From contig OZ024740.1 in the NCBI GenBank assembly GCA_964016885.1, positions 181,598,001 to 181,662,000 of the forward strand: 64,000 nucleotides of DNA, read 5' to 3'. How positions within the stretch are numbered: the stretch's first letter is position 1; each line of letters starts with the position of its first letter. The DNA is from Eledone cirrhosa. Lineage: Eukaryota. Below, piece after piece: positions 1-64,000 of the stretch. The translations under genes and the position numbers were made by a program. The notes below the pieces were generated by a model that saw only the letters and a list, made by a program, of their open reading frames with translations, had not been told where the DNA came from and did no database searches.

Positions 1-2624
1 ATCTTCTGAAACTAACAAAGTCAATCTGTAAACGCAGAACTGGATATTTCAAAAAATGTTGCAACCGGAGGAAGACAGGAAGTCGATACTTTGGTTCGTG
101 GTAACGTTCGCTGGCAAAGAACGGGAAAAAACGAATAATACGTCATTAATAGGAGCGGTGAAAAACAATTACGTGCAAAGACAGAACCACGTTTATGGTA
201 TAAAAGAGGTCGTAGACTAATGTTCTCTTAGGTGGTGCATAGAGACGTTCTCTGGCAATGAACGAAAAAACGAAGATAATAAGTCATATGTGGAGCGTGG
301 AGAACAATAGCACGCAAAGACAAAACCACGTAAATGGTATAGCAGAAGTTGTAGACTAAAATTCTAACTAGGAGACCAAATGAATCTCCGCTACAGAGTT
401 AAGAACAAAGTAAATAAATACAATACAGAAGTAATAGAAACAAATAAATACATACACGCAAACAGATACGTACATACACAAGCATACGCAAAACCTTACC
501 ATAGGTATACAAAACCACGCACATATAAATATGTGTGTCTGTGTATGCTTGTGTACAAATAAATAAATAATTATATAAACGTATATAAGTAAATAAATAC
601 GTATATAACAAGCGCACACACATACCTACAAATAAATACACGAATGTTCGGAGACGTATGTCAACTAAAACAAGAAGTACACATATACACACACCCACCA
701 TACGTACGAACCTGCATACTCACGCAGACGCAAAACGCCCGTATACACATAGCCAAACCCTAAATACCAGACTATGTAAAAATTATACGCCATAACAGTC
801 AAATATACGTACTAGAAGGTATACATACCTTCACAAAACATACGGGTAATATATACTTACCTATGCAAATAAGTAAAGGAATAAACAAAACATATAATTA
901 GCTCCCACATCAAGACGTAAAATATCCACGTATATATCGTGCTATCCGTTAGGGTATAACGTGGGGCTGTAATACAGGAAACTTTTGTGCAATTTATGTT
1001 TACAAGCCGAAATTGCCTCAGATTTTGTGTTTAAGATGTGGTCTGTGGCGTAGAGTATTTCCAGGGCCTCAGCGGCGCAGAGGTCACATGGGCTTTTATT
1101 TCCGTTATACGATCTAGCCCTAACTAGGATCTCCCAGTGTAACTTATATTGGGTGTGGTTGTCTTTTAGACTCCAGATATAAGCTGAAAGTGACGTCATA
1201 TTCCTTCTTAGAGGGTAACGAAAAGAATGGGTATGCATGTAAAGACGCTGCTTGAAACTATTGGCGGTTAACCCTATGTAGGCCCTACGGGACGTGGGTG
1301 TTACAACCTTACATTTGTAGACAATGTTACTAGAGAGGCATTTCCCGGATAGGGGACAATCAGCCCGATTCCTACAATTACAGTTAGTACTAACTACAGG
1401 GTTGCACGTGTTCCTACGGCTAGGTAGCTTAGCTAAATTTGAAGCTGTGATGTTATGTGCAAGGTTAGGAGTCGTAGAGTAAGAAATTTTAATAGTATTT
1501 CTATTAAAAATGTTACTATATTTATGTGTAGGGGGAAAATTCTTCGTAATAAGGGAAAGAAAGATCTTAGCTAATGGTGTGGCCTCCTCCATATTATATG
1601 GTGGGTTAAACCAACAAATGCAACGGGATCTATTTCTTCTAGGTCTATTTTCGTACTCTGTATATGCTACCTTATCGACAAATCCACTTCGAGCAAGAGC
1701 TTCATTGTAATAAGTGGAATGGTCGTTGAAAATGCGCTCGTTGGTGGAAAGACGGGAAAGCCTCAACGAAACGTTTTTTACCAGGTTCTTGATTACGCTG
1801 GCAGGATGGTTGGAATGCTTACTTATGTAATTAAGCGTGTCATTCGGCTTTCTATACGGGTAATACAACCCATTCAATAAATTGAGTGTAACGTCGAGGT
1901 AATTAACGACCGAGAGATTGGCCTCAACCTGTATAGAGAGGTTGATGCCTTTAAAGAAGGCTGTGAGTTCTTTTCTGAACCTGTCGCAAGCACGAGGTCC
2001 GCACTTAGTCATGGTCAAATGACCATCGTCACGGTACAAACCACCGCCCGCGTTGGGGTTATTTACTTTGTTCTTAACTCTGGAGCGGAGATTCATTTGG
2101 TCTCCTAGTTAGAATTTTAGTCTACAACTTCTGCTATACCATTTACGTGGTTTTGTCTTTGCGTGCTATTGTTCTACACGCTCCACATATGACTTATTAT
2201 CTTCGTTTTTTCGTTCATTGCCAGAGAACGTCTCTATGCATCACCTAAGAGAACATTAGTCTACGACCTCTTTTATACCATAAACGTGGTTCTGTCTTTG
2301 CGCGTAATTGTTTTTCACCGCTCCTATTAATGACGTATTATTCGTTTTTTCGCGTTCTTTGCCAGTGAACGTTACCACGAACCAAAGTATCGTCTTCCTG
2401 TCTTCCTCCGGTTGCAACGTTTTTTGAAATATCCAGTTCTGCGTTTACAGATTGACTTTGTTAGTTTCAGAAGATCCCGTTAAGGGTGAAAGCAGCGATT
2501 CTTTGCTTACACTTTAATCTGTTATTTTAATAAATATTTGCTCTTCGGTTCTTATATATATGATATATATTTTCCTTATCGAGCTCTCTTTGGATTTTAG
2601 TCTTCAATTTTATTATTATTACTA

Positions 2625-2628
<4 letters not shown>
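1..2628 (-). mobile_element. 5'-truncated Penelope-like element with inverted pseudo-LTR; runs off the left edge of the window
   Basis: 1-417 is the reverse complement of 2059-2475 with few mismatches. It encloses an RT/GIY-YIG ORF and is bounded on the right by (TA)n at 2629-2676. Confidence 0.9.
942..2058 (-). CDS. PLE polyprotein, C-terminal half (RT catalytic motif, thumb, Cys-rich linker, GIY-YIG endonuclease); 5'-truncated
   Basis: Motifs YRDDG, YLDVTLNL, SNHP, WFNPPY, CNCRNRADCPLSGKC, NIVY...YIG, FKQR...H, CDLC...E. The frame is open to the stop. The ORF-track Met at 2096 lies in the inverted arm. Confidence 0.88.
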
Positions 2629-2676
<48 letters not shown>

Positions 2677-2677
<1 letters not shown>

Positions 2678-2865
2678 GATATTAATAAATGGAAACTATA
2701 TTTATAAAACCATATTTATTTCATTATACATATTTCACGGATACCACATTAAATTATGGTATGCCTTCATCAGACAAAATACAATATATAACAGTTTTAC
2801 AAATAGGTTTGACGTACCCTTTAAAATACAACCATTACTTTTGGAGGCTGTCTGGATAGTGATTA
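2677..2865 (-). mobile_element. Non-coding PLE-type HHR element, family A (single arm)
   Basis: Shares aataaatggaaactatatttataaaaccatatttatt and the HHR with 38951-39135 and 59472-59580; abuts (TA)n. Confidence 0.8.
2718..2780 (-). ncRNA. Type I hammerhead ribozyme (family A)
   Basis: Minus strand reads attttgt-CTGATGA-aggc-atacca...tggtat-ccgt-GAAA-tatgta-TA-atgaaat; stem I includes G.U pairs. Confidence 0.7.
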
Positions 2866-3359
2866 GTTCATATAATAAGTCATAGTGTTAAGCACAATTA
2901 GAGAAAGACGGAGAGAAAGAAAGAGAAAAGAACAAAGACAGAGAGATAGAAAGAAAAGAGAAAGAAAAGAGAAAGAAAAAGAGAAAGAAAACCTGGAGAA
3001 ATATCGGAGAGAGAGAAAAGTATGGAGAAAAGAAAGAGATAGATAAATATAGGAGGAAATAATAAAGAAAGAAAAGGAAGGAATAAGAAAAACAAAGGAA
3101 TAAGAAAAACAAAGGAAAGCAACAGAGAGATATCAAGTCATCATACAGAAAGAGAAACTCAAGAGAGAGAAATACTATATAGAGAGAGGGGGACAGTGAC
3201 AACTTTTCGTCATGTCATATTAAGTTAAGTTAACAATTTATATGAAATGAATAATAAAAATATAAATATAAGTATCAATATTCATGAATGGGACATAGGT
3301 ATATAATATGAGAAATATTAAACATTGTTCAATAATGACCATATGTTTAGTTTAGAAAC

Positions 3360-6300
3360 TTGAGATCAATATACCAAAATCTGAGTTCAAAATGTACCCT
3401 TGGTGATAAGCACTTTAACAGGAAACTAGAGTGGCTTAAACAGATAAAGCTAAATCAGGATACTATAGAGAATACCAATAGATATCCCGACAAAATTGAC
3501 GGTATAAACATGGCCGACACCTCATTAACAGAAGAGTTCAACAACAAAAACACCAATATATATGGGAACGCAAGAATAGATAATGACGAGATGTCTGTGC
3601 TGTGTTTGCCCCCGAAATTTGCGACATTCAGGAAGGTAAATATGATTAGTTGTCTGTCAGAAATAGAAAAATCATTTACAAAACTACGCTGGAGCATCAA
3701 AAACAACAACACACACGCATTCAATGCCTCTCACCAGCACCACATTCTTAACAAACACACAGACACAGAAAACAAGTAATGACAGTAGCACAGAAATCAT
3801 AGAAATAAGGGAAAGTAATAGGATTAAAAGGAGAAGGGAGACTAAGAACAAAGAGAATAACCAAGACGAACACACAGACACACAAAATAGGGTAGATAAC
3901 AACAATGAGCCCGTGGAAAGAGACAGGAGTAATTATGAGAGACATAGAAACAACCATGAGGCTGTTGGTGGAAATAGAAATAGAAACAACACAACTAACA
4001 ATAATAACACTAGTACACATAAAGCAGCAGCCTGGAACTCTCCGTTTTATAATCCCTCCGATAAATCATTCGACCTGCGACGAGTCCACGCCACGACTTT
4101 ACCATTTAACAGACGCACGCAATTGCCGTCGCAGGTCGATGAACAAACAGAAGCACAATTCAGTATAGCTAGATCAGAACTTAGAAATATTATAGAACAG
4201 TATAGCAAGAAGCATAATAGAATGGAGGCCCAGCAACTGGGAGAAAAATCTGCAAATGGCTTGCGTAAGCTCATGCAGCGCTCACGTAATGGAGAGATAG
4301 CATGCTTTCCAACAGACAAGTCTGGCAGAATGTCGGTTGACAGCCTGCCAAACTACATCCAGGCAATGCAACCCCACATCACTAACACAAGAGAGGTAAC
4401 ACCACAGGAGCATGAGGATAGAGAAAAAGCCCTCAATGCCCATATGGTGATGTGGACGAATATAATGCAGCCCAACAAAAGGACTGCCAACAACTTCCAG
4501 GCCTGGAACAATGACGTGCCGGCGTTGTATGGGCTTCGAAAAGACCATAAAACGGGCTGTGACCCTGTCGCGGGACCACCAACACGGCCAGTCTGTGGAG
4601 CTAACATTGCTAGTAACTACAGACTGTCCTACTTCCTCTCCCTGATCATAGCGCCCCATCATTGAAATGTCCCCAGATGTATGTGACAGCACGCAGGACC
4701 TCCTCAGCAGAATCGGCGTGGGTAACCGATCTGGAAACCTAACAAACTGCATAATAGGCAGTATGGATGTTGTGTCCCTGTATCAATCTATTGAGGTGGA
4801 TTTTGCTGTGGAGAAATGCGTAGAAATGATCAGTGAGAGCAAGGTTGAGTTCCGTGGGATTGATACCAGTGAGCTGGGACTCCTACTTAAGCTTACCTAT
4901 AGTAATAGTTACCTAGACACATATGACCTTAGCAACCTGTGCCCTACAAGACCAGCAAGAGGCAGACCATCTACCATTACCTCAATGGCCAAGAAAACCC
5001 AAACAGATAGATGGAACGGGTGGACCAGAGTCATACGGACACCCGAAAACCACGATGAACTGAAGAAAATGATTGCACATGCGGTAGGGGCCAGCATAAA
5101 ACTAACCCTTAAGGAACATATGTTCAAATTTAATGGAAATACATATGCCCAAGAGGAAGGAGCAGCCATTGGTGTTAGCATTGCAGGCGACATAGCTAAC
5201 TTATTCATGGTATGGTGGGACAGTAGACTTAAACTTAAACTTAAAGAACAATTAGAAGACAGCTTAACCCTGATAATGTACTCCCGCTACGTAGATGATA
5301 TAAACATCGTAGTTAAGACACCCCCACTAGAGAACAGTCAGGAACTAGAGAAAAACACAATGGAAAGCATCCAGCAAATAGCAAACTCCATCCACCATAG
5401 CATTAGAGTTACTATAGACTACCCAAGTAGACACCCCAACCATCGATTACCTGTACTAGACACAGAGCTCTGGTTAGATACCATTAACAACCAAAAACAA
5501 ATCCTCCATTCCTATTATGCCAAACCCATGACTTCCAAACATCTGATCCACCGAAACTCGGCCATTTCGGACCATACCAAAATCAACATACTGATTGTGG
5601 ATTTGGTACGGGTGATGAGAAATGTGTCCCGCATGTGCAACCCCAAAGAACTAGAGAGACACGTACAACACTTCATCCACCGTATGCAGTTCTCTGGCTA
5701 CAATCAGAGAGATAGAATCAGAGTGTATAGAGGAGCCAGAACCAAATTGGAAAAAATGGTAAATAATGACATAAATGGGACCTGCCCCTTGTATAGGAGC
5801 AAATTTTGGACTAGAATAGAAAGAACTAGAAACAAGGCTTATTGAATAAACTCATGGTATGATAGCAATAAATACCAGAGTGTAATGTTCATCGATACAA
5901 CACCTAGAGGCGAACTAGCCTACAAATTTAGAAGGGCCCTAAATAAACATAAACTCAATATTAAGATAGTAGAAAGACCAAGTACCTCCGTAAAAACACT
6001 TATTAGCAAGACATACCCTTTTCAAAGACCCTCATGTATAGATAAGAAATGTATAACCTGTAAAATAAGCCCCCATATTAACTGTAAAACTAGAAATGTA
6101 GTGTATAGCATAAGATGTACTGAAGGACAATGTAGAAACAAAAATATAGTGTACATAGGTGAGACAGCTCGTATTATAGGGGAACGGATAAATGAACACT
6201 GGCGAGACCTTCAAGATAATAAAGAATCATCTGTACTCTACCAACATGCTAAGATAGAACACAAGGGTAAATTAGAGAACATAGAAATAAAAATAGAATC

Positions 6301-6418
6301 TACACACAGAAAAGATGCAATGTTTAGACAAATTACAGAAGCAATAAACATAAAAGAATTACAACCAAAATTAAATAGAAAATATGAGTGGAACAGCAAC
6401 ATCACAACTTACAACTAA
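3360..6418 (+). pseudogene. PLE RT-GIY-YIG polyprotein, Naiad-like motifs; two frameshifts and one in-frame TGA
   Basis: Consecutive ORFs give LPPKFA...KLRW, PTDKSG, LYGLRKDHK, RPVCG, GSMDVVSLY, GAAIG, RYVDD, DYPS...LPVLD, RMQFSGY, PLYR, CxxxxCxxC, NVVY...YIGETAR. Breaks at ~3750, ~4660 and TGA 5843-5845. Confidence 0.9.
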
Positions 6419-6630
6419 GGACAAAATGAAAACACACGCACACATAGAACAAACAACCAACCAATAACATGTAAATAAATAAATAAATAAACAAATAGAT
6501 AAATGAACATAAACACACACAGACACCCGGATGTGGCGCATGCGCAAACTGAGCACACAACACACACACAGAAACAAAATGGCGTAGAACAGAACAAAGG
6601 AGAGGCACAGAAACAAAGAAAGGAATCCCC

Positions 6631-6675
6631 AGTCACTGAAGAGGTCACAGAGTGTGTGACGAAAGGACTATGACT
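6631..6675 (+). ncRNA. Minimal type I hammerhead ribozyme in PLE 3' pLTR
   Basis: agtca-CTGAAGA-g-gtcaca-gagtg-tgtgac-GAAA-ggac-TA-tgact: 5-bp stem I, 6-bp stem II, 1-bp stem III. Confidence 0.85.
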
Positions 6676-6825
6676 ATATATAAACAACTATCTGGTTGTG
6701 GAACCAACCAACCAACCAGAAATTTATAAATTTATAAATTTGTAAATTTATAGATATATAATAAATTGAAGTGAAAGCAACTGGTGCGTGTGTTTCTTAT
6801 TGGCAACATGACCCTCCCAAAGTAT

Positions 6826-6871
<46 letters not shown>

Positions 6872-7139
6872 CGGCGATGAATTAGTTTAGCGAGGTCTTT
6901 TATATGAAATCGTGTGTCGAAACAGATATTGTTATACTTGGTGAGGGTCATATTTGAGTAATATTGCCAGTATTAATAACAGAACACACTCACTGTTTGG
7001 TTGGGTTTCGCTTCTCGCTGTCTTTTATGTCTGCGATCTAACTTACTCGGTCCTCAATGTTGCCATTGACTGACCGACGGTCAAAAATAATATAGATACA
7101 ATATAGACACAAACACATATATATAGTTTACATAATTTA

Positions 7140-7177
7140 CATAAATCTTTCGTTGCATATCTGCAACATCGTCAGTG
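7140..7177 (-). ncRNA. Minimal hammerhead ribozyme with eroded stem I
   Basis: Minus strand: ca-CTGACGA-t-gttgca-gata-tgcaac-GAAA-gatt-TA-tg. Confidence 0.6.
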
Positions 7178-7454
7178 GTGTTATATTTTTTTTTCCTCCT
7201 GTTGTGTTGTATGTCTACGCCATTTTTTTATTCAGTCTGTCTATATATTTATTTATTTATTTGCTTGTTTGTTTATTTTATTTTGTCTTCTTTGCGCATG
7301 CGTTTGCGTGTGTGTATAGTGTTATGTGTGCTGTGTGACTAGTGTGTATAGTGTTGTCTGCTGGGTGACTAGTGTGTGTTTATGTGCTTGTTGTTATTGT
7401 GCTTGTGTATGTATTTATTTACCTTATTTTATTTTATTTTATTTATTTACTTAT

Positions 7455-9248
7455 TTATACTTCTCTTAGGTCAGTGTGGTTTGTTTGGGTGTTGTTGTTG
7501 TTCAACTCATTCTTTCTGTTTAGCTTTGGTCTTCTAAATTCTATTTCACTGGCCTCTCTGATTTGCCTATCTGCTGGATCATTCCTATGTTTAGATATTA
7601 TTCTAATTTCTATGTTGTCTATGTTACCGTCATGTTGTTGTCTAGCATGTTCGTATAGTACTGACTCGTTTTTTCGTCCTTTTAGTTCCCCCCAGTGTTG
7701 GTCTATCCTTTCACCTATGCTACGAGCTGTCTCATCTATGTATGTTGTTGTCATGTTTCTGCAAGTACCCTCTGTACATCTTATGCTATAGACTACGTTT
7801 CTAGTTTTACAGTTTATCCAGGGGTTCACCTTACATATGATACATTTCCTATTGGTACAGTGGGTTTTCTTAAAAGGGTAGGTTTTGCTGATCAGGGATT
7901 TTATGGTGGTTCCTGGCTTTTCTACCACCTTTATTTTTAAGTGGGTCTTTCTCAGGGCCTTTCTACACTGGTTAGCTAATTTCCCTGCAGGGGTGGCGTC
8001 CACAAACATGACACTCTGATATCTCTGGTTGTCGTACCATGATGTGGCCTTCCCTATCTTATGTCTAGCCCTATCTAAGCTATTCCATGATTTGCTCCTG
8101 TATATTGGGCAAATTCCTTTCATGTCCAGTTCTATGAGGGTCTTATACTTTTCCATGGCTCCTTCGTATACTCTGACTCTGTCTCTTTGGTTGTAGCCAG
8201 AGAACTGCATGCGGTTGATGAAGTGTTGGATGTGTCTTTCCATTTCTGTTGGGTCGCACATGCTGGACACATACTTCATCACTCGTACCAAATCTGCGAT
8301 CAGAATATTAAACTTAGCACTACTGGACATTGCTGAGTTTTTGAGTATCAGGTATTTGGAGGCCATGGGTTTAGCATAGTGTGAGTGGAGAATTTGGGCT
8401 CTCTCGTCTATAGTGTTAATCCAGAGTTCTGTGTCTAATACAGGTAGTCTATTGTTAGGGTGTTTGGAAGGGAAGTCGATAGTTACAGTTATACTCTGGT
8501 GTATGGAATTAGCTATCTGCTGGATGCTTTCCATCGTGCTACGTTCTAAATCAAACTTGTTAGTGCTCTCTAGTGGGGGTGTTCTTATAACTATATTGAT
8601 ATCGTCTACATAACGAGAGTACATGATGAGGTCTGTGGAGCTTTCATTAAGGAGATCTTTAAGTCTCCTTTCCCACCATACCATGAAAAGGTTGGCAATA
8701 TCACCAGCTATGCTGACGCCGGTGGCTGCTCCCTCATTTTGGGTGTAGAATTTCTCATTGAACTTAAATATGTGGCCCTTTAGGGTAGTTTTGATACTAG
8801 CCCCTATTGCATGTGCGACCATTTTTCTTACCTGATCATTGTTTTGGGGGGTCCGTATAGCTTTGGTCCACCCAACCCACCTTCCTATGGGAGTCTTTTT
8901 TGCCATTGAGGTTATGGTGGGGGGTCTACCTCTTATAGGTCTACTAGGGCAGAAACATCTAAGGTCATGGCTGTCTAGGTAGTCAGTGTCGTAGGTAAGT
9001 CTAAGTAGGAGGCCCAGTTCATCTGTGTCGAAGTCGCAGAACTCCACCTAACTTTCAATGATCATCTGCACACATCTTTTCACAGCAAAATCAATGTTAA
9101 TGGATGGGTACAGTGACACCACATCCATGCTACCTATTATGCAGTTGGATAGGCTCCTGTTTTTGTTGCACTCACTGATTCTGCTGAGGAGGTCCTCTGT
9201 ACTTTCACATACATCTGGGGACATCTTGATTATGGGGCGTATAACCAC
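7455..9248 (-). pseudogene. PLE RT-GIY-YIG, paralogue of 3360-6418; one TAG at 9048-9050; 5'-truncated
   Basis: GSMDVVSLYPSI, RYVDD, DFPS...LPVLD, RMQFSGY, CxxxxCxxC, NVVY...YIDETAR. Colinear with the + strand copy, which has Lys at the TAG position. Confidence 0.9.
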
Positions 9249-9476
9249 TGTATTATTTTTGACCGTCGGTCAGTCAATGGCAACATTGAGGACCGAGTAA
9301 GTTAGATCGCAGATATAAAAGACAGCGAGAAGCGAAAACCAACCAAACAGTGAGTGTGTTCTGTTATTAATACTGGCAATATTACGCAAATATGACCCTC
9401 CCCAAGTATAACAATATATATATATATATTACTGAAAAAGAACAAATGAACTATTATGACATTATAACAAGTTTAT

Positions 9477-9523
9477 TGTCGACAGTCGTTTCGTCCGACC
9501 ACATGGTGGGACTTTTCAAGGCA
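9477..9523 (-). ncRNA. Hammerhead, U3-A8 variant (inverted copy, one stem I mismatch)
   Basis: Reverse complement of 11277-11323 with two substitutions. Confidence 0.65.
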
Positions 9524-11276
9524 TATAACATGTGATCATTATTTACATCAACGTATCACTCAAGGCTAGCAGTTTGAAATTGTGGTATACAATTGTGGGC
9601 TTGGAGTTCGTAATATACCACCCCAGTCAAATCCACACTGGTTTTTTAACAACATAGCATGTAGACCAATACATCCTACGTAGCGAGACCTTGGACTTAG
9701 AACCGGCAGGCTGGTCTATCGCGAAAGCGTACAACCCCTGAAACTAAAAGATCGAACGGACCACATCCAGCAACCACTGGCTATTAGATCCACAGGTACA
9801 TCTCCCAGAGAGTCCACGCAACTGATAATGAATCCCAGTTGATCCATAAACTTTTAAACAAGACCAGCTGTGCCTGGAGCTATGCAGATGACTACATACG
9901 CATAATGGATATCGTGCCTGGAGCTATGCAGATGACTACATACGCATAATGGATATCGCGCCCACACGGTCACCAGTACTGTTCATCCTGTTGTATGTAT
10001 GTAAATATCCGTGCGTGGGATATCCCTGAGTACATTTTCTTGACCATCAATTGTTAATCGATTGTTTGTTAATTAGGCAGGAATATACCATTGTGTCTGT
10101 GCTAATCTATGTGTTGCTGTGTATGTGTAAAGTATCCGAGCGCGGGATATCCCTGAGCTAATTTTGCCTGACTGTTAATAGTGTTTTGATTACTTGTTAA
10201 TTAGGCAGGAATATATATTATTATGTCTTTGTTAATCCTGTATCAATAATTTTATAATAATATTTTGTGATAATACATTGTTAGATTACTGAAGCTACCT
10301 TATACCTTAATTAGGCAGGAATATATATTATTATGCCTTTGTTAATCCTGTATCAATAATTTTATAATAATTTTTTGTGATAATACATTGTTAGATTACT
10401 GAAGCTACCATATACCTTCTTAAAAATACATTTTTTAATTATTGTCTTTTTACTTATGTATTTTCTTATTTACCACTTTCTTTAATCTTGCCCGACTTGA
10501 TAAACTCCTTGAATTGCTCCCTAATTAAATTACTTAAATTACTTAAATTATTGTACCTATTATGCTTAAGTTGTATCTGTTGAAGCAGCCCTTTGAAAAT
10601 TCCTCGGATATCCCAAATACCGTCATTTTTAACTTTTAATGTATAATTTTCCTCAATTCGTATTTATATATATCCTTAAGGGCTCTCTAAAATGTTAATT
10701 CTTCGAAGGGTCTCTCGGAAGAAGTTCCTATTAAAAATATTAAAGGGGCCTTTTCTGAGAGAATTATAGAAGGCTCGTTGAATTAACCTTTAATTGATTA
10801 GTTTCTTTCAACTTAGAAGCGAATATCAAAACTTCGTAAGTTTTCTGAAATTTGTAAACGTGATCTCGGGGAAGAAGGTTTTTTTCTTTCGGAGAAAAAT
10901 GTTTTTTCTCTAGAAGGAATTTCATAGGAAACTTTATATATTTTTTAGGGAAATTTTATATTTTTATTTTTTATTTTATTAGCCTCTTAATTTCTTCTAG
11001 TCTAGTAGGTTTATTGGAGCCTGTAAGCTTTATGCACTTATTGAGGGATTTTCTAAGGTGCTTCTACGGGACCCCAAGTCTTTTAGTTTACTGTTAATGC
11101 GTAAATTATATATTATCTAATTTTTAAACTTCAATCCCTGACCCCGACAACTAATTTAAAAGAGCCCCCTTAGAATATAGACCCCAACTATACAAGCAGA
11201 GTTGCTGATGTATACTACAATTTCAAACTGCTAGCCTTGAGTGATACGTTGATGTAAATAATGATCACATGTTATA

Positions 11277-11323
11277 TGCCTTGAAAAGTCCCACCATGTG
11301 GTCGGACGAAACGGCTGTCGGCA
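11277..11323 (+). ncRNA. Type I hammerhead, U3-A8 core variant
   Basis: tgcc-TTGAAAA-gtcc-caccatgtggtc-ggac-GAAA-cggctg-TC-ggca, followed by AATAAA. Confidence 0.8.
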
Positions 11324-11476
11324 ATAAACTTGTTATAATGTCATAATAGTTCATTTGTTCTTTTTCACTAATATTTCTGCTCTGCGTATACGCATAGAGC
11401 TTAACTAGCTACCGTCACATATTTGGTAGGTCAGACGTGATAATCGCGATTCACATACGACCTACCATACATCTTA

Positions 11477-11539
<63 letters not shown>

Positions 11540-11566
11540 ATGTAATAAACAACATAAGGCAATTAT

Positions 11567-11624
11567 TCCATTTACCAGTGGTTTCTTAAAAGCAAAAGGT
11601 TTTGCTTTCAATCCTCAGAATGAA
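11567..11624 (-). ncRNA. Type I hammerhead ribozyme
   Basis: Minus: ttcatt-CTGAGGA-ttgaaagcaaaa-cc-ttttgcttttaa-GAAA-ccactgg-TA-aatgga. Confidence 0.8.
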
Positions 11625-11633
11625 AAAATCCTT

Positions 11634-11691
11634 TTCATTCTGAGGATTGAAAGCAAAACCTTTTGTTTTTAAGAAATCACTGGTAAATGGA
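11634..11691 (+). ncRNA. Type I hammerhead ribozyme
   Basis: ttcatt-CTGAGGA-ttgaaagcaaaa-cc-ttttgtttttaa-GAAA-tcactgg-TA-aatgga. Confidence 0.8.
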
Positions 11692-11790
11692 ATAATTGCC
11701 TTATGTTGTTTATTACATAATAATAATAATTAAGCTCTGTTGCCTACATAGAGCACTCTTTTTTCCTGGACTTTTCCGATGGAATTATTT

Positions 11791-11876
<86 letters not shown>

Positions 11877-12250
11877 TTAGAAACACACAGATACATGCGG
11901 ACACACACATATACATGAATGCATCCGCACCCAACTGTGAGTTAAGGTGTGTGTCCGCATGTATCTGTGTGTTTCTAAATATATTGTTAATAACTCCCTC
12001 TTGTCGAGCAATCTTTGAAGTGTGGGGACAACTGGAAAGCCTCCATTACTCATACTTCTAGCCTTCTTCACCACCTCTTCTGCGGCCTCGATATGAATGC
12101 CCCCTCCGCCTCCGTGGTATTTTCTTCGTGGTTATAAGAGGCTTAGCTCTGTTTCTCGACCGTTATATCGCGTGACTAACTCCCCCTCCGCCTTTTGGGA
12201 TTCTTTCTCACGTCGTGTAGACGCGTTCTTGAGACTAGTAAAATGAGGTA

Positions 12251-12340
12251 TCCTCTTGATAAGTCGGCAGACCTCGCAGGGACTCTATGTCTTTATGATA
12301 TATTGTTTTTGTTTATGCCACGAAACTACGTAGTCGAGGA
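12251..12340 (+). ncRNA. Type I hammerhead, U3-A8 variant, long stem II, palindromic stem III
   Basis: tcctc-TTGATAA-gt-c-ggca...tgcc-ac-GAAA-ctacgtag-TC-gagga. Confidence 0.8.
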
Positions 12341-12845
12341 ATTTAGGAGCAGTTTAGGTATGATACATTTTATTACTAATTATATCTAAATGTTTCTTCT
12401 CTCTTCATAATGTATTTTTAACTCTGATACTGGTTCAGTCTAGTTCAACTGAATTGGTCTGTCCCGGTCATTCATTGAGCAACATCGGTGAAGTTGGCAC
12501 CCTTAACTCACAGTTGGGTGCGGATGCATTCATGTATATATGTGTGTGTCCGCATGTATCTGTGTGTTTCTAAATATATTGTTAATAACTCCCTCTGGTC
12601 GAGCAATCTTTGAAGTGTGGGGACAACTGGAAAGCCTCCATTACTCATACTTCTAGCCTTCTTCACCACCTCTTCTGCGGCCTCGATATGAATGCCCCCT
12701 CCGCCTCCGTGGTATTTTCTTCGTGGTTATAAGAGGCTTAGCTCTGTTTCTCGACCGTTATATCGCGTGACTATCTCCCCCTCCGCCTTTTGGGATTCTT
12801 TCTCACGTCGTGTAGACGCGTTCTTGAGACTAGTAAAATGAGGTA

Positions 12846-12935
12846 TCCTCTTGATAAGTCGGCATACCTCGCAGGGACTCTATGTCTTTATGATATATTG
12901 TTTTTGTTTATGCCACGAAACTACGTAGTCGAGGA
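12846..12935 (+). ncRNA. Type I hammerhead, U3-A8 variant (second unit)
   Basis: Same as 12251-12340; stem II has ggcata/tatgcc. Confidence 0.8.
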
Positions 12936-13004
12936 ATTTAGGAGCAGTTTAGGTATGATACATTTTATTACTAATTATATCTAAATGTTTCTTCTCTCTT
13001 CATA

Positions 13005-13079
<75 letters not shown>

Positions 13080-13286
13080 TATATTTTGTCAATTGTTGTG
13101 CCACATATATATATATATACACGAGAAGGAAATTACTAGAAGTATTTAGATGAGAATCAAGCTATAGAGAGATCTTCTATATCCATGCCGGATCCAAGTT
13201 ACTTTTAACTTTAAATTCACCCAATGTACTCTTATAAGCCATCATGGAGAAAACAACAGACGTGTTTCGATCTTATTATATCTCCT

Positions 13287-13402
13287 CTGAGTTCAAATCC
13301 CGCCGAGGTTAACTTTGCCTTTCATCCTTACGGGATCGATAAAATAAAGTACCAGTAATGGACTGGGTAATTGCTGGCCTTGTGCCAAAAAGTAGAAACA
13401 AT
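13287..13402 (+). mobile_element. SINE family 1 (truncated)
   Basis: B-box-like gagttcaaatccc followed by gccgaggttaactttgcctttcatcct...gtcgataaaataaagtaccagt; many copies in the window. Confidence 0.75.
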
Positions 13403-14080
13403 TATATCCTCTCTGTGATGCTTATACATTTATCAAGTCTACTTCGCTGCATACGTCTTGAAATTGCAAGTATAATCTCAGTTTTTTGGAGTTTGTTTCC
13501 TACTCATCATACAATTCGTTTTGTTTCTATTCACCCCTTGCTCACATTTATCCTTCCCAGGCTAACCTGCAATGCAATGATGGATAAGTTCAATATTAGC
13601 CGCATCATACTCAACTGTCAAGGACTGAGGCAAATGTCAGGGACTTTGCCTAAGTTCTTTTTTTATTATTTTGTATATGAATAAAAACAATATGGCAAAC
13701 AATTTACTCGTTACAGAGAAAATGTGTAAATAATTGTTTGTATATATTTCTTTATTGATACGCATTACACTTCTATATCTAAATCTCAACAGATCAGCTT
13801 CTGGAGGACATATCAGTCGACATTCTGTTCAAGTGTTGATTGACTTTTGTTTCTCTTTTCTTTAATTGTTTATGTTATCCTCTCAAGCTCCGTCTCTAAC
13901 AAATGGATTTTAATGTATTTTCGTTTCTTTGTTTTCTTTATTATTTGTTTGAATTTTTCTATCAATTCCTATGTGTTTATTTACTCTTTCCTCTCAATGA
14001 AAAGCAATATTGTTAACATTAGTCACCAAATCAACACTAACTAGTTAAAATTAATTCTACAAATGCACACATTCACAAAG

Positions 14081-14114
<34 letters not shown>

Positions 14115-14639
14115 GTGTGTGTGTGTGCGTGTGTGTGTGCGTATGTGTGCATGGTTGTGAGTGTGTGTGTGGTTGTGTGTGTATGCAAAAGACAAACACA
14201 AATAACAATGCAAACAACACAGTACAATGAAGAAATATCTTATTAGTTTTATCTTTGATATAGTTGGAAAAGACTCTTAAAGTTTCGGGTGATTGTCTTT
14301 CATCAGAACATAGATTGAGGAATATATAAATTGGGGAGAGGGGCAGTAGAGATGAGATGGAGATGGTGAGAAGGGAGTAATCGGAGGCAAAAGTGGAGGA
14401 AAAGTGGTAATGAGTCATGGTATATTGGTATAAAGCTAAAAGCTATCATAAACACTAATGATCCGAAAAATATTCAGGTAGAAATTCAATATATATATAT
14501 CACAAGGTTCAATACTCATTTAAATAAAAGTGTTGTCATTAATGATTCAAGCTCAGTGTAACATGAGATGAATATTTTAAGAATTAAACTTCATTCTAGG
14601 AAATCCGACAATCGTATAAGTGAGGTGGCACAGAGTACA

Positions 14640-14830
14640 TCTATCTATATACTACTAAACCTCTGTGATTTTGTGCTTGTCTGTAATTTAATACAGCCAA
14701 AAGGGCGCATAATGGGAAAATACTTTGAAAGAAAGTTGCCCCTGAAATCGGAATACAAATGGAATAAAACAAGTTTCTCGTAAATCGGAGCATTGACCCC
14801 GAGATACGGGGTTTTTCCGGGTACCTTGAC
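14640..14830 (+). mobile_element. Dispersed repeat with Helitron-like 5' end
   Basis: Begins tctatctatatactactaaa; diverged inverted copy at ~26490-26685. Confidence 0.45.
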
Positions 14831-15252
14831 AGAGAGTGACAAAGCGAGTGAGAAGGATAATGTTTGTGAGAAAGTAGATTGAAATAGAGACAAAGAGAGT
14901 GGGAAAAGGAGACAGAGAAGGAAAATGGAAGAGAGAGAGAGAGAGAGGGGGGGAGGAGGGCGTAGATCTTGTGGTATTCTTGAAATAAATTATAACAGGT
15001 GGCTTCAAAGAATCGAATACAGCATTACTGTATCTAACTCAAATTTGGTGACTGAATATTAAGTCATATGTATCATATAAATTGTGTTAGGACAGAAGGT
15101 ATGTGGCAAATATTTCATGCTAAATGGGAAGGGTTTCTAAGTGTGTGTGTGTGTGTCTTTGACGAGTGTATATGGGTCCCAGACACCCATATATATATAA
15201 ATATAAATATATATGTATACACACAGCCACGCACATAAATACACACCTCCCC

Positions 15253-15301
<49 letters not shown>

Positions 15302-15302
<1 letters not shown>

Positions 15303-16310
15303 CCAAGAAAACGAAAAATCAGTGATGCATCTGGACTTAGTTTATTTCGTGTTACAAATGTTTCGCCGGCATGTAGCTCGAGTCATGGTCCTTGTATGGA
15401 TCAGCCTAATTCTACTTCTGCGGGTTCTTTCAGACACGGCTGTTATGTCCGGAGCAAATTTTATCACTGGGGTGTTGTCATCAAAACAACCCCTCAAAAA
15501 ACCTTCTTTCCACTCTTGTCATGCCATTGGCTGTTTTTACTCCACGTCATCCCAAGTTCTGGTCAGTATCTGCTGCCACACGGTTCATCAACCATTTTCC
15601 GTCCGACATATTTCAATGGAGTCATGCTGGGTTCAGTGCTTCACACGTCTGCTCACACTCAGAGTAAGCAGCCACACATACTAGAATAAACACATAGTAA
15701 CACACACATACATATATTCAGATATACACCTATCTATGCATTCACACTCGTACGTCTACATGCTCAGACACCCACACCGCCACATACATACATCGCAGTA
15801 TGTATACTCGCACACCCTCTTTCCCTCTCTCCCATGGGCCCAGTCACACACACTTGTTGATACATGCCGCCACGAGCCTTCTGACTGTTCGGTATCAATT
15901 GGGTAAGCATGTCATATTCAAATATATACATATATACATACACATGCGCGCACGCACACATACGGCCAACCTTCTATACATTTAAATGGAGTAAAAACAG
16001 ACAATGGCATGACAAGAGTGGAAAGAAGGTTTTTTGAGGGCTTGTTTTGATGAAAACACCCCAGTGATAAAATCTGCTCCGGACATAACAGCCGTGTCTG
16101 AAAGAACCCGCAGAAGTAGAATCAGCCAGATCCATACAAGGACCGTGACTCGAGCTATATGCCGGCGAAACATTTGTAACACGAAATAAACTAAGTCCAG
16201 AAGCATCACTGATTTTTCGTTTTCTTGATAATATCTACACTCTACTCTGATGAATATCGAGTGCTAATTTTGGCATACCGCCTACGGAAGCACCATAGCT
16301 ACCACTGTAC

Positions 16311-16313
<3 letters not shown>
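15302..16313 (+). mobile_element. Non-autonomous PLE-type element with inverted arms and tail
   Basis: 15302-15543 is the reverse complement of ~15987-16228; tail actc...gagtgct at 16239-16265; TA runs both sides. Confidence 0.8.
16093..16183 (+). ncRNA. Hammerhead-like motif (inverted copy at 15348-15438)
   Basis: cgtgt-CTGAAAGA-long imperfect stem II-GAAA-catttg-TA-acacg; one extra core nucleotide. Confidence 0.6.
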
Positions 16314-16344
<31 letters not shown>

Positions 16345-16347
<3 letters not shown>

Positions 16348-16922
16348 AGTGAAATAACAGGAGGCCAAATATGTTGAATTTCCTTAATTTTTTATTTCTG
16401 CATGCTCTATGCACATTTCAATGATCAGGTTGCACAAGAACCAGGACACATCGTCTGGTATAAATTGCGTATTAGATGTATGTCAACGAAATGGTGCTAG
16501 ACCCTAAGGAAACAAACAGAAAAAAAAAGAATGAAAATGTGTGTTTATGTTTTTGACTAAGAGAGGAACGAGCCAGCATGTTGCCATAAACACATTTTTC
16601 CTCTCTTTTTGTGGTTGTTTCCTTACGGTCTACCACCATTCCGTTGGTATACATCTATTACGCAATTTACACCTGAAGATGTCACCGGGTTCTTGTGCAA
16701 CCTGGTCTCTGATATGTGCATAGTGTATGTAGAAATACAAAGTTAAGGAAATTCAACATATTTGGTGTTCTGTCATTTCACTTTATGATACATTTACTCG
16801 CACCAACAACATGATTCAACATCGAAGATGGATGAGTTGCATAACCTTCAGTACTTTCTCGTATTATGTCATGGTTAACATTGCAGATTGACCAATTCTA
16901 ACCAGTGATATGCTACCAAATT
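16345..16922 (+). mobile_element. Older non-autonomous PLE-type element with inverted arms and tail
   Basis: 16345-16446 is a diverged reverse complement of 16685-16786; actc(16796)...gagt(16834) tail. Confidence 0.7.
16668..16727 (+). ncRNA. Type I hammerhead, GAAA mutated to GATA in this arm
   Basis: tacac-CTGAAGA-...accgggtt/aacctggt...-GATA-tgtgca-TA-gtgta; the left arm retains GAAA. Confidence 0.6.
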
Positions 16923-17819
16923 TATATATACACACACACTCACGTATATATATATATATATATATATATAATTGGGGCTTCTCATTTCATTTTATATCAT
17001 ATACATGTCTGTGTATATTTTAATTATTTAAAAATTATTTTTAAGTGAACAAGATTTTTTTAAAAATATTTTTAAGGGAATGTGACCCAGCGGGTCACAT
17101 ATATAATAAAGAAAATGCAAAGATGAAATATTAATTCAGTTTATTCTCTTGACACATGTTTCTACGCAAAAATAAATTAAAAATTATTATACAGCTTTCC
17201 TCAAACTAGACTATCCATGAATACTTTAGCCCAATTGAACAGAGCACTGAGACAAAGTTTGAAAGGATCGAAGTTAAATTCTTCGTAGCGGCTGCTATCC
17301 GTTTTCCCGTCTATTGGGTTCTTTTCCCGATTTCATGTGCTATTATTTGTACTGTTTTCAGTTATTTTCTGCGTTTGAGAATTTTACATTTTCTAAGAAA
17401 AAATTTGTTTGCGTGTGTATGTGTGTATAATCTAATCCAATCAATCCATATCAGTCGCAATTACCACGTGTGGCCAATTGTGGATGTGCGATGTTATTTA
17501 ACCCATAGTTGTGGTTGATAGCTGTTGACTCTGAGGAGTTCATCTACACTTTCAACAGCTCTTGTTTTGTTTTTGTTTTCTTTTGAACTGCTGGGGTTCC
17601 ACTTACCCTTTTCACCAGACCAGGTTTTGCCTTATGCCCTACGTTTCAGCTGGAAGCTTCTTGTCTCCTCGAAAAGAGAACTTGAAAAATTAATTTGTTA
17701 TCTATATGTGTAGGCCTTTAACTATAATGCAGTTTTGTGATTGCAGTAGTACCACAGCCAAATGCCTCAGCTAAAGCCATCATATATATATAATAAGTTA
17801 AACTTACTCTTGGAATGTG

Positions 17820-18615
17820 CAGACGAGATGATGTTACTTAACTCGACAGAATATGATCTTCGATAGGTTTCATTCCGAGTACTTCATGGCTGGAAGGAAA
17901 ATCAATGCGGTGAAAACTGAGACACTCGTCTTCCAAAGGAAGTCTGCGCATTGCACGCTACATGTGAATGGGGTCCTACTGAAGCAGGTAGAGAAGTTCA
18001 GGTACATCGGGGCCCTGTTCACGAGTGATGGAAGGCAGGAAGCTGAATTAAGTGCAAGAATTGAAAAAGCTGGTGCAGTAATGCGCCAACTTCTTCATTC
18101 AGTATTCTGAAGAAAGAAGGTAGGTGTAAATGCCAAACTCGCTGTCTTCAATACGGTTTTCGTACCAACTATTACCTATGGCCATGAATCTTGGCATATG
18201 ACCGAAATAATATGTTCGCGAATACAAGCGGCCGAAATGAGGTTCCTCTGAAGGGTCTTTGGAGTAACGTTACGCCATAACGTGCGTAGCTCGGAGATCA
18301 GACGATCACTTCAGGTAGAGACGCCACATCTCCGAATTGAGCGATCACTTCTCCGATACTATGGGTATATGGTTAGAATGTCTCAGGGACGAATCGATGG
18401 ACAGATTCTACGGGCGAAACTAACAGGTAGACTACGCAGGTGTAGACCCCAACCAAGATCGTTGGATAACATCGATGAGCTTGGCAGGTCAAGTTTGGGT
18501 ATCCAGTCGGATCAGTTGGAGATGGTTGCTTCTGGCAGGACTCGCTGGGGGTAGTGTTTGAGGACTTTGTCCACACTAGCCTCTCAGGAATATGTGGGCA
18601 AAGAAAAGAAGAAGC
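17820..18615 (+). pseudogene. RTE-clade LINE 3' fragment
   Basis: QVEKFRYIG, ARIEKAG, TYGHESW, IQAAEMRFL, LRYYGYMVRM; contains stops. Confidence 0.8.
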
Positions 18616-18807
18616 AGTTTTACAACTTCACGTTAACAAGCAGTACTGAACTGGAATACTTTTATAGACGTAGACATTATAAACAGTAATGTTTATTTTG
18701 ACTGGATTTGAACTCATAGAGTGGTGGTGAGATGGAGGGAATACCGCAATGCAATTCTAGTCAATTCAGTAGCATTGTTATCATCATTATAGTTACTAGT
18801 GATTGAT

Positions 18808-18920
18808 TGAGTTCAAATTCCGCTGAGGTTAACTTTACCTTTCATCTTTACGAGGTCGATAAAATAAAGTTCAGTTATGTACTGGCATAATTACTGGCCC
18901 TGTACTAAAAGTAGAAACAA
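18808..18920 (+). mobile_element. SINE family 1 (truncated)
   Basis: Similar to 13287-13402. Confidence 0.7.
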
Positions 18921-20751
18921 TAATTGTTACTAGTGATACCACTAACACTATGGTTCTTATTTTGATTATTGCCACTACTACGACACTTTAAATTACGGTC
19001 GATTAATAAAATAATCAATTAATTAATTTGGTGGCTTGAAAACTATCGCTACCACTGTGTGTTGATGATGTTACTGTCAATGCTGTTGATATTATCGTTA
19101 TTACAGCTGTTGTGGCTATCTGGTGGGCAATTTATCTTGACACAAATGTCACACAGTACTGCTCCGAGGGCATTGTTCCATATCCTATTTTGAACATCTT
19201 GGTCTGATTGTGGACGTCTGGCTGACTCATCCGGTCTTCACACTCCCATACTCACACACACACGCACTTACATTCATACGCACTCTTAATGGAATACATT
19301 GGTAGAAACAAAACACACACATATGCACATATGCATGTGTATATATACACAGAAGTAGGCATGCATACGTAGTCAAAACCTTACATACGCACACACAAAA
19401 AAATTGGGCCGATGTTTATATAAACCCAACATTTAACCGATCACTACAAACACTTTATTGTTTGATTAATTACCAGTCTGACGAACAAATAGACACTGGG
19501 GCGGGTCCACAACCGCTATGTGTGACCTGGAGCCAATCTGCGAAAAGCGCGTAACACGTTGATACACAATAAAAAAATAAATAGATGTAAACGAAATTCA
19601 TCGTTCTTCTTATTATATATACACTCTGTTTGTGCACCTCTAGTACTGGTATTGTGTGTGTGTGTTTCAGAGAGAAAAGGTATTCAGAAGGGGTGGATGG
19701 GAAGAAAGAATTTCACAATGAACTATTACGTTATTTATAAACAAGTGAATGCTATTTCCAAATGCGAAAACCTATTTCGGCATCCCATATTCGTTTGCCA
19801 AATATTTCAGTTCCTGGTAATAATACAAATGAATGTATAATAAAATAATATCAATATTCATAGCTCTGTTCCATAATAAAATATAAATCTGAGAATGTGG
19901 TCAGCTGTTACAAATATCAGTGTACTTATCAGTTGGCATGAGTTGAAGTGGAATAGTGTATTATTATTTTTGCACGTTTATGAAGATAAAAAATGGGTAA
20001 ATATAGGCGAAAATATATGAACTGAGAGTAAGGATTTACAGTCTGGTGTATATTATAAATTCATTGCAACAACACAAAATAAACAATTATATAAAGATTG
20101 TTTCTAAATTAATGTTGATAGAATCGGCCCCAGTACATGATTGGAATTCTTTTTTTACCCCAAAAGCAAGGGTAAATTCACCTCAGTGGAATTTAAACTC
20201 AGAAATTGAAGTCAGTTGCTATAATTAACAGTTTGCAATTTAGGTAAAATACACCGAAGGTACTTTCCCATAATTTTCTCTCCTTCGCTGTATTTTGGCC
20301 AATTTCCTCAGTTGTTATTTATAGCAAACGGCCGTATATACAGTTATTTCTGCATCTGAGGTCCTTGAATGTTCTATGAATTTCAGAACTCCTCAGTGCT
20401 TCGAAAGTTCGATACTATATATACAATGTTGTTTTCATTTAAAGTTCTAAGAATAAGCATTCTAATTTGGTCAAGGGTTTTGTGAGAGATCGTTTAGTCC
20501 AATAGTTTCAACAGTCAGCATGTATCTAACATATTCATAGTCCGATTACTCGTAGCGGCTACTAACAACTCTTTTTCCTTCATACGAGAATTTTACCCAA
20601 TTTTCTAAACTATTATTGGCAACAATCGACTGTGTTTACACATATTTTTTCATCTGAGTTTCTTACCCTTTCTATGAGCTATATAACTATTTGGTACTAC
20701 GAAGGTTAGATGCTTTACATACAATATATATGTATCTATTCATACATGGTG

Positions 20752-21285
20752 GCTGCAAACTCTGCTAAGTGTGTGGCATTCGCTTGTCAGATTAAAGAAA
20801 ATGGTGCACCTTTAGGCTACGGCGTGCCATACGATCCTGTAACGTATCCTGAACAAGCAATGCCTGTACTTTGAAGATGTGTTTAAGGGGAAAGCCTTGC
20901 ACTCGACCAATGTCACTCTCTGAGCATCGAAAACACTACGCGAAATGGAGAACTGGTCAACATCATCGGATGCTTTCGAAGCCACAGGTCTGTTTTTTTC
21001 AGTCTCCCTCTCTTAAAAAGGTGTTGTGACAAAAAATGGGGGCCTTTCACTCCCACGCGAAAAGAAAAGAGAAAAAATAACAAAGTACTATTTGGATGGC
21101 CGTTGACTCTGCTGAGTTCATCCGCCATTTACCGAGTCTTATATTTCATACCGCAGGGTGTTCAAATATCACCCGCCTCACCAAGGAAGCTTGGTGGAAT
21201 TTGTCGGTTTAGTCGCCGACGACCCGACCATGAGACAGGTTATACTGGTTTGAATGTTACCAGTAGCACTCAAGAGCGACCTGAC
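20752..21285. mobile_element. ~500-bp dispersed repeat flanked by (TACA)n
   Basis: Colinear with 34390-34872. Confidence 0.75.
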
Positions 21286-22175
21286 ACATGCATACAAACA
21301 TACATACAAACATATATACATACAAACATGAGAAAAGTATGTCCTCCAGGTTGTGTACCCTATATAGGCTATATAAAGTCAGAGGTTTCTTCGATACTTC
21401 TATATTTAAAAAATATATATTCAAATTTACGTCGTATAACACTTTGTTTATTATAATATATGTGTTATATAACATTCATTTCGTCTACTTAATTTCCTCT
21501 TTCGTTACTTGTAAGTCTGTTCAATCTCAAAATCACAGTAATTGACCCAAACGCCATATCATAGTGTTGGGTATTGACAATTGGATTAGCATGCTGCACT
21601 GTGCTGACAAATATAAATATATAAAATGAAACCTCTCTGCCAATCTTCGTTGTTTAATCTTAAACAGACTCAAGTCGAATGGTACAAAACCATTCACATT
21701 TATAATAATCACCATATTAATATGATGAATCGCATTGTAGGTCAACTGATCGAGAAGTTTTTTCATAGATGCTTTATCGTTTGCTAATAACATTATTTCG
21801 TGACTTGATGGGTCAAGGTGATGTGATGCTACAAAAACACATGAAAATTTAGCAATGTCCTATCTCAACTTTCACTTGGGGTGGTATTTATTTTACCTCG
21901 TTTTGACTCGAACAAATCTGTATTAATCATTTATGTAAATATCGACATCAATATTGTAAATTAGTGTCGAGGATTTTAATGTTAATCATTGTAAAGTTTA
22001 CAATCGCAGCAAATAAAATAATTTATAGCACCTAATTACTGGCTAGTACTCATACAATGTAATCTGTAACGATGTACAAACGATAGTACGTGGTTCAAAT
22101 CTCGTGTATGGAACTGCTTTTCTTACTCTCTGAAAATGATGCCAAAATAATTAAAACATTATTTTGCACGTTCTG

Positions 22176-22232
<57 letters not shown>

Positions 22233-22233
22233 C

Positions 22234-22265
<32 letters not shown>

Positions 22266-22377
22266 GAGAGAGCAAGTGAGAGAGAGAGAAAAGAAGGATT
22301 GAGAGAGAATTTAAAAAGTCAAATTCAGTGTTGCAGCTTATGTACACATATATAAATATATATATATAGACAACCCC

Positions 22378-22442
<65 letters not shown>

Positions 22443-22498
22443 GTAAGTATGTATGTATACGTACATACATATATGTATACAGACGTACAGTAGCATGC

Positions 22499-22531
<33 letters not shown>

Positions 22532-22694
22532 CGTATATACATACAGGTACACATACATATATGTACGTATCAGTTTAGCGGACGCTCATTATAGCGCCCG
22601 CTTTGTTCGTTTGTAAACAAACTGAACAGCCTGAATTTATGCCGCACGGTGTTAAGGCAACCACGTCACCTTTTTGTTCAACACTGACACAGGA

Positions 22695-22737
22695 ACGATG
22701 TACTAGTTTCAAGCTTGTTAGCTATCATCAGCACCGT
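22695..22737 (-). ncRNA. Minimal type I hammerhead
   Basis: Reverse complement of 23564-23606. Confidence 0.8.
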
Positions 22738-22973
22738 ATACCCATCTGCCAGATAGTTGAACGTTCGAAAGTATATACTTTCCTTATGAAAATTAACGGC
22801 TGAGCAGCCTAATTTGCATATCGAGTGAGTCAAATCGGTCAGGCGCACCGAAAACGATGAGTTGTAATAAAATGAAAACGAAATTTCATTTCTCACTCTT
22901 AGTACGGCACTTACTTAAATGTAAGTATGTATGTATACGTACATACATATATGTATACAGACGTACAGTAGCA

Positions 22974-23029
<56 letters not shown>

Positions 23030-23283
23030 TACATACAGGTACCCATACATATATGTACGTATCAGTTTAGCGGACGCTTATTATAGCGCCCGCTTTGTTC
23101 GTTTGTAAACAAACTGAACAGCCTGAATTTATGCCGCACGGTGTGAAGGCAACCACGTCACAAATTAAGGTAACCACGGCATCAATTCAGGCTGTTCAGT
23201 TTGTTTACAAACGAACAAAGCGGGCGCTCTAATAAGCGTCCTCTAAACTGATACGTACATATATGTATATATACCTGTATGTA

Positions 23284-23327
<44 letters not shown>

Positions 23328-23563
23328 TGCTACTGTACGTCTGTATACATATATGTATGTACGTATACATACATACTTACATTTAAGTAAGTGCCGTACT
23401 AAGAGTGAGAAATGAAATTTCGTTTTCATTTTATTACAACTCATCGTTTTCGGTGCGCCTGACCGATTTAACTCACTCGATATGCAAATTAGGCTGCTCA
23501 GCCGTTAATTTTCCTAAGGAAAGTATATACTTTCGAACGTTCAACTATCTGGCAGATGGGTAT

Positions 23564-23606
23564 ACGGTGCTGATGATAGCTAACAAGCTTGAAACTAGTA
23601 CATCGT
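23564..23606 (+). ncRNA. Minimal type I hammerhead
   Basis: acggtg-CTGATGA-t-agc-taacaa-gct-t-GAAA-ctag-TA-catcgt; palindromic ACTAGT stem III. Confidence 0.85.
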
Positions 23607-23757
23607 TCCTGTGTCAGTGTTGAACAAAAAGGTGACGTGGTTGCCTTAACACCGTGCGGCATAAATTCAGGCTGTTCAGTTTGTTTACAAACGAACAAAG
23701 CGGGCGCTATAATAAGCGTCAGCTAAACTGATACGTACATATATGTATGTGTACCTG

Positions 23758-23793
<36 letters not shown>

Positions 23794-24028
23794 TGCTACT
23801 GTACGTCTGTATACATATATGTATGTACGTATACATACATACTTACATTTAAGTAAGTGCCGTATAAGAGTGAGAAATGAAATTTCGTTTTCATTTTATT
23901 ACAACTCATCGTTTTCGGTGCGCCTGACCGATTTAACTCACTCGATATGCAAATTAGGCAGCTCAGCCGTTAATTTTCATAAAGAAAGTATATACTTTCG
24001 AACGTTCAGCTATCTGGCAGATGGGTAT

Positions 24029-24071
24029 ACGGTGCTGATGATAGCTAACAAGCTTGAAACTAGTACATCGT
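24029..24071 (+). ncRNA. Minimal type I hammerhead
   Basis: Identical to 23564-23606. Confidence 0.85.
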
Positions 24072-24242
24072 TCCTGTGTCAGTGTTGAACAAAAAGGTGA
24101 CGTGGTTGCCTTAACACTGTGCGGCATAAATTCAGGCTGTTCAGTTTGTTTACAAACGAACAAAGCGGGCGCTCTAATAAGCGTCCGCTAAACTGATACG
24201 TACATATATGTATGTGTATATGTGTACCTGTATGTATATATG

Positions 24243-24348
<106 letters not shown>

Positions 24349-24584
24349 TGCTACTGTACGTCTGTATACATATATGTATGTACGTATACATACATACTTA
24401 CATTTAAGTAAGTGCTGTACTAAGAGTGAGAAAGGAAATTTCGTTTTCATTTTATTACAACTCATCGTTTTCGGTTCGCCTGACCGATTTAACTCACTCG
24501 ATATGCAAATTAGGCTGCTCAGCCGTTAATTTTCATAAGGAAAGTATATACTTTCGAACGTTCATCTATCTGGCAGATGGGTAT

Positions 24585-24627
24585 ACGGTGCTGATGATAG
24601 CTAACAAGCTTGAAACTAGTACATCGT
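24585..24627 (+). ncRNA. Minimal type I hammerhead
   Basis: Identical to 23564-23606. Confidence 0.85.
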
Positions 24628-24784
24628 TCCTGTGTCAGTGTTGAACAAAAAGGTGACGTGGTTGCCTTAACACCGTGCGGCATAAATTCAGGCTGTTCAG
24701 TTTGTTTACAAACGAACAAAGCGGGCGCTATAATAAGCGTCCTCTAAACTGATACGTACATATATGTATGTGTACCTGTATGTA

Positions 24785-24845
<61 letters not shown>

Positions 24846-26317
24846 GCATGCTACTGTACGTCTGTATACATATATGTATGTACGTATACATACATACTTA
24901 CATTTAAGTAAGTGCCGTACTAAGAGTGAGAAATGTAATTTCGTTTTCATTTTATTACAACTTATATATATGTTATCGTTGATATTTTACCCCAAGCCGA
25001 TCTTCGTTAACGAGACCTATAATCAAGGGCATCCAAGCCGTGACAATTCCAGTAAATTTATACATGTTATATCAACGTTCAAATCATCATTTTTAAGAAG
25101 AAATACTGTGATTTCAGGATTATGTTGTTGTTATTTTCTGCAGATAGATCGACCACTAAGATGGTCGCTCTCTGCTTTCTCTAATTACAGGATTTTATTT
25201 TCTTCCAAAATGACATTATTCCACATCGAATTCAATGTCACACCGAAGATATCTCAGGCAGAGATCAAATACGATTTCATGAAGTATGCTATTGCCTGTG
25301 AGATCAAACGTGTTGAGTTAACTTAATTATATCATAAGCCAAGATATTTACAGCTAGATGAGTCAGTATTCAGCTTGACATCCAGTTAGAATGTTGGAAG
25401 ATTATGCAATGTCTTCAACGTTTGGTTCTCTGAATGGTTCCCGGCGACAACACTTTACTCTTATTAACCTAGTCTTTATAATACTAATTATGTACCGCAT
25501 GACGTGAGACATATCATAGCAGCACGCATTAAGAGTACTTTAAATTTAAATTTCATAAATGTTTCGTTAGATTTCTCTTGGCGCATTCAATATTTCCAAT
25601 CGAAATATATTTAAGATGGCTGCGATTCTGCAGACTATCATGCATTTATTTCACTCCATTAGCATACAGTTTTAAATAGCATTTCAAAAGCGTACTTGAT
25701 TACAAACGCAATGTGATCCGTCCGTTCATGTGCCATGAACGTAGGGGCACTATGGTAACACCAGGTATTTAAACTCGCCCCCCCCCCCCATCTCTCCACT
25801 TCTGAACACAACTGATTACTTCCAGAGAATGAGTGGGAATTGGAGAAAGAAAGATATAGGAAGAACGTCATCTATTATAGTGCTGACACTTTATTTATTA
25901 GGAACAAAAAGATGAAAGACAGACTATATATTGATTGGATTTGAAGGGCACCGGAACATATAGCGCAAAGCATTCTATCAGATTTTCTAACGACTGTGCC
26001 ATTTCAATAACACTGTGATTCTAAACAACTCAATATGTAACAATTGAACTTCTAAAAGATAACATCAATTTCAGCTTTCTGGTTTTATAGATCACTAAAC
26101 GACCCGTGACCGATTGGATCACGTTCACTTCAAAATATTTTTTTTTAAATCATGCTCACTTGAAAATAATTTTTAAATAATTGAAATATACACATGTATA
26201 AAATATGAAATGAAACTGGAAGGCCCATATATATATGTGTGTGTGTATGTATATATTAATATATATATATATATAAATGTGTGTATGTATATATATATAT
26301 AAATGTGTATATATATA

Positions 26318-26348
<31 letters not shown>

Positions 26349-26489
26349 GGGGGGGGGCGTGATCTACATACACTGGTCATAGACAACACCAACTGTCTCC
26401 CTCTCTCTGTCTCTCTTTCAATCTACTCTCTCACAGCCACTCTCTCTGTCTCTTAATCTCTCTCCCCCCTCCCTCCCTCTCTCTGTTTA

Positions 26490-26685
26490 TGAAGGTACCC
26501 GGAAACCCCATATCTCGGGAATCCGTGCTCTGATTTACGCGAAACTTTTTTTATTCTATTTGTATTCCCATTTCAGGGTCAACTTCCTTCCAAAGTAGTT
26601 TCCCATTATGTACTCTGTTGGCTGTATTGCATTACAGACAAGCAAGCTAGCAAGCAATCACAGAGTTTTAGTAGTATGTAGATAT
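26490..26685 (-). mobile_element. Second copy of the Helitron-like repeat
   Basis: Diverged reverse complement of 14640-14830. Confidence 0.45.
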
Positions 26686-27384
26686 ATTTTCAAGTGTAGC
26701 AGAGTAGTAGAAAGACAGTAGAATTTAAAATTGAATGTTGTGTAGCCTTTTGTCACATTCCTTTAACCTCCTGGCTCAAAGTAATCTATGGTCATCAACT
26801 TTGCTCATTATTATTTCGGAGCCAATAGAGTAGGAATTAGATATTGGTTCAATGGAGTACCCTTCTTCACAACATACTTGGAGCTGTTTTCTATGTAAAA
26901 TATCATAATCTGTTGTTCTTTCATATCTCAATGCTTCGATTACCAGATTTTTATATATATGAAAATGTTTCATTCGGTAATAATCCAATAACTGTATTAA
27001 CATTGAAGTAATTTATAAATCAGTTAGCAGCTTTCAGGTATTTCATCTTTATAATTTTGAAATAAAGCGCTTATGCAATAGATTATTTAATTAAGATAAT
27101 ATAAATTGACCATTTGACATAGGTTATGGTAGCTGAATTATAATACATCTACCTAGGTGTATATAATATAATATCAAAGTTTACGCCCTTACAATGGTCA
27201 CATCATTTTACGTAAAATGTATTCTGATCTTGACATATTCTCTTTCTACAATGATAGATCAATGTGTCAAATGTCAACGAAGGTCTGGTAAATCTGGGAT
27301 TAAATACAATCTGATAATATTGTTGCATTATGGATGAGTTAACCTAAAGAAAAAATTACCTCATCCTAAATATTCATCGAACTA

Positions 27385-27486
<102 letters not shown>

Positions 27487-27941
27487 ACTTCCAGCCCTAC
27501 ACAACATTTTTAATTAAACACCATATGATAGTTTAGCTACTGACAGCTGTCCGTTACATTAGAAATATATTGATTCGTCTGTTATTACGCTTTTGCTCGG
27601 TGTGGGTGAAAAAGTGTTAATCCTTTAACAAAATCAAATCTATTAGAATTGCACGCTGACACAATGAGAAATATTTCAATAAGCAACGCCTAGATCAATA
27701 TTTTACACTCTCGGGACAGAGGAGTGGTAGGCATCGTGGAATATTGATCTAATTTCATTCCAATGATTTAGTTAAGCCTCTTCAGATTTTGAGTTCAAAT
27801 TCTGATGATTTGCTGAACGCAGACGTAACGCAAGTGAGTGAATAGAGAAAGAATAGCCCTCTCTAGCTTTGGATATGATTACGTAAAAGCAATGAAACAC
27901 GTGTTAGGTAATATCATATGACAAATTTTTCTGACTCTTTT

Positions 27942-28013
<72 letters not shown>

Positions 28014-28205
28014 AGGGTGTTAAAGTTTGCTTGAAGCATTGTGAAATGTGTAAAATACGTAGTTTAGAAAGCCACAACAATGCAGATGGGAAATCTCGAG
28101 GTAGGAAGTGAATGATAGATAGGAGAAATAGGAGGAAGCGAAAATTGAGAGAGACAAAGATGAAAACAAAACAAAGGTAGAAGGGTTACCGTAGTGGAGA
28201 TTTAA

Positions 28206-28241
28206 TCCCAATATTTCGGGCTCACGCCCATCAACGGGGGA
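28206..28241 (-). ncRNA. Hammerhead-fold motif with atypical CCGTTGA core
   Basis: Minus: tccc-CCGTTGA-t-gggc-gtga-gccc-GAAA-ta-TT-ggga; lies ~200 bp from a (TA)n boundary. Confidence 0.55.
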
Positions 28242-28923
28242 AAGTTCCAAAAAGGGGGGGGGGACCAGGCTAACCCGGAGAAAGTTGTGATGTCGTTAAA
28301 ACAGGAATGCCGTTATGGGGAGAAAATTTAAATGAGGGAAAGAATGCGCGTGCGCGTGATAGGCTGTGGCAAAAGCTACTGACCAAATGGGTTAAATCAA
28401 GAGGGTGCGCTAGCGCGTGAAAGCCGTAAAATATGTGTGTGTAAATATATATGTGTGTGTAACTGTGTGTGTATATGTGTAAGTGTGTATATATGTGTGT
28501 GTGTGTGTGTGTGTGAAAGACAGTGGGCTGTAGAAGCTGGAAATCAAAGGGTGTGAAAGGTGGTAGGTTGTAAAACATGTGTGCGTGTATAAATATAGAT
28601 GTGTGTGTGTAACTGTGTGTGTATATGTGTAAGTGTGTATATGTGAGAGTGCGTGTGTGTGTGAAAGATAGTGGGCTGTAGAAGCCCACTATCAATTTTT
28701 TAAGCTAACTCCAACAATAACAACACTTAGAATGAGGAATGTTCTAATAACTGACCAATGAGAGGAGAAGAGGACCTTTGACACTGAAATTCATTTGTTT
28801 GAATTCATATGATTCCAGTTCCTCAGTGAAATAACAACCCAACCAGGAACTGGGCATATCAGAGTATTGACAATATTATACACCTCAACAACATATGTAC
28901 TTGTCTATACCATACTAATTCAA

Positions 28924-28978
28924 ACTGCCTGAAGAGGTCACAGCCAAAGATGGCTGTCACTGAAATATATATAGCAGT
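28924..28978 (+). ncRNA. Type I hammerhead ribozyme
   Basis: actgc-CTGAAGA-ggtcacagcca-aaga-tggctgtcact-GAAA-tatata-TA-gcagt, then AATAAA and (TA)n. Confidence 0.85.
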
Positions 28979-29023
28979 AATAAACGAAGCTAAATTTTAA
29001 TCATTTGACTTTTTATTTAACTT

Positions 29024-29109
<86 letters not shown>

Positions 29110-31245
29110 CATCTCGCTCCAGTGACTTCTATTCTCCTTAGTCTCTCCTCCATCTATGACAATTTTGTTTTCTGTTCTTCGAAAACTAAATGTTAGAAAT
29201 TATTGATGCCTGTTTATAACGAAACTAGGAAATTGCATGCATATTTGTCAAATTATGTTCCATTCTTAATGAAAATTGATGGTTGCTTTTTTCTTTGTTG
29301 TATAGAGTTTGATAGAGCAAGTCATAACCAAAGGCATTGCCGTTAAGATCTTTTCAGCATTTCTTCTTTAATCATAGTGTATTATAGATTATAACATCCT
29401 ACACTCTAATAACATTTTTATTTTAAGACGTTATGTTGTTATTTGAGTAAGTTGGCTGTTAATTCTAACGATTCGAAATAGTAGAACATTTGACGAAATA
29501 TCACGCTATATTTAAATAAATGTTGTATCATTAATTCTGTGTTTTAATGACTAATCATTAATTTCATAAAATGAGAGATCAAATTTCATAGTCATATATT
29601 GATCGGATGAAATTTTTCAAGATAAAATCCTCATTGCTTTAAGTGAAACATTTGCATTTGGAAATGTACTTTTATATGGAAGCGAGAATGTGTGCCGTTG
29701 TTAAAGTTAAGAAATCCACTTCACAACTATGCTGTTTCCGATTCGACTCCAGTGTATGATGGCAGGACACTTGCGAATTTTAGCCCATTTAGTCCTAGTT
29801 ACCAGCACATAAAGCTACATTTCGCCACTGCTTTAATCTTCACCAAACTACGCTAATGTAAGCACACGCCATTCGTGTTTTGTGTGTAACCTCCGTTATT
29901 TCCAGTCGTTTGATCAAGTGGTTGAGAATTTTCCAGACACGTGTACACTTAAGTAACTTCCATGGATTTTCAGCATGGCACCTGTTATGATGGGGCTACC
30001 CTTTTGAACTGTAAGTACATTTCTCTCAGCTGAGTGTAATGGATTAACATGAAACAATGTATTGTGCTCAAGGACACATCATTCAACCGGGAATCGAATT
30101 GACGTCCACACGATTTTAAGACGAAGAACCTAACCACTAAATTCTCACTATGACATTCGCAAGTCACTGCTCTAACTACAATCTCACCCCTTTCGGTTTT
30201 TCTTCCATTTCAACCACACAAATAACACAGCCTCTTATATTCAACCCATTCTCAACAATATTTCACACCAACTCATTTATGTCACCATTCACTACCCATA
30301 GTATTGGCTTTCAGAATTTCCCGACCTATTCCCTACGAAATATTCTTTTTATTTAAATTCATTTTCCAACGGACGCCCTACAACATTTGTTCCGTTCCCA
30401 AATTGTTATACCGTGAGAATAACAATCGAAATTTCGAAATATTTATAATGAAAGACGAATTGCTACTCAATAGTGTGTGCAAATATTTGTAACGGTGAAC
30501 TTGAAATTTTGAAATTAGCTCATGGACCCCAGGATACAAATCTCGGAACTAGTACTTCTAAAAATACATTCTCCCTTTCTCTTCACACTGCACTCCTACA
30601 TATTGCCCATTCCATCCAACAACAATTATTCCCTTTCATTCTTTTATGTCAAAGGGTAAATGGTCCATCAAGTTTGCTTACTTCCGTCATATATTCATAC
30701 GCAGCTGTTTATATCGACATCGAAAGGATGAAAGTTGGCCTCAGGGAAATTTGAACTGAGAGAGCAAAGAGGTGGATGGAATACTGCATAGCACTCAATC
30801 AGACGTTCTAATGACCCTGCCAATTCGGGGCCTACTTTCAATACATGATCGACATTACATCACCGTTCAACATACTTTTCTCTGTCAGAAACGATGTACT
30901 TTTCCCCACTGCTATGTCCCTATTGATTATGAGGGTGGGAGATGGCAACTTTCACTTCGTCCATCCTGTACGGAATTTATTCCAACTAATGTCATATTAG
31001 TATAGGAAACATATATTGGTTTTGTCGAGAGCTGCTCTAAGCTTCAGGTCTATGGATACAAGCTCATTGCTCCAGTACCTGACTCGAAATACAATGTTGT
31101 CATTTACATCAGGCATGCTATTATAGAATTCTCTGTTCTTCAGGAGTGCTGCACGAATGACATGTATTGCTACTGTTAGCGTCGGCGACCTTACCATCAC
31201 TAACGGTTTACAAGCCCGCCGAGAATTACTTGGCTCTCTCCTGTT

Positions 31246-33610
31246 TTGAAAGCCCACTCCTATCCGGAGCTGCATACTGGTGACTTCAACAACCACCACT
31301 CTTCATGGGTCTCTGCGACAGACAACGAGGCTGGTGAACTGTTGGAGGCATGGGCTTCAGCCTGTAACCGCAATATTCTCTGTATTGCTCAACAATCTGG
31401 AACGTTCCATTATAGTCGTTGGAAGAAGAAATACAACCCAGACATCTACTACCTATCCAAATCAATTAATGGATTTCCTGTTCAGACTTCTCGCAAGATA
31501 CTCCCTCACTCCCCGCACAGCCAACATAGACCAGCTGTCATATGCATCGGCATAGAGATTTCTGTAGTACAATTCAAACCACTAACATGATGGAACATCA
31601 GGAAGGCTGAGTGAGAATCCTTCTGCTCAGGGGTGGTGGAACAAATCATCAGAACCTGTGCCCGAGAATTGCTTTTCATTTTGTAGGATTCTGAATGTCG
31701 CTGATAAGAAACACATCCCACGAGGCTTCGGTCAATTTTACACATCGTGCTGGTTCCCAGAATCTGAAGAGCTTCTCCAGAGTGAGAGACCTCAGTTGAT
31801 CCAGGCATTACTATGAAACCCCTAGACTCTCTTGACTCAGCTAGACGGACACGCTGGCAGATGGTGGAAGATTTGGATTTCACTCACTCTAGTAGTAAAA
31901 CGACTCGGTGCAGTATATCCCGTTCAGTATCAACCACCAAAAATAACTGCTAATGCAGTTACATCATGCCTAATTTTCAAATCCTAGGTACCTTCAACGA
32001 AGGAGGCACGTCAAGAAGTCCATACGTATCTTCCATCAGCCTACTTATTTTCACCAAAGAGTACACCACTTACTAGACCTTTCACCCTAACTGAGATAGA
32101 TATCGGCCTTTCACCCATCAAACGAGGCAAGGCGGCAGGAATTGATGGTGTCTATTCTGAATTCCTTAAGAACTTCGGCCTACATGCCCGAGACTAGATG
32201 GCTTCTCTCTTCACAGTCATCCACTTAACTGGGGTCATTCCAAAGAATTGGAGAGAGGCCAAGATCATCACCATCCCAAAATACAGGAGACCTGCAATAT
32301 ACCGGCCACTCTCTCACATCTGTATCTCTTACAAGCTATTTGAACGGCTTGGTTAGACTTGGTCCTTTAGTAGGACCAACCGCGCCTAAGGAGCAAGCAG
32401 GCTTCAGACTACAAATGAGTTGCACTGATTAAGTCCTCACTCTCATTGCCTTTATCAAAGCTGTCTTCCAATATAGTCTGAAGACAGAGACTGTTCTGCT
32501 CGACCTCGTATCTGCATACGATACTCTATGGAGAAGCGGCCTTCTTTAACCTCTACGTAAGTGATATGCCCACGACAACCTCGAGGAAATTTGCATACGC
32601 AAATGACCTTGCCTTGGCTACCCAATCTACTGGCTTTGACGAATTTAACTTTACACTCACAGAAGACCTGAAGAAGATGAAAGACTACTACTCCTACTGG
32701 TGCCTTCGGCCCAAACCATGCAGGATTACAGTGACTAAAAATACATTCCGCCACCAGACAAGCTAAGATGGAACTCAAGGTCTACTTTTGTAGTAGACCT
32801 GTCAAAAATGAACCACGTCCCAAATATTTTGGTGTAACATTGGATCGCAGCCTTACCTACCGGAAGGTTCAAGACCAGGATTAACATCCACGTTAGCTGG
32901 GAGCAGCTGGGGCTGTGATGCACATACACTCCGAACTTCGTGTTTATCACTTGCATACTAAGATGCAGAGTACTATTCACCGGTCTAGACAGGGAGCTGT
33001 CATACCAAGTTGACATTATCCTCAATTCGCCAATGAGAATAGTATCTGGCACACTGAAATCTACACCAACTTAGTGGGCACCTGTCTTTCTCACATACGA
33101 TGTCAGGAAATGATCTGCAAGGTAGCACTTCTAACTAAATCCAAGTCCGAACTTCCCATCCGGGAAAACCTGGAAAATCTTCTCAACATGCGCTTGCAAG
33201 CACGCAAACCATTCCGAAAATCAATGAAAACCCTTGAAGCAATTATATTTGATCTAAGGGAAGAGTAGCGAAGCTCATAGAATGAATTAAAATTGCCAAC
33301 CAAAACCTCATCCAGGACTCCACCTTTGAATCGGTCTGCTTTGACTTTTTTGGAAGGCAATGGGTGTCCCTTAATCGGATCCGCGCACCACATGCCAGGC
33401 CAGCCCATCATCTCCATTGATAGAACATGAAAGACAGCCCAGAATGTGATTCTGGGAACCCAGATCGGACAGTGCTGCATGTTGTTCAGGGTGGCTACCT
33501 CGGACTTTTATCCGGCGGCCTAGAAGCAATCCATAATGCTGCAAATGAGGCCTTAGCCTGGCTCACCGGTCTCGATCTGTTTCTCTGGTTATTGTGCATA
33601 TGAAACACGA
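31246..33610 (+). pseudogene. Decayed LINE ORF2 (APE endonuclease + RT), Ingi/Vingi-like
   Basis: GDFNNHH (31279), GKAAGIDG (~32126), EQAGFR (~32391), FAYANDL (~32590), KYFGVTLDRSLTY (~32822), LAGSSWG; many stops and frameshifts. Confidence 0.75.
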
Positions 33611-34212
33611 AGGGAACGTAAAACATTTTCCTCCTACTATTTGTTCTAACTATCTTTCTTGAAAAAGGAAATTCTATTCGTAATATCAATACATTTTCCT
33701 TTTTTCCTAACATAATGCATTCGTTTTGTTCTGCAGTGTTTATTTTGTGTGTGTGTTCTTTGGTTTTGCACATAAACTGATTTCTACCAATAGTAACTTC
33801 CGTATTGTCTCGAAAGAATCGATAGTGTTGACGTTTATGATGTGATTAAAGCAATAAGGATATGGGAAATGAGAACTTGGTGTAATCAATATCAAATTGA
33901 TAATTGTGGATTAAAAGGATCTCCAATCCTCAAAGCAAAAGATGAAAATATCTAATTGTACTGAAGGTCAAAGAGACGATAATTAATAACGTCGAGATGA
34001 CTTGTAATAATTATGGTAATAATCATTAATGTATTAATGACTCGCAATAAACTCTTGGTTCACATGTCATTATCCATATAACACTGGCCTGCTTCAATGC
34101 AGAGATCAGATAGAGAGAAAGACAAGCAGAAAGATAGTCATACAGACAAATACTATATATACATATATATATATATATATACAGAGGGAGAGAGGGAGAG
34201 AGAGAGAGAGAG

Positions 34213-34291
<79 letters not shown>

Positions 34292-34389
34292 AATAGAGGG
34301 TGGTGGAAGGGAGGGATAAATAAATAGTTAGACATATACATACAAACAAAGAAACAGACGTACAAACATACATACATGCATACATAATG

Positions 34390-34872
34390 ACTGCAAACTC
34401 TGCTAAGAGTATCGCAATCGCTTGTCGGATTACAGAGTTTGGTGCACTTTTAGGCTACAGCCAGCCATACAAACCTGTAACATATCCAGAACAAACAATG
34501 CCTGTGCTTTGAAGGAACAATGCCACTCTCTGAGCATCGAACACACTACCGGGAAAGGAGAACTGGTCAACATCATCGGATGCTTCCGAAAGCGTAGGTG
34601 TTTCCAACAGTTCCCCTCTCCCAGAAAGGTTTTGTGACAACTAGGGACCTTTCATTCCCAGGTGAAAACAAAAGTACTATTTGCATGACCGTCAACTCTG
34701 CAGAGTTCATCCGCCTTTTGCCGGGTTTTGTATTTTATCCCGCAGGGTGTCCAAATATCACCCTCCTTACCAAGCAAGCTTGATGGGGATGCCTGTTTAG
34801 TCGCCGACGACCCGACCATGAGACAAGTTGTACTGGATTACATGTTACCGGTAGCACTCGAGAGTGACCTGA
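34390..34872. mobile_element. ~500-bp dispersed repeat flanked by (TACA)n
   Basis: Colinear with 20752-21285. Confidence 0.75.
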
Positions 34873-35249
34873 CATAAATACATACATACATACAACGAGA
34901 GTGAAGCATGTTCTTGTGGACAGAAACAAAACAACACAAATAATGCTATCGTATATTTCAAAAATAGGACCTAGAAAATACTATCAGATATGTGTCAATA
35001 CTTATTACATGTAAGCAAAAATAAAAACAATTACACTCCTCGTCTGCAAAGAGAGAAATATAAAATAGCAATAATTTTGGGGACAGTACAGGCAAAACTC
35101 TTCAAACCAAGTTTGTCACACTCAACCAAACAGTGACAGTTGTAGGCGAGAATCTCCGATATCAGAAGAGAGTGGCTGAAACGAAATGATTAATGAAAGA
35201 TTCGACCGAAACCAAACATAAGTCTATAGACATATGATGGGCAAATCAA

Positions 35250-37340
35250 TAAGTGTTACTGAGGCCCCATAGCAAAACGACATAGATTCCTTCTGGAGAA
35301 ACATATGGGATGGAAAAAAAGAAGTTAAACCAATTATCAGCGTCAATGGTGATGCACTTGAGACTGATATGAAAATTCCAATATAAGAAATCATTAGGAA
35401 GAGACTTGATTGTCGCTATTGCTACAAAAGCTGACTAACTATCGGATGTATCTTATCAACCCCTACCAGCAAACTCTCAAAGGAGATGCACATACACCAA
35501 GCTAACTGACATTGGCAAAAAGAGTATTGGTCCCCCAAATCAGAGAAACAGACCTGGCAAAAACCTTCCAGAAAATAGTGTATAAAACCTGTCTTCACCT
35601 CTTCCTCCTGGATCACTGTGACAATAAGAATATCATCATAGTTGGGGAAGTAGCTGGGAACAAATGAAATTTGAGGTATGCTGAATAACTAATTCATAAA
35701 ATGGCGATGTCAGAGGTGACAAAGGAGGAATAATGGTGCAGTCCCGCTGGACTACAGGAAAGTATTCGATTCTGTTCCCCATTTTTGGATGCTAGAAGCC
35801 GTTCGACTTCCTAAAATCCCAGAGAACCAATATTTTCCTGGGAAACTATCGAAAAGATAAATGCAGGGATGATGTCGTGTGGCCCTGTAGTAAGGGTGTT
35901 GGACATAGGAATATTATACCATGGGTTTCATTCCTGAACTGGTTTCTGTGATGTGTTCTTTAGAAGATCATTTCATTTCACGTTGCTCTTGTTTAGTCAG
36001 AGGAAAATGAGTACCAACAATAGCTGGAGGTTTAACCCTGCGATGGACTAATGTCCTGTCGAGAGGGTATTATTGTACTCCCAATCGCTTAACGCCATGG
36101 TAATCGGATGATCTTCCGGGCTCGAGGCAGACTTTAGATATTTCAAGGACACGGTCTCTCCTTGATACCATTTATACTTGCCCATTATGCTTTGGATATA
36201 TGAAGGATACATTGGTTCATAGGGGACCAGAAACACAAATCTAACACATAGAGTTTTGTGGATGACCTGAATCATTATGCCAAAAATATAAATGGCATGA
36301 AGGAAAACCTTTACCTAGTTACGACGTTCTCGAAAGATATAAGAATGGAGATTAGCCAGATTAGAAGTTCCTGTTTCTATATTATTCTAAAGCGAAGAAA
36401 ATCTACTAACCAATCTAGCAACTTCTAGCACACAATAAATCAATAGTCTTCAATGTGTTTGCTGAGTCTTGGCTGACACCAACATCTAGTCTACTTAACT
36501 GAACATTAGGTGAGATTCGAGCCATTGGTGTTAAAAGGTGAATAATTCTGGCTGGCACTGGAAACTTCCAGGTAAACAATCAAATGGACCGCATCTACCT
36601 GAAACGTAAACAGGGAGGCAGAGAGTTAACCCCATCAAACAGCATTTGAGACTCGCATCATTTCGATCCGACATCTACGAACCACCAAGCAAAGAAACCT
36701 ATCTATAGAACAGGGCTGCCTACATGAGGCAAATAACATCATGATAGTTGGAAGGAGCTTCTCATCCGCAGGATAACCAAAATATTGCACCTAAAGAAAC
36801 TGTAAACAATTATGCAATGCAGAAACTGTACAGCAATTCTATGGATGAAAAGCTGCATGCTTATCATCAAGAGAAAGTCATGCATGGCTATGTTGAAAAA
36901 AGCCTCAAAATGAGAAAAATATAGATAATCAAACTAGTTATCTTGAAATACAACCGGTATATTGGCTCTCACTTTGGATTATATGCTTTTGTAGTCCAAG
37001 AACAGGAAATAACAATGAAATAATAATATACTAAAGAGAAAGCGAGGTATACAAAACACCTAGATGTGACAACAGATCCAAATTCTACAGAATAAACTTC
37101 GAGGTTATCACTCACCTGTCCAGTGAAATCATCAGGATTTTATCTACCAATTAGTCACGATGTAGTGACCAAACTACTATGTAATGTAATCTGTAAAATG
37201 GATAGTCCTGCGAATAACATAGAAAGTTACAGTAACAAATATATACAAACATATATATACATTATATAAAGGAGTACAGGTGAAATGTTCCAGTCAAAAC
37301 CCCTATAAAATGCAAATATAACAAACCAAATATAATGACA
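35250..37340 (+). pseudogene. Heavily decayed R4/Dong-like non-LTR element, interrupted by a SINE at ~35878-36100
   Basis: FQGHGLS (~36141), FVDDL (~36255), DRIYLKRKQGGREL (~36587), VMHG, VQEQEI, HDVV. Confidence 0.65.
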
Positions 37341-37736
37341 TGATGCTTTCCGACATATGTACTATGATATTGACCTAGATTTATAGTGGATGACTGAATG
37401 TTTTTCTGCTGATTCCAAAGACTCGAAATCTACATATTTGGCTAAATAATGTATATTGTATTAAAATGCACCATATTTAATAATATGTTGCGTTTAATCT
37501 AGACGCTCACCTTCATTTTATGTTTTCCCTATCTGTAAATAATCATATATTATATTAAATATTTCTACCTCTAACATTTTCACTGTTTACTTATACCATT
37601 TCTTTATAATATTCTATTAGATCTCTGATTTGTAGCTGTTTATGTTTGTTCTTATATTTGGTAGTTTCATTGAATGTAGCTGACAGCTTTTGTTTATAAT
37701 AACAGGTATATTTGAAGTCGATGCAATTCCTATGTC

Positions 37737-37787
<51 letters not shown>

Positions 37788-38009
37788 GAGCGAGAGAGAG
37801 ATAAATAGATATAGAGGTAATTAGATAGATAGAGAGAGAGACATAGAGAGAGCGAGGGAGAGGAAGAGAGTGATAGTTAGATAGGTATATATAGAGAGAA
37901 ATTACTATTCTGTATTCAACATATTACATATTCGTATATATGTTACGCTCTTGAAAATATGAATTGTTATTTGCACACTATACGCCTACAATTTTATCAT
38001 TTAGATTTA

Positions 38010-38083
<74 letters not shown>

Positions 38084-38265
38084 TTTGTGTGTGTGTGTGT
38101 GTGTGTTTGTTTGTGTGTTTGTGTGTGTGTGTACTTAGTTAAACATTTTGTATTTTATTCGCATTCCTTTCTTTATTATTAATGTTTACAATGTACAATT
38201 ATATGGAGAAAAACGTGTTATTGCTATACTTATATATACCCACATATCTATATACTCCCGCCCCC

Positions 38266-38299
<34 letters not shown>

Positions 38300-38795
38300 T
38301 AGTGTACGTGTATGTATGTATGACTTTCAATATTAGCAATTATTAGTATTTCAACCTTTAATTTAATTTGTATCTTAAATAAGATACAAGACTTAACAGT
38401 ATACTAATTTCTACATCTCATGTCAATTGATTGAATTAATATAATTTGAATCAATTAATTTTTTTCTTATTACTTGGTCTGTAGACGTAATAGCCGAGTA
38501 CGATATATGTTCTTATTTCGGATTGTTTTTGTACTTATTCACCCCCCCCCCCCCCACACACACACACAATATACATATATATATATATACACATTTATAT
38601 TTATTTATATATATAAATATATATATATATATATACATATGTACACATATATGTACATATATATATATATATACACACATATATATATACACATATGTAC
38701 ACAAATATATACACATATATACACACACACACACACAAACATATATATATATATTTATATATATATATATACATATGTATGAGAACTCGTTTATA

Positions 38796-38874
38796 CAGGG
38801 TGTCTCATAAATATATATACACATTTGCCTGTATAGGTAATTTAAAGTCTGTATACATTTTTCGGAACACCCTG
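38796..38874. mobile_element. Tiny Tc1/mariner-type MITE
   Basis: TA-cagggtgt...acaccctg-TA terminal inverted repeats. Confidence 0.6.
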
Positions 38875-38884
38875 TATATGTATG

Positions 38885-38950
<66 letters not shown>

Positions 38951-38955
<5 letters not shown>

Positions 38956-39577
38956 ATATTAAATAAATGGAAACTATATTTATAAAACCATATTTATTTT
39001 ATTATATGTATTTTCAAGGGAAACCAAGACAACATTGGTACGCTTTGATCAGATAAAATACAAAGTTTGTTTTATAAATAGAGACATACCCATGAAAATC
39101 ATACCTTCTCGGCTGGAAATTCACTGGATAGTGGAAATATATTAGGTATTATTCAAACTTATGTGAGAATATGCAAATGAATATGTAATTAATTGAAAAA
39201 CAACCGTTTATTTAAATGACACAGGAGAAAGAGAGAGAGAAAATAGAGAGAGAGAAAAATTTTACGAGATAGATACAGAGAAGAAATTAACAAGAGGATG
39301 AATAGAACTTATATAATTAATTTGGGGGAATATATTCAATGGTACGTGTATTTACGATTAATTAGTTGTTAACATTTTATCTGATGAAAGCGTACCAATG
39401 TTGTCTTGGTTGCCCTTGAAATGTATATATAATAAAATAAATATGGTTTTATAAATATAGTTTCCATTTATTTAATATCATTGCATATTTACTCCAGTAA
39501 ACTGTTGAGTGCTCTAAATCAGTTATAAACATTTATATTTGTCGGACTTCCAACAAATTAAATACCACTTCTACTTA
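38951..39577 (+). mobile_element. Family A HHR element with inverted arms and tail
   Basis: 38951-39060 is the reverse complement of 39374-39483; tail actc(39491)...gagtgctct(39507); (TA)n both sides. Confidence 0.85.
39374..39438 (+). ncRNA. Type I hammerhead (inverted copy 38996-39059 has CTGATCA)
   Basis: attttat-CTGATGA-aag..accaa...ttggt..ctt-GAAA-tgtatata-TA-ataaaat; 7-bp stem I. Confidence 0.85.
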
Positions 39578-40058
39578 TATATATTATATATATATATATA
39601 TATATGTGTATGTATGTATGTATATATTCATTTGAAAACATACTCATGTATTTATTCGTGGATATGATTTTTTGAATGAACTATTCGTATCAGTTGAGTA
39701 TTTAAAAATTTGTTTTCAATTTATTTTTACATTTTTATAGCAGACAGTATAATGCATAAATAATTAAATTATCACTTCTTGCTTTTGCTTAACTTGTGCA
39801 ATGAATCTTCTTTTCGTTTTATGAGAGGTAACTTTTTAAACTAAAATCGTTACTGGTTATTTTCATTTGTATCTTAAACATTTTTTATCGTATTGTTATT
39901 TTTTCCTGAAAGTTTTTAGCGTTTTTCTTGCAGTTTCTGTCAACTCGTTATAGCATAACGATTTATAGTTTCTTTAATAATCTGACTTCCTACTGCGTAA
40001 TTTCAACGCAAAACATATGCTTATATCCTAAATTGGTTGTGTTATGTTTTTGTTACAG

Positions 40059-40530
40059 AGGGGCGGACGCCATGCTTTGACACATAGAGTTACGGCCCTT
40101 GCCATTCTGAGTTCAAATCGCGACGAGGTAAACTTAGCCTTTTATCCTTACGGGGTCGATAAAATAAGGTACCAGTAATGCACTGGGTATTTGCTGGCCT
40201 TGTGCGAAAAGTAGAAACAGTTATTATTATCTTACAAGGTTGGTGGATTGGCAGTATCGGTAGAGGGTCGGACGCCTTGCTTTGCAGCAAAGAGTTACGG
40301 CCCTTTATTATCTGAGTTCAATCCCGCCGAGGTTAACTTTGTCTTTCATCCTTACGGGGTCGATAAATAAAGTACCAGTCACACCATGCTTTCCAGCATA
40401 TTTACGTCCCTTTACGGTCTGAGTTCAAATCCCGACGAGGTTTACTTTGCCTTTCATCCTTACGGGGTCGATAAAATAAAGTACCAGTAATGTATTGTTG
40501 CTGCCCTTGTTCCAAAGGTAGAAACAATTA
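40059..40530 (+). mobile_element. Three tandem SINE family 1 copies
   Basis: gagttcaa...cctttcatccttacggggtcgataaa motif at ~40109, ~40313 and ~40421. Confidence 0.8.
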
Positions 40531-42737
40531 TTACATTTATATGTCAATACCTTTCACTAGCCTTTATTAGCTCTATTATATGATTGTATAGATTTAATGT
40601 TTGTAATTAACCTTTTCTGTGTTCTTGAAAATAGATTATATGAGAGAAAATTATATTTTCCTATATGAATTACCAATAAGTTATTTTGATGCTACAAGCT
40701 AAGGGCTGGAAATGACATTTGTATTAACTTTAACAAGGAAATACTTTAGCTGTCGTCTATATTGGCAACTGAGTAAGTGGAGTTGCTGGCATCTCCATTG
40801 ATGGAAGAGAAGATATCCTTAAGTATGGAAATAAATTGCTAGGCTGCGTGTTTACGTTTATGTTTATCTTCCATAGCTGATGAAAGAATCCGAAAGCATA
40901 TTTAAACTTTTAATAATGGTTTATTCTCTTTAAAATGAATTAACACATAGTTTCACCGTGAAGTAAGCTTCATAAAACCCAGTAAGTAGTTGCATTAGTC
41001 TACTCAGGACGAAGCCTGGAACGCAACTAAAGTGAATAAATATTTTGGTAGGAAGAAATGTTGCTGGGCTCTTGCCTAGTGGGCCAAAGTTCCTTGTTAA
41101 GTGCTACATCTTGCTAGTATCGACCGGGAACGTAATTAGTTACTTCTTGTGTCTCCACGAAGTGCAAGCCGCAACTGTTAGGTAGAAGACAGAATAGGCG
41201 CGAATTCTGTTGCTGTGTGGAAGTTACTGCTTGGTATTCCTAAGCCGCAGACTTAAAGCCCTGGCGACTGACCAAGCACGACCCAATTATTCCGGCGCGA
41301 TAAGGTAGTGCTATTGCTTACTACACACTCCTCCTCAACTGTCTTTTTCGTCTCTTTGCCATGCCAACTATATCAGAATGTTCATTCTCTTTAGATCATT
41401 CTTTTAAATAAAATCTTTCTATCTCGTCAAGTATGTCATCAGATGGGCATTTTATCTTTATTTTCATTAAGTATTTTGGAAGAGATTTCTAACTCTGTGC
41501 ACATTTTGTAATGATACCTTAAGAAATGGCGAAGTTGTTAACGGATAAACAAAGTTGGGTCATATGTATATTGTGTGCGCATGTCTTTCGAGAAAGTCGC
41601 TGTCTTTAAAGCAGTTCTCTCAACTAAGTTTTATACTTGTTAAACTTGGACATTGTACCGGGGAGGTTTTAAAACATTTTAGAAATATTTTAACTCTTAC
41701 GATTTTCTTTCCCCAGCAATGAGGCTACACTAATACGCTACTGACTGCGCTGGGTAGAAACTTTCTAATGGCCAATGACCTCGTGTTTCTCCTAAGTTAC
41801 CCTTCAAGGATCAACTCAAGTTATTTCTAATCCAAGCAGAAATCAGCGTAGATATTTAAGATGAGACGTCTCCAAATCGTAGAATCTCGAAGCGAGCCTT
41901 CATTGAAAAATAAAATGCTTCTAGAAACCGAAAAAGAAATCCATGATAAACAGCTTCAACCTGAAAGGAAAGTGAAGTTGAACCAACTACACATTCCTCT
42001 AAGACCTACGGGCGATGCGTACCAACATCTATTCCATAGCAAACTGGGAAAAATATGAAGCCATACCCATCACAGATATCGTAACAATAATATGAAGTGT
42101 ATCTAGAAATGAGCAATGCGTGGAGTCGATCTGGCGCCGGCGATACACATGCATATATATATAAACCGTTAACCGAATACGAATTCGTAATTATTAAATA
42201 ATTAGCACTGAATATGTAAATATAAATGTAATTAATTGTTATTACAAGGTAAATTAGGCATAGATTTGCATAAAGTTTCAAAATGATGACTGAGATAAGT
42301 CTAACGCCGGTGAACTTCTTCCAAAAATGGGATTTACCTACTGAAAGAATATCATGGAACGTAAGTATTTTATAAAAATATATAATTATTCATAATGTAC
42401 ATATATGAAGGCAAGAAATTAACAGAGTCGTTAGAATGTCCGATAGAATGCTACCGAGTATTAGATCAGACTCTCCGTACTAGGTTCAAATCCAGCTGAG
42501 GTCAACTTTTGCTTTCATTCTTTCGAGGTCAGTAAAAATAGATGTCAGTTTAGTACAAATTCTTCCTCTATATGTCTTTATCATTTCCTCTCTCTATCCT
42601 ACCTTGGAAGAAACCGGCTGTGTTCAGATCTGGAGAGAAAGACGCCAGGCATAATGTGCCTAAGAAACGCCTTATACCACTCCGGAGCCCTTGTGATTCC
42701 TTAAGGTGTAAAAGGACCTTCTATAATATATATATAT

Positions 42738-42900
42738 CATCATCATCATCATCATCTTCGTTTAACGTCCATTTTCCACGCTAGCATTGGTTAGACGGGA
42801 GTTATCCCAATTTGAGTCAAGGTTGGTCGAGTGACCGTGTCTCGTTCATATAGGACTATCTGGCAGGTTTTCTACGGCTGGATGCCCTTCCTAACACCAA
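42738..42900 (-). mobile_element. SINE/LINE 3' end with (GAT)n tail
   Basis: ggaagggcatccagccgtagaaa...gctagcgtggaaaatggacgttaaac-(gat)n; sister copy at 60620-60796 (+). Confidence 0.7.
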
Positions 42901-43179
42901 CGACATTTATATATATAAGGAACCTATCAAAGCCGTCTTTGCAGGAAGGTAACATGGGTGGTTTTATTTGAAATAGCCAGATTAACACGCTATGATACAT
43001 GTAATCTATTCTGTGAGAGTGGCACTTCATTCGATTATGATGAAAATCTGATGAGGTGAGAAAAACAACGTTTGAACATCATACCAAAATCAATATCAAC
43101 AGAAATAACAGCACAATAACTTAAGAAGAATGCACACCGTCTCGTATCATTAATATAATTCTCATGAAGAAACAACATG

Positions 43180-43365
43180 GGTGAATCGGCAATATCGCTA
43201 GAGGGTCGGACGCCATCCTTTGACGCATAGAGTTACGGCCCTTGCCATTCTGAGTTCAAATCCCGCCGAGGTTAACTTTGTCTTTCATCCTAACTGGGTC
43301 GATAAAATGAAGTACCAGTAATGTACTGGGTAATTGCTGACCTTGTGCCAAAAAGTAGAAACAAT
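43180..43365 (+). mobile_element. SINE family 1 (near full length)
   Basis: Same family motif with its 5' head. Confidence 0.8.
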
Positions 43366-44218
43366 TATGTGCGATATGTTTGGGCACAATCCACACGACG
43401 GGCTTTATAGATTCCGTCTGTCCAATTTCAAACAGGCGAGAATAGATATTTCACAGAGGGGTCGAACCCTGAATGTTATGACGCGCACACACGCTAATAC
43501 GCAACAACCGCTGATGCAATTTTACCCAAGCAAACAAATATACATATAATTATAACATGACTTTTTTACACATATATATATTACATACATACACACGCGC
43601 GTATACACATGACAACACATTCACGCACAAAGGACAATAATGTATTTACAACTATGGTAACAATGACGTAATTACACATGGCAGGGAATCCATACACATA
43701 CACATACAACACGTACAGATACATGCAAGCACGCTTAGAAATTCATACCGACACACCTACCCATAACCAGAGCATATGATAACGTACTCATCGCCAAGGA
43801 AGCACCCACATATATACGCATGAAAAAGCATTAATATACACATATTTCAGATATTAAAGATATGCACATGACAAAACACGCACAAACACTCGCATATGTA
43901 TTACAGAACATTTACATACACACTTCACAAAAATATAATTATATCAACACACACGTACAAACAGGCACACAACCGCCCTTCCAAATCCACATTCAATTTT
44001 ATAATGCATCATATGCTTCGTTGATATTGCATCAATAACAAACCCTGTAGTACCGAGTATGGTCACATGTTATTAATTTACGATAATCTCCTCTACATAA
44101 GTAACATATCAATCAATATTACAGTGCAATTATATTAGCATCCAGGATGCACTGGTGTATAAATTTTCAATCTCTGAAACAGATCATCTGTTATATGCAT
44201 ATATTTATACATCTATAC

Positions 44219-44346
<128 letters not shown>

Positions 44347-44394
44347 TTGCGTGTACGTATAAATTATATAAGTTTCTGTTCACATGAAGGCATT

Positions 44395-44425
<31 letters not shown>

Positions 44426-44443
44426 ATATATATATATATATAG

Positions 44444-44660
44444 TGGAGGAGCGCGTGGCTGAATGGCACCAGTACTAAAGAGGTTGTCATTCGCAATCGT
44501 GAGGTTGTGAGTTCGATTCCCGGACCAGGCGATGCGTTATGTCCTTGAGCAAGACACTTTATTTCACGTTGCTCCTTCTAGCTGGAGTTGCGACCGATAG
44601 TGAGTATTAGCAATTAGAAAGACCAATGGAAACATCGTTTCCTCGGTCCGATTTGACAAA
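44444..44660 (+). mobile_element. tRNA-derived SINE family 2
   Basis: A box tggctgaatgg, B box gttcgattcc, CORE-like tgtccttgagcaagacactt. Relatives at ~56060-56245, ~35878-36100 and ~30030-30140 (-). Confidence 0.75.
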
Positions 44661-45579
44661 AAAAGAAAGTCGATCGACTGTCGATATATATATATATATA
44701 TACATAATTAAATCCAATACTGCAACGAAGGCAAAATGTGGCGAAAGGCAAGGACACGTGTTTCGATGTGTGTGTGTGTAAGTGTATAACCGTATATATA
44801 TATATACATACACACACTCTATCTCACATACACACCCACACACACATACACACACATGGCCATCGATTGCTCTAACTTATGATTAAATATATCCAGAAAA
44901 TCAAAACCAAACTTGAACGCAAGCCAGATATAATCCATACGCCTATATACGAGCTAAGACATCCTACCATGTTTTTCCAACTATATTTCCCGTTAAACCA
45001 ACCAACGAATCGCACCAATAACTGGTATGGACTGGTATGGACTGGTATGGACTGGTGAGACGTCATCAAACTGCAACTGTCATATAACATAGTCTCATTA
45101 TAATAATAATTATCATTGTCTGCTGCGCATAATTTCCTGTTGCGTAATTGGCCATGGTCAACCCCTTCAGTGCACCCCCTTTAATATATTTAAACTATAA
45201 ACCTCCAGTAAACCACTGAGATAAACCTTGAGCCGCATGATGCACGTGCCCATCTGATATAGAACCACATAAACAACCATTTATATGGAATATATATATA
45301 TATATAGTGAAAGGATAAGGATGATTGGTTACTCCTTGGTTACTCATTACATTTATTGGTAGATGACGTGCGTTTCGCCACTGATCAGCTCAAGGTTCGA
45401 TCTGTATTGATCCTACCCGACTCAATGATCGGCAGCTCGACGGACCCTTTAAAATGTTATAAGAAAATGCCATGGGAATTTTGCCATGGGAACGTGCTAT
45501 GTGATAAAGACAGAAGTTCAAGAGATTGACAATATGAGTTGTTTTGATTGGTGGGAAGGATCAAAGGGATGTACTGGCC

Positions 45580-46030
45580 AGTAGTGTATGCGGGGGTGGA
45601 TGTGATGATAAGATGTTCGTGACGGTCGCTGACTGGGATGGGCTGTGATGTGGTGGTGGCGGATTGGCTTCGGCCTGTAGTGTATGCGGGGGTGGATGTG
45701 ATGATAAGATGTTGGTGAAGGTCGCTGGCTGCGATGGGCTGTGATGTGGTGGTGGCGGATTGGCTTCGGCCTGTAGTGTATGCGGGGGTGGATGTGATGA
45801 TAAGATGGTGGTGAAGGTCGCTGGCTGCGATGGGCTGTGATGTGGTGGTGGCGGATTGGCTTCGGCCTGTAGTGTATGCGGGGGTGGATGTGATGATAAG
45901 ATGTTGGTGAAGGTCGCTGGCTGCGATGGGCTGTGATGTGGTGGTGGCGGATTGGCTTCGGCCTGTAGTGTATGCGGGGGTGGATGTGATGATAAGATGG
46001 TGGTTACGGTCGCTGGCTGGGAGGGGCTGT
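45580..46030. repeat. 96-bp minisatellite, ~4.6 copies
   Basis: Unit starts at 45580, 45676, 45772, 45868 and 45964. Confidence 0.95.
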
Positions 46031-46569
46031 GGTGTGGAGGGAGTGGGTTGTCAGTAGACGGGTTGGCGAGTGTGGGGTGTGGTTGTGGTGTTGTTGTTTA
46101 TAGTAGTGGCATTTGTGGCGGCGTGGTGGATGTGTTGGTGGTGTCGAGTCTATGGGGAGATACATACCTAGACACTCTTAGTCTGACAAATACGTTGTAT
46201 ATATATATATACATGCTCATATATACTGATATATATACATACGTACACACCTATATACACACATATACACGCGCCTACATAGATCCACACATACATATAT
46301 CTATATGCATATATACACACATGCATGTGCATGCGCGCGTGTGGATATATGTAGAGAGAGTGGGGGATTATCGGTGGGGGTGGCGTAGAACAAAGATAGA
46401 GGATAGGTGAGAGCCAATGGAGATGGTGTTGTACATATAGACATACACATACATACATACATACATAAACACACACACATATATGGATATGCACACGTAC
46501 ACGTACACACCCGCATACATAAATATACACATACACACATACATACATATATACACACACATATATATG

Positions 46570-46637
<68 letters not shown>

Positions 46638-47002
46638 CATATACATATATGTATACGCACATATATATAAAAAATACTTACACACACACAGACACACACA
46701 CTTGCGTTGTTTCGAGAGGGAAGGTATGTGTTGGCGGTGTTGATGAAGTTAATGGATTTTGAGGTATGGTGTTGGTCTTGGAGTTGTGAGCGACAAAAAT
46801 ATACAGGATCGAATAATATGATGGGTTACAGGTTAAAAGCGACCGTCACCAACATATTATCATCACATCCACCCCCACATAAACTACAGGCCAGAACATC
46901 CCTTTGATCCTTCCCACCAATCAAAACAACTCATATTGTCAAACTCTTGAACTTCTGTCTTTACCACATAGCATGTATTTCATTTTCTTATTGCATTTTA
47001 AA

Positions 47003-47089
47003 GGGTCCGTCCAGCTGCCGATCATTGAGTCGGGTAGGATCGATACGGATCGAACCTTGCGCTGATCAGTGGCGAAACGAGCGTCACCT
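47003..47089 (+). ncRNA. Hammerhead-fold motif with atypical core (CCGTCCA here; CCGTCGA in the inverted copy 45361-45447)
   Basis: gggt-core-gctgccgatca...tgatcagtggc-GAAA-cgagcg-TC-acct, then AATAAA. Confidence 0.55.
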
Positions 47090-47409
47090 ACCAATAAATG
47101 TAATGAAGGAGTAACCAATTGTCCTTGTTATCCTTTCAATATATTACTCTCTGTATAGCTCTACACCTCATCACAGAAGTGAACCTAAACATCGAGTGCT
47201 CTCCCGGGTGAACCTGCAGTAACTCCACGTTTAACCCCATCTCAAGTTACACCAAGTTACACCGTCATCCCCCACGCCGATGGCCTACGCGCCCGATCCC
47301 GTCCACTCCACCCCTCCCTCCTCCGCCTCACCGAGTTGGTCCTCACCCTTAACTGCTTCTCCTTCTCGGGTGAATTTTACCATGGTGAATTTTACCATGA
47401 ATTTTAGCC

Positions 47410-47907
47410 ATGGGAACAGGAATGGGCCACAACTATGCAAACCTTTTCGTTGGCCATGTTGTGGCCCAATTCTTTGCCCTATACACCGGCACCACGCCCG
47501 AACCGTACGGTCGGTACATTGACGACTGCATCGGGGCCACAACCCTCACCGGAGAACAGCTCCATTACTTTCTCACATTCTTCTGCTCCTTCCACCCCTC
47601 CCTCCAATTCACCACCTCTACCTCCACCACCCATGACCCCTCCCACCACTCCCTCGTCACCTCCGCCTTCTTCAAACCCACCGACTCCCACTCCTATCTT
47701 GACTTCAGCTCCTGCCACCCAACACACACAAAACATTCCATTCCCTTCTCCCAACTCCTCCGGATCCGCCACCTCTGCAGCCGAGATGTTGACTTCGAGA
47801 CTCAGGCCTTGCCTCTGGTCAGCCATTTCACCCATAGAGGTTACCCTGCCTCCCTCGTCCACGCCGCCCTCACCCACGCACGGCAGTCCGCTGCCCCATT
47901 GCCCTAA
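47410..47907 (+). pseudogene. Decayed PLE reverse transcriptase fragment
   Basis: MGTGMGHNYANLF, RYIDD, KPTDSHSYLDFSSCHP, SIPFSQLLRIRHLCS, RGYP; downstream HHR remnant CTAATGA-a-gggc-ctat-gccc-GAAAC at 48981-49012. Confidence 0.85.
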
Positions 47908-49372
47908 CCCCCCCCCCCCTTCACCACACCATCCTCCGACCTCCTCGTCCGCAGCTCTCTACCCCACAACTCCACGTATATCACACTCACTCATACTGTA
48001 CCCAGCACCTTCTCTCTCTACCCCCGTGATACACCCCCCCCCCACACACACATATTACTAACACCTTCACTAATATACACACAACCCATCCTCTACACAC
48101 ACCGCTACCCTCTTCTTCAACTTTTCACATTAACCCACCTCCTCTTCTGTCCACCGCACCTCCGCACATACATACACACATTTCACACACACATACAGGC
48201 ACACCTGCCAACTACCACTCGCCTGTTTGTCACTTACCCTCTTCTCTGCTATCTCCTCTCTCTCTCTCTCTCGCATACTTCACCCTGCCTTCCCCATCCC
48301 CTGCTTTGACCTTCTTGACCACCTCCTGTTGCGCGCGCCCCATAACTTTCTACTTCCACCTCACCAATTCCACGGATCCCACACCGCTGATCACTTTCTC
48401 TAGACTCTACCCGATAACATCCGGTTTTTTCACCATCCGACCACACTCACCGGGAACATATTCAGGAACACACACAAACACTTACACCATTTTCGAACAA
48501 ACGCAACCATACATTCCTACGTATTCACACCACTCAAAAACACACACGCACACACGTGCGTATACTCACATACACCTACAGACTCCACACGCCCCATCTC
48601 CCCACCCTTCCGACCCCTCTCCATCCACATGCACACACACACTGACTTACACCCCCACCCCATGTATACACTGGTTTTCCTATTACCCGAACACGGAACC
48701 TCGTTCTTCCCCAAACTCTCACACTCACATCCACACATACACACACACACACGTACACCTACACAGATACACACACGCCACCTTCCGCCTTGCCCGCTTG
48801 GACCCCCTGTTTCCTACCCCCAACTCCATCCTCCCACCACCAACTCTACACGCCTCTCACTCTTTCACCACTTGTTTTCATTTTAATTTGTTTTCCTTCC
48901 TTATAATTGTTCCCCCTTTTTAATGTAGTTCCACCACTCCCCCTCACACCCTCGGAACTCTTTTCCTTCCCACCTTCCTCCTAATGAAGGGCCTATGCCC
49001 GAAACAAACGTCGTCCCCCACTCTCAAGCGTGAACCTAATACCAACACCGTTCGTACTGCACTCTTTGTTATTATTTTTGGGTTTTGTTTTTACTATATA
49101 TACGTATATATATATATGTATTGGTAAAAGGAAAAGAAAATATTGACAAATTGTTCCCAGTGAAAAATAGTTTAATTAGGAATAAGTAAAAATTAGTAAT
49201 AAGTATTGGTTAGTATTCAGTTTTGGTTTTAAGTTTTTAACGGTTGCGCATTTCTAATGCTTTTTAAAAATAATTTTGAGATAGAGCGCCCGTGATGTTT
49301 GCTCTAATCTGATTAGATTTGGAAATTCTACTTGTTTTATGTGAAAAAAGTGGTTCCAGATGTATTAAAATA

Positions 49373-49456
<84 letters not shown>

Positions 49457-49797
49457 CGGATAGGATCTAAAATTATTGGTTGCCAGGAGACAAAAGAGGC
49501 CCACCCACATATAGAATGCTATCATTTAACTTTTATAATGAATAAATATAAATGAATCAAAATATATGTAAGTGCCGTCAAATTTCTGTGGAAAGAAATG
49601 TGTATTGTTTTTACTAATTATAGTGTATATGTATACTGTACATATTACTGGCAGTATACAGTAATACCCAATGTTAATACAGAATGTTATAATTGAATTT
49701 TTAAATAATTGTGAATTTATAGTATAGTTATTTAGAGTAGAGTCTGCAACTGACTGTCGTTAGCTAAAATTAAAAAAATTAAAGTACTTTGTGACAT

Positions 49798-49966
49798 AAT
49801 TGTTTCTAGTTTTGGCACAAGGCCAGCAAATACTCAGTGCATTACTGGTACTTTATTTTATCGACCCCGTAAGGATGGAAGGCAAAGTTGACCTCGGCGG
49901 GATTTGAAAACAGAATGGCAAGGGCCGTAACTCTATGTGTCAAAGCATGGCCTCCGACCTTCTACC
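49798..49966 (-). mobile_element. SINE family 1
   Basis: Reverse complement of the family motif. Confidence 0.75.
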
Positions 49967-50174
49967 GACACAAGAGACTTCCAATAATGACCTTTGGTCT
50001 TTCTCACTCACTCAATATATATATCTGGGAACGTGTGTGCGTGTGTGTGTGCGCATGTACATGTGTATATTTAGATGTTTATAAGTGTATACATAGATGT
50101 TTTCAACTTGTACAAAAATTATTTGGCGGCTCAGTAATTAAGATTTTATTTATAGATATGTATGTGTGTATGTG

Positions 50175-50207
<33 letters not shown>

Positions 50208-50211
50208 TCAC

Positions 50212-50260
<49 letters not shown>

Positions 50261-50263
50261 CAC

Positions 50264-50337
<74 letters not shown>

Positions 50338-50382
50338 ATTAGTCTGTATATATATATATATGTATGTGTGTATGAGTTTATA

Positions 50383-50448
<66 letters not shown>

Positions 50449-50451
<3 letters not shown>

Positions 50452-50922
50452 TGTGAAAGTCGGACCTTCGTAGAGACCTGAAAGTCCGCTTCTTCATTGC
50501 TGTAGTGGAGTCTTTGCTGCTGTATGGGTCTGGGACTTGGACACTGACCAAGAAACTCACTCAGATGGTGGATGGGTGCTACACGAGAATGCTGAGGATG
50601 GCTCTGAACATTAATCAGTATACACTGCGGTTGAAAAACTCAGAGCTGTATGGGAGCATCCCAAAAGTCAGCTCAAAAGTGACACAGAGGAGACTGAGGT
50701 TAGCTGGACATGCTCACCGACATCCAGAGTTGACATTGCACTCAGTGCTCCTTTGGGAGCCCCTACATGTACACACTAGAAGAGGAAGACCAAGTTTAAC
50801 GTATGTTGATGCCCTAAGGACAGACACTGGTCTGTTGGAGACGCAGGACATGGCAGCGATAATGAGGGACAGAGACCGCTGGAGAGAACTCGTCCATGGA
50901 TCTCGGGAATTTTACCCGCCTT

Positions 50923-50924
<2 letters not shown>
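50449..50924 (+). pseudogene. RTE-clade LINE 3' fragment embedded in (TA)n
   Basis: [53 protein letters not shown]. Confidence 0.85.
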
Positions 50925-50989
<65 letters not shown>

Positions 50990-51293
50990 TATATACACAC
51001 ATATATACACACATACACACACACATTTATATATATATACGTGTGTGTGTAGTGACTATTTTTGCAAATGATATCACCTTCATCTTGATTTGACATGTGT
51101 CTTTAACCCATTGATACCAAAAATATTTTACGAGCAGTTCTTGTGTATGTGTAAGTATTTATATATATATATATACGTGTGTGTGTGTCTATGTGTGTAT
51201 GCATGTATGAATGAATACAGTATAAGCTATACATTTGTGATGTACAACCAGCTAGCACTATCATATATTTTGGGTTCTATTAATTCCCTAGGG

Positions 51294-53560
51294 CCGGGGT
51301 GTGCAAACCTTTTTGGTCGGAGACCACATTGAATGGGTCATGAATACCAGAGAGCAACACCATTTATTTTTGGTTATAGTGTGACAGTAACCTTATTTTT
51401 CTTCAGTTAGAATTTGGAAAATAAGATATAAACTGCATCATAAATTAATAAAACGATACAAAACTCTTAAACGTTTTCTTTTAATTTGTGTCTGTACATC
51501 ACAAACCATACCAAAACAAGCAATGAAATGAGACAAATGCAATTGGTCACACTTTGTTACAATTCTTTTAAAATCTGGCACAAGGTTGTTGGTAGTAATT
51601 CTCAGCATTGCTTGTAGGTTGTGTCTGAAATCATGGATCTGTCCTTGGTCTTGTTTATTTTAAAATAGGAAAAAATCTGTTCACAGATGTAAATTGACCC
51701 CAAAATAGAAAACAATCTGGCAGCAAAGCTCAAACGTGGAATATTTTCATCTGAAAGAGATTTGTAATACTCTATTAATAGCACAGAATGAAACATTTCT
51801 TTCAACAAGTGATCTGCTTTCATGTCAATTAGTTCAAGCAGTATTTCTTCAGGTGCTGCATCAACATCAGCAGTGAATGGAAAAGTTAACAAATTGAATT
51901 TAGGCTCAATCTTTCTTAAATCTGTAAATCATCTTTCAACCAGCTCAATTAAACCCCTCCACTGATTCATGATATTAGAGGAGAGATTTGCAGGCACTTT
52001 CTCCTTCCCTAATAAAGAAAGATGGCAGAACTTGCCTTTACCTGCTTGCCTGGAGAACAAAGCAAGTTTTACCTGAAAAGACTTGACATGCTTGTACATA
52101 TCATGAGCAAAGACATCCTTTCACGGCCATGTCACATTCAGGTCATTCAGTTTATCAAAAATGTCAACTGAAAACATTAGTTCATATCTTGATCTTCATA
52201 GGACATTTTTGTTACAAAGTCACAAGAAACCCCCTTCATGTCCAGAAAGAGAAGGATTTATTCTCACAAATCCCATACTGTCTTCAGCCCTTTGCCCAGG
52301 CTCAAGCAATGCACGTTGTTATGGTAGATTAGATCTCCATGCTCAGCCTCCATATCATCCAGCAGAGATATGATCTGTCAGTGAATCAGTGCCCTTGCCC
52401 TAATAGAGTTTACTACATTTACCACCTGATCTACCACATGCCTCAAGTTCAGTGCAGCTTTACACAGGCTCTCTCGGTGCAAAATGCAGTGGAAAGACCA
52501 CATGGCATGATTAGGATGGTATATTTTTATCTTATTTTCCATGAATTTCACCATGCCCACATGTTTTCCCGTTAATGGCAGAGCACCATCTGCTGTCCCA
52601 CTTGCCAGCTTATCCCATGATAAAACATTTTTATCAACACAATTGACCACACTTTCAAACAAATTCTGACCTGCTGTTGTGCTTTTCATGAGCCCTTCTG
52701 TGATATGAAATACTCATTCACTCTACAAATGTAGATGAGTAACTGAGCATTGTATTGGATGTCAGTACTCTCATCTACGGCTACAAAGTACCCCACAAAA
52801 TCTGCTGTTGAGTCAACTCGTTACATATTACATCAATGCATCATACAATTATGCGTCTTGATAATGAAAGGCTTTCAAATTTACCTTTCACTTCAGGTCA
52901 TACAATGCTTGCGCAATCCGTCATGCATTTTTTCAGAAACTCTTTATCCGAGAATGGTTTGTTATTTTTTGCAAGACTGTACGTTGCAATACAACCTGCT
53001 TCTACAGCATTCTTATGATGCAACAATAATTTTCTAAATATAGTTTTTTTGCTTGTTCAGGCTTGTCACAAAATCCATTGCTTTTCTCCTCCGTTCTTCA
53101 TCAGACATGTTGAGACCAAACCCTCGTTTTCAATTGTACTCATTGAACACCGATATTATCTCTTGACACAGCAAACATACTGCTTTATTCTTGGCACTGG
53201 TAAAAAAATACTTATGTAGCCAATCTTCTTGGAATACACGACATTCTTCATCAATTTTGCACCTTTTAGCAGAAGTCATTATTACGGTCAGAAGAAATAT
53301 TGTCACGGCGTTGTTGTGTAAACGAAATTTTGATGTCAACAGAGCTTGCTGAAGTGTTGCCAGGCCGTGGTTATGTTGTTGTGTTACATATTGGCTAGTG
53401 ATTTCACGACGAAGGAAAGGCAGTTGTTTACCTTTTCGCTGTCGGGCTGCAAGAGAGTGATCTCTCGAATCGACGCGGGAATCTTTCCTGCTGGGCGCGT
53501 AGAAATACATTCTCCTCCACTGGCGGTCATTGGCTGGGCTGATCAAATAACGCACGGAGA
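51294..53560 (-). mobile_element. Decayed hAT (Charlie/SPIN, GTF2IRD2-like) DNA transposon
   Basis: KRCKIDEECRVFQEDW..YFF, VCLLCQE, DESTD, DGA, HCILHRESLC, GSIYICEQIFS; TIR-like ccggggtgtgcaaacctttt at ~51294. Confidence 0.85.
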
Positions 53561-56500
53561 GTGTATGTGAGCCCGCGGAATGAATGCCTGATGAATGCCT
53601 GCTTGGTAGGGCTCTTAAGGCTGAAGATCTTTGTAATACCGAAAGTTATATACATCGACTCAAACGGGCAGTCAATAGCAAATATTGCAAATAATTGTAG
53701 AAGGCAAGTAAAAACAACGATACATTCACTAAGCTAGTCCCTTTAGAATTGCTGATGAGCACAAACTAAACACTTGTCGAATCTCATGTGGCCTCAGCAT
53801 AGCTGCTAACACCTGTGAATAAAACAATTAAAGCAGACCAAATGATTGTATTGTACATAATTCCTGCTGTCTACTGCAGTGAGTTTTACACAAGTTCACA
53901 ATGACTATATACAGTTATGTTGAGTAAGGTATTGTCATTACCTAATTCTAATAACAGGTATTAGCTAATAATACCTTCAGTGATAGTCAGACATCTTATC
54001 AACCTATTTATTTTCATCATCCAATTGAAAATTATAAAGACAAAATAAAAATCACAATGAAACGGGGCTTATAAAGGATAAACGTCACATCATTTGAATA
54101 CAACACTACTCTTTATGATTCAACTTTATACAATATATGATAACCTAAGTGAATATATTATGCGTTAGGTGAGAAATGATATATCTGATATCGATAATTA
54201 CACCCAATATAAAGTATTTCATATGTGCCGGCATAGAGTGAAATCATTTTTTTCAGGAGTAGAGTTTAGATTACTTGCAGTTGTAATGTGGTTTTAGTTG
54301 CTGGGTCATTTGATCTTATAGTTGATTATCTGTCCTACAGCTAATTACACATCAATGCAATAGAGATGAAACCAGTGGTCTAACCATTGAGGCAAATAGA
54401 ATCACTGTGCAATTGTGTGAGTTGATCAGAAACAGACGATTACTAATTCAGCACTTTAAACTAATTGACAGAGAGAAATATTTCCTTGTCATTTTGTTCA
54501 TTAACATTTGTGTTAGCGTAAAGTCAAATATTTATTAGAATTATCTGACAGATTGGGAAATGATTACACGTTAAAAAATAGCTATCATACAGAATATTCT
54601 GTAGAGGGTGCCTATATATAATCACTCAACCTGCTATCTCAAATCCTACTACATCATCTTAAGTGAAGTAACATTTTGGATAATGTAGTCCGAGATACAC
54701 CTGGAAAAAGTCATGGCTAGAATCCTTTTGATCAGAATAGCAACAAAACAACATAATACGCTTAATTTGCATTTCATTACTGGTATGGTGTGGTCCCGTA
54801 ACACCGGATCGAGTTGTAGGGGTGCCGTAGTGCCATACGTCATTTTTGGGGAACTACTTAAGCCTGGCGAAGCCCATTCCTTCCAGGCCTGAACAAGACA
54901 GATCTCTTCCAGAGAATGATAGAAAGTGGGAGAGAAGAATTGAGAAAGATATATAGAGGAAGAATTGACCACAGTACTAGACTGATAGATTTTTTATCGA
55001 CCTCGAAAGGTTGAAAGATAAAGTTGACCGTTTCGTTAATATGAACTATCAAAACCGTAAGATTAATTTATCATAAACTTACCTAGAAATTCTGCATTCA
55101 ATATATATACTTTGATAACTACATTGAGCCTCTCAATGTACAACTATGCATACAAGTTGTACAATACAGATGCCACTAAAATGTCAGGAGGATTTCAATT
55201 TTGTATGGCACTTGATTAATTTAGTGAATGTTATAATCAATTGATGATAATGATGATGGTGGTGGTCGTTGTCGTGCTGGTAGTGGTGGTGGTGGTGATG
55301 TTGTTGATGATGGTGATGGTGGTGGTGGTGGTGGTGGTGGTGGTGATGATGACGATGGTGATGATGATGTTGATGATGATGTGAAAAGACAATGGCATGC
55401 TAGACATAGTAATTTGTCTTCCTGAAAACTGTCCTTGGAGAAATAGAAGATTATTTAAGAGGAGATCATATACATGATGTGAGTTGGGGACCTGAGTTTA
55501 TTTCGGTTATTTTCAGTTTAAATACTTTCCCGGTTTACCAATGTTAGTAATACAATTGGGAAAGGCATGAAAATCAATCTTCACCTTTCTCCACCACTTC
55601 AATCACAACCTAGATCTCCAGTCAAGTTACTAATGCAAGACCATATTTTAGTTAGTTTTAAGACAAGTATGATAAGACAAATGTACTCCTGTCAATATAT
55701 AACCCAAACACAAGTGATTGATGATACCACAAGACTAAATACTTTGCAGAGTGTAGTTATGATTCTTCAGCATCATCATCATCATCATCATTTTATGTGT
55801 GCCTTCCATAATGGCATGGGTTGGACGGTTCGTAACTGACTGAATCAAATCTTGTTTGGAATTACTGCTCTTTAAGATGGGATGGGAGATCACAGCTCAA
55901 ACCTTCATTACAATTGTTTGCCTAGTTTCCACAGCTGTATGCTTTTCATACGACCAAACACGTTACAGATTGCACTTGATGCATTTTATAATGGTACCGG
56001 TAGTAAAATTGTTGTCAAAGTCTAAACATTACAAAAAGGTTCAATTTTATACATGGGACTTTGTGGTTAGATAATGGGATTGTCAATCATGAGGTTGCGA
56101 GTTCGATTGCCGGATTGAGTGCCGTGTTAGGTCCTTGAGTAAGACGCTTTATTTCACATTGCTCCCACTGCCAGGAGTTGCGGCTTGTAGATAGTATCAA
56201 CAATAGAAGGAGTAATGGAAACATTAATTCCTTAGTCCGATTTGACGAGCTTCACCCTACTTAATAAGTGAATGAGGTTTGGAATCTTGTCGATCAATTC
56301 ATTCTTCGCTTTTTACACATGGTTTCTACAATTGTTCTGAACAAAATATATGGCCTTGTGCCAACGTTAACTCTAAATACTTCCTCAAAAATGGTCAAAT
56401 ATATTCTCAATTATACCCCTAAAGAGAGGCCTCAGATAGAATGATGTACAGTACTTGTTCCAGTTCCGTGCATTTCAGGTTCCATTCTCATTAAGAACAA

Positions 56501-56591
56501 TGGTACATTTCATCTTTTTGTGATTGATAAATAAAATACCAACCAAACACTCTTGCTGGTTTTTCTTTCTTCTTTCTCACTTACATTCTAT

Positions 56592-56682
<91 letters not shown>

Positions 56683-56767
56683 CTCTCTCTCTATCTATCT
56701 ATCTAACTCTCTCTCTCTCTCTCTCTCTCTCTCGTTCTCTCTCTCCCGTTCTCTCTCTCTCTCTCTG

Positions 56768-56800
<33 letters not shown>

Positions 56801-57504
56801 AAGAGAGAGAGAGAGAGATTATCTATAGTCAAAAAGATGGTGTCTTGTAAAAACCACCTGAAGAGGAAACGCCTACTAGAAGGCAACAGGAATCCAACAT
56901 TATATTCTGTTATACTAATTCTGTGACATAATGCTTGTCCAGATCACTTGGGGTCGTCCGATGTCTGCTAGCCCAAGGAACAAGGAACGGAAAGGCATAG
57001 ACATATCTAAGTGGATTTGAACTACAATATAAGGCTCACAAATGTAAAGTGCACACCATTAATTTTTAAGCATCATAATCTTAGCGGATAAGCCAATGAA
57101 TAAGTATATATATATGATTCTGAAGCCGGTCGAAAAGGCAGCTAAATTTCTTCCAAACTGCATTCTACTGTGTTAAATAAGCAAGACTAATTTCAATTAA
57201 TAATCCGAAAAGTACTAAAAGTCGATGGTGGGATCAGAGTTGACATAGTGCAGAACAATAACAAAAACAGCATCTATAATAACTATATAGTGGAAGGTAT
57301 TTACTTTGTATAGCTCTCGTTGCTATGGATCAACTATCCCTACCAACATATCTAGAGTATTAATATTAAAAGCAAAACAAAAACATGAAATTGCTGAAAA
57401 GCAAGTTTAAAACCTCTGCAAAAAGAATTGGGATAATAAGTTCACATTTCCATTTCCTTTATCTGTAATTGATGCATTGATGCTACTCCCACTCCCCATC
57501 TCCC

Positions 57505-57584
<80 letters not shown>

Positions 57585-58714
57585 CCTCACCGCAGACTAT
57601 ATACATATTTATGTTTGTGAATGTATGAATATATATATATGAGAGAGAAACAGAGAGAGAGAAAGGTGAGGAGGAGAGCACAATTTGCAATTTATTGACA
57701 ATCTAGAGGGTTATGCCTTGCTTGAACTTTCAGATTCTCTGAAAAAGAAACTTCATTTCTGGATCACCCATGCATAAAAATGTGTGTAGCCATGGAGTGA
57801 AACACTGTGCTTCATGTATTAAGTGTTATTTTTGCTGCTTTTCCTATTAATGTCAACGTAAATAAATATACATACACAGATGTTTGTGTGTGCGTGTATA
57901 TATATATATATATGTATATGCATTATGCATATATATGTGTATAAGTGTGTGTGTGTATTTTTTGTGTGTGTGCTGTATTGTGAAGAGAGATTGGAAGGCA
58001 GCTTGTAGCCTAATTGGAATCACTATTGTTCAGCAAATATTAGATAAGAGATTCCCAGTGCTGTCAATAGTTCTGTTGATTTATTTATCACACAGATTGT
58101 TTCTTGAAGCTTACAACAAAATAAGATGCAGCAACAGAAACCACACACTTTACAACTGCTTTTACTGTTAGCTTGAGTTGGAAGGGTCATTAGGGGTCAA
58201 GTCAATTCCTATGTGAACTTACAGCCTTCCTAAACAGATAGTAGGGGTTGAGTCTTTTCTCACAGATGGATGATCTTATTGATGCCAAACCCTTGATAGG
58301 AGGTAGTAGATGAATTTTATTCAGGTGTTCAAGATGTTTTCATGTCCATGGCAAGAATAAGTGTTCCTCTCAATCCCACATTGTTTCTGCTCATTTAGCA
58401 AGCAAATATTTCAGAGTATACTGGGTGCATTGTATAAAATATGTCTATTCTTGATACCACTTGAATTTGGTAAACTTTGTTCCTTCTCATATTTTCCTGA
58501 GGAAATGCAGTTATAGATATTATTTATGGTCTTAATACTTCATAATTAATTATTTCCAGTTGTTTACACACGCATGAACCATTGTAGCCATGTTGAAATT
58601 GTCAAAGAAATTAAAGAAGGAATTTAAGTTAACATTGGTCTTTTGTCATATTGTTTATGTGCTTGTGTGTGTATAAACTCATTAATATTTCATGTCAGAT
58701 TTTACATACTTGTA

Positions 58715-58825
<111 letters not shown>

Positions 58826-59131
58826 TTATTTCATATATATATATATAATACTGAGTCTCGTTACACTGGAATTTACATCTTATGACTATGTGATAAACAG
58901 CCGAAAACCCCACGCAAGAAACTTTACTATTGAGCCCTAATAAAATGAATATATCATCATCATCATCGTGTAACGTCCATCTTCCACGCTAGCATGGATA
59001 TAAATCAATGGATATTTGTCTAAAACCTTATTATTATTTTTCATTATTGTATATATATATATATACATATATATATACATATATATATATACACAGATTT
59101 ATTTATTTTTTCATTATTATATATATATGTT

Positions 59132-59208
<77 letters not shown>

Positions 59209-59278
59209 TATTACTTATACATATATACATATATATTTAATATATATATATATGTATCTCTCTCTCTCTGTCTCTCTC

Positions 59279-59341
<63 letters not shown>

Positions 59342-59519
59342 GCGAAGAAATACCAACGACGGCTGGAAGATCACTGATGACGGACGCCTTATCTTATGCT
59401 CTAATTTTATTTATATGTATCCCATTTGCAACAACGCAGCACGCCATTTTCCATATATATATATATATATAATTCAATGGTATTAAATAAATGGAAACTA
59501 TATTTATAAAACCATATTT

Positions 59520-59579
59520 ATTCTATTATATATATTTCAAGGGAACCAAAAACTTTGGTACGCTTTCATCAGATAAAAT
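59520..59579 (-). ncRNA. Type I hammerhead (family A)
   Basis: Minus: attttat-CTGATGA-aag...ctt-GAAA-tatata-TA-atagaat. Confidence 0.8.
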
Positions 59580-59692
59580 TTTGACATAGCCAAGGAAAAC
59601 ATACCCTATCAGTTGAATATTCCTTGGAATATTCAACTGATAAGGTATGTTTTCCTTGGCTATGTCAAAATTTAAAAAAACACTCTTTGTAC

Positions 59693-59748
59693 TTTATCTG
59701 ATGAAAGCGTACCAAAGTTTTTGGTACCCTTGAAATATATATAATAGA
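59693..59748 (+). ncRNA. Type I hammerhead (family A)
   Basis: tttat-CTGATGA-aag-c-gtaccaaa-gtt-tttggtac-c-ctt-GAAA-tatata-TA-ataga. Confidence 0.85.
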
Positions 59749-60619
59749 ATAAATATGGTTTTATAAATATAGATTCCATTTATTTAATATCATTGAATAT
59801 TTACTCCAGAAATCTGTCGAGTGCACTGAATCAATTATAAACATTTATATTTGTTGAATTTCCAACAAATTAAATCCCTTCCACTTATATATATATATAT
59901 ATATATCCTCCATGTCATATATCTCTATATCCTCTATGTCATATCTGTATATCCCCCTCCATGTCATACGCACCATGTAGAGTTTTACTGAACCTTTATT
60001 TAACAGAGAGTTGCTATAGCTTCCCTACCCTTCGTTTCCTGGCTGTCCGGTTCTTATTCTGATGTTGCTGATAACCCTTCTTTGATCAACTTCTCCTACA
60101 CATTAATTAGATACTTATTAATTATGCAGAGCTCAGTGTACACACTCATGGTACCTGTTTACAACATCATGGACTGAGCAATCAAGATAGAAATGAATAC
60201 CAAGACAGCTGTATGAAAAAGTGCAGGGCGACCAAAATTGATGGAAGTTACAGAGTAGGTAGACCCAGAAAAACCTGTGAAATTTAAATAAATTCCAACC
60301 TTACACACTTACACCTCTCTAAGACAATGTCACTGGACCGAGATCTTTGGCGCACGCACTAATACAGAAGACCCACCTTGCCTAAGTAAAAAGCGAAACC
60401 TAGTCAGTAGGCACCTCTTAACCAAATATACACCAAATCACACTACCCCTACTCCATTCTCCCATTCCTACCAACAAAACCCTCTCTCTGTAAAGTTATG
60501 TTAGTAACAACATCCAGTCCGAACTAATGAGAGCGTGTAGGAGTCAAGACAAAAAAACACACAGGCAACGCTGTAATGTGGCCGTGTAAGAAACATGGTA
60601 AAAACCTCCCAGTCCACAC

Positions 60620-60796
60620 TGTAAATGTGGTTGGTGTTAGGAAGGGCATCCAGCCGTCGAAAACTTGCCAGACAGTCCTATACGAGCGAGACACCGTCAC
60701 CTGACCAATCTTGCCTCAAGTGGGACAATTCCCGTCTAACTCATGCTAGCGTGGAAAATAGATGTTAACCGATGATGATGATGATGATGATGATGA
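60620..60796 (+). mobile_element. SINE/LINE 3' end with (GAT)n tail
   Basis: Sister of 42738-42900. Confidence 0.7.
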
Positions 60797-60809
60797 TATA
60801 TATATAAAT

Positions 60810-61410
60810 TGGTTGAATTTTGCTTGTTCTGCTTATCTTAATATTATAGTTCTGGTATGTCAAATTAATACCATAGAACAACCTTAAATCAGAGACAACC
60901 TATATATTTCTAGGGGTACTTAGTACCCTTGGGAATATTAACTTCTTTTATTATCTCCGTTATGTTGAGAACAAATCTGTTGTTTCTATTTAGCTGCCAT
61001 TTTTAGTAACGAGATAGACAACACGTCTATGCTTTTCCCGCTTTCACCTCGGACAGTTCACATACGGGTCATTTTTCGACCTTTTAGATCCGTGATAGCT
61101 GGCGGATAACAATATATTTGATCGTTCCTGGGTCTTTAGCCCTAGGAAAGGAAAATGCTTCTCTGATGAACTTTGATTTTCCATTAGAAATCCATTGGAT
61201 TTCTGGTGTTTTACAAAGCGAAACCGATCGGTAAGGGCCAAAAGAATAGGTAAATATTTAAATTATATTTTTTTATTTATTTAAAAAAAATGGTTGAATT
61301 TTGCTTGTTCTGCTTATCTTAATATTATAGTTCTGGTATGTCAAATTAATACCATAGAACAACCTTAAATCATAGACAACCTATATATTTCTAGGGCATA
61401 TTAACTTATT
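60810..61410. repeat. Direct repeat of ~106 bp, period 481, TA-flanked
   Basis: 60810-60915 matches 61291-61396. Confidence 0.8.
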
Positions 61411-61579
61411 TTATATATATTTATATATATATATGTAGATAAATCTACGAAAATATACAGTAGTGTCCAATCCGTATGATTAACTCAATGTAATCCAAGT
61501 ATCATGAAAAGAGAAGATGCATTCAAAAATGTTCGATGAAAATCATAGGAAAACAGTGTCAATGTATATGTGTGTGGGT

Positions 61580-61667
61580 ATGTATATCATATAGATCTAT
61601 GTTACAAATTATCAGAGGAAATATATTTCCTCTGATAATTTGTAACATAGATCTATATGATATACAT
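61580..61667. repeat. 88-bp perfect palindrome
   Basis: Centre ATATAT at 61621-61626; the arms match base for base. Confidence 0.9.
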
Positions 61668-61770
61668 CCCAGAAACAATCGTAAAATGATGAATTTTTTA
61701 ATATAAAAAGAACTTGTTCTTTGTTTTTTATTTCATTGTTTTTATTAATTTATATATATATATATATATA

Positions 61771-62534
61771 TGAAAATAAGGGCGCTGCGGAGTTGCAAAT
61801 GGGTTACATATGAAAAAAGTTTGTCCTTCATCAGTGATCTTCCAACCATCATAGGCATTTCATCGGTTTAAAGACCATATACCTCCGGTTGGTGCGAGCA
61901 ACGGCTAAAAAAAGACGTTGGGACACATAAATAAAGGGGACGCGAGGGTAAACAAACAAAATGGTGAAGCAACAGAAAGTGCGGAAGAAAGAGACAAGCC
62001 CAAATTTCTAAGAATTTAAATTCGGTGAAATCGTGAACGAGAGAATAAAGACCATCAAACCTGGTTGAAATGTGAGCAAGGAAGGAATTTCGCACAGGTC
62101 TAACGGGAGGAAGAAGGGGTCTGGTCTGCGAATTCGGTAAACATAAGTTCTGTGAAATCGTAGACGAGAGAGAGAAAAAATGCATACCAGCTTTGCCAGC
62201 GTGCGGGAGAAAAGAATTACACGCAGGTCAAACGGGAAGAAAGAGGAGGAGGAGAGTTAGTGACAGAGAGAGAGAGACTGCTAGAAAGGGTAAAGATACA
62301 TAGATCGAAAAAGACATGTAGCAGCAGAGGAAAAAATATGTGTAAATATGAAAATAAGGGCGCTGCGGAGTTGCAAATGGGTTACATATGAAAAAAGTTT
62401 GTCCTTCATCAGTGATCTTCCAACCATCATAGGCATTTCATCGCTTTAAAGACCATATACCTCCGGTTGGTGCGAGCAACGGCTAAAAAAAGACGTTGGG
62501 ACACGTAAATAAAGGGGACGCTAGGGTAAACAAA

Positions 62535-62540
<6 letters not shown>
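61771..62540 (-). mobile_element. TA-flanked element with 192-bp terminal direct repeats (period 578)
   Basis: 61771-61962 matches 62349-62540; diverged relative at ~59340-59455 (+). Confidence 0.75.
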
Positions 62541-62569
<29 letters not shown>

Positions 62570-62689
62570 TATATATATATATATAGATATGTAAAATCTG
62601 AGATAACATATTAATGAGTTTATGCTCACACAAACAAACACACACATACACACACACATACACACACTAATATAATCAATATGACAAAA

Positions 62690-62727
62690 GAGCTGATGAT
62701 CCGAATAAGGTGAAACAATTTGTTCTT
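62690..62727 (+). ncRNA. Minimal hammerhead-like motif with weak stems
   Basis: gag-CTGATGA-t-cc-gaataa-gg-t-GAAA-caatttg-TT-ctt. Confidence 0.45.
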
Positions 62728-62862
62728 GGCAAGATGAACAATATGTTGAGGAACTACTTATATATCTATCTTATAAAGAAATATATATATATATATTGCA
62801 TGAAATATATATATATATAGCATGGCCTCAGCCGGATGCCTGGAACGTGTAAAAGAGTAAAA

Positions 62863-62917
<55 letters not shown>

Positions 62918-63099
62918 GAAATATATACAAGCTTGTAAAATTTGAAACACAGAGTCAACAAATGTTAAATGATGAAGATGATAACGATATACATATATAT
63001 GTGTGTATATATCTATATATAAATACATATATATAAATTCTATAAAATGTACACAATGCAGATCTTGGGTACACAAGAAATGTAGTGGGATAGCAAGCA

Positions 63100-63831
63100 A
63101 ACGAACAGTTAGGGAAAACTACACATGCAGTTGATGTACAGGGACATCTGACACTAGAAGTCGCAGTGATAACACATTTCTCAAATGCAGGTAGGATCTA
63201 TAGAAGTCGTTGATAGCTTCTGATACTTAGGTGATCAGATTAGCAAGGGAAGATAGTTCTCCGAGGCCATAGTATCTAGAATAAGGGTGGGCTGGAAGAA
63301 GTTTAGGGAGCTGCTTCCTCTGTTGACAAAGAAGGGTTTCTCCTACGAACGAAAGGCCAGTTATATGATGCCTGTGTGAGATGCGCGATGTTACACGGTA
63401 GTGAGACATGGGCAGCAACTGCGGAGGATAGGCGACGGGTGGAGAGAAATGAAGCAAGCATGCTCCGTTGGATGTGCAATGTCAATGTGCGTGAATGACT
63501 AAGCATAGATGAGTTGTGAGAGAAGCTGTGTATAAGAGGGATAAGTTGTAGTGTGCGGTAGTGTTGACTGCGTTGGTATGGATATGTGATGTGCATTGAG
63601 GATGACCGTTGTGTAAAGAAGTGCCAAGAAATCCCAGTAGTAGGAATAAGCAGTAGAGGAAGACAACGAAAAACATGGGCGGATGTGGTGAGAGCAGACT
63701 TCAGATATCTGAAGCTCATATAGCAAATGACAAAGACCGGGATAAATGGAGAGATGCTATGCTGAATAGGACCCGTCCCACCCTTGCCAGCAGGGAAAAG
63801 TGGACGTAAAATGATGATGATGATGATGATA
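63100..63831 (+). pseudogene. RTE-clade LINE 3' fragment with (GAT)n tail; second fragment from ~63880
   Basis: LYDACVRCAMLHGSETWA, ERNEASMLRWMCNV, LRWYGYV, RGRQRKTW. Confidence 0.8.
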
Positions 63832-64000
63832 AATATACACAACTGTGGGATGCCTTTGTGCAAAGTGTGATGGTGCAGTGACTGCAGAAGAAACGTGTGG
63901 TCTGGAGAGAAATAAAGAAGCCCTGCTTCCTTGGATGTGCAACGTAAATGTGAGAGAAATGCTGAGCTTGGATGAACTGAGGGAGAATCTGTGTTAAAGA

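Follow-up and report, generated by a model that had tools for sequence, protein, structure and literature searches.

Targeting of (TA)n by Penelope-type elements (PLEs) was known beforehand and is not a new property, having been published for Naiad and Hydra PLEs (Craig 2021, PMC8557442; comparisons with this source and with the retrozyme sources below refer to the parts of them drawn on here). (TA)n linkage of unrelated families without nesting is known from the SaTar arrays of guayule and rice, where occasional fusions arise by deletion of a linker (PMC5907723). How PLEs integrate is still unsettled; for Poseidon PAc of Anolis, both strands are described as cleaved and extended, with RT starting at two sites that delimit the tail (PMC11167929). 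In the window, that is, the whole 64,000-nucleotide stretch of Eledone cirrhosa DNA analysed here, seven hammerhead-bearing PLE families stand end to end at positions 1-13,077 of this stretch, and the train is real. It resembles the SaTar arrays in that unrelated families are linked by the microsatellite, un-nested, at five of the six junctions. SaTars, however, are non-autonomous Mutator-like DNA transposons of plants, whereas the train consists of PLEs and a retrozyme-like repeat, that is, of animal retroelements with autonomous partners. Multi-family trains are not described for Hydra PLEs in the parts of PMC8557442 considered.

Make-up and bounds of the train

The at least seven distinct elements that a preliminary description had placed back to back were recovered as seven delimited units (Table 1). 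Its bounds agree broadly with ours, except that E2 ends at 3404 instead of 3350, and its TA at nearly every junction holds for the five junctions that are pure TA runs but not for E2/E3, which is without TA. The phrase 'one (TA)n array', also used there, can be kept only in the sense of short linkers, since the TA runs sum to 309 of 13,077 bases, or 2.4% of the train, compared with 4.3% in the background sample. Judged by sequence motifs, the ORFs found in other copies, and a predicted fold, the train is made up of four Hydra-like families, two of a C-terminal-endonuclease lineage, and one 595-bp retrozyme-like unit. It continues to about 2.5 kb upstream with two further units, a copy of the E4 family (92% identical) and a 138-bp piece bearing a hammerhead, giving nine units in all; a 51-bp piece between the upstream E4-like copy and E1 had no match among the other sequences compared. 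The window copies differ from unit to unit in identity to their own families (top matches, 92-99%), which fits serial arrival.

Table 1 Features of the train, with unit bounds as corrected here; family assignments and hammerheads are putative
Feature	Position	Strand	Description
E1	1-2628		extends past the window start by about 60-70 bp
E1 main arm	1-2058	-	5'-truncated Hydra-like PLE, without tail; 3' UTR reaching about 60-70 bp beyond the left edge of the window
E1 ORF remnant	2058-942	-	YRDD, CxCX5C linker, GIY-YIG, CxxC, CxH
E1 inverted arm	2059-2628	+	tailed; hammerhead-shaped motif, core CAGAAGA at 2468-2474
(TA)n linker E1/E2	2629-2676		48 bp
E2	2677-3404	-	3' UTR of second Hydra-like family, without tail; hammerhead core CTGATGA at 2773-2767
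E2/E3 head-to-head fusion	3403-3404		2-bp microhomology, without TA
E3	3403-6829	+	nearly full-length PLE, without tail; ORF broken by frameshifts and one stop; hammerhead core CTGAAGA at 6636-6642
(TA)n linker E3/E4	6830-6870		41 bp
E4	6871-9413
E4 main arm	6871-9247	-	tailed; ORF 9047-7455; hammerhead core CTGACGA at 7175-7169
E4 inverted arm	9248-9413	+	without tail
(TA)n linker E4/E5	9414-9429		16 bp
E5	9430-11478
E5 inverted arm	9430-9591	-	without tail
E5 main arm	9594-11478	+	tailed; long non-coding 3' UTR of third Hydra-like family; U3-A8 hammerhead core TTGAAAA at 11281-11287
(TA)n linker E5/E6	11479-11535		57 bp
E6	11536-11793		fold-back of two short 3' ends of fourth Hydra-like family
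E6 arm	11536-11629	-	without tail
E6 arm	11630-11793	+	tailed; hammerhead core CTGAGGA at 11640-11646
(TA)n linker E6/E7	11794-11870		77 bp
E7	11871-13007	+	non-coding 595-bp unit; 1.8 tandem copies at 11947-13007; U3-A8 hammerhead cores TTGATAA at 12256-12262 and 12851-12857
E7 inverted arm	11871-11947
(TA)n run at right end	13008-13077		70 bp, closing the train

Affinities of the families and their hammerheads

E1, E2, E5, and E6 appear to be Hydra-like, an assignment made by motifs. In the C-terminal GIY-YIG of their ORFs, the stretch from the GIY-like to the YIG-like motif is without a Cys pair, and a CxCX5C linker is present in all four translations, as are CxxC and CxH, which lie around the catalytic E and N. 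These features, as well as the (TA)n target, the inverted 5'-truncated arm, the tail, and the 3' hammerhead, are common to the Hydra clade, which includes Hydra-1_Obim of Octopus bimaculoides (PMC8557442). E6 has an RT3-RT4 spacing of 64 aa with no fingers insertion, E2 and E5 being similar by eye and E1 being truncated in this region, and the motifs read RWK and DKT in E6, RWR and DKT in E5, and NKT in an E2 copy. Intact 715-aa ORFs of the E6 family were found at two loci (L256 and L257), and the ORF of the E5 family was located at another (L258); classification of E5 as a Naiad with half a hammerhead was rejected, because this parent ORF is Hydra-like. The E5 and E6 units measure 4.7-5.3 kb, with long 3' UTRs, whereas Hydra PLEs are said to be generally under 3 kb, and the Hydra hammerheads in File S2 of PMC8557442 are canonical, unlike those of E5 (U3-A8) and E1 (U4A).

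A hammerhead-shaped motif, located by pattern and inspection, lies near the 3' end of all seven units, with three cores being non-canonical; no hammerhead was matched by Rfam over 1-20,000, where only hairpins came up, below gathering scores. Among the Hydra-like units, the putative core, as read from sequence, is canonical in E2 and E6, a compensated U3-A8 form in E5 (36/40 copies), and U4A in E1 (61/67 family copies), for which self-cleavage is doubtful. The U3-A8 core was rejected as a new feature, as Schistosoma PLE hammerheads are reported to have it (PMC4209133). E7 carries this core in all 54 of 54 copies, and its 595-bp tandems were found at many loci; no coding frame was recognised in its six-frame translation. 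As a non-coding tandem with a predicted type I hammerhead in each unit, E7 is probably retrozyme-like and resembles the animal non-LTR retrozymes (PMC7229834; bioRxiv 10.64898/2026.07.22.740005). It is unlike the retrozymes described in those sources, as far as considered, in its direct PLE footprint (TA target, inverted arm, and two end points 170 bases apart) and in its U3-A8 core.

E3 and E4 are sister families (71% DNA identity over 1.77 kb), and both translations have a CX4CXXC linker and the Cys pair of the GIY-YIG domain, which is C-terminal in E3 and in E3/E4-family open frames of 1088 aa or more. Classification as a Naiad/Chlamys PLE was rejected, because the endonuclease is C-terminal and none is present at the N-terminus. 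Pfam matches to RT and GIY-YIG in E3/E4 were weak, below the curated cut-offs, and E1 gave no Pfam match. C-terminal GIY-YIG with a Cys pair and a CX2-5CxxC linker are also found in Nematis and Neptune (PMC8557442, Figs S1, S2, and S7), and the short linker resembles that of Nematis. In contrast, E3/E4 carry DKS where Nematis and Neptune have DKG, and the RT3-RT4 spacing, 135 aa in E3 and, for 34 of the 41 rows aligned, 134-137 aa, compares with about 64-70 aa in Nematis/Neptune, which have no fingers insertion there, and about 122 aa in human TERT (both counted from Fig. S1 of PMC8557442). Thus, the predicted insertion is telomerase-sized, and such long spacing does not occur in the clades with a C-terminal endonuclease that Craig aligned (PMC8557442), in the parts considered. 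A motif search of the Craig 2021 supplement, which lacks some Repbase PLEs, found no member of the E3/E4 lineage, and an Atlas search returned unnamed clusters only.

In a structure search with the predicted model of E3 RT (pLDDT 90.9), telomerase RTs ranked first (top Z 13.0, rmsd 9.1, 300 aligned; human telomerase, Z 11.7, rmsd 4.4, 283 aligned), while a sequence search of solved structures gave just weak bacterial RT matches. Tribolium TERT and group II intron RTs came within about 1-3 Z of the top, so the fold match is insufficient for homology of the E3 and TERT insertions. If E3/E4 constitute an unnamed clade, their fingers insertion would inform the question of how many times this telomerase trait evolved in PLEs.

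(TA)n as target and the structure of insertions

The proposal of the preliminary description that these families target (TA)n was upheld by tabulation of flanks: 308 of 334 3' ends adjoin TA, against 1085 of 20,000 background positions (5.4%), and all seven families end in TA genome-wide. The search library comprised the seven train families only, and the copies sampled were the top-scoring (young) ones, 30 per search; together, the families occupy about 5.6% of a 3-Gb genome sample. In a control SINE-like repeat, TA was found at 2 and 5 of 29, the latter being 3' sides, within 120 bases. Free 5' ends had TA within 20 bases in 40/114 cases. Moreover, TA stands on either side of 29 one-arm insertions, which indicates that TA is a target and more than just a tail.

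Insertions with two arms mostly follow one pattern. After setting aside 32 of 128 junctions that run off the locus and 23 with an unclassified end, 70 of the 73 classifiable cases are tailed at one end and untailed at the other (p=7e-18), and TA is present at 141 of the 146 outer ends. In nearly all two-arm copies, the two 3' end points are fixed and differ from each other, and the element template reads on into alternating TA (median, 2-5 bases at 8 of 13 termini, the other 5 being unscorable). Presumably, cDNA synthesis is primed by the two nicked ends of the target, each using a different internal start site of the RNA; short pairing of the RNA with the TA primer would assist priming, and the two cDNAs may then join head to head. 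The two RT start sites on either side of the tail, the cutting and extension of both strands, and the predicted dimer would be as in PAc (PMC11167929), in contrast to which the end points here share a few TA bases with the target; also unlike that study, the one-tail rule is counted here in genomic copies of seven families.

Collectively, it is very probable that the seven families arrived serially, each cut into TA and copied by target-primed reverse transcription with TA left on both sides. The cut in the TA repeat was likely made by the element's own or a borrowed GIY-YIG endonuclease, and the TA kept on either side of a new copy would become the next target; we infer this splitting and preservation, as no empty target site was seen. 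This genome, with young families that have open reading frames (E3 and E6) and a simple target, lends itself to the study of integration, and what is predicted is clear: each two-arm insertion should have a tail at one end and none at the other, primer and template should pair over a short stretch, and (CA)n should be reiterated in E6.

Stacking of families and alternative origins

The further suggestion that each site is a self-renewing landing pad stands in part. The edge opposite an occupied edge is itself occupied in 46/343 cases (13.4%), as against 36/606 background edges (5.9%; odds ratio 2.45, p=1.6e-4). Within 1.5 kb, however, there was no enrichment: other families were found at 55 of 202 focal loci, compared with 31 of 120 tiles of background and 6 of 29 loci of the control repeat, so the effect is local and small. 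TA-linked pairs elsewhere among the 202 loci join different families in 19 of 23 cases. With this modest excess of neighbours across shared TA, the nine-unit train may be the long tail of an ordinary process, and the adjoining rather than nesting of families would follow if the endonuclease cleaves TA linkers but rarely the bodies of elements. The train offers a compact example of known biology, with microsatellite-targeting PLEs stacking in a safe niche. One apparent nesting, of E4 in E1, was seen at another locus (L207).

It is highly improbable that the train was produced by an assembly join across microsatellites or by rearrangement of a block, instead of by serial insertions. Every part is a high-copy repeat, and in contigs from four public runs on 9120-9800, whose depth does not equal copy number, the listed pieces are 44-129 bp and bridge no junction; nevertheless, the linkers are short (16-77 bp), each element is complete internally and has inversion junctions specific to its locus, different families are TA-linked at the 19 other places, and the window lies inside a 443-Mb contig. 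Within the train, the E2/E3 join, unique to this site among 30 E3 5' loci, most likely came from a later deletion that took out the TA linker, as in the deletion fusions described for plant arrays (PMC5907723). Insertion of E2 and E3 in a single event, with one target end used by the RNA of one PLE clade and the other end by that of another, would agree with the head-to-head geometry and the 2-bp microhomology, which match inverted junctions within one family. It is quite unlikely, given that both ends are untailed, as they are in 2 of 73 pairs within one family, and that a clean cross-family join occurs at 1 of 133 head-to-head junctions, three others having 19-45 bp between.

The idea, raised more speculatively at the outset, that RT slippage lengthens TA was not borne out. 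Telomerase-like extension or creation of TA, by which the linkers would be partly new synthesis and the site would grow with each insertion, might explain why TA flanks are longer than a simple split of the target predicts (pure TA at 3' ends, median 25 bp versus 17 if background runs were cut at random), and empty TA sites of maize TAFTA expand upon insertion (as cited in PMC5907723). The longer flanks are also explained by preference for long pure runs or by host slippage. An unpaired difference between 3' and 5' TA flanks (26 versus 17, p=0.007) came from a set containing internal TA tracts of E6 and was dropped as evidence after a paired test of the 29 one-arm insertions, in which the flanks were alike (medians 21 at 3' and 15 at 5', p=0.48; compound TA flanks, 46 versus 54, p=0.40). 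Tailed ends of E6 have extra C/(CA)n in 22/30 cases, compared with 12/332 at other termini, although the E6 template continues differently; the (CA)n could be pre-existing islands in compound arrays preferred by E6. On balance, slippage synthesis is unlikely, and splitting of pre-existing TA is preferred.

As a separate observation, (CA)n at the start site is variable in the E6 family, and the two-arm cases inspected have TA on the opposite flank.

Layout of the train

The train of Penelope-like elements (PLEs) is real, and known TA-targeting PLE biology explains it well. Seven units (E1–E7, names also used for their families) were resolved in positions 1–13,077 by self-BLAST, a listing of ORFs and annotation with single copies from the genome, which bears out the preliminary description of distinct PLE or hammerhead elements lying back to back. 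The pure (TA)n junctions reported there as nearly universal were found at five of six joints (16–77 bp), the exception being a direct head-to-head fusion of E2 (ending at 3404) and E3 at 3403, with 2-bp microhomology. Past the fusion point, other E2 and E3 copies read on differently, and, because both ends are untailed (lacking the extra segment of some 3′ ends), joint insertion is less likely than a subsequent deletion. Two more units lie upstream of the window, a copy of the E4 family (92% identical) and a piece of 138 bp that bears a hammerhead; with them the train comprises nine units and about 15.5 kb in an animal genome of 3.0 Gb. A second cluster and a 51-bp piece were also observed upstream, the latter giving no second match among the window and fetched loci.

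Features of the window and of compared genomic loci (L numbers; L031 holds the DNA upstream)
Feature	Position	Hammerhead core	Remarks
E1	1–2628	U4A (61/67 copies)	
E2	2677–3404	canonical	3′ end only
E3	3403–6829	canonical	RT insertion (also L302, L305)
E4	6871–9413	canonical	RT insertion, 6871–9247 (also L302, L305)
E5	9430–11478	U3-A8 (36/40 copies)	3′ end only
E6	11536–11793	canonical	3′ end only
E7	11871–13007	U3-A8 (54/54 copies)	non-coding 595-bp tandem unit
SINE-like control repeat	13286–13405; copies at 18808, 40106, 43249, 49914		abundant; tRNA-like head
465-bp repeats	22440–24845		tandem and inverted, inside TA runs; CTGATGA...GAAA motifs at 22731, 23570, 24035, 24591
Older relative of E2 3′ end	38950–39570	present	adjoins TA
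Older relative of E2 3′ end	59470–59890	present	inverted pair; adjoins TA
Second TA-linked cluster	L031 1440–5400		8.5 to 4.6 kb upstream of window, past 2-kb spacer; fold-back hammerhead-bearing element, old E1-like copy, internally deleted E1-like copy
51-bp piece	L031 9864–9914		between TA and 5′ end of upstream E4-like copy; resembles hammerhead right half
Hydra-like E6 unit	L256 1958–6796		4.7 kb; long 3′ UTR
Hydra-like E5 unit	L258 2024–7743		5.3 kb; long 3′ UTR

Insertion into TA runs

Among the 30 top loci per family, TA followed 308 of the 334 3′ ends, from 11 termini, that remained after deduplication (a count in which the E3 and E4 anchors cross-match in part), whereas TA lay inside 20 bases of 5.4% of positions in the background (sampled from six large contigs as 40 stretches of 10 kb, each placed at a round coordinate). 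The SINE-like control, with TA within 120 bases at 2/29 and 5/29 match edges, is not TA-targeted. Of 114 5′ ends that looked free, 40 had TA within 20 bases, a lower bound as many are alignment breaks, and 29 one-arm insertions had TA at both flanks. The occurrence of TA in all three positions indicates that it is the target, as the preliminary description had proposed, and as published, in the part of the source available, for Naiad and almost all Hydra families, including Hydra-1_Obim (PMC8557442). Throughout the fetched loci, TA runs also adjoin other recurrent sequence ends, at least 20 in number; TA-associated families therefore exceed the seven studied.

Head-to-head junctions were same-family in 129 of 133 cases. 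When both ends of a two-arm insertion (main and inverted arms, head to head) were classifiable, exactly one was tailed in 70 of 73 (36.5 expected; p = 7e-18), and 141 of the 146 outer ends were TA. A tail often at one end has been stated qualitatively in excerpts of earlier work (PMC8557442, PMC3846280), and this one-tail rule is consistent with the in vitro finding for a Poseidon protein that both strands are cut and then extended from two internal start sites, which delimit the tail (PMC11167929, in part). At 8 of 13 termini, the element's own continuation and the TA run shared a median of 2–5 bases (five termini being unscorable; TAT/ATA background, 11%), suggesting that primer and template pair at the start site.

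Pure TA at 3′ ends had a median of 25 bp, versus 17 bp predicted by a random cut in background runs. Slippage synthesis by the RT had been offered as a speculative source of longer tracts; because paired 5′ and 3′ TA flanks were alike (p = 0.48), priming-end-specific synthesis is unsupported. The remaining hint of slippage is in E6, where 22/30 tailed ends carried additional C or (CA)n (at most 13 units), versus 12/332 at other termini. This variable (CA)n (1–13 units) sits between the tailed end and the TA run and is absent from the template continuation (L153–L182; window 11793). Either reiterative copying or a preference for (CA) islands would explain it.

Reuse of TA arrays

The seven families make up 5.6% of the 400-kb background, with matches in 19 of 40 stretches. 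The TA-array edge opposite a family element was occupied in 46/343 cases versus 36/606 background edges (odds ratio 2.45, p = 1.6e-4), and 19 of 23 pairs linked across an array were of different families. At 1.5 kb, no excess was found (55/202 loci versus 31/120 tiles and 6/29 controls). Thus, the self-renewing landing pad envisaged earlier holds for the immediate edge and not for the wider neighborhood: linker reuse is real but modest, and the train is likely the tail of a distribution. SaTar arrays share this architecture, albeit as plant DNA transposons, with fusions via linker deletion (PMC5907723, in part). The accessible part of the Octopus vulgaris repeat annotation lists active Penelope families and does not mention such trains (PMC13282606).

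Families in the train

At 71% identity, E3 and E4 form a pair of sister families; both carry a C-terminal GIY-YIG, a CX4CXXC linker and DKS. Of the 104 scored E3 matches, many tie in score and have open frames longer than 1,200 aa, on which grounds E3 is considered young; its named homologues are from Octopus (58–76% identity across short stretches), which points to a probable octopod host. The spacing between RT motifs 3 and 4 is 135 aa in E3 and 134–137 in 34 of 41 aligned rows (uncounted in the other seven, where one of two anchor columns is absent), and 64 aa in E6. Counted from Fig. S1 of PMC8557442, it is about 122 in human TERT and about 64–70 in Poseidon, Nematis and Neptune, from which E3 differs. 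The abstract of that paper ascribes the insertion to N-terminal-endonuclease PLEs; E3/E4 combine a C-terminal endonuclease with a conserved insert of about 70 aa. The predicted E3 fold is confident and nearest to TERTs, a likeness that does not establish the insertion as homologous to that of TERT. We found 95 proteins homologous to the E3/E4 RT, no lineage member by motif search of the PMC8557442 supplement, and no description in literature searches confined to open-access papers, outside Repbase. E3/E4 are possibly an unnamed PLE lineage; because of that search range, they may already be listed as Neptune or Nematis members. This lineage and the start-site footprints deserve more work. Low-complexity sequence rich in Asn, Thr and His occurs in the N-terminal region of E3; the window copy lacks about 220 bp of it.

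Judging from sequence, four families, E1, E2, E5 and E6, are Hydra-like. Their longer copies elsewhere have ORFs with a CxCX5C linker, CxxC, CxH and a nuclease without the Cys pair, the features given as Hydra-defining in the available part of PMC8557442. Intact 715-aa E6 frames are present in L256 and L257, and the E6 3′ UTR contains a second, diverged hammerhead copy.

A hammerhead-shaped motif was found in every one of the seven families, the U3-A8 type being known from Schistosoma PLEs (PMC4209133, in part). The retrozyme-like E7 shows 99% identity among top matches. The 465-bp repeats are likely a further retrozyme-like family.
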